Part shown: one piece after another, positions 1 to 64,000 of the stretch | How the letters are laid out: every line of letters starts with the position of its first letter | Numbering within the stretch: position 1 is the first letter of the stretch | From: an uncultured bacterium | GTDB taxonomy: Bacteria; Patescibacteriota; Minisyncoccia; Phycocordibacterales; UBA9973 | Reading direction: 5' to 3' | DNA length: 64,000 nt | Assembly (NCBI GenBank): GCA_903825255.1 | Contig: CAIJZZ010000070.1 | Span: forward strand, 8,767 to 72,766 | Made by a program: the position numbers and the translations under genes | Notes under the pieces: generated by a model | Told to the model about the DNA's origin: nothing | Database searches by the model: none | What the model saw: only the letters and a program-made list of their open reading frames with translations

Positions 1-62
1 TAGTTCAATCTATTCCTGTTCCTGTAAAAAATAAGAAAATAAAAATTAAAAAAATAGTAATA

Positions 63-941
63 ATGATATTAATTTTATTAATTTCTTATAATTTTTTTAC
101 AAAAATTTTACCAATTTTACTGTTGGATTTTCCTGTATCAGAAAAGTGTATGGAGTCAGATATTCTCACATATGACCAAAATAACTCTGATTCAATAAAA
201 TACGTACAGTGTATTAGGGGTTATTCAGAAACAAAATTATCAGGTAATGGTTATGATTTACATACTCAAACAACCAGTGGCTATGTTGTATCAAATAAAG
301 AAGGAAATGATATTAAAAATATTTTATTAAAAACATATGGCACAGGAGATTTTTACAATCCAGTTGATGTTTATTTTATTGATAAAGGATTGTTTGTTTT
401 AAAAAATAATAAAAAAATATATAGTCTATATAGTTTTAAAAATGGTAGTTTAGAAAAACTCAGAGACGTTTCTTTTTATGTTAATAATATTATAGCTTAT
501 GATAATAATGAGTTATATTACAATAGTGATAAGGAAAAAGATAATACCTTAATTTATAGAGAAAATTTATTAACAGGCGAATCTTCACAAGTAGCAAACT
601 TAGATTATCTAAAAAGAGATAAGCTTTATAATCTGTTGTATTTTGTTAAAACCTTCAAAAAAAATAATTATATGATGATGACATTTGCTATAGTTGACAC
701 TGATGGAATAAATGATGATGATTATTCTTTAAACTTAGATACAGATAAATTAATAAAAACAAAAACTGAGCTTAGAATATATGCAAATAATGAATCATAT
801 TATGGTGTTCCACCCATGGCTACACTTTCTGTTGCCAATGGGAAGACAGCAGCATCTTATGGGTTAGATTATAATTTTAATGAAAATATGGATTTAGAAA
901 CTTCTATAATGCTTTCTTTAAAAAAGAATTTTATTAGATAA
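63..941 (+). CDS. hypothetical protein with hydrophobic N-terminus
   Basis: 292-aa ATG ORF. The N-terminus MILILLISYNFFTKILPILLL is hydrophobic. The body is Asn/Tyr/Asp-rich with no motif I can name. Confidence 0.5.
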   Translation: MILILLISYNFFTKILPILLLDFPVSEKCMESDILTYDQNNSDSIKYVQCIRGYSETKLSGNGYDLHTQTTSGYVVSNKEGNDIKNILLKTYGTGDFYNPVDVYFIDKGLFVLKNNKKIYSLYSFKNGSLEKLRDVSFYVNNIIAYDNNELYYNSDKEKDNTLIYRENLLTGESSQVANLDYLKRDKLYNLLYFVKTFKKNNYMMMTFAIVDTDGINDDDYSLNLDTDKLIKTKTELRIYANNESYYGVPPMATLSVANGKTAASYGLDYNFNENMDLETSIMLSLKKNFIR

Positions 942-993
942 GTATCTTCAATATAAAGATTATTTTTTTATTTAACATATAAATTCAAACTCA

Positions 994-1011
994 TGATACA
1001 ATACATTCATG
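994..1011 (+). promoter_or_regulatory. extended -10 promoter placed for a leaderless transcript
   Basis: TGaTACAAT (994-1002), then 6 nt, then ATG at 1009. No Shine-Dalgarno sequence is present. Confidence 0.55.
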
Positions 1012-1563
1012 GAAGAATTACCTAAACAAAATAAACCTTGGCAATTAATAGTAGCTTATACAGTAATAACTATTTGTTTTTTTAGTTCTTTTTATAAAGT
1101 AATTTACCCACCTATTAGTAAATGGAGAGAAAATACTATAAAAGTAAATAAATTAGAAAACATAAAAGAAGCTAAGAATTCTGTTGAATCAATTACAGTA
1201 AAGTATCAAACACAATATAATGCAAAAGATGTAATATTTATTATGAATTATAAAAATCCAATAATAACCAATCTGCCTCATCCGCAGACTTTTATTTCTT
1301 TTGGTCTAGATGGAGAAATTAAAAAAAATCAAATAGTACTTTGGTTTAACGATGACAACATTTCTCATAGAATTAAAATAGAAGCACCACAAAGCAATGA
1401 TTATGTTAAGGCAGATGCTGTAAAAAGTGGAGAGTTCCCAATTGAAAGCCCCGATATTCCTCCCGGAGGTGTATTTTTTACTTCTTTTAAGGAAGGCGGT
1501 ATATATAATTATTATTGTTCTATTCATCCTCAAGAAAAGGGTGGATTTATTGTGTTTAACTGA
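1009..1563 (+). CDS. membrane-anchored cupredoxin-like protein
   Basis: N-terminal TM segment (WQLIVAYTVITICFFSSF). The C-terminal GIYNYYCSIHPQEKGGFIVF matches the cupredoxin Cys-x-x-His ligand loop. A candidate upstream His lies in NISHRIKIE. Confidence 0.6.
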   Translation: MEELPKQNKPWQLIVAYTVITICFFSSFYKVIYPPISKWRENTIKVNKLENIKEAKNSVESITVKYQTQYNAKDVIFIMNYKNPIITNLPHPQTFISFGLDGEIKKNQIVLWFNDDNISHRIKIEAPQSNDYVKADAVKSGEFPIESPDIPPGGVFFTSFKEGGIYNYYCSIHPQEKGGFIVFN

Positions 1564-1598
1564 AAATATTTATAATTACTTTTTAATGATTTTTAATA

Positions 1599-1613
1599 TA
1601 TAATTAAATTATG
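1599..1613 (+). promoter_or_regulatory. -10 box placed for a leaderless transcript
   Basis: TATAAT (1599-1604), then 6 nt, then ATG at 1611. Confidence 0.5.
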
Positions 1614-2096
1614 TCCTTAAATGAATTGACTAAATACGTTAAAAACTCTCTCTCAACAGGAAAAACTGAAGAGCAAATAAAAAGTGCTATTAGGCAACAA
1701 GGGGGTTGGACTGAACAAGACATAGAAAAAGCTTTTTCATTTAATTTACATAAAGATAGTTATTGGCCACTTTTTATTCCAATAATTCAAGTTGTAATAT
1801 CAGTTTTTTCTTTTATTTTTGGGCTTGGGCTTTGTGGTTTTCCAGGGGACAGTGAATCTTCAACTTGTTACTTATCAAATTATCTTGTTGTGTTTTGCTT
1901 TATCATTTTTGTTGTTTTATCTTTTTATTCCTTTAATTTTTTTAAAAAATCAGGGTATAAAACAAAATATTTAATAGCTTTTATAGTTAGTTTAATTATT
2001 CCAACTTTTTTAGTTCTAAGTGGAATTTTAATGTCGAGTTTTCAACAACAACAAGCAACAGACTATACTAGCTCTAGAAATGTGATTCTTCCTTAA
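1611..2096 (+). CDS. multi-pass membrane protein with small soluble N-terminal domain
   Basis: 161-aa ORF. It has a charged N-terminal ~45 aa followed by 3-4 hydrophobic helices (WPLFIPIIQVVISVFSFIFGLGL, LVVFCFIIFVVLSFYSF, LIAFIVSLIIPTFLVLSGIL). Confidence 0.5.
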   Translation: MSLNELTKYVKNSLSTGKTEEQIKSAIRQQGGWTEQDIEKAFSFNLHKDSYWPLFIPIIQVVISVFSFIFGLGLCGFPGDSESSTCYLSNYLVVFCFIIFVVLSFYSFNFFKKSGYKTKYLIAFIVSLIIPTFLVLSGILMSSFQQQQATDYTSSRNVILP

Positions 2097-2172
2097 ATTA
2101 TAATAAGATATCTTTATCTTCTAATGTTCTTATTAGAACATGCTTCTAGGCGTGGATTATAAAAACTTAAAC

Positions 2173-2233
2173 AATAGTTTTACAAGGCTCTTGGGTAATT
2201 TCTTTTAAACATAAAGTTCGAAGTTCATAGAGT
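2173..2233 (+). repeat. conserved ~60-nt upstream motif, copy 1 (upstream of ccdA)
   Basis: AATAGTTTTACAAGGCTCTTGGGTAATTTCTTTTAAACATAAAGTTCGAAGTTCATAGAGT matches 4271-4331 at roughly 85 percent identity. Confidence 0.7.
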
Positions 2234-2305
2234 ATTGGATCCTGCGATTTTTAGCCTTGTTTTACAAGGATAATTTTATGCTACCTATAATGGGAATTTA
2301 ACTGA

Positions 2306-2320
2306 TATAATTATCTTATG
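2306..2320 (+). promoter_or_regulatory. -10 box placed for a leaderless transcript
   Basis: TATAAT (2306-2311), then 6 nt, then ATG at 2318. Confidence 0.5.
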
Positions 2321-3103
2321 GAAAATATAAATACAGATTATAAACAAAAAAGGGATTGGAGTATTTTTATCAGTAGTGTATTTTTTGTACTTGGTTTTTC
2401 GGTTGTGTTTTCTATTGTTGGAGTTTTATTACAAACAGTTTTGTCGCATTCGGGACAAACTGCTCAAGTTTGGTTAGGTAGAATTGGCGGAGTTATTATT
2501 ATTCTTTTTGGATTATTTTTATTAAAACTTTTTACTCCAAGCTTTTTAGAACAAAATCACGTTTTTGCGGTAAAAAGAAAATTCAAATCATATTATTTAA
2601 CCTCTTTTGTTTTTGGAGCAGCTTTTGCGGTAGGTTGGACACCCTGTGTAACTGCAGCACTTGGAGCTATTTTAGCGTTAGCTACTACTCAAGCGGGAAG
2701 TGCCTTTTTACTTTTATTTTTTTATACCTTAGGTATTGGCATTCCTTTTCTCTTAGTAGGTCTTTTTACTAATCAAGCACAACACCTAATAGACAGAGCA
2801 GGAAAATGGGTTTTATATTTTCAATATGTTTTTGGAGCCTTATTAATTGTAATAGGAATTTTAATTTTTACCGGTGAACTTAGTAAAATTGCTAATTTTC
2901 AATTTTTAACAAACATATTAACATCCTTAAATGTGGGTACGAGTGCTGGGGCTAATATTAATTCACTTACAATTGTGAATATATTTATTGCTTTTGTTGC
3001 CGGTCTTGGATCATTCTTGAGTCCCTGCTTGTTGCCAATTATCCCAGGTTTTTTATCTTACTTAGCTTCGACGGCAGTTAATACAAAAAAACAAAATGAA
3101 TAA
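2318..3103 (+). CDS. ccdA: CcdA/DsbD-family thiol-disulfide electron transporter
   Basis: Polytopic membrane protein with the two family Cys motifs: GWTPCVTAALGAIL, and FLSPCLLPIIPGF near the C-terminus. Confidence 0.85.
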   Translation: MENINTDYKQKRDWSIFISSVFFVLGFSVVFSIVGVLLQTVLSHSGQTAQVWLGRIGGVIIILFGLFLLKLFTPSFLEQNHVFAVKRKFKSYYLTSFVFGAAFAVGWTPCVTAALGAILALATTQAGSAFLLLFFYTLGIGIPFLLVGLFTNQAQHLIDRAGKWVLYFQYVFGALLIVIGILIFTGELSKIANFQFLTNILTSLNVGTSAGANINSLTIVNIFIAFVAGLGSFLSPCLLPIIPGFLSYLASTAVNTKKQNE

Positions 3104-4268
3104 ATCAACTAAAAATATTGTTCTAGCCATTGTTGTTTGTTTAATTGTTATATCTATTTGGTATTTGGAATCAAAAAAGCCACAAATAAATTCCACTAGC
3201 TCGGATATTATTTTAAATAATATTATTAATAACGAAAATACAACTTCAACACCGAATACAAATATAAAAAATACAACTAAAAATACCAAAACAACACAAA
3301 ACATAATTTCAGATAGAACTGTTATTAGAACCCAAAAAGCAAAAGAATATCCTAGGGCTAAAGAACTATCCGATCCACAAGGTTTTATCAATACATCACC
3401 ATTTAAATTAGCTGATATCGTTGGAAAAAAGGTTGTACTAGTAGATTTTTGGACTTACAGTTGTATTAATTGCGTGCGAACTATCCCGTATTTAAATGCT
3501 TGGTATCAAAAATATAAAGACTTAGGTTTAGAAATTGTAGGTGTGCATACTCCTGAATTTGATTTTGAAAAAGATTATAATAACGTTTCAAAGGCCGTAC
3601 AACAATTAGGTATTAAGTACCCAGTTGTTCTCGATAGTAACCAAGGTACTTGGAATGCTTATCAAAATCTTTATTGGCCACATGAGTATTTAATAGATAT
3701 CGATGGTTTTATTGTTCACGATAAAATAGGCGAAGGTTCTTATGGTGAAACTGAAAAGAATATTCAAAAAGCATTACAAGAAAGAAATTTAACTTTAGGA
3801 ATTACAACCCCGATTCCAAATTCAATAGTAAATCCTCTCGATGTGATCACTATGGATCAATCAAAAGTTGAAAGTCCTGAAACCTATTTTGGTTCTACTA
3901 GAAATGAATATCTAGGGAATGGCCAAAAAAGTGTTTCTGGACTTCAAACGCTTTCAATTCCAAATGATATTCAATCAGATACTCTTTATCTTGATGGTAC
4001 TTGGAGTTTTCAAGATCAATATGCAGAAAATACTAGCAGTACTGCTAAAATTACATATAAATACAGTGCTAAGAATGTTTACTTTGTGGCAAGTTCAAAA
4101 AATGGAGTACCGATAAAAATATTTCAAGATGGAAAATTAATTAACACTATTACGATAAAAGACAATAAGCTCTACCCCCTTATTCAAGGAACTGATTATG
4201 GGGCACACACTTTACAAATAGAAGTTGATGGGGCTGGCTTGCAAGCTTTTACTTTCACTTTTGGTTAA
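3096..4268 (+). CDS. membrane-anchored thioredoxin-fold oxidoreductase (DipZ C-terminal type)
   Basis: N-terminal TM, then an Asn/Thr-rich linker, then the redoxin core VVLVDFWTYSCINCVRTIPYL (CxxC) and a beta-rich C-terminal extension. The start overlaps the ccdA stop by 8 nt. Confidence 0.8.
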   Translation: MNKSTKNIVLAIVVCLIVISIWYLESKKPQINSTSSDIILNNIINNENTTSTPNTNIKNTTKNTKTTQNIISDRTVIRTQKAKEYPRAKELSDPQGFINTSPFKLADIVGKKVVLVDFWTYSCINCVRTIPYLNAWYQKYKDLGLEIVGVHTPEFDFEKDYNNVSKAVQQLGIKYPVVLDSNQGTWNAYQNLYWPHEYLIDIDGFIVHDKIGEGSYGETEKNIQKALQERNLTLGITTPIPNSIVNPLDVITMDQSKVESPETYFGSTRNEYLGNGQKSVSGLQTLSIPNDIQSDTLYLDGTWSFQDQYAENTSSTAKITYKYSAKNVYFVASSKNGVPIKIFQDGKLINTITIKDNKLYPLIQGTDYGAHTLQIEVDGAGLQAFTFTFG

Positions 4269-4270
4269 AA

Positions 4271-4331
4271 AATAGTGTTATAAGGCTCTCGGGTAATTTC
4301 TTTTAAACACTTGGTTCGAAGTTCATAGGGT
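4271..4331 (+). repeat. conserved ~60-nt upstream motif, copy 2 (upstream of msrA)
   Basis: AATAGTGTTATAAGGCTCTCGGGTAATTTCTTTTAAACACTTGGTTCGAAGTTCATAGGGT is the second copy of the 2173-2233 motif. Confidence 0.7.
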
Positions 4332-4359
4332 GTAGAATTTCAAATTAAAATTTAATTGA

Positions 4360-4374
4360 TATAATATATATATG
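4360..4374 (+). promoter_or_regulatory. -10 box placed for a leaderless transcript
   Basis: TATAAT (4360-4365), then 6 nt, then ATG at 4372. The TA-rich run makes the exact register ambiguous. Confidence 0.45.
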
Positions 4375-4859
4375 ACTAAAAAAATTGTATTAGCAGGAGG
4401 CTGTTTTTGGGGACTTCAAGATCTAATGAGGAGTCAACCTGGAGTCGTTAAAACTGTGGTTGGTTATACGGGTGGAAAAGTAGAAAATCCAACTTATGAA
4501 AATCATGAAGGTCACGCGGAAGCAGTAGAAATAGAATATGATACTGAAAAAACTTCTTATAAAAAAATGTTGGATTTTTTCTTTCAAATTCATAACCCAA
4601 CAACTTTAAATCAGCAAGGCAATGATAAAGGAACGTCATATCGTTCGGCAATATTTTATGGTAATGAAGAAGAAAAAAAGAAGCTGAAAATTTTATAAAA
4701 ATTGTGAATGATTCTAAGCGCTGGAAAGATCCTGTGGTTACAAGTTTAGAACCCTTAGGGAAATTTTATTTAGCCGAAGATTATCATCAAGATTATTTAC
4801 AAAAAAACCCTGGAGGTTATACTTGTCACGCTATTTATTTCGATAGTTATTTAAAATAA
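4372..4859 (+). pseudogene. msrA: peptide-methionine (S)-S-oxide reductase MsrA, reading frame interrupted at an A7 run
   Basis: The N-terminal part (GGCFWG motif) runs 4372-4698. The C-terminal part ([22 protein letters not shown]) continues in the -1 frame to the TAA at 4857-4859. The frames can only be joined within 4668-4695, around A7 at 4673-4679. Confidence 0.8.
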
Positions 4860-4949
4860 TTATTTTTTAAAAAATAACTTTTTAAATTGTTTATTAGTTT
4901 TTTAGAATTTATTTTTAATAAAACAAAAAATTTGTTACAATACTCGCTT

Positions 4950-6224
4950 ATGATGAATAAAATTAAAAGAACTTTTTTTTCACTTAAAATAAGAAATTAT
5001 AGACTTTATTTTATTGGTCAGGCTATTTCTATGTCTGGCACTTGGATTCAGACGATTGCTCAGGATTGGTTGGTCCTACAATTAACCCATTCAGGAACTC
5101 AGCTTGGTATTGTTTCCGCTTTTCAATTTTTACCAGTGCTTATCATTGGTCCATGGGGTGGGGTGATTGCTGATAGATTTTCAAAAAGAAAAATTTTATA
5201 TTTTACTCAAAGTATTTATAGTATTTTAGCTTTAATATTAGGTAGTCTTGTTTTGACCAATAGTGTTCAGATTTATGAGATTTATATTTTAGCTTTAGTG
5301 CTTGGTTTTGTTAATGTGGTTAATAGTCCGACTATCCAAACATTTATTCCGGAGATGGTAGGTAGAGAAAATTTACAAAATGCAGTTTCTTTAAATACGA
5401 CAGAAGTTAATTTAGCCAGAGCCGCCGGTCCAGCCTTGGCAGGTTTTTTGATTCTTTTTGTTGGTATTGGTTGGTGTTTTATTATTAATGGAATTTCTTA
5501 TATTGCGGTAATGACTGCTTTTTATATGATGCGAGAAAAGGAATTACATTTAACTCCAATTGTTCAAAAAAGGAAAGGGCAATTGATTGAGGGCTTGCGT
5601 TATGTTCGTTCAAATCCAATTCTTTTTAATACGATTTTAATGATGGCTATTATTGGAACTCTTTCATATGAATTTTCTGTGATACTACCATTAATCGCTC
5701 AATATACTTTTTATAGTAATGCTGGAAGTTATGCAGCACTCGTGACTGCTACAGGGCTCGGGGCAGTGCTAGGTGGATTGTTTGCTGCTAGTCGAAAAAA
5801 AATATCACCAGATATGCTTATTATTTCTGCTTTTGGTTTTGGTGTATCTTTAACTATTGCTTCTTTTATGCCGACTCTTCCACTAATGATTATTGTTATG
5901 TTTTTTTCTGGAATTTTTTCTATAAATTTTATTTCTTTAGGGAATATAACTTTGCAAACAGAAAGCAAACCAGAAATGCGGGGGAGGGTCATGGCCCTTT
6001 GGGCTGTAGCTTTTTTGGGTTCTACACCAATCGGGGCGCCGATCATAGGCTGGATTGGACAGAATATCGGGCCACGTTATGGACTTGCCTTGGGAGGTAT
6101 GGCGGCAATAGTGGCAGCGATGATTGGAAAATTTTCTATTGTTCGTAAAAATGAAATACATATTGTTTCTAGTGAAGAAAAAATATTAGAAAATGAAATA
6201 GAAAAACAAATAAGTTTGAAATAG
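4950..6224 (+). CDS. MFS transporter (EntS/MFS_3-like)
   Basis: 12-TM-like profile. The N-terminus RNYRLYFIGQAISMSGTWIQ and GPWGGVIADRFSKRK are typical of this MFS subgroup. I prefer the ATG at 4950 over the TTG at 4887. Confidence 0.85.
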   Translation: MMNKIKRTFFSLKIRNYRLYFIGQAISMSGTWIQTIAQDWLVLQLTHSGTQLGIVSAFQFLPVLIIGPWGGVIADRFSKRKILYFTQSIYSILALILGSLVLTNSVQIYEIYILALVLGFVNVVNSPTIQTFIPEMVGRENLQNAVSLNTTEVNLARAAGPALAGFLILFVGIGWCFIINGISYIAVMTAFYMMREKELHLTPIVQKRKGQLIEGLRYVRSNPILFNTILMMAIIGTLSYEFSVILPLIAQYTFYSNAGSYAALVTATGLGAVLGGLFAASRKKISPDMLIISAFGFGVSLTIASFMPTLPLMIIVMFFSGIFSINFISLGNITLQTESKPEMRGRVMALWAVAFLGSTPIGAPIIGWIGQNIGPRYGLALGGMAAIVAAMIGKFSIVRKNEIHIVSSEEKILENEIEKQISLK

Positions 6225-6240
6225 AATTTAATTAAAATCT

Positions 6241-6278
6241 TTGACAATAAGATTTCTTTGTGTTATCATAAGAGTATG
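6241..6278 (+). promoter_or_regulatory. sigma70-like promoter placed for a leaderless transcript
   Basis: TTGACA (6241-6246), 17-nt spacer, TATCAT (6264-6269), 6 nt, then ATG at 6276. Confidence 0.6.
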
Positions 6279-7148
6279 AAAGGTTTTGTTTTAAATATAT
6301 TTAAAAAGATAGATAAAAAATTAGCGCGAAAAGCGCTAAAGTTTTTTTTAGGCGGAATAACCCTTATTTTTCTAGTTTTTTTAGGCGTATTTATCGCTAT
6401 GCAATTGAATCTTACCCAAGTGGAGGGAAGTGTGGATACTAAAAGTAATTTATATAATTCAATCCAAGATGTTTTTACTCGTAAAGAACAAGTTGCTAAG
6501 ACACCAGATTGGGCCAAGACTGATGATTGGACTGTGATCAGAAGAGGTCTCACTAAAGATAAAGCATTAATAGAAAAAGCGAGCAATGTTTCTGGTGTGC
6601 CTGTCCGAACAATTCTTGCTCCTATCGTAGTAGAACAATTTCGTTATTTTGGATCAAATCGGGAACTTTTAAAAAAATTATTTTTACCACTTCAAGCTCT
6701 CGGGAACAGTGTTAAATTTTCTTATGGGATAGCTGGAGTCAAAATCGCAACCGCACAACAAATTGAAGCAAATTTAAAAGATTCTACCAGTCCATATTAT
6801 TTAGGTAGTGAATATGAACATCTTTTAGATTTCAAAACTAAAAATAGAGATAGTGAAAGAATGGCTCGTTTGACGGATGATAAAAATCATTATTATTCAT
6901 ATCTTTACACAGCTCTATTTATAAAAGAGATACAGACACAATGGGAAAATGCTGGTTACCCAATATCAAATCGTCCAGAAATATCGGCCACTATTTTTAA
7001 TTTAGGTTTTAAACATTCAGAGCCCAAAGAAAATCCAGAGGTTGGTGGATCAGATATTATAGTAAACGGTAAGACTTATACCTTCGGTGGTTTAGCTTAT
7101 CAATTTTTCTATTCAAATGAACTCGGAAAAACATTTCCAATTAATTAA
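6276..7148 (+). CDS. hypothetical membrane-anchored protein
   Basis: ATG at 6276 (MKGFVLNIF...). One TM segment (FLGGITLIFLVFLGVFIAMQL) is followed by a soluble domain with no motif I recognise. Confidence 0.55.
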   Translation: MKGFVLNIFKKIDKKLARKALKFFLGGITLIFLVFLGVFIAMQLNLTQVEGSVDTKSNLYNSIQDVFTRKEQVAKTPDWAKTDDWTVIRRGLTKDKALIEKASNVSGVPVRTILAPIVVEQFRYFGSNRELLKKLFLPLQALGNSVKFSYGIAGVKIATAQQIEANLKDSTSPYYLGSEYEHLLDFKTKNRDSERMARLTDDKNHYYSYLYTALFIKEIQTQWENAGYPISNRPEISATIFNLGFKHSEPKENPEVGGSDIIVNGKTYTFGGLAYQFFYSNELGKTFPIN

Positions 7149-7155
7149 ATATTTT

Positions 7156-7193
7156 TTGTGTATTAACTATTTTCTTAGTATAATTCATTTATG
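7156..7193 (+). promoter_or_regulatory. promoter placed for a leaderless transcript
   Basis: TTGTGT (7156-7161), 17-nt spacer, TATAAT (7179-7184), 6 nt, then ATG at 7191. Confidence 0.55.
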
Positions 7194-8789
7194 CAATATC
7201 TGAGAAATACTTCTCATAAAAGAGGCTTCACCCTCCTCGAAATCCTCCTCGTCGTCGCTGCCATTGCCATACTTGCCACTGTCATCATACTAGCTCTCAA
7301 CCCTAATAAACAATTAGGAGACACTAGAAATGCTAAAAGGAAAGTGGATCAAAGTAGTATCACCGATGCTATCGCTCAATATCAAATAGACCATGGTAAA
7401 CTACCTGGACCAGACTTAATCCCAGTAGGTACTGAAATGGATGCTAAAGAAATCTGTAAAACTAATATCACAGATTCTTCTTGTCTTAACCTCTCTGATT
7501 TAACTGATAACAATATTTACTTAAGTTCCATTCCTATTGATCCTTCGATCATCTCTGGTCCTGGCTCAGGCTATACTATTTATCAGAGTACGGCGAATAA
7601 CAAAATTGTAGTGTTAGCACCGAATATAGAAATTAGTGGAGGAGAAAGAGGCAACAATACTAATACTGTTTCAACCCCTACTGTAGATATTCCAGCTGAC
7701 ATTTACACTTCTCCTCAAGATATAACACTCGCCACTACAACTTCAGGCGCCACTATTTATTACACCACTGATGGCTCTGATCCAACTTCTAGTAGTACTC
7801 CATATTCTTCTCCCATTAATATCTTTACCACAACTACACTCAAAGCAATTGCTATTAAATCTGGGATGACGGATAGTGGAATATTTAATAGAGATTATAT
7901 TTTTATTTCAGAACCATTTGCCGGCGGTTCAGGTACAGTTGATGATCCATATCAAGTCGCTACTTCAAATCAACTAAATAACATTAGATATTTATTAAAT
8001 AAACATTTTATACAAGTAAATGATATTGATTTAAATATTGCACCGTATAATACAGGTACTGGATTTATTCCTATCGGAGATTCACTTAGTATTTTTTCTG
8101 GAACTTTTTCAGGGGGTGGATATACAATTTCAAACTTATATATTAATGCAAGTGGTGTAACTTATGTAGGCCTTTTTGGAATTATAGGTGGTGCTTATGA
8201 TACTACAATACAAAATTTAAAATTAATAAATGTAAATATATATTCAGTAAATGATCATGTTGGGGCATTAGTCGGTGCTTCTATAGGTGCTAATATTACA
8301 AATTGTTCTTCTACTGGTTCTGTAACCGGTAATGATTATGTTGGTGGGTTGGTTGGTAATGATCAAGGATATGTAAGTAATAGTTGGTCTTCTGCTTCTG
8401 TTTTTGGACATGATTATGTTGGTGGTTTGATAGGTATAGGTAATTCATCTTCAGAAAATAATTCTTATGCACGTGGAAACGTAACCGGTAATGATTATGT
8501 TGGTGGTTTTGCTGGTAATAAACAAGGTGCTACTTGGAATGATAATTATTCAACTGGTTTAGTAACTGGAGTTGGAAGTAATGTCGGAGGATTTGTAGGA
8601 AATAATAATTATATTATAAATGATTCATATTATGATTCTATAACTTCAGGAAGAGGTGACGCTGGTAATGGAGATCCTGAAACTACAACTTGGCTCAAAA
8701 CTCAATCAAATTATCCGTTATCTTGGAATTTTACAACAATTTGGAATATGGATGGTATTACTAATGACGGTTACCCATTTTTAAGATAA
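7191..8789 (+). CDS. modular type IV pilin-like protein with chitobiase-C-like and GLUG-repeat modules
   Basis: Prepilin leader and cleavage motif KRG|FTLLEILLVVAAIAILA with Glu at +5. TIYYTTDGSDPTSSSTPYSSPINI..TLKAIAIKSGMTDS resembles the CHB_HEX_C-type module. (N/H)DYVGG(L/F)xG motifs repeat (GLUG-like). Confidence 0.8.
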   Translation: MQYLRNTSHKRGFTLLEILLVVAAIAILATVIILALNPNKQLGDTRNAKRKVDQSSITDAIAQYQIDHGKLPGPDLIPVGTEMDAKEICKTNITDSSCLNLSDLTDNNIYLSSIPIDPSIISGPGSGYTIYQSTANNKIVVLAPNIEISGGERGNNTNTVSTPTVDIPADIYTSPQDITLATTTSGATIYYTTDGSDPTSSSTPYSSPINIFTTTTLKAIAIKSGMTDSGIFNRDYIFISEPFAGGSGTVDDPYQVATSNQLNNIRYLLNKHFIQVNDIDLNIAPYNTGTGFIPIGDSLSIFSGTFSGGGYTISNLYINASGVTYVGLFGIIGGAYDTTIQNLKLINVNIYSVNDHVGALVGASIGANITNCSSTGSVTGNDYVGGLVGNDQGYVSNSWSSASVFGHDYVGGLIGIGNSSSENNSYARGNVTGNDYVGGFAGNKQGATWNDNYSTGLVTGVGSNVGGFVGNNNYIINDSYYDSITSGRGDAGNGDPETTTWLKTQSNYPLSWNFTTIWNMDGITNDGYPFLR

Positions 8790-8793
8790 TTTT

Positions 8794-9159
8794 ATGAGAT
8801 GGTATCTAAGGTCAAAAATTCATAAAGCGACAGTGACCGAAGCTAATTTAAAATATATTGGTAGTATTACGATTGATAAAAAATTAATAAAAAAATCTGG
8901 CCTGGATGTTGGAGAAAAAGTTCTAGTGGTGAGTAATACTTCAGGTTCTCGTTTAGAGACGTATATTATAGCAGGGGAAGCTGACTCAGGAACTATCTGT
9001 ATGAACGGGGCGGCGGCGCATCTGATTAAAAAAGGAGAAGAAATAATTGTGATGGGTTTTGAATTATCTGCTAAAAGAATTACCCCAACAAATATTTTAG
9101 TAGATAAAAATAATAAATTTCTAAAATATTTAAAAGATAAACCAAATAAAAAAGGGTAA
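8794..9159 (+). CDS. panD: aspartate 1-decarboxylase proenzyme
   Basis: SKIHKATVTEANLKYIGSITID carries the Gly-Ser self-cleavage site. NGAAAHLIKKGEEIIVMGF is also present. The length of 121 aa fits PanD. Confidence 0.9.
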   Translation: MRWYLRSKIHKATVTEANLKYIGSITIDKKLIKKSGLDVGEKVLVVSNTSGSRLETYIIAGEADSGTICMNGAAAHLIKKGEEIIVMGFELSAKRITPTNILVDKNNKFLKYLKDKPNKKG

Positions 9160-9191
9160 TAAATTACCCTTAAATTTTTATTTAAACACAT

Positions 9192-9677
9192 TTATTTGGT
9201 AAATGTTTCAAACACTTGAATCAAAGAACCTGAATCATCACTTAAATATATTTTAAATTTACCCATCGTTTTTTGTCGTCTTTTTTTTGATGGATCAGTT
9301 GGATTTTTATCAGTGGTTAATTCAATGACCACTACATCTTTTATCTCGTCTTCCGAATAAAGATTAAAAAATAATTCAATTACGTCTGCCAGATACGGAG
9401 AGTTTCCACTAAGCAGAAATTTGCAGTCAGAAAAATTGATTTTTCCAATAGAATTATTTTTTTGTTTTAAATCTATATTCAGTCGAAACTCACTATCATA
9501 TAAGTCTTTACTGAATAGAATTAATCCAAAAGAAGATTTTTCGGGCATTTTATTATTTGGCCCGTAAGTTAGACTTTCAAAAGCTTCGCTACTTCTAAAG
9601 TAGCCTTCAATTATTAAAGCAGGTTTTTCCTTTAATAAATTGAAAATTACAGATAAAAATTTACCAGTTTCTTGCAT
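9192..9677 (-). CDS. hypothetical protein
   Basis: 161-aa ATG ORF lying alone on the minus strand between clear genes. No motif recognised. Confidence 0.5.
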   Translation of the reverse strand: MQETGKFLSVIFNLLKEKPALIIEGYFRSSEAFESLTYGPNNKMPEKSSFGLILFSKDLYDSEFRLNIDLKQKNNSIGKINFSDCKFLLSGNSPYLADVIELFFNLYSEDEIKDVVVIELTTDKNPTDPSKKRRQKTMGKFKIYLSDDSGSLIQVFETFTK

Positions 9678-9813
9678 AATGTAGAATATTTAAGATTAAA
9701 CAATTTTTTATTTACAAGGGTTAATTTAATTAAACAATATAACTAAATTTTTAAGTTGTCAATTTATTAAAAATTTATGAAAAATAGATTTTTTAACTTT
9801 TTTTATTAAAATA

Positions 9814-9831
9814 TGTCATAATTAAAAAATG
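9814..9831 (+). promoter_or_regulatory. extended -10 promoter placed for a leaderless transcript
   Basis: TGtCATAAT (9814-9822), then 6 nt, then ATG at 9829. Confidence 0.55.
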
Positions 9832-11199
9832 AAAAGAAGTATTTTAGAAAAGATATTTAGTGCCCCAGCTGAAATATTGGAAAAAGGAGTTGAGATAGGG
9901 AAGGATATCGGACATGATATAGAAAATGAGAAACCAATTCAAGAAGCGGAAGAGTATTGGAGGACCTTAGGTCCAGGTCTTACGACTGGAGCAGCAGATG
10001 ATGACCCTTCTGGGATAGCTACTTATTCACAAGCAGGTGCTTCAAGAGGTTTTGGTCTTATTTGGCTTTCACTTTTTACTTTTCCTTTTATGGCGGCAGT
10101 ACAAGAGATGTGCGCGCGGATTGGACTCGCAACTGGAGTGGGGCTCGCAGCGAATATTAAAAGACATTTTTCTAAAAAAGTTTTATTTATTTGTACCTTA
10201 CTTTTACTCTTTGCTAATGTTTTTAACATTGGGGCAGATTTAGGAGCAATGGCTAAATCAACCCAATTAATTTGGCCTTCTATCTCATTTACATTTTTGG
10301 TTATAGGTTTTGCTGTTCTCAGTTTGATTTTACAAATTTTTATTCCTTATAAACAATATTCTAAATATTTAAAATATCTCGCTTTAATTTTATTTGCTTA
10401 TGTTTTTTCTGCTTTTGCGGTAAAAATAAATTGGTTGGATGTATTTCAACATACTGTTATTCCAGTATTACATTTTAATAAAGAAGAAGTGATTTTAATT
10501 TGTGCTATTTTAGGAACTACTATTTCACCCTACCTTTTTTTCTGGCAGACTTCTCAGGAAGTGGAAGAACAAATTTTAAAAGGAGAAAAAACAGAGGAAG
10601 AACGTAAAATAAAAACTACTCCGGCTGATATTCATAAAATGCGAATTGATGTTTGGTCTGGAATGTTTTTTTCCAATATGATTATGTTTTTTATTATTGC
10701 TGCTTGTGCTGGAGCACTTTATACTAATGGTATTATTAATATTGATTCAGCTTCAGATGCGGCTTTAGCCTTACGTCCCTTTGCTGGAGATTTTACTTTT
10801 TTCTTATTTGCTGTGGGTGTGGTTGGGGTAGGACTTTTAGCAATACCGGTTTTGGCTGGTTCGGCATCTTATGCGCTTTCTGAATCTTTTGGTTGGAAAT
10901 CTGGCCTTTATCGAAAATTAAAACAAGCCACAGCTTTTTACGGAGTGATTATTTTAGCCTTGGTTTTAGGTATAGTTTTAAATTTTGTGGGACTCGATCC
11001 GATCAAGGCCCTAGTTTATGCGGCAGTCTTGAATGGTTTGATTTCACCAATTGTATTATTTTTGATAGTAAAAATTGGTTCTAGTGAAGAGATAATGGGT
11101 CAATATAAAAATAAAAAAATTGGTAGAATTGTCGGCTGGTTTACGGTAATTCTTTTATCTATAGTTAGTTTGGTTACGATATTTTTCTTATTTAAATAA
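9829..11199 (+). CDS. NRAMP-family divalent metal transporter
   Basis: GPGLTTGAADDDPSGIATYSQAGA plus about 11 TM helices are typical of the Nramp/MntH superfamily. Confidence 0.85.
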   Translation: MKRSILEKIFSAPAEILEKGVEIGKDIGHDIENEKPIQEAEEYWRTLGPGLTTGAADDDPSGIATYSQAGASRGFGLIWLSLFTFPFMAAVQEMCARIGLATGVGLAANIKRHFSKKVLFICTLLLLFANVFNIGADLGAMAKSTQLIWPSISFTFLVIGFAVLSLILQIFIPYKQYSKYLKYLALILFAYVFSAFAVKINWLDVFQHTVIPVLHFNKEEVILICAILGTTISPYLFFWQTSQEVEEQILKGEKTEEERKIKTTPADIHKMRIDVWSGMFFSNMIMFFIIAACAGALYTNGIINIDSASDAALALRPFAGDFTFFLFAVGVVGVGLLAIPVLAGSASYALSESFGWKSGLYRKLKQATAFYGVIILALVLGIVLNFVGLDPIKALVYAAVLNGLISPIVLFLIVKIGSSEEIMGQYKNKKIGRIVGWFTVILLSIVSLVTIFFLFK

Positions 11200-11202
11200 A
11201 CA

Positions 11203-11233
11203 AAAGGTATGAATCTGAGATACATACCTTTTA
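11203..11233 (+). terminator. intrinsic terminator-like hairpin
   Basis: AAAAGGTATG..loop..CATACCTTTTAT lies directly after the NRAMP stop codon. Confidence 0.55.
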
Positions 11234-11260
11234 TCATGTGAAAAATATTCGGCTTATTTT

Positions 11261-11452
11261 CTATACAGAATTAATGCTTAAAAAGGTTATAAGTAAAAAA
11301 GATACTATCCATAATCTTAATACTGAAATAAGCTTTTCTAGACGCGGTATAGATATACCAAAATATTTTTTTAACACTTTTGCTAATAATCTTGCTAGAT
11401 AGAATACTATCACGATTAAAAGCATTGCTAAAAATAATTCTATAATTATCAT
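11261..11452 (-). CDS. possible small two-TM membrane protein
   Basis: 63-aa ORF (MIIIELFLAMLLIVIVFYLARLL...WIVSFLLITFLSI). A TAAAAAT-like box lies ~7 nt upstream of its ATG. This is a weak call. Confidence 0.35.
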   Translation of the reverse strand: MIIIELFLAMLLIVIVFYLARLLAKVLKKYFGISIPRLEKLISVLRLWIVSFLLITFLSINSV

Positions 11453-11550
11453 ACAACAAATTTTTAATTCAACTTAATTATATCAAAGATAGATTTATTG
11501 TTAATAGCAAGTCTGTTGCTAGGAAGTATTTATTGCTGTATATTTTATAG

Positions 11551-12564
11551 ATGGAGATCGTTAAAGACTATGATTTAAGCGAATTGAACACTTTTGGTAT
11601 AAAAGCCAAAGCAAGGTTTTTTGTTGAAATTAAAAACGAGCTTGATTTTAATGAACTTCTTAAAACTAGAGAATATAAAGATAATCAGAAATTATTTTTA
11701 GGAGGAGGCAGTAATGTGCTGTTCACGAAAGATTTTGAAGGTATAGTAATCTTAAATAAATTAAAAGGTATTGAAATTATAAGAGAAGATTCTAATAATG
11801 TTTTAGTTAAAGCGCAAAGCGGAGAAAAATGGCATGATTTAGTATTGTTTGCTGTAAAAAAAGAATATTGGGGAATTGAAAATTTATCACTTGTGCCTGG
11901 TACTGTAGGAGCTGCACCAGTACAAAATATTGGAGCGTATGGGGTAGAGCTCAAAGATACGATCGAGAGTGTAGAATTTTTTGACTTAGAAAGTGGAGAA
12001 AAAAAAAATCTTTCAAGGGATGAATGTAAATTTGGTTATCGAGATAGTATTTTTAAAAATGAGTTAAAAGGTAAAGTTTTTATTTTAGCTGTAACTTTTA
12101 AATTAAGTAAAATTCCAAACTTGAATGTTACTTATAAAGTCTTGAAAGATTATTTAGAAAAGAACAAGATTGAGATTCAAAAAGTAAAAGATATTAGTGA
12201 TGTAGTGATAGCTATAAGACAGAGTAAATTACCAGATCCGAAGATATTAGGTAATGCCGGAAGTTTTTTTAAAAACGTGTATGTGAGCAAAAAAAATTTA
12301 GAAAAAATAAAAGAAAAATATCCTAATGTTTCTTTTTTTGAAGAAGCTGGGGTAATTAAAATACCCGCAGGCTGGTTGATCGAAGAGTGTGGCTGGAAAG
12401 GAAAGAGGTTGGGAAATGTCGGTGTACATGACAAACAAGCTCTAGTATTAATAAATTATGGTGGTGCTACAGGAGAAGAAATAAAAGATTTAGCTCTACA
12501 AATAATCGCTTCGGTTTTTGATAAATTTGGCTTAAAACTCACCCCTGAAGTCAATTTGATTTAA
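11551..12564 (+). CDS. murB: UDP-N-acetylenolpyruvoylglucosamine reductase
   Basis: FAD-binding LFLGGGSNVLF, plus GNAGSFFKN and IPAGWLIEECGWKG, are MurB signatures. Confidence 0.9.
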   Translation: MEIVKDYDLSELNTFGIKAKARFFVEIKNELDFNELLKTREYKDNQKLFLGGGSNVLFTKDFEGIVILNKLKGIEIIREDSNNVLVKAQSGEKWHDLVLFAVKKEYWGIENLSLVPGTVGAAPVQNIGAYGVELKDTIESVEFFDLESGEKKNLSRDECKFGYRDSIFKNELKGKVFILAVTFKLSKIPNLNVTYKVLKDYLEKNKIEIQKVKDISDVVIAIRQSKLPDPKILGNAGSFFKNVYVSKKNLEKIKEKYPNVSFFEEAGVIKIPAGWLIEECGWKGKRLGNVGVHDKQALVLINYGGATGEEIKDLALQIIASVFDKFGLKLTPEVNLI

Positions 12565-12621
12565 AGATTTATGGGTGTATAATTAAAGTATTAAAAGTTA
12601 ATTTAATTATTTTTTAAACTT

Positions 12622-13101
12622 ATGAAAAAAGAAAAGCTTAATATGGTTTTTTATGTTTTAATTGTCTTAGTCGTACTTTTAGTTTTAGTGCTTATTACTA
12701 TTAATGGTAAAAGGGAAATGAATAATAATATACAACAACCAAATGATGTTAGTGCTACAATTCCAGCCGGTTTAAAAATTACTACTTTAGTCGAAGGTAC
12801 AGGTAATGCAGTAAAAGCAGGTGATACTGTGGCGATGAATTATACTGGGACTCTAGCAGATGGTACAGTTTTTGATTCAAATATTGATCCAAAATTCAAC
12901 CATGTGCAACCTTTTGTGTTTACAGTTGGAGATGGAAAAGTCATAAAAGGTTGGGATTTGGGAATCGCGGGTATGAAAGTTGGAGAAAAAAGAACCCTTG
13001 AAATTGCTCCAGATTTAGCTTATGGTGCTGCTGGTTATCCTCCGGTTATTCCACAAAATGCCACACTTAGTTTTGAAGTCGAACTATTAGCTATTAAATA
13101 A
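12622..13101 (+). CDS. FKBP-type peptidyl-prolyl cis-trans isomerase, membrane anchored
   Basis: N-terminal TM, then YTGTLADGTVFDS and KVIKGWDLGIAGMKVGEKR, which form the FKBP core. Confidence 0.9.
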   Translation: MKKEKLNMVFYVLIVLVVLLVLVLITINGKREMNNNIQQPNDVSATIPAGLKITTLVEGTGNAVKAGDTVAMNYTGTLADGTVFDSNIDPKFNHVQPFVFTVGDGKVIKGWDLGIAGMKVGEKRTLEIAPDLAYGAAGYPPVIPQNATLSFEVELLAIK

Positions 13102-13110
13102 AAAAAATTT

Positions 13111-13914
13111 ATGGAAATCTCACCAGAAAAAAAAGTAAAATTATATCAAGGCTTAAGAATTGCCTTAATTGTTTTTTTAGCGGTTATTGTTGCGAGTAGT
13201 TTTACAAATATGAATTATGACAAGTATGATAATAAGCCGGTAAATACAATTTCTTTATCTGGACATGGGGAAGTTCAAGCAGTACCGGATATTGCTAACG
13301 TTGATTTTACAATTCGTAAAGAAGCTAAAACAGTAAAGGATGCTCAAGATGCTGTAAGTCAAGTTGAAAAAAAAGTTTTAGATTTATTAAAAACAGATAA
13401 TATTGCAGATAAAGATATAAAAGCACAAAGTGTTTCTTTTAACCCTAAATATGAATATCAATATACTGGAACACTAGTTCCATGTAATCAATTTGGTTGC
13501 CCACCTCGACCAGGTCAGAATGTTATTACTGGTTATGAAGCTTACGAAAGTATTAGTCTAAAAATTAGAAATACAGATGATACTGGTAAAGTTATTCAAG
13601 GCCTTGGAACACTTGGAGTAACTGAATTAAATGGTCCAAATTTTACAGTGGACAATGAAGATGCTTTGAAAGCTACTGCTCGAAAGAGTGCTATAGTTGA
13701 CGCTCAAACCAAAGCTAAAGCATTAGCCAACGATCTAGGTATTCGTTTAGGAAAAATTACCTCTTTTTCTGAATCTGGTAATTATCCAGTACCGATGTAT
13801 GCAAAAGCAATGATGGGCGCTACACTCGATACTGCTTCTTCTGCTCCAGCTGTGGTTCCAGCAGGAGAGAATACGATTAGCTCAGATGTGACTATTACTT
13901 ACGAAATAAAATAA
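13111..13914 (+). CDS. SIMPL/DUF541-family periplasmic protein
   Basis: N-terminal TM, then ISLSGHGEVQAVPDIANVDFTI and ...GENTISSDVTITYEI, which fit the SIMPL-domain pattern. Confidence 0.7.
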   Translation: MEISPEKKVKLYQGLRIALIVFLAVIVASSFTNMNYDKYDNKPVNTISLSGHGEVQAVPDIANVDFTIRKEAKTVKDAQDAVSQVEKKVLDLLKTDNIADKDIKAQSVSFNPKYEYQYTGTLVPCNQFGCPPRPGQNVITGYEAYESISLKIRNTDDTGKVIQGLGTLGVTELNGPNFTVDNEDALKATARKSAIVDAQTKAKALANDLGIRLGKITSFSESGNYPVPMYAKAMMGATLDTASSAPAVVPAGENTISSDVTITYEIK

Positions 13915-13931
13915 AAAATAATAAGTATATA

Positions 13932-13952
13932 AAAACCCCTTTTGGGGTTTTT
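13932..13952 (+). terminator. intrinsic terminator
   Basis: AAAACCCC-TTTT-GGGGTTTT hairpin with a T-run, 18 nt after the stop codon. Confidence 0.7.
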
Positions 13953-13962
13953 ATATTTAGGT

Positions 13963-13991
13963 TTGACTATTTTACTCAAAAAGAGTAATAT
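13963..13991 (+). promoter_or_regulatory. sigma70-like promoter for secE-nusG
   Basis: TTGACT (13963-13968), 17-nt spacer, TAATAT (13986-13991). Confidence 0.6.
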
Positions 13992-14047
13992 AAGATTAGC
14001 CCTTGAAAGGGGGCTTTTTTAAAAGATAAAGAAAATTAATCAAAATT

Positions 14048-14233
14048 ATGTCTAAAATTACTGAATATATTAAAGAAACCAAAGGAGAATTAAAACATGT
14101 AAATTGGCCAACTCGTAAACAGACCCTTTATTATACTTTAATTGTAGTTGTATTGTCCGTAATTGTGGCTTATTTTTTAGGCTTATTCGATTATCTTTTC
14201 TCTCAAGGTTTAGTAAAAATAATTTCTTTTTAA
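14048..14233 (+). CDS. secE: preprotein translocase subunit SecE
   Basis: 61 aa, with a KGELKHVNWPTRKQ motif followed by a single TM. It sits directly upstream of nusG. Confidence 0.8.
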   Translation: MSKITEYIKETKGELKHVNWPTRKQTLYYTLIVVVLSVIVAYFLGLFDYLFSQGLVKIISF

Positions 14234-14242
14234 ATAAATTTT

Positions 14243-14788
14243 ATGTCAAAACAAGAAACAGAAGGAGCTAGAAATTGGTACGCCATTCATACTTATGCCG
14301 GATATGAAAATGCGGTTCTTCGTAATTTACGCCAGAGAATAGATTCACTTGGTATGAATGATAAGATTTTTAATGTCATTGTGCCGGTGGAAAAGAAAAT
14401 AAAAATTAAAGCTGGTAAAAGAGTTGAAATAGAAGAAAAAATTTATCCAGGTTATGTGTTAGTCGATATGATTGTGACAGATGATTCTTGGTATGTGGTA
14501 CGCAATACTCCTCGAGTGACTGGATTCGTCGGAGCCGGAGTGAATCCTGTTCCATTAAAAAAAGAAGAAGTAGATTTCTTATTTAAGAAAATGGATAATG
14601 CTACCGCTAAACATAATATTGATTTAGCTCTCGGAGAGATGGTGCGCATTGTAGATGGCCCATTTAAAGACTTAGAAGGTAAAGTAAATTCAATTGATCA
14701 AGAACGTGGTAAAGTAAAAGTATTAGTCTCAATGTTTGGTCGTGAGACCCCAGTCGAGTTGGACTTCTTGCAAGTCAAGAAAATTTAA
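14243..14788 (+). CDS. nusG: transcription termination/antitermination factor NusG
   Basis: NGN domain (WYAIHTYAGYENAV) plus a C-terminal KOW (GEMVRIVDGPFKDLEGKV). Conserved synteny supports the call. Confidence 0.92.
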   Translation: MSKQETEGARNWYAIHTYAGYENAVLRNLRQRIDSLGMNDKIFNVIVPVEKKIKIKAGKRVEIEEKIYPGYVLVDMIVTDDSWYVVRNTPRVTGFVGAGVNPVPLKKEEVDFLFKKMDNATAKHNIDLALGEMVRIVDGPFKDLEGKVNSIDQERGKVKVLVSMFGRETPVELDFLQVKKI

Positions 14789-14805
14789 GGAGCAAAGCGA
14801 CTATA

Positions 14806-14845
14806 AATTTCTTGTGCCGACCGGTTGGCGGCGGCGAAGAAAATT
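14806..14845. repeat. singleton GC-capped hairpin between nusG and rplK
   Basis: AATTTCTTG-TGCCGACCGGTTGGCGGCGG-CGAAGAAAATT: AT-rich arms flank a GC-rich core. The architecture matches the family A elements. Confidence 0.45.
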
Positions 14846-14880
14846 GCATTAAAAGTAATATTATAGTAATCTAAAAATAT

Positions 14881-15306
14881 ATGGCAAAAAAAATAACCAA
14901 AAAAATAAAACTACAAATTCAAGCCGCTAAAGCAACACCTGCACCACCGTTAGGACCTGCTTTAGGTCAAGCTGGTATTAATATAGGTGATTTCGTCAGT
15001 AAATTCAACGCTGCCACTGCTAAGATGGCTGGAGATAAGGTTTCTGTCGTGGTTTCAGTTTACGAGGATCGCAGTTATGATTTTGTTGTAAAAACTCCTC
15101 CAGTTTCTGGTCTTATTTTTAAAGCAGCTGGGGTTGAAAAAGGTTCAGGCAAAAATACTGTTACTAAAGCTGGAAAAATAACCAAAGCACAAGCTAAAGA
15201 AATAGCTCTTAAAAAGATGACTGATTTAAATGCAAAAGACATAGAAGGGGCAATTCGGATTGTGGCTGGTTCTGCTCGGTCCGCTGGTATAGAAGTTAAA
15301 GACTAA
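14881..15306 (+). CDS. rplK: 50S ribosomal protein L11
   Basis: [26 protein letters not shown] is the L11 signature. Length is 141 aa. Confidence 0.95.
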
Positions 15307-15321
15307 ATTTAATTAAATTTA

Positions 15322-15969
15322 ATGCAACAATTCACAGAAAAAGATTATAAAAAAATTCTGATCTGTTTAACTCTTTATTTAAGTTCACTTTTTGCAGCAA
15401 ATACCTTAGGCTTAAAACTTATGCCTTTTCTTTTTGGCACACATCTTTCGGTGGCAGTTTTTTGTTTTCCAATTGTTTTTATTATGACCGATGTAATTGG
15501 AGAAGTTTATGGAAAAAAAATGGCTAAGAATTTCGTTTATGCTGGAATCTTAAGTATTTTTTTATTTTTGCTTTATTCTTTTATTTCAATGATTATGCCT
15601 TGGGCACAAGTGAGTCTTTGGGCTAAAGATGGATATAATTTAGTTTTTGGTATTTCTGTTCGTTTTTCTATAGCATCGATCATTGCTTATGCGATAGGTG
15701 AATATCAGGATGTTATTTCTTTTTTCTTTTTTAAAAAATATACCGGTGGAAAAATGTTTTGGTTACGTTCGAATTTATCTAATCTCTGGTCGCAATTGAT
15801 CGACTCCACTATTTTTATGTTTATTGCTTATTTAGGGCTAATGCCAGTAAAAACCATATTATTGATTATAATTCCATGGTGGCTCTATAAAGTGTTTATG
15901 GGATTTTTATATACCCCACTTTCTTATGTTGGAATACATCTTTTAAGAGATAAAAATGTTCAAAACTAA
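15322..15969 (+). CDS. VUT-family (YhhQ-like) queuosine-precursor/vitamin uptake transporter
   Basis: FPIVFIMTDVIGEVYG, AYAIGEYQDV and WSQLIDSTIFMFIAY align by eye to the E. coli YhhQ motifs. The profile suggests 6 TM. Confidence 0.8.
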   Translation: MQQFTEKDYKKILICLTLYLSSLFAANTLGLKLMPFLFGTHLSVAVFCFPIVFIMTDVIGEVYGKKMAKNFVYAGILSIFLFLLYSFISMIMPWAQVSLWAKDGYNLVFGISVRFSIASIIAYAIGEYQDVISFFFFKKYTGGKMFWLRSNLSNLWSQLIDSTIFMFIAYLGLMPVKTILLIIIPWWLYKVFMGFLYTPLSYVGIHLLRDKNVQN

Positions 15970-16489
15970 TAAGATAAAATATACTGCCTATGTAGCAGCA
16001 AGTATTGATGGACGTATTGCTAAAGATAGTCATAGCTTAAATACTTGGACAAGTGAAGAAGATTGGAATTTTTTTCAGCATGCTATTTCTAAGGTAGATG
16101 TTGTTGTAGTTGGAATGAATACTTATAAGGTTGTTGAAAAAAGATTAAAAAAACGTAAAACAATTGTTTTTTCTTCTAAATACAATTCGATAAAAACTAT
16201 CGGTTCAGTCACTTTTTTAAATCCAGCGAAAATAAATTTTCAAAAATTTATAAAACAAAATGATTTTAGAAATGTTGCTATTCTAGGTGGTCCAATGGTA
16301 TATACTTATTTTCTTCAAAATAAAATACTAAATGAACTTTTTGTGACTATCGAACCATGTGTTTTCACCACAGGAACCCCTATGTTTTCAGGTATAAAAT
16401 TTAAAAAACATAAATTTATTTTACAATCAGTAAAAAAACTTAATCAAAATGGAACCCTTTTGTTAAAATATAAAAACAATGCAAATTAA
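15956..16489 (+). CDS. RibD_C/DHFR-like reductase family protein
   Basis: YVAASIDGRIA, VVVGMNTYK and ILGGPMVYTYFL...ELFVTIEP fit the family pattern. The start overlaps the previous gene by 14 nt. Confidence 0.7.
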   Translation: MFKTNKIKYTAYVAASIDGRIAKDSHSLNTWTSEEDWNFFQHAISKVDVVVVGMNTYKVVEKRLKKRKTIVFSSKYNSIKTIGSVTFLNPAKINFQKFIKQNDFRNVAILGGPMVYTYFLQNKILNELFVTIEPCVFTTGTPMFSGIKFKKHKFILQSVKKLNQNGTLLLKYKNNAN

Positions 16490-17210
16490 AGCAATCAAAA
16501 CTGAGATTTTTAAAGAGAATGAAGATTTAATAAAATTCATCTCTAAACACATAAAAAATATTAAAGAAGGTTCTATTTTAGTAATATCTTCAAAAATAGT
16601 TGCTTTATCTGAAGGTAGAGTAGTTTCTAATTTAAATATTAAAGCTAAAGAAAAGTTAATTAAAATAGAAAGTGATTTAGCGATTAAAACCAAACTAGTC
16701 TGGTTTACCATTAAAGACGATATGGTTATGGCTTCAGCGGGTATTGATGAGTCAAATGGAAATGGTAGACTCATCCTTTTACCTAAAAATAGTTTTGATT
16801 CGGCAGAGTTAATTCTTAAAAAAATTAAAAAAATATTTAAAGTTAAAAAATTAGGCATTTTAATAAGCGATAGTGGGATACTTCCTTTACGAGCAGGAGT
16901 GATCGGTGTGGCAATAGGTTATGCTGGTTTTCAAGGAGTTAGGGATTATCAAGGGATGCTAGATATTTTTCGTAGGAATTTGGAATTTTCGAGAACTGAT
17001 GTTGCAGACAGCCTAGCGACTGGAGCGACCTTTTGCATGGGTGAAGGGAATGAAAGACAACCACTTGCTATAATTACAGATGCACCAGTTATTTTTAAAC
17101 AAAAAACAGATAGAAAAGAATTGATCATGAATAAAAAACAAGATATATATGCCCCACTTTTTAAAAATTTAAAAGTAAAAAAACACAAAAATAATGATAA
17201 AAAAAAGTAA
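16479..17210 (+). CDS. CofE-like (F420-0:gamma-glutamyl ligase family) protein
   Basis: VISSKIVALSEGR, ASAGIDESNGNG, ILISDSGILPLRAGVIGVAIGYAGF and ADSLATGATFCMGEGNERQP are present. It overlaps the upstream gene by 11 nt. Confidence 0.8.
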   Translation: MQIKAIKTEIFKENEDLIKFISKHIKNIKEGSILVISSKIVALSEGRVVSNLNIKAKEKLIKIESDLAIKTKLVWFTIKDDMVMASAGIDESNGNGRLILLPKNSFDSAELILKKIKKIFKVKKLGILISDSGILPLRAGVIGVAIGYAGFQGVRDYQGMLDIFRRNLEFSRTDVADSLATGATFCMGEGNERQPLAIITDAPVIFKQKTDRKELIMNKKQDIYAPLFKNLKVKKHKNNDKKK

Positions 17211-18222
17211 AAAATTTCAAACACCGTATTTAACTAATCTTATTTTAAAGCTAGCTCCTAAAATCGGAGCGAAAGTTTTAGTTGAATCAGAATGGAAAAT
17301 TGCTGGGCAAATAATTTATCCTAATGGTGTAGTCCGTTCACTTCGTATGTATTCCTTAGATTTAAATCATATTGCTTCGGCTGATATTGCCCGCGACAAG
17401 GATTTTGCTAAATTTTTTATGAAAAAAAAGGGCTATCCTATAGCAGAAGGAAAAACATTTTTTGAAAAAAATTGGGCCAAAATAGTGAAAAGTGATAGAA
17501 CGATTATTTCTGCAGATAAATATGCCAAAATGCTTGGTTATCCTGTTGTGGTGAAACCTAATAGTAAAAGCCAAGGCTCAGGGGTGTGTGTTGCTTTTAA
17601 TAAAAAAGAATTAAATAGCGCAATACTAGAAGTTTTTAAAGGTGATAAAGTAGCTATCGTTGAGCGATATTTACCAGGACATGATTATAGAGTTGTCGTT
17701 TTAGATGGGGAAATAATTTCTGCTTATGAAAGAATCCCATTATCTATAAAAGGAGATGGAAAAAGCTCAATCTTATCACTATTGAAACAAAAACAGAAAT
17801 ATTTTATTTTAAGTAAAAGAGATACCAGATTGAATTTTAATGATCGAAGAATTCAACTGAAATTAAAAAAAGCTGGTCTTACTCTTAAAAGTATTTTACC
17901 AAAAAACCTTGAGCTATTTTTATTAGACAATGCAAATTTATCTACAGGTGGGGATTCAATAGATGTTACAAAAACCATACATAATAACTTTAAAAAAATC
18001 GCAGTAAGACTTACTAAAGATATGGGGCTGCGCATAGCTGGAGTAGATATAATGGTAACTGAAGGAGATATCACTAAAAATCCCGAAAATTGTAAATATT
18101 ATATTATTGAAATAAATGCAGCCCCCGGACTAGATCACTATGTGACGACAGGGGAGGTGCAGAAGAAAAAAGTTGAAGCAATGTATTTGAAGGTTTTAAA
18201 AGCACTCGGGAAAAAAGATTAA
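17194..18222 (+). CDS. ATP-grasp ligase (RimK/cyanophycin-synthetase-like)
   Basis: GYPVVVKPNSKSQGSGV, ERYLPGHDYRVVVLDGEI, NLSTGG and AGVDIM..YIIEINAAPGL form the ATP-grasp core. It overlaps the upstream gene by 17 nt. Confidence 0.75.
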   Translation: MIKKSKKFQTPYLTNLILKLAPKIGAKVLVESEWKIAGQIIYPNGVVRSLRMYSLDLNHIASADIARDKDFAKFFMKKKGYPIAEGKTFFEKNWAKIVKSDRTIISADKYAKMLGYPVVVKPNSKSQGSGVCVAFNKKELNSAILEVFKGDKVAIVERYLPGHDYRVVVLDGEIISAYERIPLSIKGDGKSSILSLLKQKQKYFILSKRDTRLNFNDRRIQLKLKKAGLTLKSILPKNLELFLLDNANLSTGGDSIDVTKTIHNNFKKIAVRLTKDMGLRIAGVDIMVTEGDITKNPENCKYYIIEINAAPGLDHYVTTGEVQKKKVEAMYLKVLKALGKKD

Positions 18223-18255
18223 GATTAGTCAGTTGGTTTTTTTATTTTTTAGTAG

Positions 18256-18270
18256 TATATTTAAAGTATG
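18256..18270 (+). promoter_or_regulatory. -10 box placed for a leaderless transcript
   Basis: TATATT (18256-18261), then 6 nt, then ATG at 18268. Confidence 0.45.
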
Positions 18271-18597
18271 ATAGATTTAAATAAAATACAAAAAGAGATA
18301 ATGCGCAATAAAATAGAAAAAGGTTTTAATACCACTGATGTGGCTCTTGAATTTTGCCGGGCTCATGAAGAACTTTCTGAAGCTTTTTCAAAATTTAATA
18401 AAAATCAAGATGGTGTAGCTGAAGAATTTGCTGATGTGGCTATTTTTTTATTTGGTATGGCTGAAATTTTAGGTTTCGATTTAGAAAAAGAATTGGTTCG
18501 AAAAGTTAAAATTAATAAAAATCGCAAATATAAAAAATTAAAATCTCCAGACGGAAAAGATATTTTTATTAGAATTAAAACAAAAATAGATCCTTAA
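18268..18597 (+). CDS. small MazG-type nucleotide pyrophosphohydrolase
   Basis: 109 aa. HEELSEA...EEFADVAIFLFGMAE matches the all-alpha NTP-PPase EExxE/D pattern. Confidence 0.7.
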   Translation: MIDLNKIQKEIMRNKIEKGFNTTDVALEFCRAHEELSEAFSKFNKNQDGVAEEFADVAIFLFGMAEILGFDLEKELVRKVKINKNRKYKKLKSPDGKDIFIRIKTKIDP

Positions 18598-18600
18598 AAT

Positions 18601-18623
18601 AAAATCCCCAGCTGGGGATTTTA
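18601..18623. terminator. bidirectional intrinsic terminator
   Basis: AAAATCCCC-AGCT-GGGGATTTT lies between the convergent MazG-like gene and folA. Confidence 0.7.
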
Positions 18624-19139
18624 TTTTTTGATATATTCAGCAAATTCTATATCATAAATATTTAAATCATCTTTAGAATGTTTTTCACTTCTTATTTTTT
18701 GCCATTTCGTCTCTTCAATAATAGGGAAGTATACTTCGGCGTCAGAGAAAGAAGCATCTACGTGAGTAATGTAGAGTTTATCCACTCTGTCAATGAACAA
18801 TTTATAAATCATTCCGCCACCAATCACAAAATTTTCTTCGTTCTGGTTTTCAGTTTTTAGTTTGTTTTCTAATTCTTCTATTGAATGAAAAATCTCTATG
18901 CCTTCACGGTAAAAAGTTGGGTCTTGAGTAAGTACAATATTTCGACGATTTGGTAATGTTTTTCCTAGTTTGCCATCAGGGCCAATACCTAAGGATTCAA
19001 AAGTTTTTTGACCCATAATAATAGTGTGTCCACGAGTAGTATCCCGAAAGTGTTTCATGTCCGCAGGTAAATTCCAAAGAAGGTCATTCTTCTTGCCGAT
19101 TTCATTATTTTTACCAATAGCTACAATAATTGAAAGCAT
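18621..19139 (-). CDS. folA: dihydrofolate reductase
   Basis: IVAIGKNNEIGKKNDLLWNLPADMKHFRDTTRGHTIIMGQKTFESLG and VIGGGMIYKLF are DHFR signatures. Confidence 0.9.
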   Translation of the reverse strand: MLSIIVAIGKNNEIGKKNDLLWNLPADMKHFRDTTRGHTIIMGQKTFESLGIGPDGKLGKTLPNRRNIVLTQDPTFYREGIEIFHSIEELENKLKTENQNEENFVIGGGMIYKLFIDRVDKLYITHVDASFSDAEVYFPIIEETKWQKIRSEKHSKDDLNIYDIEFAEYIKK

Positions 19140-19140
19140 A

Positions 19141-19989
19141 TTATTTTATAATCTCTAAGCCTGTAATTGGTTCACCTGGATTAAAATAAGGGGCAAATGC
19201 TTGATATATTTCATCCACTAAATTTTCATCTCTTTTTTCTGCTCTATCAAAAATATTTTCTGGTAAAATTGGAAAAATATTTTCATGTGTATTCTTTCTT
19301 TGAATTAATTCCAGGGCTCCTTCATAATGAGTGTCATATATATGAGCATTGGAAATAGTATGTGTATATATTCCAGGGCGTACTTCTAATTTTTGGGCTA
19401 GTGTATACATCAATAAACTAAAACCAAAAGTATCAAAAGGACATCCCAGCATCATATCATTAGAACGAATAATGTTGTGTAAATGTAATCGTCCACCAAC
19501 AATATTTACTGTGAAAGCAAAAGGGCACGGAGCATTTTTTTTATAAGTTGCTTTCAAATTTGTTCCATATAAACCATCATCTGCTGGATCCCAGGTTATT
19601 ACCACCCCCTGTCTCGAATGTGGTTCTTCTTTTAAATGTTTGATTAATTGACCGAGTTGGTCTCTTCCGAAATGATGTCTCCAGCGATAACCATAGGCTG
19701 AGGTTATCGTACCATCTTCTTCAATAAATTGGTCCCACATTTTAGTATATTTTCTTAAAAATTCTGTATTTTTATCACCAGTGATAAACCAAACCTGTTC
19801 AGCGATAGGTGATTTTATTGGATTTTTTCGTAGAGTTAAGATTGGGAAACCCTCTTTTTCAACATCAATTTGAAAAGTAAGACCAGGTAATATTTTTATT
19901 TTATGTCCAGTACGTTCATTTAATTCCTCAATACCTTCTTCCATTATTTTTTTTATCAAATTTTGATAGATTGTGTCAAAAGTAGTCAT
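19141..19989 (-). CDS. thymidylate-synthase-family (ThyA-like) pyrimidine C5-methyl/hydroxymethyl transferase with Asp at the Asn specificity position
   Basis: ERTG, EQVWFITG, YGYRWR, catalytic Cys in NAPCPF, IIRSND and NAHIYDTH are present. LGCPFDTFGF replaces the canonical LGLPFNIASY. The stop is 1 nt from the folA start. Confidence 0.85.
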   Translation of the reverse strand: MTTFDTIYQNLIKKIMEEGIEELNERTGHKIKILPGLTFQIDVEKEGFPILTLRKNPIKSPIAEQVWFITGDKNTEFLRKYTKMWDQFIEEDGTITSAYGYRWRHHFGRDQLGQLIKHLKEEPHSRQGVVITWDPADDGLYGTNLKATYKKNAPCPFAFTVNIVGGRLHLHNIIRSNDMMLGCPFDTFGFSLLMYTLAQKLEVRPGIYTHTISNAHIYDTHYEGALELIQRKNTHENIFPILPENIFDRAEKRDENLVDEIYQAFAPYFNPGEPITGLEIIK

Positions 19990-20018
19990 ATGTTAAAGTA
20001 TACAAAAATAAAGATTTT

Positions 20019-20543
20019 ATGCCAAGCAATAATAAAAATATTAAATATCCATATTTACCAGAAGGAAAAGATATATTATATGTTCCGATTTCTGATAAAT
20101 ATATGGCTCGAGCTAAAGAAGTCGCTCGTGGTTCAAATGACCAAAGTATTCCTACTGGGGCTGTGATTGTTTCTGACGGAAAAATTATAGCTGAAGCTTC
20201 AAATAAAACACCATTATCAAATCCATTTTTAAAAAAATTACATGCAAAGTATTGCATAAGAAGAATGTTTAAAATACCTTCAGGTCAAAAATATTGGATT
20301 TGTCCTGGTTGTGCTTCGCATGAAAATCATGGAGAATATAGGGCAGTAGTTATGTTTCAAAAAAAGATAAAGGAAGTTAATTCTCCTTGTGATTTATATT
20401 TATGGGGACATTGGTGGTGTTGTAAGCCTTGTTGGGATAAGATGTTGGAACTTCCAGTACGAAATGTTTATTTATTAGAAGGAAGCGAAATATTATTTAA
20501 TTCTAATAATCCTGATAATTTAATCGGAAAACAATTTAAGTAA
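20019..20543 (+). CDS. cytidine/deoxycytidylate deaminase-fold zinc protein (divergent)
   Basis: AKEVARGSNDQSIPTGAVIVSDGKIIAEASN opens the CDA fold. HGE (in ENHGEYRAV) stands in place of HAE. CCKPCWDKM supplies the PCxxC motif. Confidence 0.6.
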   Translation: MPSNNKNIKYPYLPEGKDILYVPISDKYMARAKEVARGSNDQSIPTGAVIVSDGKIIAEASNKTPLSNPFLKKLHAKYCIRRMFKIPSGQKYWICPGCASHENHGEYRAVVMFQKKIKEVNSPCDLYLWGHWWCCKPCWDKMLELPVRNVYLLEGSEILFNSNNPDNLIGKQFK

Positions 20544-20544
20544 T

Positions 20545-20982
20545 ATGAAAAAGAAACTTTATATTGGTTGCAGTCTTACTCTTCTTCCAAATAACAAGAA
20601 AGAAGAATTTTTGAAAATGATTTCTAAAATAAAAAAAGAGTTGGATAAAAATTTTGAAATTTTAGAATTTTTAGGAATAAATGATCTTGAAACTACTCAT
20701 CCATATACTCCGAAGGAGATTTACGATTATGATATTAGAAAATGTGTTATGAAAGCTGATTGTATGCTCGCATTTTGTGATTATCCTTCTATTGGTCTCG
20801 GTTATGAGATGGCGACTGCCGTTGAAAAATTAGGTATTCCTGTATTAGCAGTGGCACACAAAGATCAAATAGTTGGTAGGATTATCAGAGGTATCGATCA
20901 GAAAAATTTTGAATTTAGGTATTATGATTCAATCGAAGAAATTATAGATAAAACAATAGAAAAATTTGACAAAATTATGTGA
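20545..20982 (+). CDS. nucleoside 2-deoxyribosyltransferase-like protein
   Basis: KLYIGCSL start and ADCMLAFCDYPSIGLGYEMATAVEKLGIPVLAV resemble the Nuc_deoxyrib_tr family layout, including the conserved Glu. Confidence 0.5.
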   Translation: MKKKLYIGCSLTLLPNNKKEEFLKMISKIKKELDKNFEILEFLGINDLETTHPYTPKEIYDYDIRKCVMKADCMLAFCDYPSIGLGYEMATAVEKLGIPVLAVAHKDQIVGRIIRGIDQKNFEFRYYDSIEEIIDKTIEKFDKIM

Positions 20983-20994
20983 AAATGCTATGCT
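20966..20994 (+). promoter_or_regulatory. sigma70-like promoter upstream of the DEAD-box helicase
   Basis: TTGACA (20966-20971), 17-nt spacer, TATGCT (20989-20994). It lies within the 3-prime end of the preceding gene. Confidence 0.5.
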
Positions 20995-21111
20995 AAAGCA
21001 TCATTCTCACTATTATTTAACGAGAACTGACGATTGTGGATATCAATATATGACTTTTTGTCGTTTAGCCCAGCCTGGGTAGCATTGATGACCATGACAA
21101 AAAGAAAATAT

Positions 21112-22431
21112 ATGATAAATAAGCAACGCAGTTTCGCGCCCGCCCGCAACGGTGAGCGTAGCGATTCGGGCAGGCGTGGAGCTTCTGCTCCATCTCGCGG
21201 TAAATTTAATAGTAGTCATTCTAGTCACTCTAAACCTAGTTTCCATTCAAAAAGTGGAGGCAGTTTTGGTAGTAAAAAAAGAAGTAGTGGTGGTAAAAAA
21301 AGATTTGGTGGAGAACGAATTGATTTTTCACGTTTTGTGAAGAAAGCTCAGATGATAAAGGAAATTCCATATGTTTCTAAACATACGTTTTCTGATTTTC
21401 CATTTAATTCACAACTTTATAAAAATATAGCTAAAGCTGGTTTTATAAATCCACGACCAATTCAAGATCAAGCTATTCCTTCAGTACTTGCCGGGAAAGA
21501 TGTTTTCGGTATGGCTAATACCGGGACAGGGAAGACAGCCGCTTTTCTTTTGCCACTTATTGAAAAAATTGCGAAAACAAAAGGTCAATCAAAAAGAGAA
21601 ACAGTACTAATTATGGCTCCGACTCGCGAACTGGCTTTACAAATAGAATCAGATTTTAAAAATCTCGCTTTTGGGTTTGGAATGTTTTCTGTTTGTTGTG
21701 TCGGTGGACTTCCAATAATGAAACAAATTTCTGAATTAAAAATGGGTGTCTCTTTTGTAATCGGCACCCCAGGTCGCTTACGAGACCTTATTGCTCGAAA
21801 AGTGTTAGATTTATCACAATGTCACTCTGTGGTACTCGATGAGGCAGATCGAATGCTTGATATGGGCTTCCGTGATGATATGGTTTTTATTTTAGCTAAG
21901 TGCCCAAAAGAGGATAGACAAACTCTTTTCTTTTCTGCCACACTCTCACCTGAAATTAAAAAACTCACGACTGAATTTCTAAAAGATCCAGTTTTCATTT
22001 CTGTTATCTCTGGGGAGACTGCCAAAAATATTGATCAGGATATCGTGCGAGTTCGCACAAAAGAAGAAAAATTAGAAAAGCTTCATGAAATTTTAAAAAA
22101 AGATGGATCAGATAAAGTTTTAATTTTTCGAGAAATGAAACACAGTGTAGACACTTTAACTAAGGAATTAAATCATTTAGGTTTTAAAGTCGGTTCGATT
22201 CATGGTGACAAAAGAAGCCGAGAACGTATTCGTACTCTAGACGCTTTTAAGCAAGATAAAATAAATATTTTAATTGCGACAGATGTCGCGGCTAGAGGCC
22301 TAGATATCCCTGATGTGACCCATGTGATCAATTATGATATTCCACAGAATTACGATACTTATGTGCATCGTATTGGACGTACTGGCCGTTCAGGTAAATC
22401 AGGCACTGCTCTCACTTTCGTGCCAGCCTAA
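21112..22431 (+). CDS. DEAD-box ATP-dependent RNA helicase with basic Ser/Gly/Arg-rich N-terminal tail
   Basis: Q-motif PRPIQDQAIP, then ANTGTGKTAAF, VLDEADRML, SATL and HRIGRTGRSG. The start is uncertain: in-frame ATGs at 21088, 21094 and 21112. Confidence 0.9.
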   Translation: MINKQRSFAPARNGERSDSGRRGASAPSRGKFNSSHSSHSKPSFHSKSGGSFGSKKRSSGGKKRFGGERIDFSRFVKKAQMIKEIPYVSKHTFSDFPFNSQLYKNIAKAGFINPRPIQDQAIPSVLAGKDVFGMANTGTGKTAAFLLPLIEKIAKTKGQSKRETVLIMAPTRELALQIESDFKNLAFGFGMFSVCCVGGLPIMKQISELKMGVSFVIGTPGRLRDLIARKVLDLSQCHSVVLDEADRMLDMGFRDDMVFILAKCPKEDRQTLFFSATLSPEIKKLTTEFLKDPVFISVISGETAKNIDQDIVRVRTKEEKLEKLHEILKKDGSDKVLIFREMKHSVDTLTKELNHLGFKVGSIHGDKRSRERIRTLDAFKQDKINILIATDVAARGLDIPDVTHVINYDIPQNYDTYVHRIGRTGRSGKSGTALTFVPA

Positions 22432-22442
22432 ATATATAAATC

Positions 22443-22471
22443 AAAAAAACCGCCTACTAGGCGGTTTTTTT
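22443..22471. terminator. bidirectional intrinsic terminator
   Basis: AAAAAAACCGCC-TACTA-GGCGGTTTTTTT lies between the helicase gene and the convergent rpmB. Confidence 0.8.
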
Positions 22472-22478
22472 ATAGGTT

Positions 22479-22727
22479 TTATTTTGATTTAATTAAGCCA
22501 GCTTTTTTAAGTGTGGCATAAATTCCATTTTTATTCATTGTGCGCATACCGCGGGTTGAAACTTCTATAATAATAGATTTGTTAAGTTCCGGCACAAAAA
22601 TCTTCTTCTTTTGAAGATTTGGGAATTTACGCTTTTTACCAGTTGGGTTGAATTTAGTGGCACGAGTCCTGTTAGAATACCCACCTCCGACAATTGAACC
22701 TTTTTTTGTGATTGCACATGTTTTCAT
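22479..22727 (-). CDS. rpmB: 50S ribosomal protein L28
   Basis: MKTCAITKKGSIVGGGYSNRTRATKFNPTGKKRKFPNLQKKK fits the L28 pattern. Confidence 0.88.
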   Translation of the reverse strand: MKTCAITKKGSIVGGGYSNRTRATKFNPTGKKRKFPNLQKKKIFVPELNKSIIIEVSTRGMRTMNKNGIYATLKKAGLIKSK

Positions 22728-22762
22728 AACGATTTTTCTATGTTATCATTAAATTCATATTT

Positions 22763-23383
22763 ATGCAACCCATTGATGCAATTTTTTTTATAGCCATACT
22801 TATCATGTCCGTAGTAATTCACGAAATATCTCACGGTTTTATGGCAGAATATTTTGGGGATAAGACAGCTAGAATGGCTGGTCGCTTAACTTTAAATCCG
22901 ATTAAACATCTAGATCCGATTGGTTCTATTTTATTACCAGCTCTTCTTGTCTTTAGTGGTTCTCATTTTTTAATCGGCTGGGCTAAACCGGTTCCATATA
23001 ATCCGAATAATCTTACAAATAAAAAATGGGGAACTATTGCGGTAGCGGCAGCTGGAGTTTTGGCTAATTTATTAATTGCTCTTATTTTCGGTATTTTAAT
23101 TCGACTAGCTCCATCTTTTAATTTACCGCTCTCTTTTTATAATATAACCATCGAAATTGTAATGGTTAATATTGGTTTAGCCATTTTCAATCTTGTGCCG
23201 ATTCCACCCCTTGATGGTTCTAAGATACTTTTTAATCTCTTGCCAGATTCAATGTATTCTATTGTTCAATTACTTGAACAATATTCTTTGATCTTTTTGG
23301 TTATTTTTATTTTCTTTTTTTCCAATTATTTATATCCAGTTCTGTCTTTTTTATATCATATCTTTACTGGATTAGTAATTTAA
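22763..23383 (+). CDS. M50-family site-2 metalloprotease
   Basis: HEISHG (HExxH) lies in the first TM. LNPIKHLDPIGS and a later NLVPIPPLDGSK motif are also present. Confidence 0.8.
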   Translation: MQPIDAIFFIAILIMSVVIHEISHGFMAEYFGDKTARMAGRLTLNPIKHLDPIGSILLPALLVFSGSHFLIGWAKPVPYNPNNLTNKKWGTIAVAAAGVLANLLIALIFGILIRLAPSFNLPLSFYNITIEIVMVNIGLAIFNLVPIPPLDGSKILFNLLPDSMYSIVQLLEQYSLIFLVIFIFFFSNYLYPVLSFLYHIFTGLVI

Positions 23384-23413
23384 TTATTTTATTACTCGTT
23401 CATATGACTCGCT

Positions 23414-24016
23414 TTAGCGTGTCGAGCAAGCTTCTAAATAATTTTTCTCAATTACTTCCCAATTTAAATTAGCAAAGAAAGCTTCAACATACTTTTTCTT
23501 TTCTGAGGTTGGATAGTCATATACAAAAGCATGTTCCCACATATCAATTCCTATAATCCAATTGAGCCCATTTAGTTGCCCCATATGATGTTCGTCTATC
23601 CAAGCAGGAATGAGTTGGTTGGTTTGTTTGTCGAAATAAAGTGCTGCCCAACCGACGCCACGAGTCATCGTTAAGGTTTTAAAACCAGTGAGCCAGGCTT
23701 CAAACGAAGGAGTTATTTTTTCAATAGCCATTTTAAATTGAGAATTTACTGGTAAGGATTTTGCTCCACCTTCTAATGAGCCAAAAAAATATTCATGGTT
23801 GCGCATACCATTAAACTCAAAACCAAAACGTCTTTGTAATTCACCGATAACATAAGCATTTTTTTCATAATCAGACATATATTCTGATATTTTTTCTGAA
23901 ATTAAATTGCTGTTTTTCACATAGCCAGCATATAACTTCAAATGTTCTTCGATGTTTTTCGACGAGATTCCTTTTAATTCTCCGATATTAAATTTTTTTT
24001 CTATAAATTTTTCCAT
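23414..24016 (-). CDS. Fe/Mn-family superoxide dismutase
   Basis: GIDMWEHAFVYDY (Asp and His ligands), MRNHEYFF and IEEHLKLYAGYV are present. I place the start at MEKFIEKK (24016). The longer track ORF runs into a GC-rich repeat. Confidence 0.82.
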   Translation of the reverse strand: MEKFIEKKFNIGELKGISSKNIEEHLKLYAGYVKNSNLISEKISEYMSDYEKNAYVIGELQRRFGFEFNGMRNHEYFFGSLEGGAKSLPVNSQFKMAIEKITPSFEAWLTGFKTLTMTRGVGWAALYFDKQTNQLIPAWIDEHHMGQLNGLNWIIGIDMWEHAFVYDYPTSEKKKYVEAFFANLNWEVIEKNYLEACSTR

Positions 24017-24030
24017 AAATTTTATTCGTT

Positions 24031-24097
24031 GTGCTGTTTTTTCAGGTCCTCGGTCCTCCTCGCGAGTACGCTCGGCCAGACCATTCAAAAACAGCAC
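24031..24097. repeat. family A GC-capped hairpin element, copy A1
   Basis: Arms GTGCTGTTTTT / AAAAACAGCAC enclose TCAGGTCCTCGGTCCTCCTCGCGAGTACGCTCGGCCAGACCATTC. The core matches 59515-59564 at 49 of 50 positions. Confidence 0.85.
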
Positions 24098-24130
24098 AAC
24101 TTCATTATATTAATATGGTAACATTATAAC

Positions 24131-25009
24131 ATGCAGACAGATGAAAATTGGATTAAGAAATTTAGGCTTCTAATTCTTGTTGTTTTCCTTTTAGTTTGTG
24201 TTACTTTTCTTTTTTACTTAGATTGGCAAGAATCCCATAAGGAGTTTACTTTTGCAGTGTTGGATATAGGTCAAGGAGATGCTCTTTTTATAGAGTCTCC
24301 GACTGGTGTGCAAATACTCGTCGATGCTGGACCGACAAAAAAAGTTTTGAATGAATTATCAAAAGTAATGTCACCATTTGATCGCAGCCTAGATGCAATT
24401 ATTATGACGCACCCAGACCAAGATCATATTGGTGGATTTGCGGATGTTTTGAAATATTATAAAGTAGGGGAAGTTTTCGAACCAGGAATCTTAACTGATT
24501 CAAAAACTTATCAAAATTTAGAGGTAGAAATACAGAAGAAAAAAATCCCAGATATTTTAGCGCGCCGCGGAATGCGGTTAGATTTAGGTGGGGGAGCAGT
24601 GCTAGATATTTTATTTCCAGATCGAGATGTCTCTGCTTGGGAAACAAACGAAGGTTGTATTGTCGCACGTCTTTCATATGGTGATATCTCTGTGATGTTG
24701 ACTGGGGATGCACCGATTAAAACAGAAAAAATAATTTTGAGTGAAAATAAAAGCGAACAACTCAAAAGTACTATTTTAAAAGCTGGACACCATGGTTCGC
24801 GTACTTCTACTTCACAAGAATTTTTACAAGCTGTAAATCCAGAATATGCTTTAATTTCTGTTGGAAAAGATAATAAATATGGTCATCCACACCAAGAAGT
24901 ATTAGACCTTTTGAATAAATTTAAAGCTCAAATTTTACGAACGGATCTGCTCGGCACAATAATAATGAAATCTGACGGAGATATGTTAAAATGGAAATAT
25001 GCAAGATAA
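24131..25009 (+). CDS. ComEC/Rec2-type metallo-beta-lactamase domain protein (MBL domain only, one TM)
   Basis: VLDIGQGDALFIE, IMTHPDQDHIGG, MLTGDA, KAGHHGSRTS and YGHPH match the ComEC C-terminal nuclease-like domain. No channel domain is present. Confidence 0.8.
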   Translation: MQTDENWIKKFRLLILVVFLLVCVTFLFYLDWQESHKEFTFAVLDIGQGDALFIESPTGVQILVDAGPTKKVLNELSKVMSPFDRSLDAIIMTHPDQDHIGGFADVLKYYKVGEVFEPGILTDSKTYQNLEVEIQKKKIPDILARRGMRLDLGGGAVLDILFPDRDVSAWETNEGCIVARLSYGDISVMLTGDAPIKTEKIILSENKSEQLKSTILKAGHHGSRTSTSQEFLQAVNPEYALISVGKDNKYGHPHQEVLDLLNKFKAQILRTDLLGTIIMKSDGDMLKWKYAR

Positions 25010-26243
25010 AAAAGTAGAAAAACTTATTAAAAGTGAGGCAAAAAGACAAGCAGAGGGCTTGGAACTTATTCCTTCTGAAAACTATGTTTCAGAAGATGTA
25101 TTAAAAGCGAATGGTTCTATTTTTACTAATAAATATTCAGAAGGTTATCCAGGTCGTAGGTATTATGGTGGACAGGAATTTACTGATCAAGTTGAGAGAT
25201 TGGCGATAGAAAGAGTTTGTAAACTTTTTAATTGTAAATTTGCGAACGTTCAGCCTCATTCTGGTGCTCCAGCCAACTTAGCAGTTTATGCAGCGCTTTT
25301 ACAGCCGGGGGACACGGTACTTGGTATGGATTTATCGCACGGTGGACATTTGACGCATGGACATCCGATGACCTTACCAGCGAAGATTTATAAATTTGTG
25401 ACTTATAAAATGAAAGATCCTGATACAGGAGAGATTGATTATGAGGATCTTCGTCGGGTAGCACTTCTGACAAAACCAAAAATAATTTTAGCTGGTTTCT
25501 CAGCTTACCCTCGAACCCTAGACTATAAAAAATTCGTAGAAATTGCCCATGAAGTGGGGGCAGTCACGATGGCAGATATGGCGCATATCGCTGGACTTAT
25601 CGCAGGCAAAGCACTGCGCAATCCATTCGATGATGGTTTTGATATTATCACTTCTACGACGCATAAAACTTTACGTGGTCCGCGTGGAGGCATAATACTC
25701 ACTCGAGAAAACGAAGAGATCGCGAAGAAAATTGATAAAGCTATTTTCCCTGGTATTCAAGGTGGTCCGCATATGCATATCATTGCCGCCAAGGCTGTGG
25801 CTTTTGGTGAAGCTTCAACTCCGAAATTTAAAATATATGCAAAACAGATTCTTAAAAATGCTAAAGCCATGGAACAAGTTTTCAAGAAAAATAATATCCG
25901 AATGATTGGTGGTGGCACAGATAACCATTTAATATTAGCGGATGTTTTCGGCTCATTGGGTGTGACAGGCAAAGAAGCACAGACAGTTCTCGATGAAGTT
26001 GGAATCACGCTTAATATGAATTCAATTGCGGGGGACACTAGAAAACCACTTGATCCTTCTGGTATTAGATTTGGCACACCAGCTATAACGACTAGAAGAT
26101 TTAAAGAGAAAGAATGTAAACGCGTAGCGGAGCTTATGATTCTGACCCTTAAGAACAAAAATGATAAGAAGGTTAAAGAAGCAGTGCATAAAGAAATTAA
26201 AAAATTAGCCAAAAAATTTCCAATACCAAAGAAATTTGTATAA
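24999..26243 (+). CDS. glyA: serine hydroxymethyltransferase
   Basis: ELIPSENYVS, RYYGG, VQPHSGAPAN and TSTTHKTLRGPRGG (PLP lysine) are present. Confidence 0.95.
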   Translation: MQDKKVEKLIKSEAKRQAEGLELIPSENYVSEDVLKANGSIFTNKYSEGYPGRRYYGGQEFTDQVERLAIERVCKLFNCKFANVQPHSGAPANLAVYAALLQPGDTVLGMDLSHGGHLTHGHPMTLPAKIYKFVTYKMKDPDTGEIDYEDLRRVALLTKPKIILAGFSAYPRTLDYKKFVEIAHEVGAVTMADMAHIAGLIAGKALRNPFDDGFDIITSTTHKTLRGPRGGIILTRENEEIAKKIDKAIFPGIQGGPHMHIIAAKAVAFGEASTPKFKIYAKQILKNAKAMEQVFKKNNIRMIGGGTDNHLILADVFGSLGVTGKEAQTVLDEVGITLNMNSIAGDTRKPLDPSGIRFGTPAITTRRFKEKECKRVAELMILTLKNKNDKKVKEAVHKEIKKLAKKFPIPKKFV

Positions 26244-26245
26244 AA

Positions 26246-26878
26246 ATGGATAAAGAAAAATTAGATGAATCATCAGAAAATGAAACAGAGGTGGAAGTAA
26301 AGTTCCAACCTACTGAAGAACAATTAAAAAAACTTCTAGAAGGAGCAATATTTGTGCATGAAAAAGAAAATCATGATATTTATTATGATTTTAATGACTA
26401 TAGGTTAACTAAACAAGATGTTCGGTTGCGATTTAGAAATGGATTTCCTCAATTAAAAGTGGGAAAGGAACGGGGTGTAGCTGATGAAATAAAAAATGAA
26501 GAAGATATAAAAAAATATTTTAAGACAGACTTGGATTTAAAAGATTATATTTATAAAAATATGACTGTTTTTATTGAATATAAAGTAAAAAGAAAAGAAT
26601 ATGAAAAGGAAGGATTTACGATTGATTTAGATGATTGCAATTTTGGTTATAAATTATGTGAAATCGAAAAGATAGTAAAAGACAAGAGTGAAATTAGTAA
26701 AATAAAAAAAGAGATATTAGATTTTGCTTTTAAAAATGGAATTGAATATAGGAAAATTTCTTCTAAGAGAGATGAGTATCTCAGGAAAATGAGACCGGAA
26801 GTTTATAAAGAGCTCAACGGGAAAAAGATGGAAGATGAAGAAAAATTTAAAGATCAATGGCCTGCTGGTATACATTAA
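26246..26878 (+). CDS. CYTH-domain protein
   Basis: An N-terminal EVEVKF (ExExK) motif and an overall charged beta-barrel-like pattern. Confidence 0.65.
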   Translation: MDKEKLDESSENETEVEVKFQPTEEQLKKLLEGAIFVHEKENHDIYYDFNDYRLTKQDVRLRFRNGFPQLKVGKERGVADEIKNEEDIKKYFKTDLDLKDYIYKNMTVFIEYKVKRKEYEKEGFTIDLDDCNFGYKLCEIEKIVKDKSEISKIKKEILDFAFKNGIEYRKISSKRDEYLRKMRPEVYKELNGKKMEDEEKFKDQWPAGIH

Positions 26879-26893
26879 AATTTTGAATTAATT

Positions 26894-27601
26894 ATGGTAA
26901 AAAAAATAAAGCATAAAGGTAAGTTAATAGTAATTGATGGAATAGACGGAAGTGGGAAAACCACTCAAATAAATTTATTAACAAATAAATTAAAAGCTGA
27001 TGGGTTTAAAGTTAAAATTGTTCATTTTCCTAATTATGATAATTTTTTTGGTGCTTTTATAGGGCACTGTTTAAGTGAACAATATTATAATTTTCTTAAT
27101 GTCCATCCTAAAATAGTTTCAGTTCTTTATGCAGCCGATAGGTGGGAGTCTGGAGAACAAATAAAAAAAATGCTAAAAGAAGGATATATCGTTGTTCTTG
27201 ATCGATACGTAAGTGCAAATCAAATTCATCAAGGGGGAAAAATAAAAAGTGCAAAAAAAAGAGCTAGTTTTATAAAGTGGCTTAATCAAATGGAATATGA
27301 GGTTTTTAAAATTCCAAAACCAGACTTAACTTTATATTTAAATTTACCGATTAATATTGTTTTAGAACTTTTGAAAAAACGTGAAAGTAGTAAGATAAAA
27401 AGAGAATATTTAAAGAAAGGTAAAAAGGATGTGCATGAGGCAGATGTGAATTTTTTAATTAATTCACGTAAAAGCGCCTTAAAACTCGTAAAGGAAATCC
27501 CAAATTTTATAAAAATTGAGTGCTCAAAAAAAGGCGAGATTCTATCACGAGAAAATATTCACGAAATGGTTTATGGAGAAGTTAAGAGGATTTTAAAATA
27601 A
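26894..27601 (+). CDS. tmk: thymidylate kinase
   Basis: P-loop VIDGIDGSGKTTQ and the DRY-like LDRYVSAN motif. Confidence 0.88.
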   Translation: MVKKIKHKGKLIVIDGIDGSGKTTQINLLTNKLKADGFKVKIVHFPNYDNFFGAFIGHCLSEQYYNFLNVHPKIVSVLYAADRWESGEQIKKMLKEGYIVVLDRYVSANQIHQGGKIKSAKKRASFIKWLNQMEYEVFKIPKPDLTLYLNLPINIVLELLKKRESSKIKREYLKKGKKDVHEADVNFLINSRKSALKLVKEIPNFIKIECSKKGEILSRENIHEMVYGEVKRILK

Positions 27602-28024
27602 ATGAAAATAAAAATTAAAAAATTAAAAGAGAATGCGAAGCTGCCGAAATATCATCATCCCGGGGATGTTGGGATGGATATGTATGCGATGGAGACAAAA
27701 ACTATGCAACCAGGAGAGCATTATCGTTTCTGGCATGGTTTTGCGCTAGAATTTCCCGAAGGTTATGGAGCTTTTGTGATGGACAAAAGTAGTATTTCAA
27801 AAATTGGGCTACATCAAATAGGGGGAATTTTTGATGCTGGGTATCGGGGAGAATACAATACTTTATTGGTAAATTTATCAGATAAGCCGTATACTTTTGA
27901 AGAGGGAGATAAGGTTTCACAGCTTGTGATTATGCCTGTAGTTATTGGAGAATTAGAGGAAGTTGATGAGCTAAGTGAATCAGCCCGTGGAGAAGGAATG
28001 TTTGGGAGTACAGGAAAAAAGTAA
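27602..28024 (+). CDS. dut: dUTP diphosphatase
   Basis: GDVGMDMYA, GIFDAGYRGE and the C-terminal RGEGMFGSTG are present. Confidence 0.9.
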   Translation: MKIKIKKLKENAKLPKYHHPGDVGMDMYAMETKTMQPGEHYRFWHGFALEFPEGYGAFVMDKSSISKIGLHQIGGIFDAGYRGEYNTLLVNLSDKPYTFEEGDKVSQLVIMPVVIGELEEVDELSESARGEGMFGSTGKK

Positions 28025-28025
28025 A

Positions 28026-29843
28026 ATGGAAATAAAAAAAGAACTAGAAAATTTAATAAAGAATGTTATATCTCAAATGTTTAATATTGATAAAGAATTT
28101 GTTGTCGATTTAGAACATCCAGCAGATTTAAAAAATGGAGATTACTCTTCTAATATTGCAATGATTTTCTTTTCATCTGTTAGGCAAGATACTAGAAAAA
28201 ATATTGGTTCCGACAATATAAATATTTTTGGATCCTATAATTTAGGAAACTATGATTGGAAAAATCCAAGAGAATGTGCAGAATCCATAAAAAGTGAAAT
28301 CTTGAAAGACAAACCAATTTTTTTAGAAAAAATCGAAGTGGCCGGAGCTGGTTTTATTAATTTTTATTTATCTAGAGAGTTTTTTACTGAAAGTATAAAT
28401 GAAATTTTAAAAGAAAAAGAAAATTTTGGAAAAAATAAAATATTAGATGGTAAAAAAGTGATGGTAGAATATACTCAGCCGAACCCTTTTAAACCTTTTC
28501 ATATTGGGCACCTGATGAGTAATGCGATAGGGGAATCAATATCTCGTATTGTAGAAGCAACGGGCGCAAAAACTGTCCGGGCGAATTATCAAGGTGATGT
28601 GGGCCCACATGTGGCGAAAGCTATTTATGAAATAATGAAAAATCCACTTTGTATTGAAAAGTTACACCGAGGAAATGATGGTAAAGAAAATCTTGCCTCA
28701 GCCCAAGCACATCATATTGGAGAGTGTTATGTAAAAGGCAACGATGCTTATGAGACCAACGAGACAGCTAAACGTGAAATTGATGAGATTAATAAAAAAA
28801 TATATAACCGAAGTGATGAAAAAATAAATGAGATTTATGACATAGGTAGAAAGGTAACCTTAAAAGCTTTTGAAGAAATATATAAAATATTAGGTACAAA
28901 ATTTGATGAGTATTTTTTTGAGAGTGAGATGGCAAAGATTGGACAGAAAATAGTAGAAGAAAATACCGACAAGGTTTTTGAAAAATCAGACGGTGCTATT
29001 GTTTTTCATGCCGAAAAATATGATCCGAAATTACATACTAGAGTTTTTATAAATTCTCAAGGCTTACCGACCTATGAAGCCAAGGAGCTTGGGTTAAATG
29101 AGACAAAATTTACTAAAGAAAATCCTGACCTTTCTATCGTGACTACTGCAATTGAGCAAGCGGAATATATGAAAGTAGTGCAAAAAGCATTGGAGATCAT
29201 GAAGCCTGAAATGGCTAAAAGAATGAAACATGTGACTCATGGCATGATGCGCTTAGTAACAGGCAAAATGTCTTCCAGAAAAGGCAATGTGGTGACAGGT
29301 GAATCACTACTTCACGATTCGATGGAAATTATAAGAGAAAAAATAAAAGAGCGAGAATTCACAGATGAAGAGAAAGAAAATATTGCTCGATTAGTCGGAG
29401 TGGCAGCTTTGAAGTATTCTATTTTAAAGTCCTCACTTGGTGGTGACATTATTTATGATTTTGAAAAGTCTATTTCTTTTGAAGGGGATTCTGGTCCATA
29501 TCTGCAATACACAGCCGTGCGAGCTAATTCAATTTTAATAAAAGCGAAAGAGTTTAAAATAGAAGCTGGTAAAGAAATTCCAACAGAAATTACTGAATTA
29601 GAAAAAATAATCTATCAGTTTCCGGAAGTGGTGGAACGTGCTTATTATTCTCTTGAGCCACACCATATTGCTACCTATCTAACAGAACTTACGAGTGCTT
29701 TCAATACTTTTTATGGCAACACTAAAATTCTTAATGTTGAAAATAAATATATTTCCTACCACCTAAATCTCGTAAAAGCATATTACCAAACTATGCAAAA
29801 TGGTCTCTGGCTTTTAGGTATTCAAATTCCAGAGAAAATGTAA
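28026..29843 (+). CDS. argS: arginyl-tRNA synthetase
   Basis: NPFKPFHIGHLMSNAIG (HIGH) and MSSRKGNVV (KMSK-like). I prefer the ATG at 28026 (MEIKKELENL), immediately after the dut stop. Confidence 0.92.
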   Translation: MEIKKELENLIKNVISQMFNIDKEFVVDLEHPADLKNGDYSSNIAMIFFSSVRQDTRKNIGSDNINIFGSYNLGNYDWKNPRECAESIKSEILKDKPIFLEKIEVAGAGFINFYLSREFFTESINEILKEKENFGKNKILDGKKVMVEYTQPNPFKPFHIGHLMSNAIGESISRIVEATGAKTVRANYQGDVGPHVAKAIYEIMKNPLCIEKLHRGNDGKENLASAQAHHIGECYVKGNDAYETNETAKREIDEINKKIYNRSDEKINEIYDIGRKVTLKAFEEIYKILGTKFDEYFFESEMAKIGQKIVEENTDKVFEKSDGAIVFHAEKYDPKLHTRVFINSQGLPTYEAKELGLNETKFTKENPDLSIVTTAIEQAEYMKVVQKALEIMKPEMAKRMKHVTHGMMRLVTGKMSSRKGNVVTGESLLHDSMEIIREKIKEREFTDEEKENIARLVGVAALKYSILKSSLGGDIIYDFEKSISFEGDSGPYLQYTAVRANSILIKAKEFKIEAGKEIPTEITELEKIIYQFPEVVERAYYSLEPHHIATYLTELTSAFNTFYGNTKILNVENKYISYHLNLVKAYYQTMQNGLWLLGIQIPEKM

Positions 29844-29850
29844 ATAAAAA

Positions 29851-29880
29851 AGCCCCACGGTGTTCTGTGAGGGCTTTTAA
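29851..29880 (+). terminator. intrinsic terminator after argS
   Basis: AGCCCCACGG-TGTT-CTGTGAGGGCT followed by TTTT. Confidence 0.65.
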
Positions 29881-30085
29881 AAAATGGTATTAAAAAAATA
29901 AAATTGCATTTTTAGATATCATAGTGCTTCACAAGATCAAATAACCCTGAACTAAATTAATGCTACCAAAAGCAAGTTAATTTATTACACTAAACAATCC
30001 AATATGCCCGTAAGCAAAAAAGTGCAATTTAATTAGATATTACAACAATCTAGGAAAAAAGCAATTTTTTTGTTAAGCTTTTAAT

Positions 30086-31834
30086 ATGGAATTAAAAACA
30101 CCCAAATTTGATAGTGCGATAGAAAAAGTTCTAGAAACACTTGTTCCACATACAAGGGAATGTAGGTGGCTGGGCGTGCATGAGCATTGTGAAGGAAAAT
30201 TTAAAATCGAGGAGGAGGATATTAAATTTTTAAAGAAATTTAAAGTGCCACCGCCAAATTATTGTCCGACATGCAGAAGAATGCGTCGTCTTCCGCATAT
30301 GAATATGTCTCGACTTTTTAAACGCAAATGTGATGTTCCAGGACATAATGAAATGATGATTTCAATTTTATCAGAAGAATGTCCATTTCCTGTTTATGAT
30401 TATAAATATTTTATTGATGATGAATTTGATGCTTTTTCTTTTGGTATGGAATATAAGAATGGGAATAGTCCGATGGAAACACTTTTTTCTCTGCGTAATA
30501 AATTTCCAATGCCATCTTTCTTAAATCGTGACCCATCTTCAGTAAATAGTGACTATTCAAACGGTGGACGGAACGTTAAAAATGGTTATTATGTTTTTGG
30601 TTGTTACACAGCAGAGGATGTTTGGTATTCTAGCTTAATAAATAAAAGTCGTAATGTTATGGATTCTGTTGCCTTAAATCATTCAGAATTTGGGTATGAA
30701 AGTATTGCCTCAGATCATATATATAAATCTTCCTTTGTCTATTTTTCTACTAATTGTATAGATAGTATATTTTTATTTGATTGTCGTAATTGTCAGAACT
30801 GTTTTGGTTGTATAAATTTACGTAATGCAAATTATTATATTTTTAATGAAAAATTTTCAAAAGAAGGTTATGAAGAGTTTATTAATTCTATTTATCCACT
30901 TTCTTTAGAAAAACTTAACTCTTTTAAAGAAAGGTTTTGGAATCTTGTAAAAAGTTTACCAGCGAATGGGACTAGGAATGTTTTAGTTAATAATGTTTCT
31001 GGGGTAAATTTAAGAAATTCTAAAAATTTATTTGATACTGTAAACGCAGATAATTCAGAAAATATTAGACATGCTGATGGGGCTCTTTCTCATAATGATT
31101 CCATGGATTTTCTTTTTTCTGGTGGGCATTCAAGTTTACTTTATATGACCACTAATATCGGTTCACAGTCTAGTAGAGTAAAGTTTTCTGTGTCTTCAAA
31201 ATTTTGTACTGATTCTGAATTTATCTTTAATTCAAAGAATTTGAACAATTGCTTTATGTGTTTTGGTTTACAAAATAAATCATATTGTATTTTAAATAAA
31301 CAATATTCTGAAGAAGAATATTATAAAATTGTTGATGAAATAAAAACTGAAATGCTCAGGAGGGAAGAATACGGAGACGGACTAGGAATAGAATTTTCTG
31401 CTCAAGCCTACAATTTTTCTCTAGGACAAATTTCTTATCCTTTAAGTAGTGAAGAAATAATAAAACTTGGTGGATACGTTGCAAGAGAACCTGAAACAAA
31501 TGTTGGAAATACTCCAACTCTTAATTATTCTGACTTACCTAAAACAATTAACGAAATATCTAATGATATTTTAAATGAAGCTATTTTTTGTGAAGAGAGT
31601 GGTAGACCGTTTAGAATAGTAATTTCTGAACTTGAATTTTATCGAAGAATGAATTTACCATTACCGAATATACATCCATCATTGCGTATGGAGAAAAGAC
31701 TTAGTTTTATGAAGGATGGGAAAAAATATAAGGCTATCTGTGCTAAATGTAAAAAAGATATTGAAACCATTTATGATCCAGTTGAAAAATTTTTATTATA
31801 TTGTGAAAAATGTTACCAGCAGGAAGTTGCTTAG
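30086..31834 (+). CDS. Cys-rich protein with internal duplication and terminal zinc-ribbon-like motifs
   Basis: CPTCRRMRRL lies near the N-terminus and CAKCKK...CEKC at the C-terminus. Two modules end in CRNCQNCFGCINLRNANYYIFNEKFSKEGY and LNNCFMCFGLQNKSYCILNKQYSEEEY. Confidence 0.6.
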   Translation: MELKTPKFDSAIEKVLETLVPHTRECRWLGVHEHCEGKFKIEEEDIKFLKKFKVPPPNYCPTCRRMRRLPHMNMSRLFKRKCDVPGHNEMMISILSEECPFPVYDYKYFIDDEFDAFSFGMEYKNGNSPMETLFSLRNKFPMPSFLNRDPSSVNSDYSNGGRNVKNGYYVFGCYTAEDVWYSSLINKSRNVMDSVALNHSEFGYESIASDHIYKSSFVYFSTNCIDSIFLFDCRNCQNCFGCINLRNANYYIFNEKFSKEGYEEFINSIYPLSLEKLNSFKERFWNLVKSLPANGTRNVLVNNVSGVNLRNSKNLFDTVNADNSENIRHADGALSHNDSMDFLFSGGHSSLLYMTTNIGSQSSRVKFSVSSKFCTDSEFIFNSKNLNNCFMCFGLQNKSYCILNKQYSEEEYYKIVDEIKTEMLRREEYGDGLGIEFSAQAYNFSLGQISYPLSSEEIIKLGGYVAREPETNVGNTPTLNYSDLPKTINEISNDILNEAIFCEESGRPFRIVISELEFYRRMNLPLPNIHPSLRMEKRLSFMKDGKKYKAICAKCKKDIETIYDPVEKFLLYCEKCYQQEVA

Positions 31835-31867
31835 TAACTCTTGCATTTTTTGATTTTTCTCGGTATT

Positions 31868-32050
31868 CTTAAGGTATGCGTTGAAGAGGCCCCGTCCGAA
31901 TAATCCGGGCAGACATCACCTCGGAGCATTAGGAAGAAACCCCAAAAGGGAAGTAGAACCTATTAAATGAGAAGTAATCAAGGTGGTACCACGGGGAAAC
32001 TCGTCCTTGTATAGTAATTATTGTAATTATTATACGTGGACGAGTTTTTT
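31868..32050 (+). promoter_or_regulatory. T-box riboswitch leader (Ile specifier) with intrinsic terminator
   Basis: T-box sequence AATCAAGGTGGTACCACGG (31976-31994). A candidate specifier AUC-A lies at 31915-31918 in an internal loop of a short stem (GAGG..CCCG/CGGG..CCTC). The terminator AAACTCGTCC...GGACGAGTTTTTT ends at 32050, 30 nt before ileS. Confidence 0.8.
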
Positions 32051-32079
32051 ATTTATCAATTTAAAATTAAATTAAAAAT

Positions 32080-35000
32080 ATGGAGGATCAAAATAAAAAA
32101 TCAGAAAGTGCCTTGCGCGAAGAAGCGGTTTTAAAATTCTGGAAAGAACAGAAAGTTTTTGAGAGTTCTTTAGCAAAAGAGTCGCCAAAGGGTGAGTATG
32201 TTTTTTATGAAGGTCCTCCGACCGCGAACGGTAAGCCTGGTATTCACCACTTGGAAGCTAGAGCTTTTAAAGATGCCATCCCACGTTACAAAACAATGTG
32301 CGGATATCATGTACGTCGAAAAGGAGGTTGGGACACACATGGTTTGCCAGTAGAGCTACAGGTAGAAAAAGAATTAGGGTTAAAATCTAAAAAAGAAATT
32401 GAAGAATACGGTATCGCAAAATTTAATCAAAAGTGTAAAGAGAGTGTTTGGACTTATGTAGACCTTTGGGAGAAATTTACAGAGAGAATAGGGTATTGGG
32501 TAGATCAAGAAAATCCATATGTAACATATCATAATGATTATATTGAATCTGTTTGGAATGTAATTAAAGAAACGAATAAACAAAATTTACTTTATAAAGA
32601 TTATAAGGTGGTACCTTGGTGTCCACGTTGTGGTACGACACTTTCTTCTCACGAGCTTGCGCAAGGGTATGAAGTGGTGAAAGATTTGTCAGTTACTGCG
32701 AAGTTTAAAATTAAAGCCTCGTCCAGTACTTCTGCTCGGGTCCTCGGTCTGGGGCCAGACCACTCGCAGAAGCACATGGACTCGGCTAATGCCTATATAC
32801 TTGCTTGGACAACGACACCTTGGACTTTGCCTGGTAATGTTGCACTTGCTGTCGGGGAAGATATTATTTATGTAAAAATAAAAAAAGATGATGAAATTTT
32901 AATTCTTGCAAAAGCAAGGCTTTCGCAAATAGAAGGTGAATATGAAATTCAAGAGGAATTAAAAGGTAAAGATTTGATCGGCTTAGAATATGAACCATTG
33001 TATCCATTTTTGAAAGATAATATTTCTGAAAAAGAAAAACCAAAATTAGAAAAAGCTTTTCAGGTGCATAAGGCTGGTTTTGTGACGACGGAAGATGGTA
33101 CTGGGGTAGTGCATACAGCTGTGATGTATGGACAGGATGACTTTATTTTAGGTAATGAAGTTGGCTTACCGAAACATCATCTTGTGGGTCTCGATGGAAA
33201 GTTTTTAAAAGATACTGGCTTTTTAGAAGGCAGGTTTGTACGGGATGAAGAGGTAGCAGTAGATATTATTAAAGATTTAGCAAGTCGCGGGCTTTTATTT
33301 AAGAAAGAAAAATATGAGCACTCATATCCACATTGTTGGCGTTGTCACACAGCGCTCATTTATTATGCGCGAGATTCTTGGTATATAAAAATGACTGCAC
33401 TGCGAGATAAAATGGTGGCAGAAAATGAAGGCATAAATTGGGAGCCAGAATATATCAAAGAAGGGCGTTTTGGCGAGTGGCTTCGAGAAATAAAGGACTG
33501 GGCGATTTCTCGAGAGCGATATTGGGGTACACCCTTACCTGTGTGGACTTGTGAAAAGTGTCACCAGAATGAAGTAGTTGGTAGTATTGCCGATCTAAAA
33601 GCAAAAATAAAAAAGTCTGGGAATAATTATTTTGCTATGCGCCACGGTGAGGCAGATAATAATTTAAGTGATTTATATTATAAAGATCCTCATCATACAG
33701 CTAAATTAACAGAAAAAGGAAAAGCTCAAGTTTTAGAGAGTGCTAAAAATTTTAAAGAAAAAATTGATATAGTTATCGCGTCTCCTTTTGAAAGAACTAA
33801 AGAAACTTCTAAGATTATTTGTGAACAAATAAATTTTCCTATAGAAAAAATAATTTACGATGAAAGAATTCAAGAATGGGAAATTAGTTCAAATTTTGAG
33901 GGGAAAGGAAGGGCAACTTTTAAACAGTATTATGAAAAAGATTATTTAGATAATCCGACCGAAGTATTACCAGACGGAGAAAGTTTTACCGAGCTTATAA
34001 AAAGAGTTGGTAGTTTTATTTATGATTTAGAAAATAAATATTCAGGTAAAAATATTTTAATTGTTGGGCATGCAGGAGTCGGTGATGCATTAGGCTTTGT
34101 AATAAATGGGCTAACCCCTGATTCTTTTTCGAGTAAAAATGACCCATTTAATCCACTTCAAAATGCTGAAATTAAAAATTTTGATTTCATTCCACTTCCA
34201 CATAATGAAAATTATGAACTTGATTTACACAAACCATATATTGATGAAGTGGAGTTAGTTTGTGACTGCGGAGGGAAATTAGTCAGAGCGAAAGAAGTCA
34301 TGGATGTGTGGCTCGATTCTGGTACGATGCCTTTTTCGCAAGATCATTATCCCTTCAATGGGGAGATTCAATATCCTGCTGATTTTATTTCTGAAGCGAT
34401 AGATCAGACACGTGGTTGGTTTTATACTTTACACGCCGTTGGAGCTTTGATGGGACGGGGAAAAGCTTATAAAAATGTAATTTGCTTAGGACTTCTACTT
34501 GATGCGAAGGGTAAGAAGATGTCTAAATCTGTTGGAAATATCGTGGACCCTTGGGAGATGATTGAGAAGTACGGAGTAGATACTTTGCGCTTTTGGATGT
34601 ATTCAGTGAATCAACCAGGGGAATCAAAACTTTTTGATGAAAAAACTGTTTTAGAATTACATCGTCAGATTTTTGGTTTGCTCTATAATGTGCTCGCATT
34701 TTATGAATTATACCGTGATCCACAATTAGAAGTTCTAGAATATAAAAAACCAGAAAATATTTTAGACCAATGGATAGTCGCTAAATTAGACGAACTTATT
34801 AAACTCTGCACTCTAAAAATAGAAGATTATAAATTATTGGAGCCAGCTCGAGCTATTAAAGATTTTATTGGGGATCTTTCGACTTGGTATTTACGTAGAT
34901 CTCGAGAGAGAATAAAAGAAGGAGATATTGAAGCCAAACAAACTTTATATTTTATTCTAAAAACTTTAGCGAAAATTATGGCACCGTTTGCGCCTTTTTC

Positions 35001-35583
35001 GGCGGAAGATATTTGGCAGAAATTGAAGAATGAAAATGACATAGAAAGTGTGCATTTAGAAAGTTGGCCTACCTTCGCTCTCGCTACGGCGGGCGAGGCC
35101 CAAAATATTTTAGAGAATATGGATCAAGTTAGAAAGATTGTTTCTCTGGGACTAGAAGCTCGACAGAAAGCGGGGATAAAAGTACGTCAACCGCTACAGA
35201 AATTAGAAGTTGCAAACCTATCATTAAGAGCAGAATTTTTAGAAATTATTAAAGATGAATTGAATATAAAAGAAGTGACAGTAAATAAGAAATTAGAAGC
35301 AGAAGTATTTTTAGATACAGAAATTTCTGAAGAATTGAAGATAGAGGGGCAATATCGCGAGTTCGTGCGAGCTATTCAAGATATGCGTAAAAAAGCTGGG
35401 CTAACACCCTCTGATGTTATTATACTTTCTGTTGAAACTGGCGAGGAAGGTAGAAAAATAATTGAAAAATTTGAAACTGAAATTAAAAAAACAGTCCTTG
35501 CCTCAAAAATAGAATTTTCTCCTAATGATGGGGATACTGTAAAAGTTGATGAATTGATTTTCAAAATACTCATTCAAAAATAA
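32080..35583 (+). CDS. ileS: isoleucyl-tRNA synthetase (type 2) carrying an internal histidine-phosphatase domain and two short GC-rich inserts
   Basis: PPTANGKPGIHHLE (HIGH), WTTTPWTLPGN, WISRERYWGTPLP and KMSKSVGN are present. The protein is 1167 aa because of insertions. Confidence 0.95.
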   Translation: MEDQNKKSESALREEAVLKFWKEQKVFESSLAKESPKGEYVFYEGPPTANGKPGIHHLEARAFKDAIPRYKTMCGYHVRRKGGWDTHGLPVELQVEKELGLKSKKEIEEYGIAKFNQKCKESVWTYVDLWEKFTERIGYWVDQENPYVTYHNDYIESVWNVIKETNKQNLLYKDYKVVPWCPRCGTTLSSHELAQGYEVVKDLSVTAKFKIKASSSTSARVLGLGPDHSQKHMDSANAYILAWTTTPWTLPGNVALAVGEDIIYVKIKKDDEILILAKARLSQIEGEYEIQEELKGKDLIGLEYEPLYPFLKDNISEKEKPKLEKAFQVHKAGFVTTEDGTGVVHTAVMYGQDDFILGNEVGLPKHHLVGLDGKFLKDTGFLEGRFVRDEEVAVDIIKDLASRGLLFKKEKYEHSYPHCWRCHTALIYYARDSWYIKMTALRDKMVAENEGINWEPEYIKEGRFGEWLREIKDWAISRERYWGTPLPVWTCEKCHQNEVVGSIADLKAKIKKSGNNYFAMRHGEADNNLSDLYYKDPHHTAKLTEKGKAQVLESAKNFKEKIDIVIASPFERTKETSKIICEQINFPIEKIIYDERIQEWEISSNFEGKGRATFKQYYEKDYLDNPTEVLPDGESFTELIKRVGSFIYDLENKYSGKNILIVGHAGVGDALGFVINGLTPDSFSSKNDPFNPLQNAEIKNFDFIPLPHNENYELDLHKPYIDEVELVCDCGGKLVRAKEVMDVWLDSGTMPFSQDHYPFNGEIQYPADFISEAIDQTRGWFYTLHAVGALMGRGKAYKNVICLGLLLDAKGKKMSKSVGNIVDPWEMIEKYGVDTLRFWMYSVNQPGESKLFDEKTVLELHRQIFGLLYNVLAFYELYRDPQLEVLEYKKPENILDQWIVAKLDELIKLCTLKIEDYKLLEPARAIKDFIGDLSTWYLRRSRERIKEGDIEAKQTLYFILKTLAKIMAPFAPFSAEDIWQKLKNENDIESVHLESWPTFALATAGEAQNILENMDQVRKIVSLGLEARQKAGIKVRQPLQKLEVANLSLRAEFLEIIKDELNIKEVTVNKKLEAEVFLDTEISEELKIEGQYREFVRAIQDMRKKAGLTPSDVIILSVETGEEGRKIIEKFETEIKKTVLASKIEFSPNDGDTVKVDELIFKILIQK
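32728..32773 (+). repeat. family A GC-capped hairpin element, copy A3 (in frame inside ileS)
   Basis: ACTTCTGCTCGGGTCCTCGGTCTGGGGCCAGACCACTCGCAGAAGC. The arms are CTTCTGC/GCAGAAG and the inner stem is GGTCTGG/CCAGACC. It encodes ...TSARVLGLGPDHSQKH... Confidence 0.75.
35066..35101 (+). repeat. family B GC-rich element, copy B1 (in frame inside ileS)
   Basis: GGCCTACCTTCGCTCTCGCTACGGCGGGCGAGGCCC shares CCTTCGC..GCTACGG..CGGGCG with 58417-58451. It encodes PTFALATAGEAQ. Confidence 0.6.
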
Positions 35584-35593
35584 TTAAAAAAAA

Positions 35594-35611
35594 TGTTAAA
35601 ATAAAGATATG
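35594..35611 (+). promoter_or_regulatory. extended -10 promoter placed for a leaderless transcript
   Basis: TGtTAAAAT (35594-35602), then 6 nt, then ATG at 35609. Confidence 0.5.
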
Positions 35612-36193
35612 AAAAAAGTATTTATTGTGCATGGTTTTGGTGGTATACCGAATGCGGGCTGGATTCCATGGTTGATGGAAGAATTAGCTAAAAAGGGAGT
35701 ATATACTTGTGCTTTACCGATGCCTCAATCTAAAAAGCCAGTGGTTTCAAAGTGGGTAGAAGAAATCGCTCACGCAATAAATAATGCACCAGAAGACGAA
35801 ATATATTTAGTCGGACATAGTCTGGGTGTGGCGGCTATTTTCAGATATTTTGAAAATATCCATGAGGGTAAAAAGATTTCAGGAGCGGTTTTGATGTCTG
35901 GTTTTACGAGTCCACTAGATCCAGAAAATCCAAGTAGTGTTTACAGAGAAATAGATTCTTTTACTGTACCAGGAATCGATCTTGAAAAAATAAGAAACAA
36001 AGCCTTGAAATTTGTTGTTTTTCATAGTACTAATGATCCGGTTGTACCTTTTTCCCATGCTTTGAAAATTTCTAATGCACTAGATTGTAAACTTGTGCAA
36101 GTTGAAAAAGGCGGACATTTCTTTATTTTAGCAGAGCCGATTTGTTATGAAATTCCCGAGTTGCTTGAAATTTTAAATGAAGTTTTAAAATAA
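35609..36193 (+). CDS. alpha/beta hydrolase (YdeN/RBBP9-like serine hydrolase)
   Basis: FIVHGFGG and the nucleophile elbow LVGHSLG. Its 194-aa size fits this small hydrolase family. Confidence 0.72.
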   Translation: MKKVFIVHGFGGIPNAGWIPWLMEELAKKGVYTCALPMPQSKKPVVSKWVEEIAHAINNAPEDEIYLVGHSLGVAAIFRYFENIHEGKKISGAVLMSGFTSPLDPENPSSVYREIDSFTVPGIDLEKIRNKALKFVVFHSTNDPVVPFSHALKISNALDCKLVQVEKGGHFFILAEPICYEIPELLEILNEVLK

Positions 36194-36197
36194 AGAT

Positions 36198-36845
36198 ATG
36201 AAAATTAAAAAATTAGGGCGTTGTTGTTTAATAATAGAAGAAAATGGTAAAAGGATTATGACGGATCCAGGGAAATATACGATTTCATTTCAAAATGAAG
36301 AAAAAAATATTGATTATATTTTTATAACACACGAACATACTGATCATGTTCATGTTGATTCTTTAAAAATTGTTTTAAAAAATAATCCTTATGCTGTAAT
36401 TATTACCAATGTTTCTGTTGGTAAAATTTTAGAAAAAGAAAAAATAAGATTCTCTTTAATAAAAGATAGTCAAGAAATGGTTTTGGGTGAAAATATATTA
36501 ATTGAAGGTGTCGGAAAATTACATAAACAAGTTTATCAGAGTATTCCTGCAGTAGAAAATGTTGGTTTTATTTTAAATAAAAGATTTTTTTATCCAGGAG
36601 ATGCGTTGTCTAAAATTGAAAAAAAAGTAAATATTGTTGCTTTTCCAGTTTCTGCAAGCTGGTTAAAATTAAGCGAATCAGTTGATTGGCTAAAAGAATT
36701 GGCTCCTCAAATTGCATTTCCTGTTCATGATGGAATTTTAAATGATTATGGTAAAAAAGCCTTTTTTGGCAATTGTCAAAAACTTTTACCAGACATTAAT
36801 ATTGAATTTAAAGTCTTAGAAGAAAATATTGAGGTAGAATTTTAA
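36198..36845 (+). CDS. MBL-fold metallo-hydrolase
   Basis: The THEHTDHVH (HxHxDH) motif. Confidence 0.72.
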   Translation: MKIKKLGRCCLIIEENGKRIMTDPGKYTISFQNEEKNIDYIFITHEHTDHVHVDSLKIVLKNNPYAVIITNVSVGKILEKEKIRFSLIKDSQEMVLGENILIEGVGKLHKQVYQSIPAVENVGFILNKRFFYPGDALSKIEKKVNIVAFPVSASWLKLSESVDWLKELAPQIAFPVHDGILNDYGKKAFFGNCQKLLPDINIEFKVLEENIEVEF

Positions 36846-37426
36846 TGCACCATATTTACCATACAGAAGGTTTAATATTAGGAAGCAAAGACTCTGGGGA
36901 GACAGGAAAGTATTATGCTATTTTTACTCGGGACTTGGGGATGATCAATGCCTCTGCTCAAGGTGTGCGAAAAATGTCTTCAAAGCTTCGCTACGTGCTA
37001 CAAGATTTTTCTTACATTAAACTTGACCTAGTACGAGGCAAAGATTTTTGGCGACTCACGAATGCCTCTAAAACAAATCAATTAGAAAATATTTTAAAAA
37101 GGTCAGAAGCTTTAACTGTTTTTGGAAATATTACTCGTCTTTTAAGACGCTTATTAGCTGGTGAATATCCCAATGAAGATTTATTTAAAGATGTTTTAAA
37201 TGGTTTATCTATTTTAGAAAAAGCAGACTCTAAGGAAGAATTTCAAAATATTGAAGTGATAATGGTTTTAAGGATACTTTCAAATTTAGGTTATATAAGT
37301 GGAGACGAATTATATGAAAATCTAACCAAGTCTCCATTTGAAGGAAACTTAATATTTGAAATAAGTAAAAATAGATCAAAAATATTATCTGAAATAAATA
37401 AGGCTTTAAAAGAAACACATTTATAA
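36845..37426 (+). CDS. recO: DNA repair protein RecO
   Basis: OB-fold N-terminus TEGLILGSKDSGETGKYYAIFTRDLGMINASAQGVRK. The ATG overlaps the upstream stop (TAATG). Confidence 0.78.
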   Translation: MHHIYHTEGLILGSKDSGETGKYYAIFTRDLGMINASAQGVRKMSSKLRYVLQDFSYIKLDLVRGKDFWRLTNASKTNQLENILKRSEALTVFGNITRLLRRLLAGEYPNEDLFKDVLNGLSILEKADSKEEFQNIEVIMVLRILSNLGYISGDELYENLTKSPFEGNLIFEISKNRSKILSEINKALKETHL

Positions 37427-37430
37427 TTTG

Positions 37431-37448
37431 TGTTATAATTAAAGAATG
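37431..37448 (+). promoter_or_regulatory. extended -10 promoter placed for a leaderless transcript
   Basis: TGtTATAAT (37431-37439), then 6 nt, then ATG at 37446. Confidence 0.6.
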
Positions 37449-39377
37449 TTGCCTGATGACAGAGAAAAATTAAATAAAGTAGAGGAATTAAAAACAAGAC
37501 TTTATAGTAAAAATTTTAAACCTAAAATAGAAAGTCGTGATGTTTTCATTCACCAAACTCAAAAAGAAATTCCAGTATCCTGGACAGAAGAGGGGAATTC
37601 TGGTTCTAAATTAATACAAAAAATATTTATGCGCACATCTATTTTTAAAAAATTTTTTATTGGTTCAATGATTTTTTTTGTTTTAGCTTTAGGGTTTGCT
37701 TTATATCAATTTTTAGCTGGAGGGAATACAGTTTCTAATGATAATATTGATATTTCAGTTTTGGGAAATGCCTTTACTGCTGGTGGAGAAGAATTACCCC
37801 TACAGGTTGAAATAACTAATCGAAATAATTCTGCTTTAGAATTAGCAGACTTAGTGGTGGAATATTCAAAAAGTTCTTCTCAGGACGTAGCTTCAAATAC
37901 TCTTCGTATTCGTGATTCTCTTGGAACTATTCCTGCCGGAGGAGTAAAAACTGATAGCGTAAAAATGGTTATTTATGGAGAACAAGGTAGTATTGTTCCT
38001 ATTAAAATTTCTTTAGAATATAGAGTTGAAAATTCTAATGCTATTTTTGTAAAAGAAAAACCATATTCAGTGACTATAAATTCTGTGCCAATTAATCTTT
38101 CAGTCGATGCACCTGCTGAGATAAGTTCCAATCAAGAATTAACTTTAAATGTGAAAGCAATTCTCAACGCCGCACAACCAGCTACAAAGATGTTAATGCG
38201 AATTGATTATCCAATAGGTTTTCAATTTGAATCTGCTACACCAGCCCCAGCAATTGGTAATAATGTTTGGAATTTAGGAGATTTAGCTCCAGGGGTAGAA
38301 CACAATATTTCTATTGTTGGTAAAATGGTTGATGTTTTTGATGGTGAACAAAAAATATTTCATATCTGGAGTGGCTCACAATCAGATGCTGATAATTCTC
38401 AAATTGGTTTAGTTTATAATTCTCTAGGTTATACTGTTTTAATTAAGAAATCTTCTATAGAAGCAAAATTATACATAAACGGTGTTTATCAAAATGAATA
38501 TACTTCTGATTCTAGAACAGGTATTTCAGGACAAATTCAGTGGGTTAATAATTTAGATACAGAAATAAATAATTTACAAATTGTAGCAAAAATTACTGGC
38601 AATGCACTTGATCGTAAGACCATAAATGCCAATCAAGGTTTTTATAATTCTTCTATTAATTCAATTATTTGGGATAAAAGTTCTCAATCAAATTTTGCTA
38701 CAGTCAGTCCTAATGAATCTGGTGCTCTTGGCTTTTCATTTTCACCACTTTCTATTTTTTCTAGTGCAAATGGAATGATTTCTAATCCCTCTATTAATAT
38801 TGATGTTTCCATTACTGGTGAACAGCCAGGAGAAGGTAACGTAATTATGGAATTAAATAATACTGAATCAAAAGTAATAAAAATTATTTCTGATGTCGGA
38901 TTAGCAACAAAAGCGTTGTATTATTCAGGACCATTTTCTAATACAGGTCCAATTCCTCCTAAAGCAGAAAAAGAAACTACTTATACTATTACTTGGTCTA
39001 TTTCAAATACAGCTAATAATATTTCAAATGCACAAGTTAAAGCTACATTACCACCTTGGTCTAGATTTACAGGCTTAATTTCTCCCGATACAGAAAATTT
39101 AACTTACAATGATTCAACTAAAGAAATAATTTGGAAAATTGGTTCGATTTCACGTGGTACTGGTATAACAAATACAGGGAGAGAAGTTTCTTTTCAAATA
39201 GGCTTTAATCCTTCACTTTCTCAATTTGGTACTCAACCTATTATAATAAACGATGCTGTTTTGACTGGACATGATGATTTTGCTAATGTGGATGTGAGTG
39301 TCAATAAGACCTCTTTAGATACTGGGCTTTCTAGTGATTCAGGTTCTCTGTCAAATGGGGGTAGGGTAGTAGAATAA
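37446..39377 (+). CDS. large single-pass membrane protein with beta-rich extracytoplasmic region
   Basis: 643 aa. A cytoplasmic ~65 aa is followed by a TM (FFIGSMIFFVLALGFALYQFLAG) and a long Ser/Asn/Thr/Ile-rich beta-type sequence. Confidence 0.6.
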   Translation: MLPDDREKLNKVEELKTRLYSKNFKPKIESRDVFIHQTQKEIPVSWTEEGNSGSKLIQKIFMRTSIFKKFFIGSMIFFVLALGFALYQFLAGGNTVSNDNIDISVLGNAFTAGGEELPLQVEITNRNNSALELADLVVEYSKSSSQDVASNTLRIRDSLGTIPAGGVKTDSVKMVIYGEQGSIVPIKISLEYRVENSNAIFVKEKPYSVTINSVPINLSVDAPAEISSNQELTLNVKAILNAAQPATKMLMRIDYPIGFQFESATPAPAIGNNVWNLGDLAPGVEHNISIVGKMVDVFDGEQKIFHIWSGSQSDADNSQIGLVYNSLGYTVLIKKSSIEAKLYINGVYQNEYTSDSRTGISGQIQWVNNLDTEINNLQIVAKITGNALDRKTINANQGFYNSSINSIIWDKSSQSNFATVSPNESGALGFSFSPLSIFSSANGMISNPSINIDVSITGEQPGEGNVIMELNNTESKVIKIISDVGLATKALYYSGPFSNTGPIPPKAEKETTYTITWSISNTANNISNAQVKATLPPWSRFTGLISPDTENLTYNDSTKEIIWKIGSISRGTGITNTGREVSFQIGFNPSLSQFGTQPIIINDAVLTGHDDFANVDVSVNKTSLDTGLSSDSGSLSNGGRVVE

Positions 39378-39409
39378 AAATGAATTACAAATTATGAATT
39401 TAAAATAAA

Positions 39410-40762
39410 ATGAAAAAAGAAGAAAATACAACTGAAAATGATTTAATGGAAAAAATAGTTTCGCTTTGTAAGCGACGTGGTTTTATTTTTCCTGGATCAG
39501 AAATATATGGTGGACTCGCGGGTACATACGACTGGGGACATTTTGGAGTAGCCCTAAAAAATAATATTAAGCAATATTGGTGGAAAAAATTTGTTGACTC
39601 TAGGCGAGACATGTATGGCTTAGATGCTGCGATTTTAATGCGTCAAGAAGTTTGGCAAAAAGCTGGACATGTTGAGAACTTTGCGGATCCGATGGTGGAA
39701 TGTGAAAAATGTCATAAGAGATTTAGAGCTGATCAAATTGAGAATAAAGAAAAATGCGCTGAGTGTGGGGGAAAGTTAGGAAAACCTATGCATTTTAATA
39801 TGATGTTTAAAACCCAAGTCGGAGTCATTGAAGATTCTTCAGCGACTTCATACTTGCGTCCTGAAACTGCTCAAGGTATGTTTATTAATTTTAAAAATAC
39901 AGTAGATGCTTTTCATCCGAAATTGCCTTTCGGTATGGCACAGATTGGTAAAGCTTTTCGGAATGAAATAACTCCACGCGATTTTATTTTTCGTCAGCGA
40001 GAATTTGAACAGATGGAGATAGAATATTTTGTGCGAGAAACAGATTGGGAAAAATATTTCGAATACTGGCGTGGGGAGATGCTCGATTGGATGGAAGAAG
40101 TTGGTATTGATATGAATAAAGTGCATGAGATAGAAGTTGACAAGGAAGACCGAGCGCATTATTCTTCACGTACGGTAGACTTTGAATTTGATTACCCTTT
40201 TGGACAGAAAGAACTTTTCGGTTTGGCTTATCGGACCAATTTTGATTTAAAAAATCATGGACTTGAATATGTGGATGAAGAAGCTAATCGCGCTTCAAAG
40301 GACATTGCGCGACATGATCCTGTAGGATCAAAAATGATTCCCCACGTTGTGGAGCCGACTTTTGGTGTTGACCGTGCAGTGCTTTCAATTTTACTTTCAG
40401 CCTATACTGAGGAAGATAAAGGAGAGGAGGTGAGACCATATCTAAAATTTAAACCGAATATTGCACCAGTAATTTGTGCGGTGTCGCCACTTTTGAAAAA
40501 TAAACCTGAGCTTGTGGAATATGCGAATACAAAAGTTTTTGCTCCGCTTAAAGCAGAATTCGGCCGGGTGCTTTGGGATGACAATGGCAACATCGGTAAA
40601 CGCTATCGTCGCCAAGATGAAATAGGCACTCCATTTTGTATTGTGGTGGATTTCGATACCCTCGCTGATAACACTGTGACTGTACGGGATAGGGACACTG
40701 CCTTACAAGTACGTGTAAAAGTTTCAGAACTAGCAAATTATATTAAAGAAAAAATTAGTTAG
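39410..40762 (+). CDS. glyQS: glycyl-tRNA synthetase (dimeric class II type)
   Basis: CKRRGFIFPGSEIYGGLAGTYDWGHFG, YLRPETAQG and FRNEITPRDFIFRQREFEQMEIEYF are present. Confidence 0.93.
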   Translation: MKKEENTTENDLMEKIVSLCKRRGFIFPGSEIYGGLAGTYDWGHFGVALKNNIKQYWWKKFVDSRRDMYGLDAAILMRQEVWQKAGHVENFADPMVECEKCHKRFRADQIENKEKCAECGGKLGKPMHFNMMFKTQVGVIEDSSATSYLRPETAQGMFINFKNTVDAFHPKLPFGMAQIGKAFRNEITPRDFIFRQREFEQMEIEYFVRETDWEKYFEYWRGEMLDWMEEVGIDMNKVHEIEVDKEDRAHYSSRTVDFEFDYPFGQKELFGLAYRTNFDLKNHGLEYVDEEANRASKDIARHDPVGSKMIPHVVEPTFGVDRAVLSILLSAYTEEDKGEEVRPYLKFKPNIAPVICAVSPLLKNKPELVEYANTKVFAPLKAEFGRVLWDDNGNIGKRYRRQDEIGTPFCIVVDFDTLADNTVTVRDRDTALQVRVKVSELANYIKEKIS

Positions 40763-40869
40763 TTTGTAATGATAGAGAAAATACAAAATAAGAAAAATGA
40801 AATTGAAGAAGAAATAGAATTAGAGAAAAAATTCTATAAAATTAAATAATGATTTATATTAAACTGCAT

Positions 40870-40889
40870 ATCTACGCCATGGCGTAGAT
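40870..40889. terminator. perfect 20-nt palindrome, terminator-like
   Basis: ATCTACGCCATGGCGTAGAT lies downstream of glyQS, but the following T-run is weak. Confidence 0.4.
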
Positions 40890-40933
40890 AGATTTTAATA
40901 ATATGTTTAAAAAAATATGTTAAAATAGAATTT

Positions 40934-42202
40934 ATGAAATACACAAAAAAAGTTTTAAAGAATGGTTTGAGGGTGATAACTGTGCCGATGAAGGATAATC
41001 CGACAGCGACAGTTTTGGTGTTAGTAGAAGCGGGTTCAAAATATGAAACAAAAAACATTAATGGCCTTTCTCATTTTTTGGAACATATGTGTTTTAAGGG
41101 AACCATAAAGCGCCCGAAGGCAATTGATATCTCAAAGGAATTAGACGCTATAGGGAGCCAATATAACGCTTTTACAGCCCAAGAATACACAGGTTACTAT
41201 GCGAAATCAGATGCTAAACATTTCAAGCAGATATTCGATGTGGTTTCTGATATTTACTTAAATTCAACTTTTCCGGAAATAGAAATGCAGAAAGAAAAAG
41301 GAGTGATTATCGAAGAGATAAATATGTATGAAGATATGCCACAGCGACATGTGCAAGATTTAATGATGGAGCTTCTGTATGGTGACCAGCCAGCGGGTTG
41401 GAACATTGCCGGTGAGAAAAAAAATATTTTGGGAATGGTGCGAGATGATTTTGTTGCCTACAAAAAAGCGCATTATCTACCGGAAGCGACTCTTATCGTC
41501 GTGGCAGGGAAGGTAAAAGAAAAGGATGTTTTAAAAGAAATAAATAAAATTTTCAGTAAAGTTGCGAATGGAAAAAAAGCAAAAAAATTAAAAGTAATTG
41601 AAAAACAATCTACACCTCAAGCTTTAGTTAAATGGAAGGAAACAGACCAGACCCACTTTGTGCTTTCTGTTCGGACTTATGATTTATTTAATAAAAAAAA
41701 TGCAGTGCTTTCAGTTCTAAGTGGAATTTTGGGTGGAGGGATGAGTTCAAGACTTTTTCAAAAATTACGAGAGGAAATGGGAGTGGGGTATTATGTTCGA
41801 GCTTATAATGATGCTTTTACAGATCATGGATTTTTTCAAATTTCAGCAGGAGTAGACAATAAAAGAATCAATGAAGTGATTGAGGCTTGCTTGGAGGAAT
41901 GCAGAAAATTAATTAAGGAAAAAGTTTTAACAGAAGAATTAAATAAAGTAAAAGAATGTTTGATTGGGAACATGAAGCTCTCCCTAGAGTCCACTGATGA
42001 TATTGCTACTTTTTATGGTAGTCAAGAACTTTTAAAGAAGGAAATAAAAAATGCTGAAGAAAAAGCTAAAGAATTAAGGAAAGTTACGGCTAAACAAGTA
42101 CAAGATTTAGCTAAAGAAATATTTCAGAACAGTAAACTAAACCTTGCATTAATTGGACCTTTCAAAGAAAAAGAAGAATTCTTGAAAATTTTAAAATTTT
42201 AA
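40934..42202 (+). CDS. M16-family (pitrilysin-like) zinc peptidase
   Basis: The inverted zinc motif HFLEHMCFKGT (HxxEH) and a downstream EE. Confidence 0.88.
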   Translation: MKYTKKVLKNGLRVITVPMKDNPTATVLVLVEAGSKYETKNINGLSHFLEHMCFKGTIKRPKAIDISKELDAIGSQYNAFTAQEYTGYYAKSDAKHFKQIFDVVSDIYLNSTFPEIEMQKEKGVIIEEINMYEDMPQRHVQDLMMELLYGDQPAGWNIAGEKKNILGMVRDDFVAYKKAHYLPEATLIVVAGKVKEKDVLKEINKIFSKVANGKKAKKLKVIEKQSTPQALVKWKETDQTHFVLSVRTYDLFNKKNAVLSVLSGILGGGMSSRLFQKLREEMGVGYYVRAYNDAFTDHGFFQISAGVDNKRINEVIEACLEECRKLIKEKVLTEELNKVKECLIGNMKLSLESTDDIATFYGSQELLKKEIKNAEEKAKELRKVTAKQVQDLAKEIFQNSKLNLALIGPFKEKEEFLKILKF

Positions 42203-42208
42203 TATCTG

Positions 42209-42226
42209 TGTTATTATATTCTTATG
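42209..42226 (+). promoter_or_regulatory. extended -10 promoter placed for a leaderless transcript
   Basis: TGtTATTAT (42209-42217), then 6 nt, then ATG at 42224. Confidence 0.5.
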
Positions 42227-43303
42227 TTTGAGAATAATAACTTTACCTCTGTTTCTATTACTACTGGTACGATGATTCGGGCAGTTTTAGTGATTTTAGC
42301 TTTTCTATTAATTTGGTTGTTGCGTGATCTTGTCTTAATTATTTTAACTTCTATTGTCATAGCTTCATTTGTTGAATCAGCTGTTTTAAGAATGAAAAAA
42401 CATGGGATAGGTAGAGTTTTCGGAGTGGTTTTAATGTATGTAATTGGACTTTCTTTTTTGGCGACCATTTTTTATTTATTTGCTCCGCTTTTGATTACTG
42501 AAATATATAATTTTTCTACTTTCATTGCTGTTTATTTTCCTGATGTTGGTTTCCTTAATTTTTTCCAAAGTAGTGCTTTTTCTGGAGCTAAAGATATTGT
42601 GAATAATCTTTCTGGCCATTTGTCTTTAGGTGATTTACTGACTACCTCTAGAGCCTTTATGAGTAGTTTGGCTGGAGGTTTTTTCCAAACACTTTCTGTT
42701 ATTTTCGGTAGTATCTTTAATGTTTTTATGATCATAATTATTTCTTTTTATCTTTCAATTCAAGAAAAAGGTATAGAAAATTTATTACGTATTATTATTC
42801 CGTCGAAGCGTGAAGAATATGCTGTTGATTTATGGGAACGTTCACGTCGAAAAATAGCACTTTGGATTAAAGGTCAATTACTTTTGGGGCTTTTAGTCGG
42901 CGTGTTAGTTTATTTAGTTTTGGCTTTGTTGGGAGTTCAATATGCTTTATTGATGGCTATTTTTACTGCTTTTTTAGAACTTATTCCATATGGATTTTTA
43001 GTGGCGATGGTTCCAGCTATCGCTATCGCTTATTTAACGGGGGGCTTAGAAAGTTCTTTGATGGTGGCTGGAGCCTTTTTTATAATTCATCAATTTGAGG
43101 TTTATTTATTAGCTCCGTTAATCGTCAGAAAAGTAGTGGGATTATCACCATTAGTAGTGATTATTGCTGTTTTAGCTGGTTTTAATCTAGCCGGAGCATG
43201 GGGATTAATTTTAGCGATTCCGGTAGCAGTCTTTTTTATGGAATTTTTGGGTGATATGGAAAAAAATAAAATTTTTAGTAAAACGAACCATGAAACAAAA
43301 TAG
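42224..43303 (+). CDS. AI-2E family transporter (PerM/UPF0118)
   Basis: About 8 TM. LELIPYGF and a Gly-rich C-terminal TM bundle are typical of the family. Confidence 0.82.
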   Translation: MFENNNFTSVSITTGTMIRAVLVILAFLLIWLLRDLVLIILTSIVIASFVESAVLRMKKHGIGRVFGVVLMYVIGLSFLATIFYLFAPLLITEIYNFSTFIAVYFPDVGFLNFFQSSAFSGAKDIVNNLSGHLSLGDLLTTSRAFMSSLAGGFFQTLSVIFGSIFNVFMIIIISFYLSIQEKGIENLLRIIIPSKREEYAVDLWERSRRKIALWIKGQLLLGLLVGVLVYLVLALLGVQYALLMAIFTAFLELIPYGFLVAMVPAIAIAYLTGGLESSLMVAGAFFIIHQFEVYLLAPLIVRKVVGLSPLVVIIAVLAGFNLAGAWGLILAIPVAVFFMEFLGDMEKNKIFSKTNHETK

Positions 43304-44738
43304 TTTTTATTTAACTACAACTCTGCCGTATGTAAATGCAGATTTACATATGGGGCACGCGCTTGAATTTATTCGGGCAGATATTATTGCACGTTATAAA
43401 AAACTAGAGGGTTATGAAGTATTTTTTAATACTGGTACTGATGAACATGGTATGAAGATACAAGAAAAAGCGGATTCTTTAAAATTAAGTCCGCAAGAAT
43501 TTGTGGATCAGAGTTTTTTACGTTTTAAAGATTCAGTAAAAATATTTGGTATGTCAGAAGACTTACATTTTATTCGTACTACAGATAAAGCTCATGAGAA
43601 AGCGGTAAAAGAATTTTGGCTAGTAATTTATAAGAATGGTTATATTTATAAAAAAAATTATGAAGCGAAATATTGTGTTGGTTGTGAAGAAATAAAAAAT
43701 GATTCAGAAATCATAAACGGAGAATGCACGATTCACCCTGGAAGACCGCTTGAAATAATAAATGAAGAAAATTATTTTTTTAAGTATTCGGTATTTCAGG
43801 AAAAACTACAAGATCTTTATAAGCAAAATCCAAATTTTGTGGTACCAGATTTTCGTTTTAATGAAATTAAAGCTTTTGTGGAAAGAGGCTTACAAGATTT
43901 TTCTATTTCCCGTTTAAAATCAAAAATGCCTTGGGGAATAGAGGTACCAGGAGACTCTGAACATGTGATTTATGTGTGGTTTGATGCATTAGTGAATTAT
44001 ATTTCTACTTTGGGGTGGCCAGAAATAGGAGAAGGGACAGATTTTGATAAATATTGGGTGCACGGCACACCGACGCAATATTGTGGGAAAGATAATTTAC
44101 GTTTTCAGTCTGCAATGTGGCAAGCGATGTTGATGGCAGCCGAGATTCCAAATTCGCACCAGATAATCATCAATGGCTTTATTACTGGGGACGGGGGAGT
44201 AAAAATGTCTAAAACCTTAGGTAATGTAGTTGATCCTAAAACAATTGTAGAAGAATACGGCACTGATGCACTTCGTTTTTTCTTAGCGCGAGAAATTTCT
44301 CCTTTTGAAGATTCACCATTTACTATTGAGCGCTTTAAAGATGCATATAATTCAGGGCTAGCGAATGGGTTAGGGAATTTAACTAGTCGTATCATGACTA
44401 TGGCAGAAAATAATTTATCGGAGCCTGTTGTTTTAGGTGAATTTAATTTTGATGAAAATATTAAAAATGAAATAGAAAATTTTAATTTAAAAAATGTGAT
44501 AGATTTAATTTGGGTAAAGATTAGTAAACTAGACGAAACAATCCAGAAAGAACAGCCATTCAAATTAGTTAAAACAGATTTAGAAAAAGGAAAGGAAATA
44601 ATTAAAAATTTAGTTTTAGATTTATGGAACATTGCGAAGTCTCTAGAACCATTTTTACCTGAAACAGCTAAAAAAATAGAAGATTTAATTAAAGAAAATA
44701 AAAAACCAGAAACACCTTTATTTTTAAGAAAAGAATAA
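43290..44738 (+). CDS. metG: methionyl-tRNA synthetase (short form)
   Basis: TLPYVNADLHMGHA (HIGH-like) and KMSKTLGNVV. I prefer the start at MKQNSFYL (43290), which overlaps the upstream gene by 14 nt. Confidence 0.92.
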   Translation: MKQNSFYLTTTLPYVNADLHMGHALEFIRADIIARYKKLEGYEVFFNTGTDEHGMKIQEKADSLKLSPQEFVDQSFLRFKDSVKIFGMSEDLHFIRTTDKAHEKAVKEFWLVIYKNGYIYKKNYEAKYCVGCEEIKNDSEIINGECTIHPGRPLEIINEENYFFKYSVFQEKLQDLYKQNPNFVVPDFRFNEIKAFVERGLQDFSISRLKSKMPWGIEVPGDSEHVIYVWFDALVNYISTLGWPEIGEGTDFDKYWVHGTPTQYCGKDNLRFQSAMWQAMLMAAEIPNSHQIIINGFITGDGGVKMSKTLGNVVDPKTIVEEYGTDALRFFLAREISPFEDSPFTIERFKDAYNSGLANGLGNLTSRIMTMAENNLSEPVVLGEFNFDENIKNEIENFNLKNVIDLIWVKISKLDETIQKEQPFKLVKTDLEKGKEIIKNLVLDLWNIAKSLEPFLPETAKKIEDLIKENKKPETPLFLRKE

Positions 44739-44739
44739 A

Positions 44740-45588
44740 ATGCCGAAATATATTGATATCCATTGTCATGTAAATTTTAAAACCTTCAAAGAGGATGGAG
44801 ATGAAGTTATAGGTCGTGCCTTAGATGCAGATACTTGGCTTTTTAATGTTGGTAGCCAATATAGTACCTCAAAGAGAGCAGTAGAGATAGCCCATAAATA
44901 TAAAGAAGGGGTGTATGCAATCATTGGACTTCACCCAATACATCTCGAAGAAGCGTTTCATGATGAAGATGAGGTGGGAGGTGATGGTTTTATGTCGAGA
45001 GCAGAAGTTTTTGATAAAAATAAATATTTGGAATTAGCTAGAGATCCGAAGGTAGTAGCTATCGGTGAATGTGGATTAGATTATTATCATTTAGATTCTG
45101 ATTCAATTCAAAAACAAAAAAAAGTTTTTATAGAACAAATTGAACTAGCCAATGAAGCAGAGAAGCCACTGATGCTACATATCAGGAATAACCCAGATGA
45201 TAAGAGTCATAATGCGTATTTTGATACTTGGGAGATTTTAAAAGAGAATGCGAAAGTCAAAGGAGTGTCGCATTTTTTTGCTGGTAGTGTAGAGGATATG
45301 CAAAGGTTTGTGGACATAGGATTTTATATTTCTTTCGCGGGTCCAATTACTTATAAACCCAAGCCTGAAATTTGTGATTATATTTCTGTTATAAAAGCGA
45401 CTCCACTAGATAAAATTTTAACGGATACTGATTCGCCTTATGTCGCTCCGGTGCCATATCGTGGAAAAAGAAACGAGCCATCTTATGTACGAGAAATTGT
45501 AAAAAAAATCGCCGAAGTCAAAGGTCTACCTGAAGAAACTGTCGCAGAGGCGATAGTGGAGAATGCTAAAAGACTTTTTGGAATATAA
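44740..45588 (+). CDS. tatD: TatD-family metal-dependent hydrolase
   Basis: IDIHCHVNF, IGECGLDY, LHIRN and TDSPY are present. Confidence 0.88.
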   Translation: MPKYIDIHCHVNFKTFKEDGDEVIGRALDADTWLFNVGSQYSTSKRAVEIAHKYKEGVYAIIGLHPIHLEEAFHDEDEVGGDGFMSRAEVFDKNKYLELARDPKVVAIGECGLDYYHLDSDSIQKQKKVFIEQIELANEAEKPLMLHIRNNPDDKSHNAYFDTWEILKENAKVKGVSHFFAGSVEDMQRFVDIGFYISFAGPITYKPKPEICDYISVIKATPLDKILTDTDSPYVAPVPYRGKRNEPSYVREIVKKIAEVKGLPEETVAEAIVENAKRLFGI

Positions 45589-45604
45589 ACGCAATAGTAA
45601 TTTA

Positions 45605-45640
45605 AAAAAGAGGTGTTTATTTTTATAAACACCTCTTTTT
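45605..45640. terminator. bidirectional intrinsic terminator
   Basis: AAAAAGAGGTGTTTAT-TTTT-ATAAACACCTCTTTTT. Confidence 0.8.
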
Positions 45641-45656
45641 GATATTAAGGATATTT

Positions 45657-45983
45657 TTATTTAAAAGTCTCCTTTATCTTTTTTTCACCCTTTTCGAATT
45701 CTCCCTCCTTTAACATTTTTTTAGCGTTTTTTAGAATTTGTAACGCTTCAGATAGCTCGGCAGTTGCCTGGTTGTTCCACATATTTTTATCGTGTGGTAG
45801 AAAGCGAATGATAAAATTCGGTTTTTTGCTTTTAATATTGGTATCATTAACGCAAGATGGGTTAACGGTGTAATTTATACTTTTTGTATTTTCGTCCATC
45901 TTTTCTATTTCTATTTTCAACCCACCGATTTCCTGAGCTTTATTTCCCGCTTCAAGAGTAAATTCAGATACTTTTAGTGCCAT
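45657..45983 (-). CDS. hypothetical protein
   Basis: 108-aa ATG ORF. A TAAAAT box lies 7 nt upstream of its ATG on the minus strand. No motif recognised. Confidence 0.45.
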   Translation of the reverse strand: MALKVSEFTLEAGNKAQEIGGLKIEIEKMDENTKSINYTVNPSCVNDTNIKSKKPNFIIRFLPHDKNMWNNQATAELSEALQILKNAKKMLKEGEFEKGEKKIKETFK

Positions 45984-46092
45984 AATTTTTATTTTAAAGA
46001 GTTTATACTATTAAATCATATTTGATTTTAGCTTAATATAAAAAAATTATTTGTCAATATAAACCGGTGATGAATTTAAACATCACAGTTTT

Positions 46093-46121
46093 TTGACATT
46101 TAGAGATAAAATTGCTAATAT
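46093..46121 (+). promoter_or_regulatory. consensus-like sigma70 promoter for rpsF-ssb-rpsR
   Basis: TTGACA (46093-46098), 17-nt spacer, TAATAT (46116-46121). Confidence 0.7.
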
Positions 46122-46127
46122 AACCAA

Positions 46128-46221
46128 GTCTCATTTGAACTGGCTCTGAATCCAGTTCACAAGGTCCATAATGAGATTTTATAAAAATTAACAATAGTTC
46201 GCGTTTAAACGCGAAAAAATA
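46128..46221 (+). promoter_or_regulatory. structured 5-prime leader of the rpsF operon
   Basis: Nested helices TCTCATT/AATGAGA (46129-46176) and GAACTGG/CCAGTTC. The perfect palindrome TTCGCGTTTAAACGCGAA (46198-46215) lies just before the ATG. Confidence 0.4.
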
Positions 46222-46716
46222 ATGACTAATGAAGAAGAAAGTAATATAGTAGATCCTCGCATTTACGAGGTTAGTTATCTTTTAGCACCTACTATTCCAG
46301 AAGAAAATGTAGCTGGTTTATATGGAGATTTAAAAGAACTCATCGCCTCACTAGGGGGTAGTGTGATTTCCGATGAAATGCCAAAATTAATTGAGCTTGC
46401 ATATCCAATGTTAAAAGTAGTGCAAAATGTTCGAAACAAATTTAGCTCTGCTTATTTTGGCTGGGTGAAATTTAGTATGGAAGCAGAAAAAGTTTTAGAA
46501 TTAAAAAAGAAAGTTGATTTAGATCCAAACATAGTTCGTTCTTTGATTATTAAAACCGTCAAAGAAAATACTCTCGCTTCAAAGAGATTTGTTAGTAAAG
46601 AAGGTGGTCATAGCAAGAGACCAATGTTTACTAAAAAGGAAAACAATCCTGAAGAAGCTGCTCCAATAAATAAAGAAGAAGTCGATAAAGAGATCGATGC
46701 GATGATCTCTGTTTAA
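46222..46716 (+). CDS. rpsF: 30S ribosomal protein S6 (extended C-terminus)
   Basis: The YEVSYLLAP start, LAYPM and the rpsF-ssb-rpsR synteny. Confidence 0.85.
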   Translation: MTNEEESNIVDPRIYEVSYLLAPTIPEENVAGLYGDLKELIASLGGSVISDEMPKLIELAYPMLKVVQNVRNKFSSAYFGWVKFSMEAEKVLELKKKVDLDPNIVRSLIIKTVKENTLASKRFVSKEGGHSKRPMFTKKENNPEEAAPINKEEVDKEIDAMISV

Positions 46717-46747
46717 GATTATTAATAATTTTAATTAAATAAAAATT

Positions 46748-47203
46748 ATGTATCTAAATAAAGCAATCGTTATAGGAAATCTTACTCGCGATCCAGAATT
46801 AAGATCATTACCTTCAGGGATAAAAGTTTGTTCATTTTCTTTGGCTACAAATAGAGTGTGGAAAGATAAAAATGGAGCGAAACAAGAATCAGCTGATTAT
46901 CACAACGTGGTAGTTTTCGGCCGACAAGCTGAAACTGTCGCTCAGTATATGAAAAAGGGGAGTTCAATGCTCGTAGAAGGTAGAATGCAGACTAGAAGTT
47001 GGGATGATAAAACTAGTGGAGAGAAAAAATATCGCACAGAAATAGTTGCAGACAGAACTCAATTTGGACCAAAAGGTGGTTCAACAGGTTCTAGTTCAGG
47101 CGGAGCAGTAAATACTCCTTCTAAAGCTCCAGAGAGTGGGGGAGAGATGGATACTATCGAATATCCAGAAGAAGATATCAATCCAGAAGATATTCCATTC
47201 TAA
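46748..47203 (+). CDS. ssb: single-stranded DNA-binding protein
   Basis: MYLNKAIVIGNLTRDPELR opens the OB fold. A Gly/Ser-rich linker leads to the acidic tail EDIPF. Confidence 0.92.
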   Translation: MYLNKAIVIGNLTRDPELRSLPSGIKVCSFSLATNRVWKDKNGAKQESADYHNVVVFGRQAETVAQYMKKGSSMLVEGRMQTRSWDDKTSGEKKYRTEIVADRTQFGPKGGSTGSSSGGAVNTPSKAPESGGEMDTIEYPEEDINPEDIPF

Positions 47204-47241
47204 ATAAATAAATTATTAATCAAGAATTATAAATAAAAAAA

Positions 47242-47442
47242 ATGAAACAAGATTACTTTTCATCAAATAATATAAAATATATAGACTACAAGGATATTGA
47301 AATTCTAAAAAAATTTTTGAATCCAAATGGTAAAATTGTCAGTCATAAGCGTACTGGAGTGACTTCAAAAAATCAACGTCAGCTTGCCATGGCAGTGAAA
47401 CGAGCTCGTTTTATGGGCTTATTGCCATTTGTCGCTAAATAA
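47242..47442 (+). CDS. rpsR: 30S ribosomal protein S18
   Basis: IDYKDIEILKKFLNPNGKIVSHKRTGVTSKNQRQLAMAVKRARFMGLLPF. Confidence 0.9.
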   Translation: MKQDYFSSNNIKYIDYKDIEILKKFLNPNGKIVSHKRTGVTSKNQRQLAMAVKRARFMGLLPFVAK

Positions 47443-47460
47443 AAAATTTATTTGAAATTT

Positions 47461-47490
47461 AAAAAAGCCCTCCATTTGGAGGGTTTTTTT
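47461..47490. terminator. bidirectional intrinsic terminator
   Basis: AAAAAAGCCCTCC-ATTT-GGAGGGTTTTTTT lies between rpsR and the convergent efp. Confidence 0.85.
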
Positions 47491-47499
47491 AAATTAAAT

Positions 47500-48087
47500 T
47501 TATTTGCTAGCTCGTTCGACGTAATCTCCATTTTCAGTATTAATGATGACCGTGTCACCTTCATTGATAAACATTGGAGCGTTTATTGTAGTTCCGTTTT
47601 CGAGAGTAATCACTTTATTGCCACCCTTAGAAGTATCTCCGCGAACTGCTGGTGGAGCTTCTTTGACTTTGAATTCCATTTTGATAGGTAGAGTTAGCCC
47701 AATAGTTTTTTCTTCATCGTCATCTGTCGTCCAGACGAGAGCGGTGACATTTTCATTCGCTTTTAAAAATTTAGCAGTATTGCCAAGCAAGTCACCATTT
47801 AATTTAAATCTATTTTTAGGATCTTCTGGGTCACAGAACCAATATTCGCCTTTATTACTGTATAAAAATTTCACATCTCGTTTTTCGATTTCAGCTTCAT
47901 CGGCTTTATCGGAAACGTGATAAGTAGCGGGGAAGACCTTTCCAGAAATTAAACTTTTTAATTTAACCTGGTTTTGAGGTTTGCGTTGTTGAGTTCGAGC
48001 GACATGAGACTCAATAACTTCACAAGGTTCGTCGTCATGAATAATTACTTTCTTTTCTCTTATTGCACTATATTCTAATGTTGCCAT
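47500..48087 (-). CDS. efp: elongation factor P (atypical domain-I loop)
   Basis: Three-domain EF-P layout. The C-terminal GDTSKGGNKVITLENGTTINAPMFINEGD is present. The loop reads HVARTQQRKPQNQVKL instead of FVKPGKGQAFARVKL. Confidence 0.88.
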   Translation of the reverse strand: MATLEYSAIREKKVIIHDDEPCEVIESHVARTQQRKPQNQVKLKSLISGKVFPATYHVSDKADEAEIEKRDVKFLYSNKGEYWFCDPEDPKNRFKLNGDLLGNTAKFLKANENVTALVWTTDDDEEKTIGLTLPIKMEFKVKEAPPAVRGDTSKGGNKVITLENGTTINAPMFINEGDTVIINTENGDYVERASK

Positions 48088-48179
48088 ATTTTTATACTAG
48101 CAGAAAAAAATTTTAAATCAAACTTTTTATGTTTAATTTATTTTATTGTTTATTTACCAATAAAGACTAGTAAGTATTT

Positions 48180-48725
48180 TTACGGTAAATAGGCTTTTCC
48201 ATTTGTGCTGACATTATGTACTAAAAGAGAATCTCGAAAAGCGGTAAGTGTTTCAATAATTTTCCCCTTATTAGTATTATTTGGTATTGTAATAAGATAT
48301 TCAAGGTTAAGGTCAGTTACATTTGGCATATTTTTACGAGCTGATTCAAAAGATTTAGTTAAATCTTCTTCTGAAGTTGAATTAATAAGTCTTTGAACTA
48401 CTAATCCATAAGTATCAATAATACTATTTATTTCAGTTGTATCAGCTCCGCAAAGACTTTTAAAATATTTTTCTCTTAATCTAATATCAGTGCCTGCCTT
48501 AAAGATAACCACAAACTGTGTCAGTGAATCATCATTTTTAAATTCAACCGGATAAAGATTTTTTGTTTTATATTGAGGAACAGAACAATTACCAAGGGGG
48601 TTAGATGAAATATATTTATTTTGGGGAATAGGCTTGTTTTTCAAAAATAAGAAAAAAGCTAAACCAATAATTGAGAGGATAAGTACTATTAATAAAACGT
48701 TGGTTAATTTATTGTTTTTTTGCAT
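48180..48725 (-). CDS. hypothetical membrane-anchored protein
   Basis: 181 aa, with an N-terminal TM (LTNVLLIVLILSIIGLAFFLFL). It lies immediately downstream of recA on the same strand. Confidence 0.5.
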   Translation of the reverse strand: MQKNNKLTNVLLIVLILSIIGLAFFLFLKNKPIPQNKYISSNPLGNCSVPQYKTKNLYPVEFKNDDSLTQFVVIFKAGTDIRLREKYFKSLCGADTTEINSIIDTYGLVVQRLINSTSEEDLTKSFESARKNMPNVTDLNLEYLITIPNNTNKGKIIETLTAFRDSLLVHNVSTNGKAYLP

Positions 48726-48734
48726 AAAATTATT

Positions 48735-49805
48735 TTATTCTTCTTCCTTAAACTTCTTTCTTATCTCCTTTAGAATATCTGTAGCGATTTTTTTATTTTC
48801 TTTGAGGAATGTGCGAGTGTTGTCATAACCGACTCCTAATTTTATTTTCTCGCCCTGTGAAGCCTTGGCGGAGGAGGGTTCTTTTTCGCCACCTGGTGTA
48901 TAAAAATAAGAGTTACCAGTTTTTTCTATGATTTTAAATTTTTCACCAAGAGCCATTATTTCTCCTTCTTTAGAAATACCTTCGTTGTAAATGATATCAA
49001 ATTCAGTTTGTTTGAATGGTGCCGCCACTTTATTTTTTACGACTTTTACGCGAGTGCGGGAACCGACGACGTCTTCGCCTTTTTTAATTTGAGCAATTTT
49101 ACGAATATCTAATCGAATAGAAGTATAGAACTTCAAAGCTTTTCCACCAGTTGTTGTTTCTGGATTACCAAACATTACACCGATTTGCATACGGATTTGG
49201 TTGATAAAGATAACAACCGTTTTTGATTTAGCGACGATAGCCGTGAGTTTTCGAAGCGCTTGTGACATTAAACGAGCTTGTTTCCCGACGTGGTATGCGC
49301 CCATATCACCTTCGATTTCATCTTTTGGAGTAAGGGCAGCGACAGAGTCGATGACAATTACATCAATCTTACCAGTACGAACTAAACTTTCTACTATTTC
49401 TAAGGCTTGTTCACCTGTATCCGGTTGAGAAATAAGTAAGTCATTAATATTTACGCCAAGTTTTTTAGTGTATTCAGGATCCATAGCGTGCTCAGCATCA
49501 ATGTAAGCACAAACACCACCTAGTTTTTGAGCTTCAGCCACGATATGCAAAGAAAGGGTAGTCTTACCCGAGGATTCTGGTCCAAAGATTTCAATAATTC
49601 TGCCACGTGGAATTCCTCCGACACCGAGCGCCATATCTAATCCAATAGAGCCTGTCGGAATGACATTGATATCTACTTTCGGTGTGTCACCCATTTTCAT
49701 AATGGATCCTTCCCCGAATTTAGTCTGGATCGCCTTTAATGTATCTTCTAAGCCTGATTGATTTACTGTTTTGTCTTCTTTTTTCTCTTTTTTCTTTTGT
49801 TGCAT
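48735..49805 (-). CDS. recA: recombinase RecA
   Basis: [13 protein letters not shown] (Walker A), [10 protein letters not shown], and the loop regions [19 protein letters not shown]. Confidence 0.96.
48850..48880 (-). repeat. family B GC-rich element, copy B2 (in frame inside recA)
   Basis: The recA-sense strand reads AACCCTCCTCCGCCAAGGCTTCACAGGGCGAG, about 25 of 33 identical to 53929-53962. It is flanked by the direct repeats GGCGAAAAA / GGCGAGAAA. Confidence 0.65.
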
Positions 49806-49832
49806 AAACTTTTTAGTAATTTTGTAGGATTT

Positions 49833-49885
49833 GCTTTTTCGAGCTGGTCTGGCTTCAAACCGAGGACCCGAGAAAAAGTAAAGCC
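49833..49885 (-). repeat. family A GC-capped hairpin element, copy A4
   Basis: The reverse complement reads CTTTTTCTCGGGTCCTCGGTTTGAAGCCAGACCAGCTCGAAAAAG. Confidence 0.75.
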
Positions 49886-49892
49886 TATAAAA

Positions 49893-50249
49893 TTACTTTA
49901 ATATTAATTTATAATTTTTTTCATCACTATTTTTAAATTTATCTTCTGCTTTTATATCAATTATATTATACCCCAAGAGGAGTGCAATCGTTTCATCAAA
50001 GTTGCCTTGTTGGTCGATTGAGATTATTCTACCATTTATGCTTAAGTTTATTGCATTTTTTGCATTACCAGTGATTCGCATAATCTCACCAGGAGTAGTA
50101 GACCCGTCCATGATATTTATAATCTGTACATTTTTTATTTTTACACCGAAGATCAAGTCTCTTGAGCCGATAAAAACAAAAATTATTATTATCAGAAATA
50201 AAAGTGATACCGATCCTATTTTAACAATTTTTTTCGCGTCTTGGTTCAT
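49893..50249 (-). CDS. hypothetical single-TM protein
   Basis: 118 aa, with a TM (IGSVSLLFLIIIIFVFIG). It lies between ftsK and recA on the same strand. Confidence 0.5.
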   Translation of the reverse strand: MNQDAKKIVKIGSVSLLFLIIIIFVFIGSRDLIFGVKIKNVQIINIMDGSTTPGEIMRITGNAKNAINLSINGRIISIDQQGNFDETIALLLGYNIIDIKAEDKFKNSDEKNYKLILK

Positions 50250-50260
50250 TTTGGTTAGAC

Positions 50261-50329
50261 GGGTAATATTTTATTTTGCTCGGGTCCTCGGTTTGGGGGG
50301 AGCCCTGCTCGCAAAACAAAATATTACCC
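50261..50329 (+). repeat. family A GC-capped hairpin element, copy A5
   Basis: 19-bp arms GGGTAATATTTTATTTTGC / GCAAAACAAAATATTACCC (18 of 19 paired) enclose TCGGGTCCTCGGTTTGGGGGGAGCCCTGCTC. Confidence 0.75.
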
Positions 50330-50332
50330 TTT

Positions 50333-52534
50333 CTAGATTACATTTCCTCCATCTTCTGTGTGTTCGATTTTTTCTAGTACCTCTCGAGGTTTTGCGCCAT
50401 CTCCTGGTCCGATCACTCCACGGTCTTCGAGCATATCCATAAGTCTTGCAGCTCGAGCATAACCAAGTTTTAATTTTCTTTGTAAATATGAAGTTGAAGC
50501 TTTTCCGGCTTCAATGATACAAGCACGAGCTTCTTCATACATTTCATCTTCTTCGTCTGCATCATCTAAGGTGCTTTCAAAAATACTTTTATCAGCTGAA
50601 ATTGAACCAGAAGTTAAAGAAATTTCATCATTTATTTCATCTTTATATGTTTCCACTAAATATTTAACTACTTTTTTTACTTCACCTTCAGAAATAAAGG
50701 CAGATTGTAGACGTTCTGGTTGAGCATCTCCTGAAGAATAAAGCATATCACCAGCCCCGAGTAGTTTTTCGGCTCCGCCAGCATCTAAGATAGTGCGTGA
50801 ATCTATTTGTGAAGAAACTTTAAGAGCAATACGAGCAGGGATATTGGCTTTAATAAGTCCAGTAATGACATTTACTTCTGGGCGCTGAGTGGAAAGAATT
50901 AGGTGGATACCGACAGCGCGAGACATTTGAGCGAGACGAACGATAGCAGATTCAAGTTCTCTAGGGTATGTGGTCATTATATCGGCTAACTCGTCTATTA
51001 TAATGACAATATATGGCATACGCTCAGCATTTACTTCTGTTTCTACTCCGGCGCTGTCTGTTTTAATTTTTTTATTATTTTTACCAAAAACATTTTCATG
51101 GTATGAACTTATGTCTCGCACAGATTCTGCTTCTAAAATATCATATCGACGGTCCATTTCCTTCGCGGCCCATTTGAGAGCCAGAATTGTTTTTTTAGCA
51201 TCAGTGATGACGGGAGTGAGTAAGTGCGGAATTTTATTATAAAGAGTAAGTTCAACACGTTTTGGGTCAATTAAAATTAATTTCAAATCATCTGGTCCGT
51301 TTCGGTAGAGAAGAGAAGTAATCATCGAATGTATGGTGACTGATTTTCCAGAACCAGTAGTTCCAGCGACGAGACAGTGAGGCATTTTGGCTAAATTACC
51401 AAACATGGCTTTCCCAGAAATTCCACGACCGAGGGCGACCGTAATCGGCTTGTTTGAATTTTGGAATTTTTCATCTGAAAGGAGAGTAGCAAGGCCGACG
51501 ATTGATTTTGATCTATTAGGAATTTCGATACCGACGAGAGACTTACCAGGGATCGGAGCTTCAATACGAATCGGGTGCGCAGCGAGAGCGAGAGATAAAT
51601 CATTTTGTAATCCGACTATACGAGAAAGTTTCATGCCTTCAGCTGGTTTTAATGCATAGCGAGTGACTGTGGGTCCCACAGTGATCTCATCCATTTCAAC
51701 TTCAATACCGAAGTTTGCGAGTGTGCGTTTAATAATATTCGCATTGGCTTTAATGTCGCCAGTGTTTGGCTTGCCTTTATCTTCTTCCAGTAATGAAAGT
51801 GGGGGAGGCACGTAAGAAGATAAAAGATTTTTTCTTTTTTTGATTGGGATCTCTTCCTCTTCATTTTCTTTCGGTAAAACTAATTCTTTTTCTTTTTTAC
51901 TTATGCCTAAATTTTTGATGATTTTATCACCAAGATTTTCTTTTTCAGTTTCTTCCTCTTCCGCGTCCTCCTCAATAGGTTCTTCCTCGATTCTTTCTTT
52001 CTTTTTAAAAATATTAAAAATACTTTTTAAGATTGGCAGAAGCATTGGTTTAGTATCAAACATTATTAAAATAGAAATTATTAAAATAGCACCAAGTAAA
52101 ACGATGCTAGCATAAACATCAAAAAGAGAAACGAACGGAGCAGATAAAATTCTACCCAAAAGTCCGCCAGTGTTACTTCCGGAAGTTATATCTATGATAC
52201 CCAAACTAGAAAGTAAAAACATTAGAGAACTGAAAGTGCGATTCCAGCCAATGTTTGGTCGTTCGGATTTAACAAAAGAAGATCCTAATAAAATAAAAAG
52301 AATTGGTAGAAGTATATAACCAATTCCTAATAAATAATAAAAAATATCATAAACGAATTGTCCCGCTACTCCAGCCATATTGAAAGCGGACATAAAAAGA
52401 AAAAGTGCTAAAACAAAAAAAACAACTGCCCAAATACCATGTTTGGTTTCTGTTTTTAATTTAGAAATATTTTTTTTACTTTTGTCATTATTTGAATTTT
52501 TGTTGATAGTTTTTTGCTTGTCATTTTTTACCAT
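50333..52534 (-). CDS. ftsK: DNA translocase FtsK/SpoIIIE
   Basis: N-terminal TM block, an acidic linker, the motor with AGTTGSGKSV (Walker A) and VIIIDELADIM, and a C-terminal gamma wHTH (TSYLQRKLKLGYARAARLMD). Confidence 0.93.
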   Translation of the reverse strand: MVKNDKQKTINKNSNNDKSKKNISKLKTETKHGIWAVVFFVLALFLFMSAFNMAGVAGQFVYDIFYYLLGIGYILLPILFILLGSSFVKSERPNIGWNRTFSSLMFLLSSLGIIDITSGSNTGGLLGRILSAPFVSLFDVYASIVLLGAILIISILIMFDTKPMLLPILKSIFNIFKKKERIEEEPIEEDAEEEETEKENLGDKIIKNLGISKKEKELVLPKENEEEEIPIKKRKNLLSSYVPPPLSLLEEDKGKPNTGDIKANANIIKRTLANFGIEVEMDEITVGPTVTRYALKPAEGMKLSRIVGLQNDLSLALAAHPIRIEAPIPGKSLVGIEIPNRSKSIVGLATLLSDEKFQNSNKPITVALGRGISGKAMFGNLAKMPHCLVAGTTGSGKSVTIHSMITSLLYRNGPDDLKLILIDPKRVELTLYNKIPHLLTPVITDAKKTILALKWAAKEMDRRYDILEAESVRDISSYHENVFGKNNKKIKTDSAGVETEVNAERMPYIVIIIDELADIMTTYPRELESAIVRLAQMSRAVGIHLILSTQRPEVNVITGLIKANIPARIALKVSSQIDSRTILDAGGAEKLLGAGDMLYSSGDAQPERLQSAFISEGEVKKVVKYLVETYKDEINDEISLTSGSISADKSIFESTLDDADEEDEMYEEARACIIEAGKASTSYLQRKLKLGYARAARLMDMLEDRGVIGPGDGAKPREVLEKIEHTEDGGNVI

Positions 52535-52573
52535 ATTTATCTATTTTAACATAAATTTAAAAATTTATTTTAT

Positions 52574-52648
52574 AAAAAAACAAAATATGAAAGTTTTCTG
52601 GCGGACAAGACGCAGCCAGTGCCCGCAGGCGAAAACTTTCACATTTTG
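52574..52648. repeat. singleton long GC-capped hairpin
   Basis: 24-nt arms AAAAAAACAAAATATGAAAGTTTT / AAAACTTTCACATTTTGTTTTTTT (23 of 24 complementary) flank CTGGCGGACAAGACGCAGCCAGTGCCCGCAGGCG. Confidence 0.7.
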
Positions 52649-52731
52649 TTTTTTTTATTAATCCCTCTGACAAGGGGGAAATAAGGGGTTAAAAAACTTG
52701 CCTTTTTTATTGTCCTATATATAATGGACGT

Positions 52732-53619
52732 ATGTTAGAGGAAAATAAAAATTTAAAGGACTCTGTTCAAAATACACCTAGTTCTTATAGGACAGATTCT
52801 AATATAATTGAGATGGACACTTATTTTTCTATCTCTTATATAAAGACTAAAAAACTTATTACAGCGCTTTATATGGTAACGGACATGATTGATAAAGATG
52901 AACCATTAAGGAATAAATTAAGGACATTAGGAGGGAATCTTATATCGGACATATATTCTTTTTCACAAATTGATTTATCTGAAAAGATGAATAATAAGAT
53001 TTTAGAAATAGTGTCTTTTTTAGATATTCTTAGTGCAATCGGAATGATTTCTGAAATGAATTGTAATATTCTAAAAAAGGAGTTTTTTGAATTAAAGAAA
53101 GTCGTTAATGAGATTAAATCAGAATCAGATTTGTTAGGATTTTTTACAGAAGATTTAGAAAATAATCTTCAAGAAAATTTGGGAGTTAATAATTACCAAA
53201 ATCAATTTTCATTAAAGACAAACGATAACCTAAAGAATGATTTTGTTAGACATAATCAAGTCCATAATATTAATGGACACGAACATAAAGGACACCAGAC
53301 AAGGATAGGTGTCCAAAAAGGAAGTACTTTAATGAAGGCTCTTAATGAAGTTAAAATTCCAACCAATATCCTATCCTTAAATGTTAAAGATCATAAAACT
53401 GATTTTAACGAATTGAAAAAACAAAGGAGAGATGAAATTGTTAAAATAATAAAAGAAAAAAATGGAGCTACTATAACGGACATTAAAAATTCTGCAAAAG
53501 GGGTGCTACTTTCTTGTGGTGAAAAAACTTTACAAAGGGAACTGATTTCTATGGTACATAATGGTGTCCTTTATAAAATCGGAGAAAAAAGATGGTCTCG
53601 CTATTTTTTATCAAAATAG
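52732..53619 (+). CDS. hypothetical protein with C-terminal winged-helix DNA-binding-like domain
   Basis: The C-terminus RRDEIVKIIKEKNGATITDIKNSAKGVLLSCGEKTLQRELISMVHNGVLYKIGEKRWSRY resembles a DeoR/wHTH module. Confidence 0.55.
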   Translation: MLEENKNLKDSVQNTPSSYRTDSNIIEMDTYFSISYIKTKKLITALYMVTDMIDKDEPLRNKLRTLGGNLISDIYSFSQIDLSEKMNNKILEIVSFLDILSAIGMISEMNCNILKKEFFELKKVVNEIKSESDLLGFFTEDLENNLQENLGVNNYQNQFSLKTNDNLKNDFVRHNQVHNINGHEHKGHQTRIGVQKGSTLMKALNEVKIPTNILSLNVKDHKTDFNELKKQRRDEIVKIIKEKNGATITDIKNSAKGVLLSCGEKTLQRELISMVHNGVLYKIGEKRWSRYFLSK

Positions 53620-53928
53620 ATTAAAAACTAAATTTTATTCAAACATTTTGCAACGTTTATTCGCTCTAATGCGTATATAAATACGTACTCTATGGTTTGC
53701 ATTTTAGGTAAAAATATGCGATTATTAGAGTGTGGGTTTTGTTTCATTTAGTTTGTGTTGTAAAGCACAGATTATGAAGGAGTTTATCCACATAATATTT
53801 GCTGTATTTAATAGCAAATATTATAATGTTATTATGTTTATGGAACGCACATAAGTGTGCAGTTCTGTATTCATAAATTGTATTTATTTTTGTTCACAAT
53901 TTCGTCGAAAAAATTTTGAATAAAAATA

Positions 53929-53962
53929 AGCCCTCCTTCGCGAAAGCTTCGGACGGGCAAGG
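53929..53962 (+). repeat. family B GC-rich element, copy B3
   Basis: AGCCCTCCTTCGCGAAAGCTTCGGACGGGCAAGG, an isolated GC-rich island in AT-rich intergenic DNA. Confidence 0.75.
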
Positions 53963-54260
53963 AAAGGTCATTGAAAACTAAAGAGGAAAAATCTTGTGGA
54001 ATTTTCTACAGGATAGATTCGTTTTGGTTTTCTTTTCAACCAAAGACTGATTTAGTCTTTGGAAGAAGTTTAAAGTAAATCTGTTCACTGTCAATTTTTT
54101 CTACCCAACTTATTAGTCTTATTATTATTATTTTTTGGTAGATAAAAACAGTGATAGAAAAATATGCTTTTAGTTTTGTCGAAACTAATTAATGGCATAT
54201 TACTTCATCTAAATTTTATTTTAAAAAATAGAACTAGATAGAAGTATATTAGATAATTTT

Positions 54261-57200
54261 ATGAGTAATTTATTCAAATCAAAATTCCTTATGGGATTTA
54301 TGGTTGTCGCTCTTGCATTCTCATTTTCTTTTCTTGGTAACACATCAAAAGTAAATGCTGCAGATGGCACTATCACAAAAACTTTAAGGTTAAAAATGCG
54401 AGATGTTCAAGTTAAGTATCTACAACAGACACTTAACGAAACAGGCTACGCTGTCGATGGTAATGGTGCTGGATCTGCTGGTCAAGAGACCACTTATTTC
54501 GGTAATGCTACCTTGGCTTCTGTAAAAGCTTTTCAAAAAGCTAACGGCTTAACCGCTGATGGAATTTTTGGAGCTAAATCACGTGCAGCTCTTCTAGCTA
54601 CACCTGGTACAGGAACAACGACAACTACGACAACAACTACAGGTACAACAACTGGTTGTCCAGCCGGAGCTATGTATAACTCAATCACGGGTGTACTTTG
54701 CTCTTCTTCAACTTCAACAACTACTACAACTACTACAACAACACAGTCTGGTCCTATATCAGCTATGTTGTCTACAGATAATCCAGCTGCTGGCACTATT
54801 GTTGCTGGTCAAGCAACTGCTGATTTGTTACACATTACCTTCACTGGTAACGGTACAGTTAATTCTGTAACCTTACAGAGAAGTGGTGTTTCCGATCAAA
54901 ATACACTTTCCAATGTCTATCTATATGATGGCGTGACTCGTGTTACAGACGGATATTCTTTCAACACAACTGGTATGATTATGATGAATAATCTTAATCT
55001 CGTTGTAAATGGTTCAAAGACTATCGCTGTAAAGGCAGATGTCGCTACAACAAATTCTTATGACGTAAAAGTTGCTTTAGTTGGCTTTACTTCAGGTACT
55101 ACTGCTAACACAGTCAGTATTATGGGTAATGACATGTATATTGCATCTGGTGGAAGTCTAGCTACTGTTGCTAAAGATTCTACTGGTGTCGCTACTGGTG
55201 CTACTGGTGGTAACACTGTGGCTAACGCAAGTGTGAATGCTGGTACAACTGGCTACACAGTATGGCGTCAAGTCATGCAAGTAAATACACGAAATGTTCA
55301 GCTTAAAGCTGCTAATTTCCGCATCACAGGATCAGCTCCTTCTGATGCACTTGCAAACGTAAATCTTTTTGTTGATGGACTTCAAGTTGGTACACAAGCA
55401 ACTATGACCATGGCAAATGGTTCAAATTATCTTACATTTGATATGAGTGCTGCTCCAGTTACTCTTACGACAGGCGGACACACCTTTGAGGTGCGTGGCG
55501 ATATCGTAAAAGGTTCAAGCTTCAGCTTCACAGTATCCTTACAGCAAGCTTCTGATTTGATGGTCACTGATCCTCAGATCGGCGTAAACATTGCTGTTTG
55601 TGGAACACTTGCATGTACTGGTTCATTCTCAGCAAGTACTGCTGGTACAATCTCAATCGGAGCTGGTTCAGCTACTGTTGTGATTGATCCTACCTTCAAT
55701 ACAATGACAAATGTTACTGGTGGCTCTTCAAACATTGCTATTGGTAAATTCAAAATTCATGGTTACGGCGAAGATGTAAAAGTTACATCATTACCTGTAT
55801 CTGTGGCTTTGTCTTCTGCTGCAGGTGCAGCCAATGCTGGTATTCAGAACGTAACTTTGTACTTTAATGGTTCACAAGTTGGTTCTCAGATATCTTTAAC
55901 TTCTAGTTCAGCTTTTGGAGCATCAAATTGTACAACTGGTGGAGCCAGCTTCAATTGTTACAGTAATACATTCTCTCTAGGCTCACAGATGATTATTCCT
56001 GCTGCCACAGATAGTATCCTTGAAGTTCGTGCCGATCTAAGAAAGACTGATGGTACAAGCTACACAGCTGGTACTGTTTCTGCAAACCTTGGAACTGGTA
56101 CAGCTGAAGGATTCAATTCTAAGGCTGCTATCACAACCAATGCTCAGACAGGCAATACTCTTACCATCCAGACAGGTCTTCTAGCTGTTGCAAAGAATAC
56201 TGGTTATTCTAACCAAACAGTTAGTCCAAATACTGCTGGTGTAAAACTTGGTTCATATGTTATTCAGAACCAAAGTTCTTCTGAATCAGTTCGTGTTACT
56301 AGTCTTGTTGTAAATCTATACGATAGTACAGCTACAACACCACTTGATAACACCACAACCACTCCAAAGTTAAATAATTTCTCTGGATTAAGAACTTCTG
56401 AAACTTCAGGTTCTGGCTCAACCCCAGTTCAACCTCAAGCTACAAATACTTTCTCTGTAGACTTTACTCTAGCTCCAGGAGCCACCAAGATCATCGACGT
56501 GTTTGCTGATACAAGTTCCACAACCGGTGGTGCTCAAGTTATCACCAAGCTTGCTGTTAATGCTCTTGGTTCATCAAGTAACACTTCAATCAGTATCGCA
56601 GCTCAACAAGGACAAACAGTCACTTTGAACTCTGGTACAGTTGGAGCTCCAGTACTTGTTTCTGCTTCTTCAACCGCTGCTCAATTCGTTCCAGCTGGTG
56701 ATCCAACCAATACTGGCACAGGCGCAGCTGATGCTACACGAGCAGATTACACATTCGTATCAACCAATGGTGCTGCTACAATTTCCGAACTTAAATTCAC
56801 TGTTAGTGGTTCAGCAACGAATCCTATCATGAGTGTTAAAGTCGGTTCAGCTACAGCTCCAGTCGTTTCTGGTGTTGCATGGTTACAAGGTTTGAATCTT
56901 GCTGTGCCAAACGGAGGCTCAGGTCTAACTGTTACTGCATATGCTACATATGCTCCAGTTGGTACTAATGCAGTTACTCCTAACACTACAGCAACGATTT
57001 CCTTGAGTTATGTTAAATACCAATCTGGTACTTCAGTCTCTACTGTAACCTTCCTTACCGCTGGTGGTAAGACTTACAATGATGTAGACGGAAGTGGCAC
57101 AGTTACTGCTGGTGATATTCGTACAGTTGCCCAAGATAAAGTCGTAGCTACTGCTGGTGCCGTAACTGGTACTATTACTGCTAACGCTACTACTTTTGTC

Positions 57201-58052
57201 ACAAGTCAATTTAGTTCTGCTCTTACCGAACCTGCAACTATTACCTTAGATAAATCTGCTGGTAATGTTTGGACAGTAAGTGCTGGTACTGGATGGACTA
57301 CTGCAGTTGTCACAGGTGGTACTGCTACTGCCTTCCCAACTTCTGTAACTTCCGCTACTGGTGAAGTTATCACCTTTACTGGTGGTACAACTACTACTGG
57401 AGCTGGAACCGCTGTAGTTACTTTAACTAGAACAGCTGGATTCTATACTCTTGGTTCAACAGTAGCCGCTGGTGACTCTGATCTTGGTTTGACAGCTTCT
57501 GCTGGTGTCCCTGCTCCAACTATGACAATGGTTGGTTCACGACCTACAGTTACTGTTAACACCACTTCAAACTCTGGTCTACAGATCAGTACAGTTGAAA
57601 ACAAAATTGGTGAATTAACAATCGCTGCTGATGCTAAGGGTGATATCAAACTTAATCAAGTTACCTTTAATGTAAGTAGTTCTAACTTCACAGCCGGTAC
57701 TCTTACATACACCTTGCCTCGTATTGCAGACGGTACAACCACTATCTCAGGTAGTGCATGTACTCCTCCAACCACGACCGCTGCTTCCGTACAAGTTGTT
57801 TGTAACTTAGGTTCAGCTACCCTTACTGACTTTGATGGATACACCATCTCAGCTGGTACTTCAAAGACTTTGAGCTTGTTCATGACTATTGCTGGTACAG
57901 CCGCTGCAAGTAGTACACAAACCATTGCAAGTTCTGTATTAAATACAGGATTTAATTGGGATGATACTTCAACCAACGGTGTAACTGGTACTAATCTTTC
58001 TGGTTCAAATCTATACAACTTCCCAACTGGAAGTTACTCAGTGCATAACTAA
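54261..58052 (+). CDS. giant Thr/Ala/Gly/Ser/Val-rich surface protein with signal peptide and peptidoglycan-binding domain
   Basis: Signal peptide ...SKVNA|ADG. A PG_binding_1-like segment (VQVKYLQQTLNETGY...VKAFQKANGLTADGIFGAKS). Poly-Thr linkers flank GCPAGAMYNSITGVLC. More than 1000 aa of diverged beta-sandwich-like repeats follow. Confidence 0.8.
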   Translation: MSNLFKSKFLMGFMVVALAFSFSFLGNTSKVNAADGTITKTLRLKMRDVQVKYLQQTLNETGYAVDGNGAGSAGQETTYFGNATLASVKAFQKANGLTADGIFGAKSRAALLATPGTGTTTTTTTTTGTTTGCPAGAMYNSITGVLCSSSTSTTTTTTTTTQSGPISAMLSTDNPAAGTIVAGQATADLLHITFTGNGTVNSVTLQRSGVSDQNTLSNVYLYDGVTRVTDGYSFNTTGMIMMNNLNLVVNGSKTIAVKADVATTNSYDVKVALVGFTSGTTANTVSIMGNDMYIASGGSLATVAKDSTGVATGATGGNTVANASVNAGTTGYTVWRQVMQVNTRNVQLKAANFRITGSAPSDALANVNLFVDGLQVGTQATMTMANGSNYLTFDMSAAPVTLTTGGHTFEVRGDIVKGSSFSFTVSLQQASDLMVTDPQIGVNIAVCGTLACTGSFSASTAGTISIGAGSATVVIDPTFNTMTNVTGGSSNIAIGKFKIHGYGEDVKVTSLPVSVALSSAAGAANAGIQNVTLYFNGSQVGSQISLTSSSAFGASNCTTGGASFNCYSNTFSLGSQMIIPAATDSILEVRADLRKTDGTSYTAGTVSANLGTGTAEGFNSKAAITTNAQTGNTLTIQTGLLAVAKNTGYSNQTVSPNTAGVKLGSYVIQNQSSSESVRVTSLVVNLYDSTATTPLDNTTTTPKLNNFSGLRTSETSGSGSTPVQPQATNTFSVDFTLAPGATKIIDVFADTSSTTGGAQVITKLAVNALGSSSNTSISIAAQQGQTVTLNSGTVGAPVLVSASSTAAQFVPAGDPTNTGTGAADATRADYTFVSTNGAATISELKFTVSGSATNPIMSVKVGSATAPVVSGVAWLQGLNLAVPNGGSGLTVTAYATYAPVGTNAVTPNTTATISLSYVKYQSGTSVSTVTFLTAGGKTYNDVDGSGTVTAGDIRTVAQDKVVATAGAVTGTITANATTFVTSQFSSALTEPATITLDKSAGNVWTVSAGTGWTTAVVTGGTATAFPTSVTSATGEVITFTGGTTTTGAGTAVVTLTRTAGFYTLGSTVAAGDSDLGLTASAGVPAPTMTMVGSRPTVTVNTTSNSGLQISTVENKIGELTIAADAKGDIKLNQVTFNVSSSNFTAGTLTYTLPRIADGTTTISGSACTPPTTTAASVQVVCNLGSATLTDFDGYTISAGTSKTLSLFMTIAGTAAASSTQTIASSVLNTGFNWDDTSTNGVTGTNLSGSNLYNFPTGSYSVHN

Positions 58053-58117
58053 TTTAGTTATAGCTTAGCGTTTCTCGATACGGATAAATCGGGAGTCTAG
58101 CTGACTAAAATCGCTCC

Positions 58118-58154
58118 AAAAAACCCGATCGCCATTAAGGCGACGGGTTTTTTT
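58118..58154 (+). terminator. intrinsic terminator after the giant gene
   Basis: AAAAAACCCGATCGCC-ATTA-AGGCGACGGGTTTTTTT. Confidence 0.8.
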
Positions 58155-58199
58155 GCGTTTATAGTTATGGTGATTTTATATGATATAATATGAATATAT

Positions 58200-58343
58200 A
58201 TGAAACATTTTTTCAAAATACTTTTAATTTTTCTAGGAATGATAGTTTTGGGCTTAATTGGAGTTTTTATACTTAGTTTTTTCAATGATACAGCCAGACA
58301 AGACAATTCAAACACTGGAGTTCCAATAAATCTTCAGAAATAA
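58200..58343 (+). CDS. possible 47-aa single-TM protein (not in ORF track)
   Basis: Own translation: MKHFFKILLIFLGMIVLGLIGVFILSFFNDTARQDNSNTGVPINLQK, ending at the TAA at 58341-58343. TGaTATAAT at 58181-58189 lies 10 nt upstream of the ATG. Confidence 0.4.
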   Translation: MKHFFKILLIFLGMIVLGLIGVFILSFFNDTARQDNSNTGVPINLQK

Positions 58344-58360
58344 GATAACTCAATCTAAGA

Positions 58361-58388
58361 TTGCAAAATAGTATGTTTATGCTATAGT
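58361..58388 (+). promoter_or_regulatory. sigma70-like promoter for rplJ-rplL
   Basis: TTGCAA (58361-58366), 16-nt spacer, TATAGT (58383-58388). Confidence 0.55.
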
Positions 58389-58394
58389 ATATTT

Positions 58395-58600
58395 ACCGCA
58401 AAGAAAACAGGCAAACAGCCCTCCTTCGCATAAAGCTACGGACGGGCGCAGTAAGTCCTGTTTAGTGGGTCGATATTCTGACGTTAAGTCGGAAAAACCT
58501 TGCGGCTATTAAGCCGTTTTTTTTATTAGAAAATAAGGAGCGTTGCGACTATATTTTCTTGTACTCCGACTTTAGTCGGAGAAGTTAATCAAAAAAAATT
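58395..58600 (+). promoter_or_regulatory. long structured leader of rplJ-rplL (possible L10 autoregulatory leader/attenuator)
   Basis: Helix AAACAGG/CCTGTTT encloses element B4. A CGGCT-ATTA-AGCCG hairpin with a T8 run lies at 58503-58524. A CTCCGAC-TTTA-GTCGGAG hairpin lies near the start codon. Confidence 0.4.
58417..58451 (+). repeat. family B GC-rich element, copy B4
   Basis: CAGCCCTCCTTCGCATAAAGCTACGGACGGGCGCAG. Confidence 0.75.
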
Positions 58601-59083
58601 ATGTTATTAAAATCAAAAAAAGAAGAAATAATTAAAGATCTTGAAAAATCAATTGATAGCTCTAAATCAGTAGTCTTTGTAAATTTCCATGGAATTCATA
58701 CTCCAGAGGAAACAGTATTACGTAGAGATTTAAGAAATCAAAATGTTTTTTATAAAGTCGCCCGAAAAACATTTTTCAAGCGCGCGTTAAACGGAAAAGC
58801 TAAAGGTGAATTACCAGAATTACCTGGTGAAGTAGCGATGGTTTATGGGGCGGATCAAATCGCTCCAGCTCGTGAAATTTACAATTTTCAAAAAATTCAT
58901 AAAAATGTTTTAAATATTTTAGGTGGAATTTTTGAAGGTAAATTTGTAAATAGTGCCGAGATGACTGAAATTGCAATGATTCCAAGTCGTGAAGTATTAT
59001 ATGCTAAGTTTGTGAATGTTATTAATTCTCCAATTCAAAAGTTCGCTGTTGTTTTGGATCAAATTGCTAATTCAAAAAGTTAG
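58601..59083 (+). CDS. rplJ: 50S ribosomal protein L10
   Basis: 160 aa. KEEIIKDLEKSIDSSKSVVFVNFHGI fits L10, and the gene sits directly upstream of rplL. Confidence 0.9.
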   Translation: MLLKSKKEEIIKDLEKSIDSSKSVVFVNFHGIHTPEETVLRRDLRNQNVFYKVARKTFFKRALNGKAKGELPELPGEVAMVYGADQIAPAREIYNFQKIHKNVLNILGGIFEGKFVNSAEMTEIAMIPSREVLYAKFVNVINSPIQKFAVVLDQIANSKS

Positions 59084-59119
59084 TATTTGTTTTATTATAA
59101 AAATTAATTAAAAAATATT

Positions 59120-59485
59120 ATGTCAGATAAATTTAAAGATATTATAGAAAAAATTGAAACTATGTCCGTGCTTGATTTGCACGAATTAGTCAAAGCTTTA
59201 GAAGAGAAGTTTGGAGTTTCGGCTGCGGCTGTTGCTGTTGCTGGTCCTGCCGCTGGTCCTGCCGCTGAGGAAAAAGATGCCTTTACTGTGGTCTTGGCTT
59301 CCGCCGGTGAACAAAAGATTGCCGTGATGAAGATCGTAAAAGAAGTATTAGGTCTAGGACTTAAAGAAGCTAAAGATCTAGTCGATGGCGCTCCAGCAAC
59401 TTTGAAAGATGGAATGAAAAAAGCTGAAGCTGAAGAAGTGAAGAAAAAGATAGAGGAAGTAGGTGGAAAAGTAGAGCTTAAATAA
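59120..59485 (+). CDS. rplL: 50S ribosomal protein L7/L12
   Basis: Ala/Pro hinge [17 protein letters not shown] and the C-terminal domain [22 protein letters not shown]. Confidence 0.95.
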
Positions 59486-59488
59486 ATA

Positions 59489-59586
59489 AAAAAAACACAA
59501 ATAACTAAATTTTTTCAGGTCCTCGGTTCTCCTCGCGAGTACGCTCGGCCAGACCATTCAAAAATTTTTTATTTGTGTTTTTTTAA
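59489..59586. repeat. family A GC-capped hairpin element, copy A2
   Basis: Arms AAAAAACACAAATAA...TTATTTGTGTTTTTT enclose TCAGGTCCTCGGTTCTCCTCGCGAGTACGCTCGGCCAGACCATTC. It starts 4 nt after the rplL stop. Confidence 0.85.
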
Positions 59587-59591
59587 TTTTT

Positions 59592-59706
59592 ATCCCTATA
59601 TATTGTTTTCTAGGGTACGGATTTTTCAAAGATACATAAGTCTTAAAAAATCCTGAAGTTTTCGCGCCGTCGCGCTCAAAACCCCCTAAAAATAATATAT
59701 GGGGAT
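59592..59706. repeat. 115-nt unit bounded by ~24-nt inverted repeats (MITE-like or structured RNA)
   Basis: ATCCCTATATATTGTTTTCTAGGG (59592-59615) is largely complementary to CCCCCTAAAAATAATATATGGGGAT (59682-59706). The interior holds the helix GGATTTTT/AAAAAATCC. Confidence 0.5.
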
Positions 59707-59734
59707 TTTTGTATTTCAGTTTTTTAAAGAGAAA

Positions 59735-59752
59735 TGATATAGTAAATAAATG
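59735..59752 (+). promoter_or_regulatory. extended -10 promoter placed for a leaderless transcript
   Basis: TGaTATAGT (59735-59743), then 6 nt, then ATG at 59750. Confidence 0.55.
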
Positions 59753-61423
59753 GAAAAAATCGCTTTTATTTCTGTTTATAATAAAGAAGGAATTGATAAA
59801 TTTGCCAAGGATTTAATTGATTTGGGCTGGAAAATAATGTCTTCAGCTGGTACGGCTAAATATCTAAAAGATAAAGGAATCGAAGCTATGGATTTGACTG
59901 ATTTTGTCGGAGCACCGATTTTCGGACACAGAGTGGTTTCTTTATCGCGAGAATTTTATGCGATGCTTTTAGCTAGGAGGGAGGTTAAAGAAGATATGGC
60001 AGAGCTTCAAAAATTAAAATTACCTCTTATTTCACTTGTTTGTTGTGATATGTACCCACTGATAGAAGAAATAAATAAAGAGGGTTCGACCCTTGAAGGA
60101 GTGATTGAAAAGACAGATATTGGTGGGCCGACGATGTTACGAGCAGCAGCGAAGGGAGGTCGTATCGTAGTTTGCGATCATGATGATCGCGAAAAAGTAA
60201 TTGAATATTTAAAAAATGACAAAAAAGACGAACAGCAAGATAAAAATTTTATAAAAATGCTTGCCGCTAAAGCAGAGTTCACAGTAGCGAAATATTGTAT
60301 GGCTTCAGCAGAGTATTTAAGTGAGAAATCTTATAAAGGAATTTTAGGTGAATTGTCGGATAATTGTTGTTATGGCGAGAATGCTTACCAAAACCCTTCA
60401 GCTTTATATGAAATTAATGATAGTCCCTCGGCCATAGACCTACGGGCGAGGCCATTTAGTCCGACTAAATTTAAGCTTTTGACTGAGACCCCACTTTCTT
60501 ATAATAATTTTTGTGATCGAGATAAAATAATTCAAACTTTAACCCATATGGCAGCTGGCTGGGAATTAAATTTTAAAAAGCCAATTCCTTTTATGGCCGT
60601 GGCCGTAAAACATGGTAATGCCTGTGGTTTTGGTGTAAGTCACGATAAAATGGATGCGCTTAAAAAAATGATTGAAGGAGATGTAAAAGCAATTCACGGT
60701 GGCTCTATTTTTACTAATTTTAAAATAACAGAAGAAGAAGCTGAAGAATTGATTCATTATAAAATGCCTGAAGGGGGGAGGAGACTTTTAGATACAGTTA
60801 CGGCTCCTTTTTTTAATCATGAAGCAATAGAGATTTTGGCTCGTAAAAAAGGGAAATGTAGAATTGTGGTTAATAAAAATCTCGATAATCTTAAAGGAGA
60901 ATCTCTTGACCGAGAAAATCGTTTTCGTTATGTGCGAGATGGATTTTTAGTTCAGCCGAATTATACTTTTGTGCCAAATTTTAAAGAAGCTGTAATTGAA
61001 GGTGATAGCTCAATAATTGAAAAAGAAAAAGTTTGTTTAGATTTGATTTTAGCTTGGGCGATCGGTTGTACGAGTAATAGTAATACTATCACAATAGTGC
61101 GGGATGGTAGATTACTAGGTAATGGAGTTGGTCAGCAGGATAGAGTGGGAGCAGCAAAGCTTGCAATCGCGCGAGCGGATGATGCATATATCGCTTTAAC
61201 TGGAGAGGATTCTAAGGCCAATCTAGAGAATGCTATTGTTTATAGTGATAGTTTTTTTCCTTTTTCAGATGGACCGAAAGTGCTGATCGATCGAGGTATT
61301 AAAATTATTTTTGCCACATCTGGTTCGGTACATGATAAAGAAGTGATAAAAGACTGTCTAGCGGAAGGAGCTACCTTAGTAATGTTTCCGGACAAAACAA
61401 GTCGTGGTTTTGCTTGGCATTAA
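59750..61423 (+). CDS. purH: bifunctional AICAR transformylase / IMP cyclohydrolase
   Basis: MGS-like N-terminus (IAFISVYNKEGIDKFAKDL), then GGPTMLRAAAKG, YGEN, LSYNN and the C-terminal SRGFAWH-type end. Confidence 0.92.
   Translation: MEKIAFISVYNKEGIDKFAKDLIDLGWKIMSSAGTAKYLKDKGIEAMDLTDFVGAPIFGHRVVSLSREFYAMLLARREVKEDMAELQKLKLPLISLVCCDMYPLIEEINKEGSTLEGVIEKTDIGGPTMLRAAAKGGRIVVCDHDDREKVIEYLKNDKKDEQQDKNFIKMLAAKAEFTVAKYCMASAEYLSEKSYKGILGELSDNCCYGENAYQNPSALYEINDSPSAIDLRARPFSPTKFKLLTETPLSYNNFCDRDKIIQTLTHMAAGWELNFKKPIPFMAVAVKHGNACGFGVSHDKMDALKKMIEGDVKAIHGGSIFTNFKITEEEAEELIHYKMPEGGRRLLDTVTAPFFNHEAIEILARKKGKCRIVVNKNLDNLKGESLDRENRFRYVRDGFLVQPNYTFVPNFKEAVIEGDSSIIEKEKVCLDLILAWAIGCTSNSNTITIVRDGRLLGNGVGQQDRVGAAKLAIARADDAYIALTGEDSKANLENAIVYSDSFFPFSDGPKVLIDRGIKIIFATSGSVHDKEVIKDCLAEGATLVMFPDKTSRGFAWH
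60424..60452 (+). repeat. probable family B GC-rich element, copy B5 (in frame inside purH)
   Basis: TCCCTCGGCCATAGACCTACGGGCGAGGCC shares CTACGG..GCGAGGCC with the ileS copy. It encodes SPSAIDLRARP in a segment ~8 aa longer than the E. coli PurH equivalent. Confidence 0.45.
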
Positions 61424-61424
61424 T

Positions 61425-61550
61425 CCCGTAGTAGAAAATGGCATTAAAAGAATTTTAGATTAAATATTTTTTATGAAAAAAGAAGAATTATTAAAATTAA
61501 TTAAAAAAGTGGGAATGCTCTTTTAGAGCAATGCCATTTTTCACTACAGG
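61425..61550 (+). other. long-range helix spanning the purH-purB spacer
   Basis: CCCGTAGTAGAAAATGGCATT (61425-61445) pairs at 19 of 21 positions with AATGCCATTTTTCACTACAGG (61530-61550). The second arm ends at the purB ATG. Confidence 0.45.
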
Positions 61551-62924
61551 ATGAAAAATAATACAATGTTTTCAATTTCTCCATTAGATGGAAGATATCA
61601 AGATAAAATTTTAGACTTAGGACCGATTTTTAGCGAATTTGGTTTAATGAAATATCGGACAATTATTGAGATAAAATTTTTTCAGGCTTTAGATAAAGTA
61701 AAAGTTTTGCCTCGTAAAATTTCTAAAAATGAAAATGATTTTTTAAATTCCTTAATTAATAATTTTTCTATAACAGATTTTGAACGGATTAAATTTTTTG
61801 AAAAGACGACCAATCACGATGTTAAAGCCGTAGAATATTTTTTAAAAGAAAAAATGAAGGTCGGGAGTTTATTTGACTGTATGGGATATATACATTTAGG
61901 TAGAACCTCGGAAGATATAAATAATCTTTCTCATGCTTTAGCTCTCCGTGATGGAATTAAAATAATTCTAGAAAATTATCAAAGAGTTGAAAAGTTATTA
62001 TTAAACTTAGCTAAGGAAAATAAAAAAGTTCAAATGTTGGCACTTACTCATGGTCAACCAGCGAGTCCGACTACTTTCGGTTGGGAAATGAATGTATTTG
62101 TAGCACGTTTAAGACATGGTATTAAACAATTAAAAGATTTTAAATTAAAAGTTAAATTAAATGGGGCCACAGGTGGAGATAGCGCCCTATATTTTGCTTA
62201 TCCAAAAATTAATTGGCGAAAATTTTCGAATGATTTTATTTTAAGTTTAAATGAAAAAAATTCTGAAATAAAATTCATCAATAATCCATTTACTACTCAA
62301 ATCGAACCACATGATACTTATCGAGAACTCTTTGATCTTTTACGTGGGCCTAATTTAGTTTTGATTGATTTTAATCGGGATATGTGGAGCTATATTTCAA
62401 GAGGTGTGGTCGTGCAGATTCCTAAGGCAGGAGAGGTTGGTTCTTCAGCAATGCCTCAAAAAGTAAATCCGATTAATTTTGAAAATGCTGAAGGTAATTT
62501 AGGATTAGCTAATGCATTATGTGAATTTTTTGGTAGTAAATTAACTATTTCTCGCTTACAAAGAGATCTTTCTGATTCGACTGTAGAGAGGAATTTCGGT
62601 TTAGTTTTCGGTCACATTAAAATTTCTTTATTATTTATTGCAAAAGGATTGAGCGTAATAAAAGTTGATCAAAAAGCGATGGAAATGGAACTTGAAAAAC
62701 ATTGGGAGGTTGTTTCAGAAGCCTATCAAGTTATCTTACGTAGTTTGGGAGTCGAGGATGGCTATGAATTATTGAAAGATTTTACTCGAGGTAAAGTCGT
62801 TACAAAAGAAATGATGTATTCGTTTATCGAAGAAGTAGCAAAAAAACATAAACTTTCAAAAGAAATTGTCCAAAAAATGAAAAAAATTACTCCGCAAAAT
62901 TATGTCGGTAATCGAAATTTCTGA
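61551..62924 (+). CDS. purB: adenylosuccinate lyase
   Basis: SPLDGRY, GRTSEDINN, THGQPASPTT and GSSAMPQKVNPINFEN (signature loop) are present. Confidence 0.93.
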   Translation: MKNNTMFSISPLDGRYQDKILDLGPIFSEFGLMKYRTIIEIKFFQALDKVKVLPRKISKNENDFLNSLINNFSITDFERIKFFEKTTNHDVKAVEYFLKEKMKVGSLFDCMGYIHLGRTSEDINNLSHALALRDGIKIILENYQRVEKLLLNLAKENKKVQMLALTHGQPASPTTFGWEMNVFVARLRHGIKQLKDFKLKVKLNGATGGDSALYFAYPKINWRKFSNDFILSLNEKNSEIKFINNPFTTQIEPHDTYRELFDLLRGPNLVLIDFNRDMWSYISRGVVVQIPKAGEVGSSAMPQKVNPINFENAEGNLGLANALCEFFGSKLTISRLQRDLSDSTVERNFGLVFGHIKISLLFIAKGLSVIKVDQKAMEMELEKHWEVVSEAYQVILRSLGVEDGYELLKDFTRGKVVTKEMMYSFIEEVAKKHKLSKEIVQKMKKITPQNYVGNRNF

Positions 62925-62960
62925 TTGTTTTTTATTAAAAAAGCTATATAATACAAGGAT

Positions 62961-63542
62961 ATGGAAATTCTAAGTAAATTATTAGGAACCCCCGCGAGAG
63001 TCAAATTAATGAGGCTTTTTCTCTTGAATCAAGGAAAAGGTTTTAATAATAAAGAGATTATTAAAAGAAGTCGAGTTAGCCCAAGTATTGTACGTAAAGA
63101 AATAAGTTTATTAGCTTCGGTTGGTTTTATAAAAAAAAGAGCCGAAGAATGGCATTTTAATGGAGCTTTTAAATATACAAAAGAATTTGAAAGACTTTTA
63201 ATAACTTCTGACACCTTAGATAAAGAATTAATTTTAAATGATTTTAAAAAAGTTGGTAAATTGAAGTTGTTACTTGTTTCTGGACTTTTTATAAAAAAAG
63301 ATGATAGCCGAGTAGATATGCTGATAGTCGGGGATAAATTGAATAAAGGTAAAATAGAAAAGGAAATTAAAAAACTTGAAGCCGAAATTGGCAAAGAATT
63401 AGTCTATGCTCTTTTTGATTCAAAAGAATTTAACTATCGATTGAGTATGTATGATAAGCTCGTGCGGGACATCCTTGACTTTCCCCACGAAATCATTTTT
63501 CAAACTAAAGAGTTATCCACACAAGCTTTAAAAAAAGACTAG
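62961..63542 (+). CDS. hypothetical protein with N-terminal winged-helix-like domain
   Basis: ARVKLMRLFLLNQGKGFNNKEIIKRSRVSPSIVRKEISLLASVGFIKKR resembles an ArsR/MarR-type wHTH. Confidence 0.5.
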   Translation: MEILSKLLGTPARVKLMRLFLLNQGKGFNNKEIIKRSRVSPSIVRKEISLLASVGFIKKRAEEWHFNGAFKYTKEFERLLITSDTLDKELILNDFKKVGKLKLLLVSGLFIKKDDSRVDMLIVGDKLNKGKIEKEIKKLEAEIGKELVYALFDSKEFNYRLSMYDKLVRDILDFPHEIIFQTKELSTQALKKD

Positions 63543-63568
63543 AAATTGGTATAATTATATTACTTAGC

Positions 63569-63619
63569 TTTTTAAGGTCGAACCCCGTCGCTCGCGAGCG
63601 ATAGGGGAACTTAAAAAAA
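63569..63619. repeat. singleton GC-capped hairpin (possibly a diverged family A element)
   Basis: Arms TTTTTAAG / CTTAAAAA enclose GTCGAACCCCGTCGCTCGCGAGCGATAGGGGAA. It contains the CTCGCGAG palindrome also present in A1 and A2. Confidence 0.5.
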
Positions 63620-63654
63620 TTATTATTAGTTAAATTAAGTTATTAATTATATTT

Positions 63655-64000
63655 ATGAGTAATATTTGGCTTACTTGGGGTGACGTCTTTAATGCTTCAC
63701 TTCAGAGTGTGTGGTGGGGTTTTATTCAATTTGTTCCGAAGTTAATTATCGCAATTATCCTCTTTATTATCGGATGGGTCTTAGGTGCTTTGATTGCGAA
63801 AGCTTTCCAGCAAGTTGTGAGTGCTCTTAAAGTAGACAAACTTTTTCAGTCAATTGGGGTGGAACAGTTTTTTATGAGAGCTGGTATCAAACTTAATTCA
63901 GGTTATTTTATTGGTGAAATTGTAAAATGGTTTATAATCATTATTTTCCTTTTGCCTTCACTTAGTCTGCTTGGTTTAGATTATATTTCATCCTTCTTAA
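63655..64000 (+). CDS. membrane protein, 5-prime partial at window end (TM_helix/MscS-N-terminal-like)
   Basis: Own translation from the ATG at 63655 is open to the window end: MSNIWLTWGDVFNASLQSVWWGFIQFVPKLIIAIILFIIGWVLGALIAKAF... Confidence 0.55.
   Translation, partial: MSNIWLTWGDVFNASLQSVWWGFIQFVPKLIIAIILFIIGWVLGALIAKAFQQVVSALKVDKLFQSIGVEQFFMRAGIKLNSGYFIGEIVKWFIIIIFLLPSLSLLGLDYISSFL

Follow-up and report, generated by a model that had tools for sequence, protein, structure and literature searches.

A recurrent four-gene block beside a thymidylate island is a probable folate acquisition-and-retention module of a Patescibacterium

Which cofactor is served by four overlapping genes that encode a membrane transporter, a reductase, a glutamyl ligase and an ATP-grasp ligase? 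Their host is a tiny lake-water bacterium (Patescibacterium), and we analysed a 64-kb stretch of its DNA (hereafter, the window). The four open reading frames, all on the plus strand and all starting with ATG, span positions 15322-18222; the first ATG is 15 nt past the stop codon of rplK (ribosomal protein L11, 14881..15306, plus strand), a conserved upstream neighbour, and the last gene is followed by a T-rich gap of 45 nt. The genes encode a VUT/QPTR-family (COG1738) membrane transporter (215 aa, 15322..15969), predicted to import a folate-type compound; a second dihydrofolate reductase (DHFR2, 177 aa, 15956..16489), similar to that of Thermotoga maritima; a gamma-glutamyl ligase with a CofE fold and of FolC2 type (243 aa, 16479..17210), a predicted folylpolyglutamate synthetase; and a stand-alone ATP-grasp amino-acid/peptide ligase of the cyanophycin-synthetase-G/GshAB clade (342 aa, 17194..18222), a folate-linked accessory. 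Consecutive frames overlap by 14, 11 and 17 nt, and such tight overlaps suggest translational coupling. The coordinates and overlaps were exact in the first-pass annotation, and its family assignments hold in Pfam: Vut_1 for gene 1 (PF02592, E = 4e-39), RibD_C (1.5e-14) and DHFR_1 (4e-9) for gene 2, F420_ligase for gene 3 (PF01996, 1e-35) and several ATP-grasp models for gene 4.

The block is followed by a gene for a MazG-like nucleotide pyrophosphohydrolase (18268..18597, plus strand; PF12643, 7e-7), which is found 3' of the module again in most related loci and belongs to a thymidylate island. The island continues with canonical folA (18621..19139, minus strand; PF00186, 5e-52) and thyA (thymidylate synthase, 19141..19989, minus strand; PF00303, 1e-54; TIGR03284 at 122 bits, passing the cutoff of 108), the adjacent pair that had already been pointed out, and with a gene for a dCMP/cytidine deaminase-family protein for dUMP supply (20019..20543, plus strand; PF00383, 4e-10). 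Further along the plus strand are glyA for serine hydroxymethyltransferase, which provides 5,10-methylene-THF (24999..26243; PF00464, 2e-153), tmk and dut for thymidylate kinase and dUTPase (26894..28024; PF02223, 3e-25; PF00692, 1e-21) and purH for the folate-dependent AICAR transformylase/IMP cyclohydrolase (59750..61423; PF01808, 1e-43). The folate users within the window are thus thyA, folA, glyA and purH. No folC, folP, folK, cof, fbi, tgt or que gene was found in the window, which bears out the earlier remark that F420 biosynthesis genes are missing nearby.

For comparison we drew on other Patescibacteria species, with about 317 loci that were sampled by anchoring on the module genes themselves and in which Paceibacteria/Nomurabacteria predominate. 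Where folC, folate biosynthesis or tgt is called absent, this refers to the 64-kb window and the ~10-kb flanks of these 317 loci. Because the gene order and the overlap types recur in other species, the four-gene arrangement is more than chance: the DHFR2/CofE-like junction is always -11 or -4 nt, the VUT/CofE-like junction mostly -20 to -35 nt and the CofE-like/ATP-grasp junction mostly -14 to -29 nt. The recurrent block is modular, with a membrane protein (VUT or a second family, M240), an optional DHFR2, the CofE-fold ligase and an optional ATP-grasp ligase, and its usual setting is the thymidylate island (dCMP deaminase, MazG, folA, thyA) with glyA, tmk and dut close by. The dCMP deaminase family is the second commonest unlabelled neighbour (78 unique members), and ThyX is present at a locus where folA and thyA are absent (L183).

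The linkage was counted from several anchors. The CofE-like gene is directly downstream of VUT in 68 of 76 VUT-anchored loci and still in 22 of the 29 without rplK context; it accompanies DHFR2 in 71/80 DHFR2-anchored loci (40/49 of those without rplK context), and VUT adjoins in 56 of the 80 CofE-like-anchored loci. A folate gene is located at most 3.5 kb from the ATP-grasp gene in 64 of 80 ATP-grasp-anchored loci. Linkage is retained in shuffled orders as well, namely VUT>DHFR2>CofE, ATPg>M240>DHFR2>CofE, glyA>folD>ATPg><CofE and ATPg><folA thyA>glyA. The expected co-occurrence of the four genes in relatives was therefore found as linkage but not as an obligate set: the core of the module is the membrane protein plus the CofE-like ligase, and the reductase and the ATP-grasp ligase are accessory.

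The CofE-like protein is a member of the PF01996 superfamily (123.6 bits against a cutoff of 25) and contains the motifs named in the first-pass annotation, SKIVALSEGR (residues 38-47), AGIDESN (87-93) and MGEGNERQP (187-195). Its top model is TIGR04132 ('putative folate metabolism gamma-glutamate ligase') with 203 bits, compared with 133-136 bits for the CofE models. Because 203 bits do not reach the trusted cutoff of 350, the protein is placed as a sister or related subfamily of FolC2 rather than as a strict member. The CofE equivalog assignment was rejected (TIGR01916, 133 against 181 bits; NF009809, 136 against 274 bits). The best PDB match is Af-CofE, whose metal and nucleotide motifs are retained: D90, D131/S132 and E189, which we take to be the metal ligands, are invariant and align to D109, D150/T151 and E208. 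The chromophore contacts of Af-CofE are F92, G153-C155 and, from the partner subunit, R234 (PMC10861534). They correspond to L73, I134-L135-P136 and M217 in a pairwise HMMER alignment, that is, at the level of sequence, and are not kept. The protein and CofE (or the N-domain of FbiB), the F420-0:gamma-glutamyl ligase, have in common the fold, the catalytic core and, by prediction, gamma-glutamylation via an acyl-phosphate, but differ in the deazaflavin-holding residues and in their neighbours, which here are all folate/thymidylate genes. A search of the window and of the neighbour families that recur at related loci gave no cofC, cofD, cofG or cofH gene.

The CofE-like ligase, which has more than 2,600 homologs, goes by the name 'coenzyme F420-0:L-glutamate ligase' in databases, and at the related loci its gene is associated with folate genes. 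A Mur-ligase FolC was not found in the window and occurs only once among the 317 loci: at this locus (L231), a canonical FolC (TIGR01499, 300 bits against a cutoff of 163) lies between DHFR2 and the ATP-grasp ligase, in the CofE-like slot. The cofactor of the module is folate and not F420 or another deazaflavin, because TIGR04132 is the best model, the F420 contacts are unconserved, FolC stands in its place in L231, and its partner genes include thyA, folA, glyA and folD. The earlier proposal of a folate/pterin-like or deazaflavin cofactor is thereby narrowed to its folate half, and the ligase itself very probably acts on folate. There is a precedent, to which the first-pass annotation had correctly referred: CT611/FolC2 of Chlamydia complements an E. 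coli folC mutant (PMC1971073). With FolC2/CT611 of Chlamydia trachomatis (TIGR04132; COG1478) the ligase shares the CofE fold, the best-scoring curated family, the predicted replacement of FolC, the folate-gene setting, a reduced genome and no F420 pathway in view. However, the chlamydial gene lies with folKP, folA, folX and pABA synthase in an operon for folate synthesis de novo, whereas the ligase studied here stands in a salvage context, with a transporter, a second DHFR and an ATP-grasp ligase as its coupled partners.

For gene 2, the best PDB match is T. maritima DHFR (TmDHFR, 1cz3; E = 2.6e-23, 33% identity) over the full length (residues 13-173 against 7-162), and the PF00186 cutoff is passed (36.8 against 25). 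Orthologs keep W31, D36 and G111-G112 without exception, and F39 almost without exception; W31/D36 equal W22/D27 of the T. maritima and E. coli enzymes, and F39/F40 correspond to F31. The gene thus in all likelihood codes for a DHFR, and of the earlier label 'RibD_C/DHFR-family reductase' the DHFR half stands, refined to a DHFR of Thermotoga type. A RibD C-terminal pyrimidine reductase was rejected (23-36 bits against cutoffs of 150-186); only the broad PF01872 passes. In common with the Thermotoga enzyme (PDB 1CZ3/1D1G), DHFR2 has full-length homology, the catalytic Trp, Asp and Phe and the GG motifs; unlike it, DHFR2 comes in addition to a canonical FolA and is linked to a transporter and a ligase, not to thyA.

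We propose that the block is probably a folate acquisition-and-retention module that supplies the thymidylate cycle next to it in a Patescibacterium auxotrophic for folate. An exogenous folate-type compound would be imported by the VUT-family protein or, in other lineages, by the S-component-like M240 in the VUT slot. The Thermotoga-type DHFR, judging from homology and the conserved catalytic residues, would reduce folate or DHF to THF with NADPH. The FolC2-type ligase would then add one or more gamma-linked glutamates, as homology, context and the displacement by FolC suggest, which would trap the cofactor in the cell and raise its affinity for ThyA, GlyA and PurH. More speculatively, a further amino acid would be placed onto the glutamate tail, probably by the ATP-grasp ligase; its relatives activate peptides at the C-terminal alpha-carboxylate. 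GlyA, ThyA and FolA would cycle the cofactor, with dUMP coming from dCMP deaminase, Dut and MazG. The salvage-reduce-glutamylate logic of the first-pass annotation is upheld by the reciprocal conservation of the neighbourhood across many Patescibacteria lineages and by the FolC2 precedent.

The ATP-grasp step has the most plausible competitor. The ligase could instead make or modify a different peptide-like product, such as a glutathione-like thiol, a cyanophycin-like polymer or a modification of the cell wall or of a ribosomal protein, and share no more than synteny with the island. In NCBIfam and the PDB it matches the G domain of CphA and the C-terminal domain of GshAB best, Foldseek concurs, Ddl is among its nearest relatives, and the Mg/ATP motifs (KPNS..., E306-x-N308) are invariant. 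In about 20 species it follows rplK beside folA/thyA with both VUT and the CofE-like gene absent at the locus, so its dependence on the CofE-like ligase is not strict; a search for fusions to folate enzymes found none, and 16 of the 80 anchored loci have no folate gene nearby. On the other hand, off the rplK synteny the gene still lies beside FolC and DHFR2 (L231), glyA-folD (L232) or folA-thyA-glyA (L225, L237), and it is convergent with the CofE-like gene in L221, L233 and L234. The protein also has no counterpart of GshA, the other part of GshAB, and of the three domains of a full cyanophycin synthetase (CphA, about 870 aa; N, ATP-grasp G and Mur-ligase M) it has only G, the one that aligns (query 59-333 against 197-460 of 879-909 aa; 180 against 850 bits). 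In databases the ligase, with more than 3,100 homologs, is mislabelled 'cyanophycin synthetase', and a D-Ala-D-Ala ligase was rejected too (Ddl HMMs at most 59 bits against cutoffs of at least 243). We regard an unrelated peptide-like product as rather unlikely, and action on the folate tail as a tentative assignment. The comparison with CofF held for an ATP-grasp ligase as such but failed for the type: CofF, MptN and RimK models score 33 against 300, 38 against 350 and 56 against 143 bits. CofF and MptN, alpha-L-glutamate ligases acting on F420 and tetrahydromethanopterin, also extend a cofactor-tail or peptide carboxylate with an amino acid by ATP-grasp chemistry; the analogy is functional at most, since the ligase of the window is nearest to CphA-G and GshAB by sequence and fold.

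A second question is whether the VUT protein is an ordinary preQ0/preQ1/queuine transporter that shares the operon, with genes 2-4 alone folate-related and folate entering otherwise. The protein passes the cutoff of TIGR00697 ('queuosine precursor transporter', NCBIfam; 122 bits against 51) and resembles QPTR/YhhQ (COG1738) in Pfam/TIGR family, six-TM architecture and predicted solitary operation, and the characterised members of the family all carry 7-deazaguanines, the queuosine precursors (PMC5372724, PMC11130926). At one locus (L305), a VUT ortholog 65% identical to that of the window is directly downstream of queG, with a cobalamin adenosyltransferase gene as well; it is orthologous to the CofE-linked VUTs, not a separate paralog. 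Furthermore, tgt and queA are present in at least one Patescibacterium (L235). Yet this queG neighbour is the only one in about 80 VUT-anchored loci, a frequency within chance expectation, whereas 119 of 127 unique VUT orthologs are linked to the CofE-like gene, usually by overlapping stop and start codons, and this linkage persists where all other synteny is lost. The window contains no tgt or que gene and no Rfam match, the preQ1 riboswitch included. The protein shares only 25% identity with E. coli YhhQ, and the E. coli-type model NF008406 gives 49 bits against a cutoff of 252. Moreover, exactly the VUT slot is occupied in 25 of 149 unique modules by M240, an unannotated ~235-aa membrane-protein family unrelated to VUT (hhalign probability 0.2%), which is labelled as an ECF S component in UniRef and has ThiT, RibU, BioY and FolT as its weak top fold matches. 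We thus consider a queuosine-precursor transporter unlikely; the VUT protein may well carry a folate-type substrate.

Less probable still is that the ATP-grasp ligase is a folate glutamate ligase able to replace the CofE-like enzyme and would thereby represent a third class of DHFS/FPGS, one of ATP-grasp type. This would explain the lineages that have only the ATP-grasp gene beside folA/thyA, and it would suit both the remnant locus in which VUT and the CofE-like gene have decayed while the ATP-grasp gene is intact (L188) and the better conservation of the ATP-grasp ligase (70-79% identity, against 60-68% for the CofE-like protein), but at most loci it occurs together with a CofE-like ligase or FolC, and this speaks for a separate step. 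Salvage and glutamylation of a deazaflavin (Fo/F420-0) or another non-folate cofactor by a true F420:glutamate ligase and a RibD-type pyrimidine reductase, as the top Pfam matches (PF01996, PF01872) and the database naming would have it, is highly improbable in view of the sub-cutoff CofE and RibD models, the lost chromophore contacts, the full-length TmDHFR match, the replacement by FolC, and neighbours that are thyA, folA, glyA, folD and thyX, with no cof gene found in the window or among the families that recur at related loci.

The proposed folate acquisition-and-retention module has a counterpart in the FolT-FolC salvage of Firmicutes, where the S-component of a folate ECF transporter is clustered with folC. 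Both would follow one logic, with a small vitamin-binding membrane protein beside an enzyme that traps the vitamin by polyglutamylation; in the module, VUT or M240 stands in for FolT, the CofE fold for the Mur-ligase fold, and no EcfA/EcfT genes are near. FolC2-based folate metabolism is already known, and the roles of two of the four proteins appear to be new for their families. A bolder reading is doubtful: an undescribed salvage route in which VUT has switched from 7-deazaguanines to folate/pterin, or M240 serves in this role, and the CphA-G/GshB-type ATP-grasp is a new folate-tail ligase (adding an alpha-linked or non-glutamate residue, or a third FPGS type) that yields an uncatalogued folate derivative. 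In the literature searched, we found no description of how Patescibacteria acquire or retain folate.

Patescibacteria (CPR) make up a large share of bacterial diversity, have tiny genomes and obtain vitamins from other cells. The module provides two candidate families of folate transporters, one through a change of specificity within the queuosine-precursor transporter family and the other the unannotated M240, as well as a candidate widespread FolC2-type ligase that is mislabelled as an F420 enzyme in databases and a candidate second DHFR dedicated to salvage. The ATP-grasp ligase may create an unrecognised modification of the folate tail. Correcting these annotations removes errors that would otherwise wrongly imply F420 and cyanophycin metabolism in these organisms.

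The four genes described in the first-pass annotation were recovered exactly where it had placed them, right after rplK on the forward strand: the VUT transporter (15322–15969, 215 aa), the Thermotoga-type reductase DHFR2 (15956–16489, 177 aa), the CofE-like ligase (16479–17210, 243 aa) and a stand-alone ATP-grasp ligase (17194–18222, 342 aa). All four start with ATG and overlap successively by 14, 11 and 17 nt; the rplK stop codon lies 15 nt before the first ATG, and beyond the last gene comes a T-rich spacer of 45 nt. The four family assignments were upheld by Pfam and NCBIfam. The G+C content of the window is ~32%, its sequence is present in four lake-water metagenome DNA runs and in no RNA run, and the close homologs of the module proteins all come from Patescibacteria/CPR MAGs (e.g., Nomurabacteria and Paceibacterota). 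The module takes the usual place of rplA after rplK (14881–15322); no Ribosomal_L1 domain was found within the window, and rplJ-rplL are located at 58601–59485, 43 kb from rplK. In one relative (L321), rplA is present near rplK.

For each module gene as an anchor, we fetched loci from 80 GTDB species and labelled their ORFs by phmmer with the window proteins as queries. Co-occurrence in relatives, by which the first-pass annotation had proposed to judge the block, was thereby assessed from each of the four anchors. VUT was adjacent to the CofE-like gene in 56 of 80 loci, and the CofE-like gene lay within 3.5 kb of DHFR2 in 71 of 80, nearly always directly downstream. Outside the rplK neighbourhood, DHFR2 kept the CofE-like gene in 40 of 49 loci. 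From the VUT anchor, the CofE-like gene was just downstream in 68/76 loci (22/29 without rplK), and a folate gene was found within 3.5 kb of the ATP-grasp gene in 64/80. The exact four-gene order is shared by at least six other species in the CofE-like-anchored set and by further ones in the other anchor sets. The overlaps are conserved across loci, with the DHFR2/CofE-like junction always at −11 or −4 nt. In Uhr-, Taylor-, Doudna-, Komeili-, Kerfeld-, Buchanan-, Gracili- and Peribacteria, the order is altered yet the linkage is retained. Examples from distant lineages (> and < give strand direction, ATPg is the ATP-grasp gene and M240 a membrane protein in the VUT slot) are ATPg>M240>DHFR2>CofE-like; glyA>folD>ATPg><CofE-like; ATPg><folA thyA>glyA; and <thyA CofE-like>DHFR2>dut>tmk. 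That the linkage persists despite such shuffling is the strongest argument for a role of all four families in folate metabolism. At one locus (L001:2637–4066), a bAvd and reverse transcriptase (RVT_1) pair lies between the SIMPL gene and secE; it resembles a diversity-generating retroelement that has entered immediately ahead of the conserved secE-nusG-rplK-module block.

Downstream of the module, the window carries a MazG-like gene, the folA and thyA genes noted earlier as neighbours, and a dCMP deaminase gene, followed farther on by glyA, tmk and dut, with purH at 59.7 kb. A thymidylate cycle that depends on THF is clearly in operation in this organism. A Pfam search of all sizeable ORFs in the 64-kb window found no Mur-ligase FolC, FolP, FolK, FolB, FolE, Tgt or Que protein and, in agreement with the first-pass annotation, no Cof/Fbi protein; folate synthesis genes and a canonical FPGS are thus not in view within the window. 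An Rfam gathering scan of both strands of the same 64 kb gave zero matches to any RNA family, tRNAs included, and we therefore conclude that it contains no riboswitch. At L183:3294–4649, a 451-aa ThyX-family protein (PF02511) is encoded and folA and thyA are missing, which suggests a swap of ThyA and FolA for ThyX within the same island. The loss of folA is expected here, because ThyX does not generate DHF. The locus pairs L023/L168 and L051/L182 also have no folA-thyA. Elsewhere in the window, a 145-aa ORF after the dCMP deaminase gene (20545–20982) has no Pfam or NCBIfam match and has homologs in the same position in several relatives (L042, L075, L094, L166, L171 and L196). In an isoleucyl-tRNA synthetase-like protein of 1167 aa (32080–35583), the class I synthetase catalytic domain is interrupted by a histidine-phosphatase domain (PF00300, aa 519–683, E 6e-26). 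An msrA-like ORF (4372–4698) encodes only 108 aa matching positions 1–106 of the 153-position PMSR model, and may be truncated.

The VUT protein scores above the cutoff of the NCBIfam model named 'queuosine precursor transporter', shares only 25% identity with E. coli YhhQ and gave no match in a sequence search of the PDB. It could be an ordinary transporter of queuosine precursors, as the published VUT/QPTR substrates are only preQ0, preQ1 and queuine (PMC5372724, PMC11130926), and as locus L305 has a QueG gene 108 nt ahead of a VUT 65% identical to that of the window (3919–6254; queG-like with QueG_DUF1730 and Fer4_16, then VUT, then a convergent cobalamin adenosyltransferase gene). This is the sole queuosine-type context found for the orthologous group in ~80 loci; one such neighbour is within chance expectation, and we therefore retain the queuosine-precursor transporter as a rival that we consider rather unlikely. 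A separate queuosine-type paralog was rejected, since in an NJ tree the seven unlinked VUTs, that of L305 among them, are interspersed with the CofE-linked orthologs. As regards import of a folate-type compound by VUT, the antifolate LY231514 is described as an inhibitor of TS and DHFR in which the 7-deazaguanine (pyrrolo[2,3-d]pyrimidine) skeleton replaces the pterin (PMC2062799). This skeleton provides a chemical rationale for a shift in VUT specificity.

When the unlabelled neighbours were clustered without bias, a family of membrane proteins of ~235 aa, M240, emerged, encoded at L140:2878–3600 and 35 other loci outside the window (e.g., L010:3907–4614, L090:4271–5008 and L126:4256–5014), always immediately upstream of DHFR2/CofE-like and in loci without VUT. 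Of the 149 unique CofE-like genes whose flanks were adequate, 105 are preceded by VUT, 25 by M240 and 19 by neither; no recurrent candidate for a third transporter family was found upstream of these 19. By sequence, M240 matched nothing in Pfam, NCBIfam or the PDB, and its 1,721 homologs are nearly all 'hypothetical', one UniRef entry being named 'ECF transporter S component'. Mean column identity is 76–79%, with many polar residues invariant. M240 is not a divergent VUT (hhalign probability 0.2%). The low-confidence structure model (pLDDT 57.5) had vitamin S-components (ThiT, RibU, BioY and FolT) as all of its top 14 Foldseek matches, at E ≥ 0.05, which is only suggestive of an S-component fold. 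A small membrane protein, VUT or M240, thus opens the module in most cases, which fits an import step. In locus L231, the usual slot of the CofE-like gene between a DHFR2-type gene and the ATP-grasp gene is occupied by a bona fide FolC (TIGR01499, 300 bits vs a cutoff of 163). This FolC and the replacement of VUT by M240 are two non-orthologous displacements.

The third gene encodes a protein of the CofE fold (PF01996) with an archaeal CofE, the F420-0:gamma-glutamyl ligase Af-CofE, as the top PDB match (E 3e-21), and it contains the motifs SKIVALSEGR, AGIDESN and MGEGNERQP quoted in the first-pass annotation. Its acidic metal-binding core shows no variation across the subfamily. The best curated family was TIGR04132 ('putative folate metabolism gamma-glutamate ligase'), which is the Chlamydia FolC2 type, with 203 bits vs 133–136 bits for the true CofE models. 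Since the protein scores below the trusted cutoffs of all three models, including the strict one of TIGR04132, we do not call it a family member but a FolC2-type CofE-fold ligase. FolC2 is its closest curated relative, and the ligase is predicted to work alike. The Chlamydia precedent named in the first-pass annotation is real: CT611 (FolC2) complements an E. coli folC mutant (PMC1971073), and the FolC2 annotation has been poorly propagated (PMC12506659). The residues F92, G153–C155 and R234 that clamp the deazaflavin in Af-CofE (PMC10861534) align with L73, I134-L135-P136 and M217. F420 salvage is rejected by these changes, the CofE scores below cutoff and the higher TIGR04132 score. Of the cofactors considered earlier, the deazaflavin is thus dropped, and narrowing of the substrate to folate is supported.

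The second gene product aligns along its whole length with Thermotoga maritima DHFR (1CZ3/1D1G; E 2.6e-23, 33% identity) and has hardly any similarity to the canonical FolA encoded next door. Across 18 orthologs, the residues corresponding to W22, D27 and the GG motif do not vary, and the one corresponding to F31 (F39/F40) is nearly invariant. The RibD models fell far short of their cutoffs, so that of the earlier 'RibD_C/DHFR-family' assignment the DHFR part stands and a generic RibD-type reductase is rejected. DHFR2 is split into two adjacent ORFs in L089/L179, as are VUT at L048:1997–2577 and the ATP-grasp gene at L006:1585–2428; these are frameshifts or assembly errors, not duplications.

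By sequence and predicted fold (structure model, pLDDT 78), the ATP-grasp protein is closest to cyanophycin synthetases 1 and 2, in their G domain, and to GshAB, in its C-terminal ATP-grasp; Ddl, RimK and LysX/ArgX come next. As it has none of the remaining domains of CphA and GshAB and low model scores, the labels 'cyanophycin synthetase' and 'D-Ala-D-Ala ligase-like' that databases give it are wrong memberships. Membership tests likewise rejected Ddl, GshAB and CofF/MptN; the CofF, MptN and RimK models scored far below cutoff, and the CofF analogy drawn earlier holds only as a functional likeness. A fusion search found ~640-aa tandem ATP-grasps and longer relatives with acylphosphatase domains and none fused to a folate enzyme, so that fusions do not help to assign the role. 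The sole module-gene fusion was a 400-aa ORF at L188:3820–5022 (= L288), joining VUT residues 1–190 in frame to CofE-like residues 58–235; this degenerate chimera has no SKIxALSEGR motif, and an intact ATP-grasp gene follows directly. It resembles what a deletion would leave behind during a transition to the ATP-grasp-only loci of ~20 species, in which the order is rplK>ATP-grasp>...<folA<thyA with neither VUT nor the CofE-like gene. Together, these loci show that the role of the ATP-grasp protein requires no CofE-like ligase in cis. The enzyme could act on tails that a FolC encoded elsewhere has made, serve as an FPGS analogue itself or have another substrate. At L235:1983–4276, a lone ATP-grasp gene is preceded at ~0.7 kb by queA and tgt, which are broken into two and four ORF fragments (frameshifts or pseudogenes).

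From the gene anatomy and linkage, which are the observed part, we infer the activities of the module: VUT would import a folate-type compound, DHFR2 would reduce oxidised folate to THF, the FolC2-type ligase would gamma-glutamylate and thereby trap it, and the ATP-grasp enzyme may then add another amino acid; the product would be used by GlyA, ThyA, FolA and PurH. Since polyglutamylation retains folates within cells and reduced folates are the preferred substrates of FPGS enzymes, the order transporter-reductase-ligase is sensible. FolT-FolC folate salvage in Firmicutes follows a parallel logic, whereas the proteins of the module are unrelated. The salvage-reduce-glutamylate reading of the first-pass annotation is thus supported by the multi-anchor linkage and the FolC2 precedent. 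Our literature search found no description of a CPR folate module, a VUT-folate link or M240. The module yields two hitherto unrecognised predictions, the specificity of the transporter and the function of the ATP-grasp enzyme, and corrects the names 'F420 ligase' and 'cyanophycin synthetase', which are widespread in the annotation of Patescibacteria.

Follow-up and report, generated by a model that had tools for sequence, protein, structure and literature searches.

The preference for uracil or cytosine is set by whether position 177 (E. coli numbering) is Asn or Asp, in E. coli and L. casei thymidylate synthases (TS) and also in the dCMP hydroxymethylase of T4 (Hardy & Nalivaika 1992; Liu & Santi 1992; Graves et al. 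1992; all in the summary given by PMC8670742). According to that summary, mutating this Asn to Asp switched two ThyA enzymes to dCMP, and positions 177 and 147 are the two that best tell phage contigs whose cytosine is modified from those whose cytosine is not (PMC8670742). The Xp12 enzyme makes 5-methyl-dCMP; it and five of seven metagenomic D177 enzymes yielded 5-methyl-dC in E. coli, and the remaining two gave none (bioRxiv 10.1101/2024.12.05.627091, a 2024 preprint). In the phage module, 5-methyl-dC nucleotides are deaminated to dT nucleotides, in addition to the formation of pre-replicative 5mC, and the sole characterised phage deaminase acts on triphosphates, not on 5-methyl-dCMP (bioRxiv 10.1101/2024.12.05.627091).

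The phage module combines a PRA-PH pyrophosphatase, an Asp-type synthase (TS-D), a dCMP deaminase and a dihydrofolate reductase (DHFR), the last being among the module genes of Xp12 and PaMx74; natural fusions join the deaminase to TS-D (P0140) and PRA-PH to TS-D (P0202). In the present study, the same four linked functions were found in bacteria, in a window of 64 kb (the whole stretch of DNA analysed) from an uncultured, ultra-small bacterium and at related loci from 80 Parcubacteria (CPR) genomes, about 12 kb being examined around each. The module is already known from phages; for cellular organisms, our literature search turned up no paper on such a module.

Results

The ORF coordinates, strands and translations given in an earlier note on this DNA were reproduced (Table 1). 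Its central claim, made by eye, was that a ThyA homologue carries Asp where ThyA has the Asn that reads uracil. Rigorous alignment upholds this: 'LGCPFDTFGF' of the query falls on 'LGVPFNIASY' in HMMER alignments against solved thymidylate synthases, and in BLASTP alignments D186 corresponds to N177 of E. coli ThyA, to the Asp of Xp12 TS and to D179 of T4 dCMP hydroxymethylase. From its sequence, TS-D is a predicted dCMP C5-methyltransferase that would use methylene-THF and release dihydrofolate (DHF).

Table 1. Features of the TS-D region, with positions in the window
Feature	Position	Strand	Evidence
RibD_C/DHFR-like reductase	15956..16489	+	PF01872 54.7 bits, PF00186 36.8 bits
MazG-like all-alpha NTP pyrophosphatase, 109 aa	18268..18597	+	PF12643 29.8 bits
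folA, dihydrofolate reductase	18621..19139	-	PF00186 176 bits
TS-D, thymidylate-synthase homologue, 282 aa	19141..19989	-	PF00303 185.7 bits
Asp186 codon GAT (E. coli ThyA Asn177 position)	19432..19434	-	alignments and codon read
Divergent CDA-fold (dCMP-deaminase-family) zinc deaminase, 174 aa	20019..20543	+	PF00383 39.9 bits
DNPH1/Rcl-like, nucleoside 2-deoxyribosyltransferase superfamily, 145 aa	20545..20982	+	profile E 4e-9
glyA, serine hydroxymethyltransferase (regenerates methylene-THF)	24999..26243	+	PF00464 510.9 bits
tmk, dTMP kinase	26894..27601	+	TIGR00041 100.4 bits, cut-off 83.25
dut, trimeric dUTPase, 140 aa	27602..28024	+	PF00692 77.2 bits

TS-D shares with the E. coli ThyA-FolA pair (EC 2.1.1.45) the fold, the translational coupling with folA, the conserved TS-type C-terminal tail, the residues C146, E58, Y94, R21, R126, R166, S167, D169, H207 and Y209 (E. 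coli numbering) and the folate-site residues W80, D169, L172, G173 and F176. The AF2 model has a pLDDT of 83, and its best 50 Foldseek matches are all ThyA (TM 0.7-0.8). In contrast to ThyA, Asn177 is replaced by Asp, His147 by Pro, Trp83 by Phe, Arg127 by Gln and Gln165 by Ile (D177/P147/F83/Q127/I165), 9 residues are inserted ahead of the catalytic Cys, and identity is 29%.

The retained catalytic and folate-site residues would suit an ordinary thymidylate synthase that methylates dUMP despite Asp177, its co-varying residues forming a lineage-specific uracil site and its dUMP being supplied by the neighbouring dCMP-deaminase-family enzyme and Dut. In favour of this, the thymidylate synthase equivalog model TIGR03284 is passed (122 bits, cut-off 108.35), and TS-D is apparently the sole TS gene near these housekeeping genes. 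As the earlier note had stated, no canonical thyA or thyX is present in the window, which holds a single ORF of the TS family and lacks the RHRxxS motif of ThyX; neither thyX nor an N177 thyA was seen within ~12 kb around each related locus. The two metagenomic D177 enzymes that gave no 5-methyl-dC point the same way (bioRxiv 10.1101/2024.12.05.627091). Nevertheless, we consider an ordinary synthase doubtful, since the Asn-to-Asp change switched two ThyA enzymes to dCMP (PMC8670742) and all characterised natural TS-fold enzymes with Asp use a cytosine substrate. Furthermore, TS-D scores far below the cut-offs of NF002495-NF002499 (five of six PRK01827-series ThyA equivalog models), NF010393 (PRK13821.1) and TIGR03283.

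The substitutions go together. Asp177 is accompanied by H147P, W83F, R127Q/H and Q165I/V in 80/80 related CPR genes; Asp occurs in 122 of the 141 alignable nearest 50%-identity cluster representatives, about 100 cluster representatives also having the co-varying signature. This invariance marks the Asp as a trait of the family and speaks against both chance and sequencing error, and the co-varying changes, H147P included, strengthen the specificity-switch reading. H147 and Q165, which in ThyA help to form the network of hydrogen bonds that surrounds O4 and Asn177, are both lost, and this argues against an enzyme acting on dUMP. Agarwalla et al. reportedly improved an engineered dCMP methylase in 1997 by removing the His that is residue 147 in E. 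coli and 199 in L. casei, and TS-D likewise has no His there. The engineered dCMP methylases L. casei N229D and E. coli N177D carry the Asn-to-Asp change that is natural in TS-D; these are point mutants, whereas TS-D is a family of natural origin, ancient and diversified, with further co-varying changes. An objection foreseen in the earlier note was that Asp might be common among dUMP-specific ThyA of this lineage. The Asp is indeed universal there, but none of these enzymes has been shown to be dUMP-specific, so that only half of the objection holds. Were the Asp protonated, it might in principle recognise uracil, which counts against a switch to cytosine.

Comparison with ThyA, hydroxymethylases and phage dCMP methylases placed TS-D nearest to the phage enzymes. 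By BLASTP, Xp12 TS is the best of three matches to the query at 188 bits (257 residues, 38% identity), ahead of E. coli ThyA at 112 bits and T4 dCMP hydroxymethylase at 37. In the NJ tree, the D-type sequences fall into a single clade (61/100 bootstraps), in which CPR TS-D is a nested clade (95/100). The D177/P147/F83 signature is common to the TS of Xp12, PaMx74 and RcSimone, and the enzymes of the Xp12/PaMx74/RcSimone-Hastad module also share the WDPxxDGL...KN(V/I)PCP insertion ahead of the catalytic Cys and the C-terminal tail. That the nearest characterised relative is a dCMP methyltransferase is a further point against an ordinary synthase.

The TS-D stop codon lies 1 nt from the folA start, as first described. 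A DHFR, FolA or RibD_C-type, is near TS-D in 74/80 related loci, and in 24/80 the RibD_C/DHFR-like family replaces FolA after TS-D. The proposal that an adjoining DHFR implies reductive methylation thus fits the wider set and the DHFR of Xp12 and PaMx74; the DHFR coupling, the conserved folate-site residues and the conserved tail together point to this chemistry.

A hydroxymethylase like T4 gp42, making 5-hydroxymethyl-dCMP, whose deamination would give 5-hydroxymethyl-dUMP for a DNPH1-like hydrolase to clear or use, appears very unlikely. It is true that gp42 and the CMP hydroxymethylases MilA/BcmA share with TS-D the fold, the Asp at the specificity position and a cytosine nucleotide substrate, and that a DNPH1-like gene follows the deaminase. 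However, identity to gp42 is 23%, and the C-terminal tail conserved in TS-D is absent or replaced in gp42 and MilA/BcmA; TS-D also keeps Ser167, as do deoxy-specific enzymes. Hydroxymethylases release THF and need no DHFR, and the closest characterised relatives of TS-D yield 5-methyl-dC.

The neighbour first noted as deoxyribosyltransferase-like does belong to that superfamily and is closest to DNPH1/Rcl (2'-deoxynucleoside 5'-phosphate N-hydrolase), its best solved relative (E 2e-4 by single sequence); in the PDB, DNPH1 is labelled 5-hydroxymethyl-dUMP N-hydrolase. The protein keeps the catalytic Glu of PSLGxGYE (GLGYE) together with the Asp and the N-terminal Tyr, and unlike DNPH1/Rcl it has GCSLT in place of the GSIRGG phosphate-binding loop. 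MilA is paired with a MilB-type N-glycosidase, a hydrolase of the deoxyribosyltransferase superfamily, and the window similarly pairs TS-D with a DNPH1-like gene. Such a gene is near TS-D in just 13/80 loci, a second, canonical DNPH1-like form occurring in other loci; this scarcity argues against hydroxymethylation. The protein is probably accessory to the module, and it is not orthologous to the phage protein.

The MazG-like assignment in the earlier note was borne out by PF12643 and by an intact metal motif, EExxE...EExxD (EELSE...EEFAD); there is also a weak match to 1VMG and a PHROG pyrophosphatase match at 1e-12. The protein may supply dCMP from dCTP or sanitise 5-methyl-dCTP. In the window, a folate-related operon also ends with its gene. 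Sister lineages have in its place a dCTP-deaminase-like (Dcd-like) gene: among the 80 loci, TS-D/FolA is adjoined by the MazG-like gene in 25, by the Dcd-like gene in 51 and never by both. This exclusivity tracks phylogeny and so may reflect a single replacement event. In 51/51 cases the catalytic Glu of the Dcd-like protein is Pro, so no dUTP would be made by that mechanism; the usual dCTP to dUTP route is therefore not encoded there, which counts against an ordinary synthase. On one contig, probably from a phage, the Glu-to-Pro gene likewise adjoins a fusion of deaminase and TS-D.

The deaminase gene is divergent from TS-D, with 29 nt between their starts, and lies within 2.5 kb of it in 76/80 loci. 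Its motif is H104-G-E106 ... C135-K-P-C138, with HxE and CxxC invariant, and an extra H75/C79/C95/C98 cluster is present. The CDA-family assignment made earlier stands, with HGE and CxxC; the literal PCxxC does not, as Cys precedes the CxxC. The best profile matches are the dCMP deaminases 2HVV and 4P9C (E about 2e-6), and the fold search does not separate the protein from TadA or guanine deaminase. It had no tblastn hit in phages and an hhalign probability of 21.6% against the Xp12 deaminase; it is thus not an orthologue of the phage 5mC-selective deaminases.

The genes glyA, tmk and dut were all found nearby, as claimed; in the related loci, TS-D has glyA within 4 kb in 43/80 and tmk in 47/80. 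NusG, L11, MurB, DEAD helicase, L28, ArgRS and others border the region, with no compositional break, and relatives have the same cluster in the same ribosomal-protein neighbourhood. These features leave next to no room for a prophage or recent viral island outside the cell's own metabolism, to which a module typical of phages and the few IMG/VR contigs with TS-D at 46-62% identity might otherwise point. The monophyly of CPR TS-D speaks against it as well, as does the near absence of phage homologues for the deaminase and the MazG-like protein, the latter not being orthologous to the phage pyrophosphatase. No phage structural or integrase genes were seen bordering the cluster, and no patchy presence among close relatives.

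Discussion

The bacterial module differs from that of the Xp12-type phages in several respects. It sits in the chromosome among housekeeping genes and is vertically inherited across a bacterial class; its genes are divergent and convergent, whereas those of the phages are co-oriented. Its deaminase is a non-orthologous CDA branch with the extra Cys/His cluster, its pyrophosphatase is of the PF12643 MazG-like or Glu-to-Pro Dcd-like kind instead of PRA-PH, residue 127 is Q or H, and tmk, glyA and dut are linked. The end product is likely dTMP, as opposed to 5mC DNA in phages.

The two hypotheses first offered for this locus, 5-methyl-dCMP deaminated to dTMP and pre-replicative 5-methyl-dC, both match activities of the phage module (bioRxiv 10.1101/2024.12.05.627091). 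In the second, 5-methyl-dCMP would be phosphorylated and replace much or all cytosine in the cell's DNA, the deaminase drawing dT nucleotides from the pool. The presence and conservation of all four phage functions would agree with it, as would the triphosphate-level action of the characterised phage deaminase (bioRxiv 10.1101/2024.12.05.627091). DNA-scavenging episymbionts could also tell self from prey DNA in this way. We regard such substitution as unlikely: no 5-methyl-dCMP kinase is evident, and the cluster kinase passes a dTMP-kinase equivalog model. No cellular organism with fully substituted cytosine is known to us, and in a shallow literature search no account of Patescibacteria with unusual DNA came up.

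For the first hypothesis, we infer the following substrates and step order. An NTP pyrophosphatase, MazG-like here and the Glu-to-Pro dCTP-deaminase-fold protein in sister lineages, would convert dCTP to dCMP; TS-D would methylate dCMP to 5-methyl-dCMP with oxidation of the folate to DHF, and FolA, translationally coupled to TS-D, would regenerate methylene-THF together with GlyA. The divergently transcribed CDA-fold deaminase may then turn 5-methyl-dCMP into dTMP, which Tmk would phosphorylate. We lean, with some reserve, towards this route from dCTP through dCMP and 5-methyl-dCMP to dTMP. With the steps in this order, dUMP would not be an intermediate of the main flux, and the tmk gene of the cluster suggests that the pathway ends in dTMP. 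The deaminase, TS, DHFR, Tmk, Dut and GlyA equally suit the classical order dCMP to dUMP to dTMP, in which an ordinary synthase would work; the swapped order is favoured by two things only, namely the signature of the active site and the Dcd-like gene with its Glu-to-Pro change. A canonical Dut is retained, and its dUMP would have no obvious fate in the swapped order, which is a point against it.

As TS-D is the only visible thymidylate synthase, both in the window and in the ~12 kb around related loci, its presence together with the deaminase suggests that these bacteria obtain thymidine via dCMP methylation. On balance, it is somewhat probable that the gene is the cellular counterpart of the Xp12 enzyme and that the module serves as a housekeeping thymidylate pathway of Parcubacteria, in which two classical steps would be swapped and cytosine would be methylated first and deaminated after.

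Results

TS-D, the Asp-type thymidylate synthase homologue of the window, is a protein of 282 aa which matched the Pfam family PF00303 over residues 7-244 with 185.7 bits (cut-off 24.3). Its AlphaFold (AF2) model had a pLDDT of 83, and all of the top 50 Foldseek matches in the PDB were ThyA structures (TM 0.7-0.8); the only low-confidence stretch was a lineage-specific insertion at 142-156, which reaches the catalytic Cys155 and contains it. The nucleophile Cys146 together with Glu58, Tyr94, Trp80, Arg21, Arg126, Arg166, Ser167, Asp169, His207 and Tyr209 was kept in TS-D, and this catalytic set apart from Trp80 (with Arg126 as Arg126') was kept in 79-80 of 80 CPR homologues. In E. coli ThyA, whose numbering is used for the catalytic set and the specificity positions, Asn177 reads O4 and N3-H of uracil, and His147 and Gln165 take part in the hydrogen bonding that surrounds Asn177 and the pyrimidine O4. 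The earlier note had placed an Asp at this position by eye, and three independent alignments agreed, as Asp186 of TS-D fell on Asn177. By MAFFT and BLASTP it stood opposite Asn177 of E. coli ThyA, the Asp of the phage Xp12 enzyme and Asp179 of T4 dCMP hydroxymethylase (the T4 sequence used is identical to PDB 1B49), and HMMER paired LGCPFDTFGF of TS-D with LGVPFNIASY of solved thymidylate synthases. The GAT codon and the distance of 1 nt from the TS-D stop codon to the folA start were likewise as that note had them. His147 and Gln165 were not kept, with Pro and Ile in their places; in the CPR homologues Pro at 147, Val/Ile/Leu at 165 and Asp at 177 were each found in 80/80. The NCBIfam equivalog TIGR03284 was passed with 122 bits (cut-off 108.35), TIGR03283 gave 83.4 bits, below its cut-off of 174.55, and NF002497, NF002495, NF002496, NF002499, NF002498 and NF010393 gave 67-150 bits against cut-offs of 325-576.

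An exhaustive search with TS-D was made in 1.84 billion cluster representatives, and Asp was present at position 177 in 122 of the best 150 matches. In nearly all of these 122, position 147 was Pro or some other non-His residue, 83 was Phe, 127 was Gln/His/Arg and 165 was hydrophobic. The N177/H147/W83/R127/Q165 type was confined, within the 150, to matches from E about 1e-33 downward. Among phage records (50,697 in all) the nearest matches were Xp12, PaMx74, PaMx28, Mallos and their relatives (33-38% identity). The cytosine of phage Xp12 is entirely 5-methylcytosine (5mC). Synthases of Xp12, PaMx74 and RcSimone have D177, P147 and F83, the same as TS-D, which scored 188 bits against the Xp12 enzyme, 112 against E. 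coli ThyA and 37 against T4 gp42. Neighbour-joining gathered the D-type sequences in one clade with moderate bootstrap only (61/100), within which the CPR sequences were a well-supported clade (95/100). Replacement of Asn by Asp turns ThyA into a dCMP methylase, a classical result as summarised in PMC8670742, and in the MetaGPA study positions 177 and 147 were the best separators of phage contigs with modified and unmodified cytosine (PMC8670742). The Xp12 synthase and 5/7 metagenomic D177 enzymes make 5-methyl-dC in E. coli, and the dCMP-deaminase-family genes adjoining these synthases include 5mC-selective deaminases which convert 5-methyl-dCTP to dTTP (bioRxiv 10.1101/2024.12.05.627091). 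Fusions of D-type synthases were also seen among the cluster representatives, with a dCMP-deaminase domain (P0140), a PRA-PH pyrophosphatase domain (P0202) and an HNH endonuclease domain (P0148). A few IMG/VR contigs filed as viral (L090-L095) carried TS-D at 46-62% identity to the window protein, and there the genes for Dut, the deaminase and the MazG-like protein run in one direction; these contigs may come from CPR phages or may be CPR sequence that was misfiled.

The window has a low GC content of about 32% and is cellular chromosome, with genes for NusG, L11, MurB, an Nramp transporter, a DEAD-box helicase, L28, an M50 protease, SOD, GlyA, Tmk, Dut and ArgRS. The nearest homologues of TS-D (up to 91% identity) belonged to metagenome-assembled genomes labelled Candidatus Nomurabacteria, Paceibacterota or Patescibacteria, which places the source of the window in the Parcubacteria group of the CPR. 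When one genome per GTDB species was scanned and relatives with the KN[VI]PCP motif were counted, 263 genomes encoded such a relative. The best 80 of these 263 (56-86% identity) were all from Patescibacteria, covering Nomura-, Taylor-, Kaiser-, Doudna-, Vogel-, Colwell-, Adler- and Moranbacteria, and D177, P147 and F83 occurred together in 80/80. Neighbours were counted by profile searches of ORFs in these 80 loci (Table). Neither ThyX nor an N177 ThyA was seen in the window or in the roughly 12 kb surrounding each related locus.

Table. Location of the D-type synthase, its neighbours and related features (L numbers are loci carrying TS-D relatives)
Feature	Location	Remark
Five abutting or overlapping genes	window 15322-18597 (+)	Vut_1 transporter first, MazG-like gene last
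RibD_C-type reductase	window 15956-16489	
MazG-like gene	window 18268-18597 (+)	109 aa
folA	window 18621-19139 (-)	
TS-D	window 19141-19989 (-)	
Codon of Asp186	window 19432-19434 (-)	GAT
Gap between TS-D and deaminase start codons	window 19990-20018; L001:9972-10000; L003:5972-6000	29 nt, divergent
Deaminase	window 20019-20543 (+)	
DNPH1-like gene	window 20545-20982 (+)	145 aa
CYTH-domain (triphosphate tunnel) protein	window 26246-26878 (+)	between glyA and tmk; same in L005, L022, L023
Dcd-like, Pro at catalytic Glu	L075:6845-7480; L067:7372-8022; 49 other loci	immediately downstream of D-type synthase
Dcd-like, Glu-to-Pro form	L170:9335-9973 (-)	beside deaminase-TS-D fusion, probable phage contig
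Second, canonical DNPH1-like form (MKIYFAGSIRGGRDD...PSLGVGYE)	L022:562-975; L027:3600-4013; L053:3206-3643; L051:8364-8768	near dut and tmk
NT5C-type 5'(3')-deoxyribonucleotidase and two NUDIX hydrolases	L003:8617-9198 (-); L005:3108-4175 (-)	join the cluster in relatives
Deaminase within 2.5 kb of TS-D (<=2.5 kb)	76/80 loci	70 divergent and adjacent
DHFR near TS-D	74/80 loci	FolA 51, RibD_C-type 24
tmk near TS-D	47/80 loci	
glyA near TS-D	43/80 loci	
DNPH1-like near TS-D	13/80 loci	

Gene calls in three relatives gave the same core (deaminase, TS-D with FolA, MazG-like gene) beside ribosomal-protein operons, which argues that the cluster is not a prophage. Origin from a prophage or island was ruled out by the flanking housekeeping genes, the even GC content, the conserved synteny and the monophyly of the CPR sequences, and that the region is a viral island is hardly credible. 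Recent import of the neighbours from phages was also ruled out, because their homologues were nearly absent from the 50,697 phage records: tblastn found no match for the deaminase and a single weak one for the MazG-like protein. Since TS-D and the deaminase diverge from start codons separated by just 29 nt in the window and in two relatives, both promoters must overlap coding sequence or each other. A consensus promoter and terminator scan of 18100-21200 gave no more sites than shuffled sequence.

The neighbour described in the earlier note as a protein of CDA fold matched PF00383 with 39.9 bits (cut-off 25). The HxE/CxxC zinc and catalytic motifs had canonical spacing, and H104, E106, C135 and C138 were invariant in 37 sequences; an insert, modelled at lower confidence, held further invariant H75, C79, C95 and C98, which are probably a second zinc site. 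Best profile matches were dCMP deaminases (2HVV 2.3e-6, 4P9C 3.6e-6), followed by TadA (6e-4). The AF2 model (pLDDT 77.6) gave a Foldseek TM of about 0.45 to all CDA classes alike, the ComEB equivalog gave 24 bits against a cut-off of 219, and hhalign of the deaminase profile with the Xp12 deaminase reached a probability of 21.6% only. The protein belongs to a divergent CDA branch. The synteny with TS-D (76/80 loci) and the deaminase-synthase fusion would favour a nucleotide substrate. A tRNA scan, which bears on the need for a TadA, found no tRNA gene in the window. As substrates, dCMP deaminases of the classical kind also take 5-substituted dCMP. The one characterised phage deaminase, however, needs triphosphates (bioRxiv 10.1101/2024.12.05.627091).

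The deoxyribosyltransferase-like gene of the earlier note lies on the plus strand, and the best solved relatives of its product were DNPH1/Rcl (profile E 4e-9). The catalytic Glu in PSxGxGYE and the Asp and Tyr were kept, and the N-terminal GSIRGG loop that binds the 5'-phosphate was replaced by LYIGCSLT. A canonical loop of the GSIRGG type was found only in the second DNPH1-like form (L022, L027, L053). The DNPH1-like protein is accessory.

The MazG-type assignment of the first neighbour held, as the protein scored 29.8 bits with PF12643 (cut-off 27) and contained E34-E35-x-x-E38 and E52-E53-x-x-D56; it matched 1VMG weakly and a PHROG pyrophosphatase at 1e-12. This gene was present in 25 loci, which make up the Nomurabacteria-type clade, and it adjoins TS-D and FolA there with or without folate-ligase genes. 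In 51 other loci a dCTP-deaminase-like (Dcd-like) gene of roughly 210 aa follows TS-D, and no locus had both. The alternation follows phylogeny, so a single replacement event may account for it. Dcd-like proteins passed the dCTP-deaminase equivalog model (114-125 bits, cut-off 92.8), and are probably annotated as dCTP deaminase, but are unlikely to have that activity: the catalytic Glu (TLELFN in PDB 4XJC and 2QXX) was Pro in 51/51, and a Pro there would bar the established mechanism of dCTP deamination. Both the RSS that binds phosphate and the hydrolytic-site Asp were kept, and the protein is best read as a putative dNTP pyrophosphatase. In Xp12-type phages a PRA-PH pyrophosphatase lies directly upstream of the synthase. 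MazG-like, Dcd-like and PRA-PH proteins all occur with D-type synthases, and thus three unrelated pyrophosphatase families serve as partners, which fits the need for dCMP from dCTP. A Dcd-like partner of different origin would also support the cytosine route. A rival reading makes TS-D a dUMP-specific ThyA of the ordinary kind whose site is unusual, and the cluster content and the passing of TIGR03284 are compatible with it. What mutants and comparisons have shown for Asp177 speaks against this reading, as do the missing His147 and Gln165 and the Pro for Glu in the Dcd-like partner, and it is rather unlikely.

The folA gene beside TS-D, also named in the earlier note, was recovered with PF00186 (176 bits), and a DHFR is present in the phage modules of Xp12, PaMx74 and RcSimone too. 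Hydroxymethylases release THF and need no DHFR, and T4 gp42 is without the C-terminal segment that closes the folate site of ThyA (PMC5175136). In contrast, the CPR and Xp12-type enzymes keep this tail, which ends in a hydrophobic I/V-x motif, and its residues Pro271, Ile275, Gly277, Leu278 and Ile280 were invariant in the CPR alignment. TS-D had only 23% identity (37 bits) with T4 gp42, and with its tail present and a DHFR linked it differs from the gp42 type (PMC5175136). Ser167 is kept, as in deoxy-specific enzymes, whereas ribo-specific MilA and BcmA have Ala (PMC5175136). These features argue that TS-D would be a methylase rather than a hydroxymethylase, and the latter activity is very unlikely.

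In the run of five genes at 15322-18597, the transporter and the MazG-like gene enclose a RibD_C/DHFR-like reductase, then a CofE-like gamma-glutamate ligase and then an ATP-grasp ligase. The CofE-like protein ("putative folate metabolism gamma-glutamate ligase") scored 203 bits with TIGR04132, below the cut-off of 350 bits. The run looks like an operon for folate salvage and polyglutamylation without FolC, and the MazG-CofE-Vut order was also found in L003, L024-L026 and L029. Where FolA was missing, a RibD_C-type reductase took its place right after TS-D or the Dcd-like gene in 24/80 loci (L032-L041, L054, L056, L059 and L064 among them), and it is a candidate for a non-orthologous dihydrofolate reductase. 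The window has both FolA and the RibD_C-type reductase, and the RibD_C-type profile also matched the DHFR genes of Xp12, PaMx74 and RcSimone.

Discussion

In the present study, signature, phylogeny and synteny, with the activity of related phage enzymes taken from the literature, were the basis for a proposed pathway dCTP, dCMP, 5-methyl-dCMP, dTMP, dTDP, to which we give somewhat better than even chances. The MazG-like protein would convert dCTP to dCMP, TS-D would methylate dCMP to 5-methyl-dCMP with release of DHF, the deaminase would convert 5-methyl-dCMP to dTMP and Tmk would phosphorylate this to dTDP, the folate being recycled by FolA and GlyA. We infer the substrates of all four CPR proteins, as well as the mono- or triphosphate level of the deamination. 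Compared with the classical order of dCMP, dUMP and dTMP, the proposed route would have equal net chemistry with its steps swapped.

The same genes raise the possibility of cellular DNA with 5mC substitution. Pre-replicative 5mC DNA in the cell would have every phage function at its disposal, yet the kinase of the cluster is of the standard dTMP type; we regard such DNA as improbable. A slightly lower chance still is given to the full form of this idea, in which Parcubacteria, like the phages, would hydrolyse dCTP, methylate dCMP before replication, carry 5-methylcytosine for most or all chromosomal cytosine and obtain thymidine by deaminating part of that pool.

The enzymes and the module are already known from phages. 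In the literature we found no link of Patescibacteria to dCMP methylation, CPR papers calling the gene thyA, and found neither the D177 type nor the swapped pathway logic described for cellular organisms. Textbooks have cellular thymidylate synthesis always proceeding via dUMP, with ThyA or ThyX as the enzyme. Should the whole class rely on the D-type enzyme as its housekeeping synthase, the proposed pathway would be a third cellular solution, in which cytosine is methylated first and deaminated second and dUMP and dUTP are kept out of the main flux. The automated annotations "thymidylate synthase", "dCTP deaminase" and "dCMP deaminase" would then be systematically wrong on substrate across hundreds of CPR genomes, and metabolic reconstructions that use them would have to be revised. 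The module, regarded as an anti-restriction device of phages, would either have given rise to a cellular pathway or be derived from one, which bears on gene flow between CPR and viruses. In addition, the CPR deaminase family becomes a candidate in the search for new 5mC-selective deaminases for methylation sequencing. We know of no cellular organism with a pre-replicatively substituted base, and Parcubacteria would be the first if the substitution were true; for these DNA-scavenging episymbionts, a 5mC chromosome would then be a chemical mark of self against host DNA.

What the first reader, a model, noticed from the sequence alone, without database searches (positions are those of the whole stretch)
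24031..24097. Family A GC-capped hairpin element: two copies 49/50 identical 35 kb apart, plus three diverged copies
TCAGGTCCTCGGTCCTCCTCGCGAGTACGCTCGGCCAGACCATTCAAAAA (24042-24091) recurs at 59515-59564 with one C/T difference. Both copies sit at the apex of longer, locus-specific AT-rich inverted repeats: GTGCTGTTTTT/AAAAACAGCAC at 24 kb and AAAAAACACAAATAA/TTATTTGTGTTTTTT at 59.5 kb. Shorter relatives share GGGTCCTCGGT, and two of the three also share CCAGACCA. They lie at 32728-32773 (inside ileS), 49833-49885 (opposite orientation) and 50261-50329. The two near-identical copies are in unrelated contexts. One lies between the divergent sod and comEC-like starts, and the other lies just after rplL. 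That favours recent mobility or gene conversion over a shared regulatory site. No transposase is in the window, so the element would be non-autonomous (REP/MITE/RPE-like). In each copy a T-run lies 5-prime and an A-run 3-prime of the core, so neither strand gives a canonical hairpin-plus-U terminator.
Basis: seen in the sequence. Interest (0 to 1): 0.72.

Follow-up and report, generated by a model that had tools for sequence, protein, structure and literature searches.

The report
Hairpin repeat element in CPR bacteria
The repeat is real: it is one family of about 100-base GC-tipped hairpin repeats found across many ultra-small Patescibacteria, sitting between genes and, in frame, inside essential genes such as isoleucyl-tRNA synthetase, much like the palindromic elements of Rickettsia.

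Summary
The window, an AT-rich Paceibacteria/Nomurabacteria-like genome, holds five copies of one hairpin family: 24020-24108, 32715-32787 (ileS), 49819-49893 (minus strand), 50258-50332 and 59493-59580. A pattern scan found the same core in at least 114 places. All but one chance hit lie in Patescibacteria genomes, 74 genomes in total.

The architecture is a locus-specific stem of 15-28 bp with strong covariation. Inside it sit a T-run, the box UCA-GGUCCUCGGUUCUC, a small variable GC hairpin, the box CCAGACCAUUC and an A-run.

Of 116 distinct copies, 65 (56%) lie in frame inside housekeeping genes: IleRS, PheRS-beta, Pol I, UvrA/C/D, GatA, KsgA, TsaD and TGT. They occur in both orientations and all six reading frames.

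Copies cluster at orthologous sites that are empty in other relatives. The hairpin flips in place, and cores are more alike within a genome than chance predicts.

So the near-identity of the two window copies reflects a family-wide conserved core, possibly homogenised within the genome. It is not proof of recent transposition.

The best reading is a non-autonomous selfish palindromic element resembling the Rickettsia palindromic elements (RPEs), with no mobilising enzyme identified. It matches no Rfam family, and I found no published description in CPR bacteria.

The parts
24020..24108 (+). Copy 1: the full hairpin in the 115-bp spacer between the sod start (minus strand, ATG at 24015) and the start of the metallo-beta-lactamase-fold gene (24131). 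The outer stem is GTTGTGCTG/CAGCACAAC.
   Evidence: CM R1 scores 66.6 bits, E 2.3e-13. Fold energy is -30.4 kcal/mol, z -4.9. The orthologous spacer is empty in L001, L002 and L003. In L039 it holds a flipped family-A copy.
24045..24058 (+). Left conserved box of copy 1, GGTCCTCGGTCCTC. The family consensus is GGTCCTCGGTTCTC, a tandem GGTYCTC x2.
   Evidence: These columns are invariant or nearly so in alignment A1 of 48 copies.
24058..24075 (+). Apical variable hairpin P2 of copy 1, CCTCGCGAGTACGCTCGG. This variant is shared only with the 59.5-kb copy in this window.
24076..24086 (+). Right conserved box of copy 1, CCAGACCATTC.
   Evidence: Invariant columns in A1.
32715..32787 (+). Copy 2: a hairpin inside ileS (ORF 32080-35583). 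It is in frame and adds about 21 residues (SSTSARVLGLGPDHSQKHMDS) between KFKIK and YILAWTTTPW. P2 is reduced to CTGGGG.
   Evidence: CM R1 scores 42.7 bits, E 1.9e-7. Fold energy is -36.8 kcal/mol. It appears as a gap against PDB 8c8w. The site is empty in 68/120 orthologues.
49819..49893 (-). Copy 3: a hairpin filling the spacer between a 118-aa gene (49893-50249, minus strand) and recA (48735-49805, minus strand). Its right box is a variant, CCAGACCAGCTC.
   Evidence: CM R1 scores 49.9 bits, E 3.2e-9. The same spacer holds family A in either orientation in L119, L120, L086, L101 and L012, holds another family in L121 and L124, and is empty in L099.
50258..50332 (+). Copy 4: a degenerate copy between the ftsK stop (50333) and the start of the 118-aa gene. 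The left box is intact, the right box is lost, and the stem is a perfect 19 bp.
   Evidence: CM R1 scores 28.4 bits, E 7e-4. Fold z is -4.3 and -7.9 on the two strands. It is 76% complementary to copy 3 (I1).
59484..59590 (+). Copy 5: a hairpin starting at the rplL stop codon. The outer stem has an A-tract and a T-tract like a bidirectional terminator, and the family-A core (59510-59564) sits at its apex.
   Evidence: CM R1 scores 72.8 bits, E 6.7e-15 over 59493-59580. The inverted repeat I25 has 30-nt arms, 87% complementary.

Best explanation
Family A is one of several families of about 75-110-nt palindromic repeat elements in the AT-rich genomes of Paceibacteria (Patescibacteria/CPR).

Anatomy:
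- A long stem (P1).
- An inner T-run/A-run.
- An asymmetric, highly conserved GC-rich internal loop: UCA-GGTCCTCGGTTCTC on one side and CCAGACCATTC on the other.
- A small variable apical hairpin (P2).

I read it as selfish, non-autonomous DNA of the RPE kind.

Shown:
- Whole hairpins have been inserted between genes. In multiples of three bases and without stop codons, they have also been inserted into surface-tolerant loops of housekeeping proteins.
- Copies persist at the same sites through speciation while their stems drift by compensatory changes.
- The hairpin can flip in place.
- The variable middle of the core is more alike among copies of one genome than among genomes.

Inferred:
- Flipping and stem maintenance come from recombination or template switching between the two arms.
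- Within-genome similarity comes from gene conversion or core replacement at hairpin tips.
- The conserved boxes are the recognition site of an unidentified trans-acting enzyme that made or makes new copies.

The five window copies are ordinary members of the family. The two near-identical ones share a genome-specific core variant on unrelated stems.
For: Distribution:
- At least 114 exact pattern matches were found, and all but one GC-rich chance hit lie in Patescibacteria MAGs (74 genomes).
- 17 further, partly decayed copies turned up in 741 kb of flanking DNA.

Structure:
- 21 of 22 P1 pairs and the P2 pairs show changes on both sides.
- 0 of 500 shuffles reached the observed covariation score, and the slid controls collapse.

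Coding copies:
- 65 of 116 copies lie inside long ORFs, 39 sense and 26 antisense, read in all six frames.
- Hosts are IleRS, PheRS-beta, GatA, Pol I, UvrA, UvrC, UvrD, KsgA, TsaD, TGT and a class-V aminotransferase.

Insertion polymorphism:
- Filled/empty pairs exist in which the whole 72-104-nt hairpin is absent: L076/L106, L086/L099, W/L099, L098/L075 and W or L087 against L004.
- In the IleRS tree the insert classes are scattered, with apparent footprints.

The whole hairpin moves:
- The stem GCCTYGCCTGATGCTTYTGC accompanies the core in ileS, tsaD and pheT.

Flipping:
- L037 and L091 are 83% identical over 4.8 kb. The 103-nt element sits at the same place, is 97% identical and is inverted, including its stem bulge.
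- 36 of 117 orthologous pairs are flipped, and 9 of 18 multi-genome coding sites show both orientations.

Concerted evolution:
- Identity of the variable middle is 0.80 for same genome/different site, against 0.71 for different genome and site (p 2e-6).
- For same site/different genome it is 0.77.

Orientation is nearly random relative to genes and to GC skew.

No Rfam family matches.
Against: - No mobilising enzyme, target-site duplication or conserved terminal inverted repeat was found, so transposition itself is not demonstrated.
- The core boxes are far more conserved than neutral selfish DNA should be over this divergence. However, the scan required exact boxes, which inflates this impression.
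- Many copies sit at orthologous sites in species with 70-85% flank identity. Their paired stems are maintained there, which could equally mean host-level selection for the structure.
- Streamlined CPR genomes would be expected to delete useless 100-nt inserts.
- In one pair (L089/L011) the 'empty' site is a simple terminator-like hairpin with the same outer stem. The unit that came or went there is only the roughly 65-nt core plus inner stem.
Confidence: 0.6

Rival explanations
1. The mobile or exchangeable unit is only the conserved core with its inner T/A stem, about 55-65 nt. It is copied into the tip of pre-existing hairpins (terminators or older palindromic inserts) by template switching, gene conversion or a hairpin-loop-targeting enzyme. 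On this view the locus-specific stems are landing pads inherited vertically, and the cores are cassettes that are swapped, nested and flipped.
For: - Window copies 1 and 5 have 54/55 identical cores on unrelated stems.
- L089 against L011: the outer stem AAAAGYRGAA/TTCYRCTTTT is orthologous, and L011 is a plain hairpin.
- The window ileS insert (family A) and its closest relative L003 (family E) share outer arms but differ in their centre.
- Extra hairpins are nested inside P2 in L018:6856-7000, L012, L035 and L073.
- Cores tend to be genome-specific.
- The same sites are occupied by different families.
- There is precedent: IS1111 inserts into palindromic repeats (PMC5896051).
Against: - Most filled/empty pairs lack the whole hairpin, not just the core.
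- A 20-nt stem travels with the core into ileS, tsaD and pheT.
- In L125 a complete family-A hairpin replaced part of a family-B hairpin, rather than its core alone.
- The L089/L011 pair can also be read as loss of the apex.
Confidence: 0.3
2. The hairpins are host-functional RNA or transcription elements: bidirectional terminators or attenuators, RNase processing sites, or mRNA-stabilising 3' hairpins at gene boundaries. The conserved internal loop would be a protein-binding site. Copies spread because they are useful.
For: - Covariation is strong and the internal loop is conserved, as in structured RNAs.
- Intergenic copies fill the whole spacer, with the core 20-50 nt from both neighbouring genes. 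40 of 51 lie between co-directional genes.
- The outer ends are A-rich on the 5' side and T-rich on the 3' side, like bidirectional terminators. The rplL copy starts at the stop codon.
- Sites are kept across species.
- There is a weak sense bias, 65 to 40.
Against: - 56% of copies are inside ORFs and are translated in six frames.
- Orientation flips at orthologous sites and is near random relative to transcription and GC skew. An asymmetric RNA motif would be lost half the time.
- The core has the T-run on its 5' side and the A-run on its 3' side on either strand.
- Many orthologous spacers do without it.
- No Rfam match was found.
- Wobble-type mismatches favour the strand opposite to the sense bias, 62 against 32.
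Confidence: 0.15
3. The core is a DNA-level binding site for a host protein, for example a nucleoid, replication, repair or cruciform-binding factor. It is displayed on an extruded hairpin and is therefore orientation-independent and conserved by host selection.
For: - Orientation independence combined with strong sequence conservation of an asymmetric core.
- The tandem GGTYCTC half-sites plus an inverted GGTCTGG resemble a protein-binding array.
- Long persistence at sites.
Against: - No candidate protein was found.
- Copy number varies widely between related genomes: five copies in the 64-kb window, but none or one in the 15-24-kb loci L001-L004.
- Decayed copies are common.
- Placement inside ORFs of unrelated genes has no obvious logic.
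Confidence: 0.1

Closest known systems
Rickettsia palindromic elements (RPEs)
   Same: - Several families of roughly 100-150-bp palindromic repeats in a small AT-rich genome.
- Many copies are inserted in frame into unrelated housekeeping ORFs without destroying them, and others are intergenic.
- No associated transposase is known.
(RPE features from PMC10969869; here.)
   Different: - A different phylum, and sequence homology to RPEs was not tested.
- These elements are shorter.
- The conserved part is the GC-rich apex while the stems are locus-specific, whereas RPE copies are alignable along their length.
- In-place flipping and within-genome core homogenisation are documented here.
ERIC/IRU, and Correia (NEMIS) or SPRITE-type MITE-like repeats
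   Same: - Imperfect palindromes of about 100-150 bp, found in either orientation in transcribed spacers.
- Highly conserved across species.
- Some look like terminators.
(My own knowledge plus PMC10969869.)
   Different: - Those have conserved terminal inverted repeats and usually a TA duplication, and they are essentially intergenic.
- Here the outer ends are not conserved, no duplication is seen, and 56% of copies are intragenic.
REP/BIME and REPIN elements with RAYT transposases
   Same: - GC-rich hairpin repeats.
- Long persistence as intragenomic sequence populations (PMC8049555).
- Hairpins serve as targets for IS insertion.
   Different: - REPs are 20-40 nt, have a GTAG or CGTC head and are strictly extragenic.
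- In a REPIN the conserved arms themselves form the hairpin.
- Here the arms vary and the tip is conserved. No RAYT was seen in the window.
GC clusters of yeast mitochondrial DNA and coding palindromes of Nematomorpha mitochondria
   Same: GC-rich palindromic modules scattered in a very AT-rich genome, including in-frame copies in protein genes. Palindrome arms are both translated (PMC6649704; the yeast GC clusters are from my own knowledge).
   Different: Those are organellar and unrelated in sequence. Nematomorpha palindromes are long, perfect and not a dispersed repeat family.
Coxiella QMITE1/2 and IS1111 targeting of palindromes
   Same: Hairpin MITEs, some in frame in ORFs. An IS inserts specifically into a dispersed palindrome (PMC5896051), which is a precedent for insertion into hairpins.
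   Different: QMITEs have defined ends and an IS partner. No IS partner is known here.

Membership tests
RPE-like coding palindromic repeats (a kind, not a homologous family) | A dispersed repeat that folds into a long hairpin. | tested here: met
   Folds. Covariation in 21 of 22 stem pairs. At least 114 copies.
RPE-like coding palindromic repeats (a kind, not a homologous family) | A large fraction of copies is inserted in frame in unrelated housekeeping ORFs that stay open. | tested here: met
   65 of 116 copies lie in long ORFs. Hosts are identified. The IleRS insertion is defined against PDB and orthologues.
RPE-like coding palindromic repeats (a kind, not a homologous family) | Sequence homology to Rickettsia RPE-1 to RPE-10. 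| not tested
   No RPE sequences were on hand. The host phylum is different, so I claim similarity of kind only.
MITE | Terminal inverted repeats conserved among copies. | tested here: not met
   The outer stem columns have no consensus. Only the inner T/A run and the core are conserved.
MITE | A target-site duplication flanking the element. | tested here: inconclusive
   No consistent duplication appears in the 11 family-A filled/empty pairs. The flanks are 73-80% identical, so junctions are blurred.
MITE | A parent IS or transposase with matching ends. | tested here: inconclusive
   No transposase or recombinase Pfam hit among 60 window ORFs. Whole genomes could not be searched.
REP/REPIN | A short (20-40 nt) palindrome with a conserved GTAG/CGTC head, extragenic, and a RAYT gene in the genome. 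| tested here: not met
   There is no such head, the conserved part is the apex, and 56% of copies are intragenic. RAYT presence is not testable genome-wide.
Intrinsic (rho-independent) terminator | A GC-rich stem-loop immediately followed by a U-tract on the transcribed strand. | tested here: not met
   The core has the T-run 5' and the A-run 3' on both strands. Only the far outer ends tend to A-rich/T-rich.
Any described RNA family (Rfam 15) | A score at or above the family's gathering threshold. | tested here: not met
   No hit in the window at gathering thresholds. With permissive thresholds only generic long-hairpin matches appear, far below threshold, and none aligns the core.

The most novel reading that the evidence does not exclude
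Paceibacteria carry an undescribed structure-specific DNA mobility system. An unidentified enzyme recognises the asymmetric GC-rich core, whose left box copies 13 nt of a tRNA variable-loop/T-stem. It inserts, flips and exchanges this cassette at the tips of DNA hairpins, including hairpins inside essential genes. This would be a mode of transposition or conversion distinct from known MITE, REP/RAYT and IS200/IS605 mechanisms, and it would explain why the same codon-level sites are reused by several hairpin families.
Probability: 0.2. Interest if true: 0.85.

Novelty: new variant of a known kind. Interest (0 to 1): 0.66.

Why it matters
CPR/Patescibacteria genomes are regarded as extremely streamlined. 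Despite that, this class carries several families of about 100-nt hairpin repeats that sit in frame inside core enzymes of translation, replication and repair.

That extends the 'selfish DNA in protein-coding genes' phenomenon, known mainly from Rickettsia, to a large uncultured radiation.

- It explains much of the length variation at one loop of their IleRS, and probably of other proteins.
- It gives a practical marker in the form of a covariance model.
- It offers a natural system, with flips, core homogenisation and site reuse, for studying how palindromes are created and maintained in bacteria.
- It is a caveat for annotation and for structure prediction of CPR proteins.

Tried and rejected
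- Exact-protein look-ups of the window's RplL and IleRS found no contig, so the source genome could not be extended. DNA for P0003 and P0039 was unavailable.
- Rfam at gathering and at permissive thresholds gave nothing specific.
- Self-cleaving ribozyme, riboswitch or sRNA: rejected because of the six-frame coding copies, the flips and the lack of any Rfam match.
- tRNA-derived element: the left box equals 13 nt of tRNA-Lys(UUU)/tRNA-Thr(UGU), covering the variable loop and T stem. The rest of the core has no tRNA-like pairing, so I keep this only as a lead.
- Strand of function from wobble pairs: C.A plus A.C number 62 against 32 for G.T plus T.G on the GGTCC strand. This is too weak, is confounded by mutation bias, and points opposite to the mild sense bias.
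- Orientation against GC skew: 68 of 116, p 0.08, so no replication-linked polarity.
- Composite transposon formed by copies 3 and 4 around the 118-aa gene: relatives have the gene with only one or neither copy, so rejected.
- Target-site duplications: none consistent.
- Assembly artefact as the cause of flips: unlikely, because the arms (28 bp or less) are shorter than assembler k-mers and flipped copies differ by compensatory substitutions. This is inference.

Full report
**Observation**

The window is about 32% G+C. It contains no tRNA genes and no Rfam match at gathering thresholds. The 55-nt stretch 24037-24091 recurs at 59510-59564 with 54/55 identity.

GGTCCTCGGT occurs five times exactly. 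Shuffles give 0.5 expected, and none of 100 reached five. Each occurrence is the apex of a long hairpin whose stem is specific to the locus.

I built a covariance model from 46 copies taken from other genomes, one per orthologous site, plus the two near-identical window copies. It finds exactly five places in the window: 24020-24108, 32715-32787, 49819-49893 (minus strand), 50258-50332 and 59493-59580.

**Source organism and genome context**

The IleRS of the window is 64-77% identical to proteins from Paceibacterota, Nomurabacteria and Minisyncoccia MAGs. Neighbouring genes are syntenic with those genomes.

Pfam scans of 60 ORFs show ordinary housekeeping genes. No transposase, recombinase or HUH protein was found.

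**The family**

I scanned one genome per species with GGTCCTCGGT-N(4-34)-GCCAGACCAYTC. All but one GC-rich chance hit (L103, an Ornithinibacter MAG) are Patescibacteria MAGs, and together with the other loci and the window they represent 74 genomes.

The consensus, from outside to inside, is:
- an outer stem that tends to be A-rich on the 5' side and T-rich on the 3' side;
- a variable middle stem;
- RC-TTTTT;
- one covarying pair;
- UCA or UAA;
- the left box GGTCCTCGGTTCTC;
- a 5-6-bp GC hairpin, P2, in several variants;
- the right box CCAGACCATTC;
- AAAAA-GY and the complementary stem.

Pair counts on the 48-copy alignment show changes on both sides in 21 of 22 P1 pairs. One P2 pair reads CG in 32 copies, UA in 13 and GC in 2. 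None of 500 shuffles reached the observed covariation score, and the score collapses when partners are slid by one to three columns.

No Rfam family resembles the element. Literature searches found no description in CPR bacteria.

**Where the copies sit**

Of 116 distinct copies, 65 lie inside long ORFs, 39 sense and 26 antisense. They are read in all six frames, giving peptides such as QVLGSPGP..PDHS, GPRFSGS..ARPF, NGLAGVGDPENRGPE and EWSGRGRDPENRGPE.

The host proteins are IleRS, PheRS-beta, GatA, DNA polymerase I, UvrA, UvrC, UvrD, KsgA, TsaD, TGT and a class-V aminotransferase.

The window's ileS copy adds 21 residues between KFKIK and YILAWTTTPW. That region is a gap in solved IleRS structures and is absent from 68 of 120 orthologues.

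The 51 intergenic copies fill almost the whole spacer. The core lies 20-50 nt from both neighbouring genes, and 40 of the 51 copies lie between co-directional genes.

**Presence and absence**

The sod/MBL spacer is 41-59 bp without a hairpin in L001-L003, against 115 bp in the window.

Colinear comparisons of related loci gave 29 filled/empty pairs across several hairpin families. In 11 of them the insert is family A. In most of those the whole 72-104-nt hairpin is missing from the empty allele.

In one pair, L089 against L011, the empty allele is a plain terminator-like hairpin with the same outer stem. There the difference is only the core plus inner stem.

**Sites are reused and partly ancient**

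The 118 copies, counted before removing two duplicates, fall into 48 clusters of orthologous sites. Twenty-five clusters contain two or more members.

Three of the five window sites are occupied in other species:
- The sod/MBL spacer is occupied in L039, in flipped orientation.
- The ileS site is occupied in about 16 of 120 orthologues.
- The recA-upstream spacer is occupied in L119, L120, L086, L101 and L012.

The same sites are empty in other relatives or hold unrelated hairpin families. The ileS site carries at least six families. These are scattered over the IleRS tree, with apparent footprints.

In L125, a complete family-A hairpin has replaced most of a family-B hairpin.

**Flipping**

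L037 and L091 are 83% identical over 4.8 kb. The 103-nt hairpin lies at the same position, is 97% identical, and is inverted together with its stem bulge.

Overall, 36 of 117 orthologous pairs are flipped. Nine of 18 multi-genome coding sites show both orientations.

Orientation is only weakly biased toward the sense strand (65 to 40) and toward GC skew (68 of 116, p 0.08).

**What moves**

The stem GCCTYGCCTGATGCTTYTGC accompanies the core in ileS, tsaD and pheT. In that subfamily the whole roughly 95-nt hairpin is therefore the unit that moves.

On the other hand, the variable middle of the core is more alike between different sites of one genome than between genomes. Identity is 0.80 against 0.71 (p 2e-6), and it is at least as high as between orthologous copies, at 0.77. 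In one genome, four sites have identical middles.

The window's two near-identical cores sit on unrelated stems.

Outer stems of orthologous copies are only about 59% identical while pairing is kept (examples).

Together this indicates long-lived hairpin sites whose stems drift and whose cores are homogenised or replaced within a genome. The identity of the two window copies is therefore not evidence of a recent jump.

**Mechanism**

Shown: insertion polymorphism, in-frame coding copies, covarying stems, flips, and within-genome core similarity.

Inferred: the arms recombine or serve as templates for each other, which would give both flips and stem maintenance. Cores spread by conversion or by insertion at hairpin tips. 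The nested hairpins inside P2 of L018, L012, L035 and L073 point the same way. The conserved boxes are the recognition site of an unidentified enzyme.

A host RNA function, as terminator or processing site, remains possible for intergenic copies. It does not fit the intragenic majority or the free orientation.

**Caveats**

- The scan required exact boxes, so conservation of those 22 nt is partly by construction. Unselected copies found nearby include about as many decayed as intact ones.
- Gene maps of the fetched loci are ORF-based.
- Pairs used in the statistics are not independent.
- No whole genome could be examined.

**Verdict**

This is a real repeat family, widespread across one class of bacteria. 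It is RPE-like in kind but has an unusual architecture, with a conserved apex and variable stems, and unusual dynamics. As far as the held literature shows, it is undescribed.

Noticed in passing
window 59600-59700: A second, unrelated GC-cored hairpin element lies directly after the family-A copy in the rplL-purH spacer. The stretch AAAAAATCCTGAAGTTTTCGCGCCGTCGCGCTCAAAACCCC is identical to part of an element in L018:5650-5802. Related copies in L099 and L101 show filled/empty polymorphism.
   Followed up: partly
window 52574-52655: Another long AT-stemmed hairpin with a different GC-rich apex (TGGCGGACAAGACGCAGCCAGTGCCCGCAGGCG) lies between ftsK and the next gene. It has the same architecture as family A.
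   Followed up: no
window 21087-21226 and 35071-35105: GC-rich hairpin-forming stretches lie inside ORFs: the N-terminal part of a DEAD-box helicase, and the C-terminal part of ileS. They are probably in-frame copies of other palindromic families.
   Followed up: no
window 32080-35583 (IleRS): The IleRS is 1167 aa and carries an inserted histidine-phosphatase domain (PF00300, around residue 550, motif RHGE). All 120 best homologues from Paceibacteria share it.
   Followed up: partly
IleRS loop KFKxK / YILAWTTTPW (window 32713-32790; orthologues P0001-P0120): This single loop is an insertion hot spot. At least six unrelated hairpin families, two orientations, chimeras and footprints are scattered over the IleRS tree, and 68 of 120 orthologues are empty.
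   Followed up: partly
window 2167-2240 and 4265-4338: A 74-nt direct repeat, 84% identical, lies upstream of two redox-repair genes: a DsbD/CcdA-like membrane protein and msrA. It has no Rfam match and may be a shared regulatory leader.
   Followed up: partly
L027:4218, L033:2353, L080:6916 (tRNA genes) versus the family-A left box: AGGTCCTCGGTTC in the left box is identical to the variable loop plus 5' T-stem of tRNA-Lys(UUU) and tRNA-Thr(UGU) in these genomes. It may be chance or a clue to origin.
   Followed up: partly
L002:1-118, 6345-6890, 13752-14378: Three small minus-strand genes with a PaaX_M domain (one also with a faint Cas2-like domain) interrupt otherwise conserved synteny around ileS. 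They look like a dispersed, possibly mobile gene family.
   Followed up: no
L125:77-859: A 260-aa reverse-transcriptase (RVT_1) gene sits immediately upstream of ileS in the genome whose ileS loop carries the family-B/family-A chimera.
   Followed up: no
window 8301-8527: Three diverged 78-81-nt tandem coding repeats lie inside a pilin-like protein with an N-terminal methylation motif and GLUG motifs (ORF 7191-8789).
   Followed up: no
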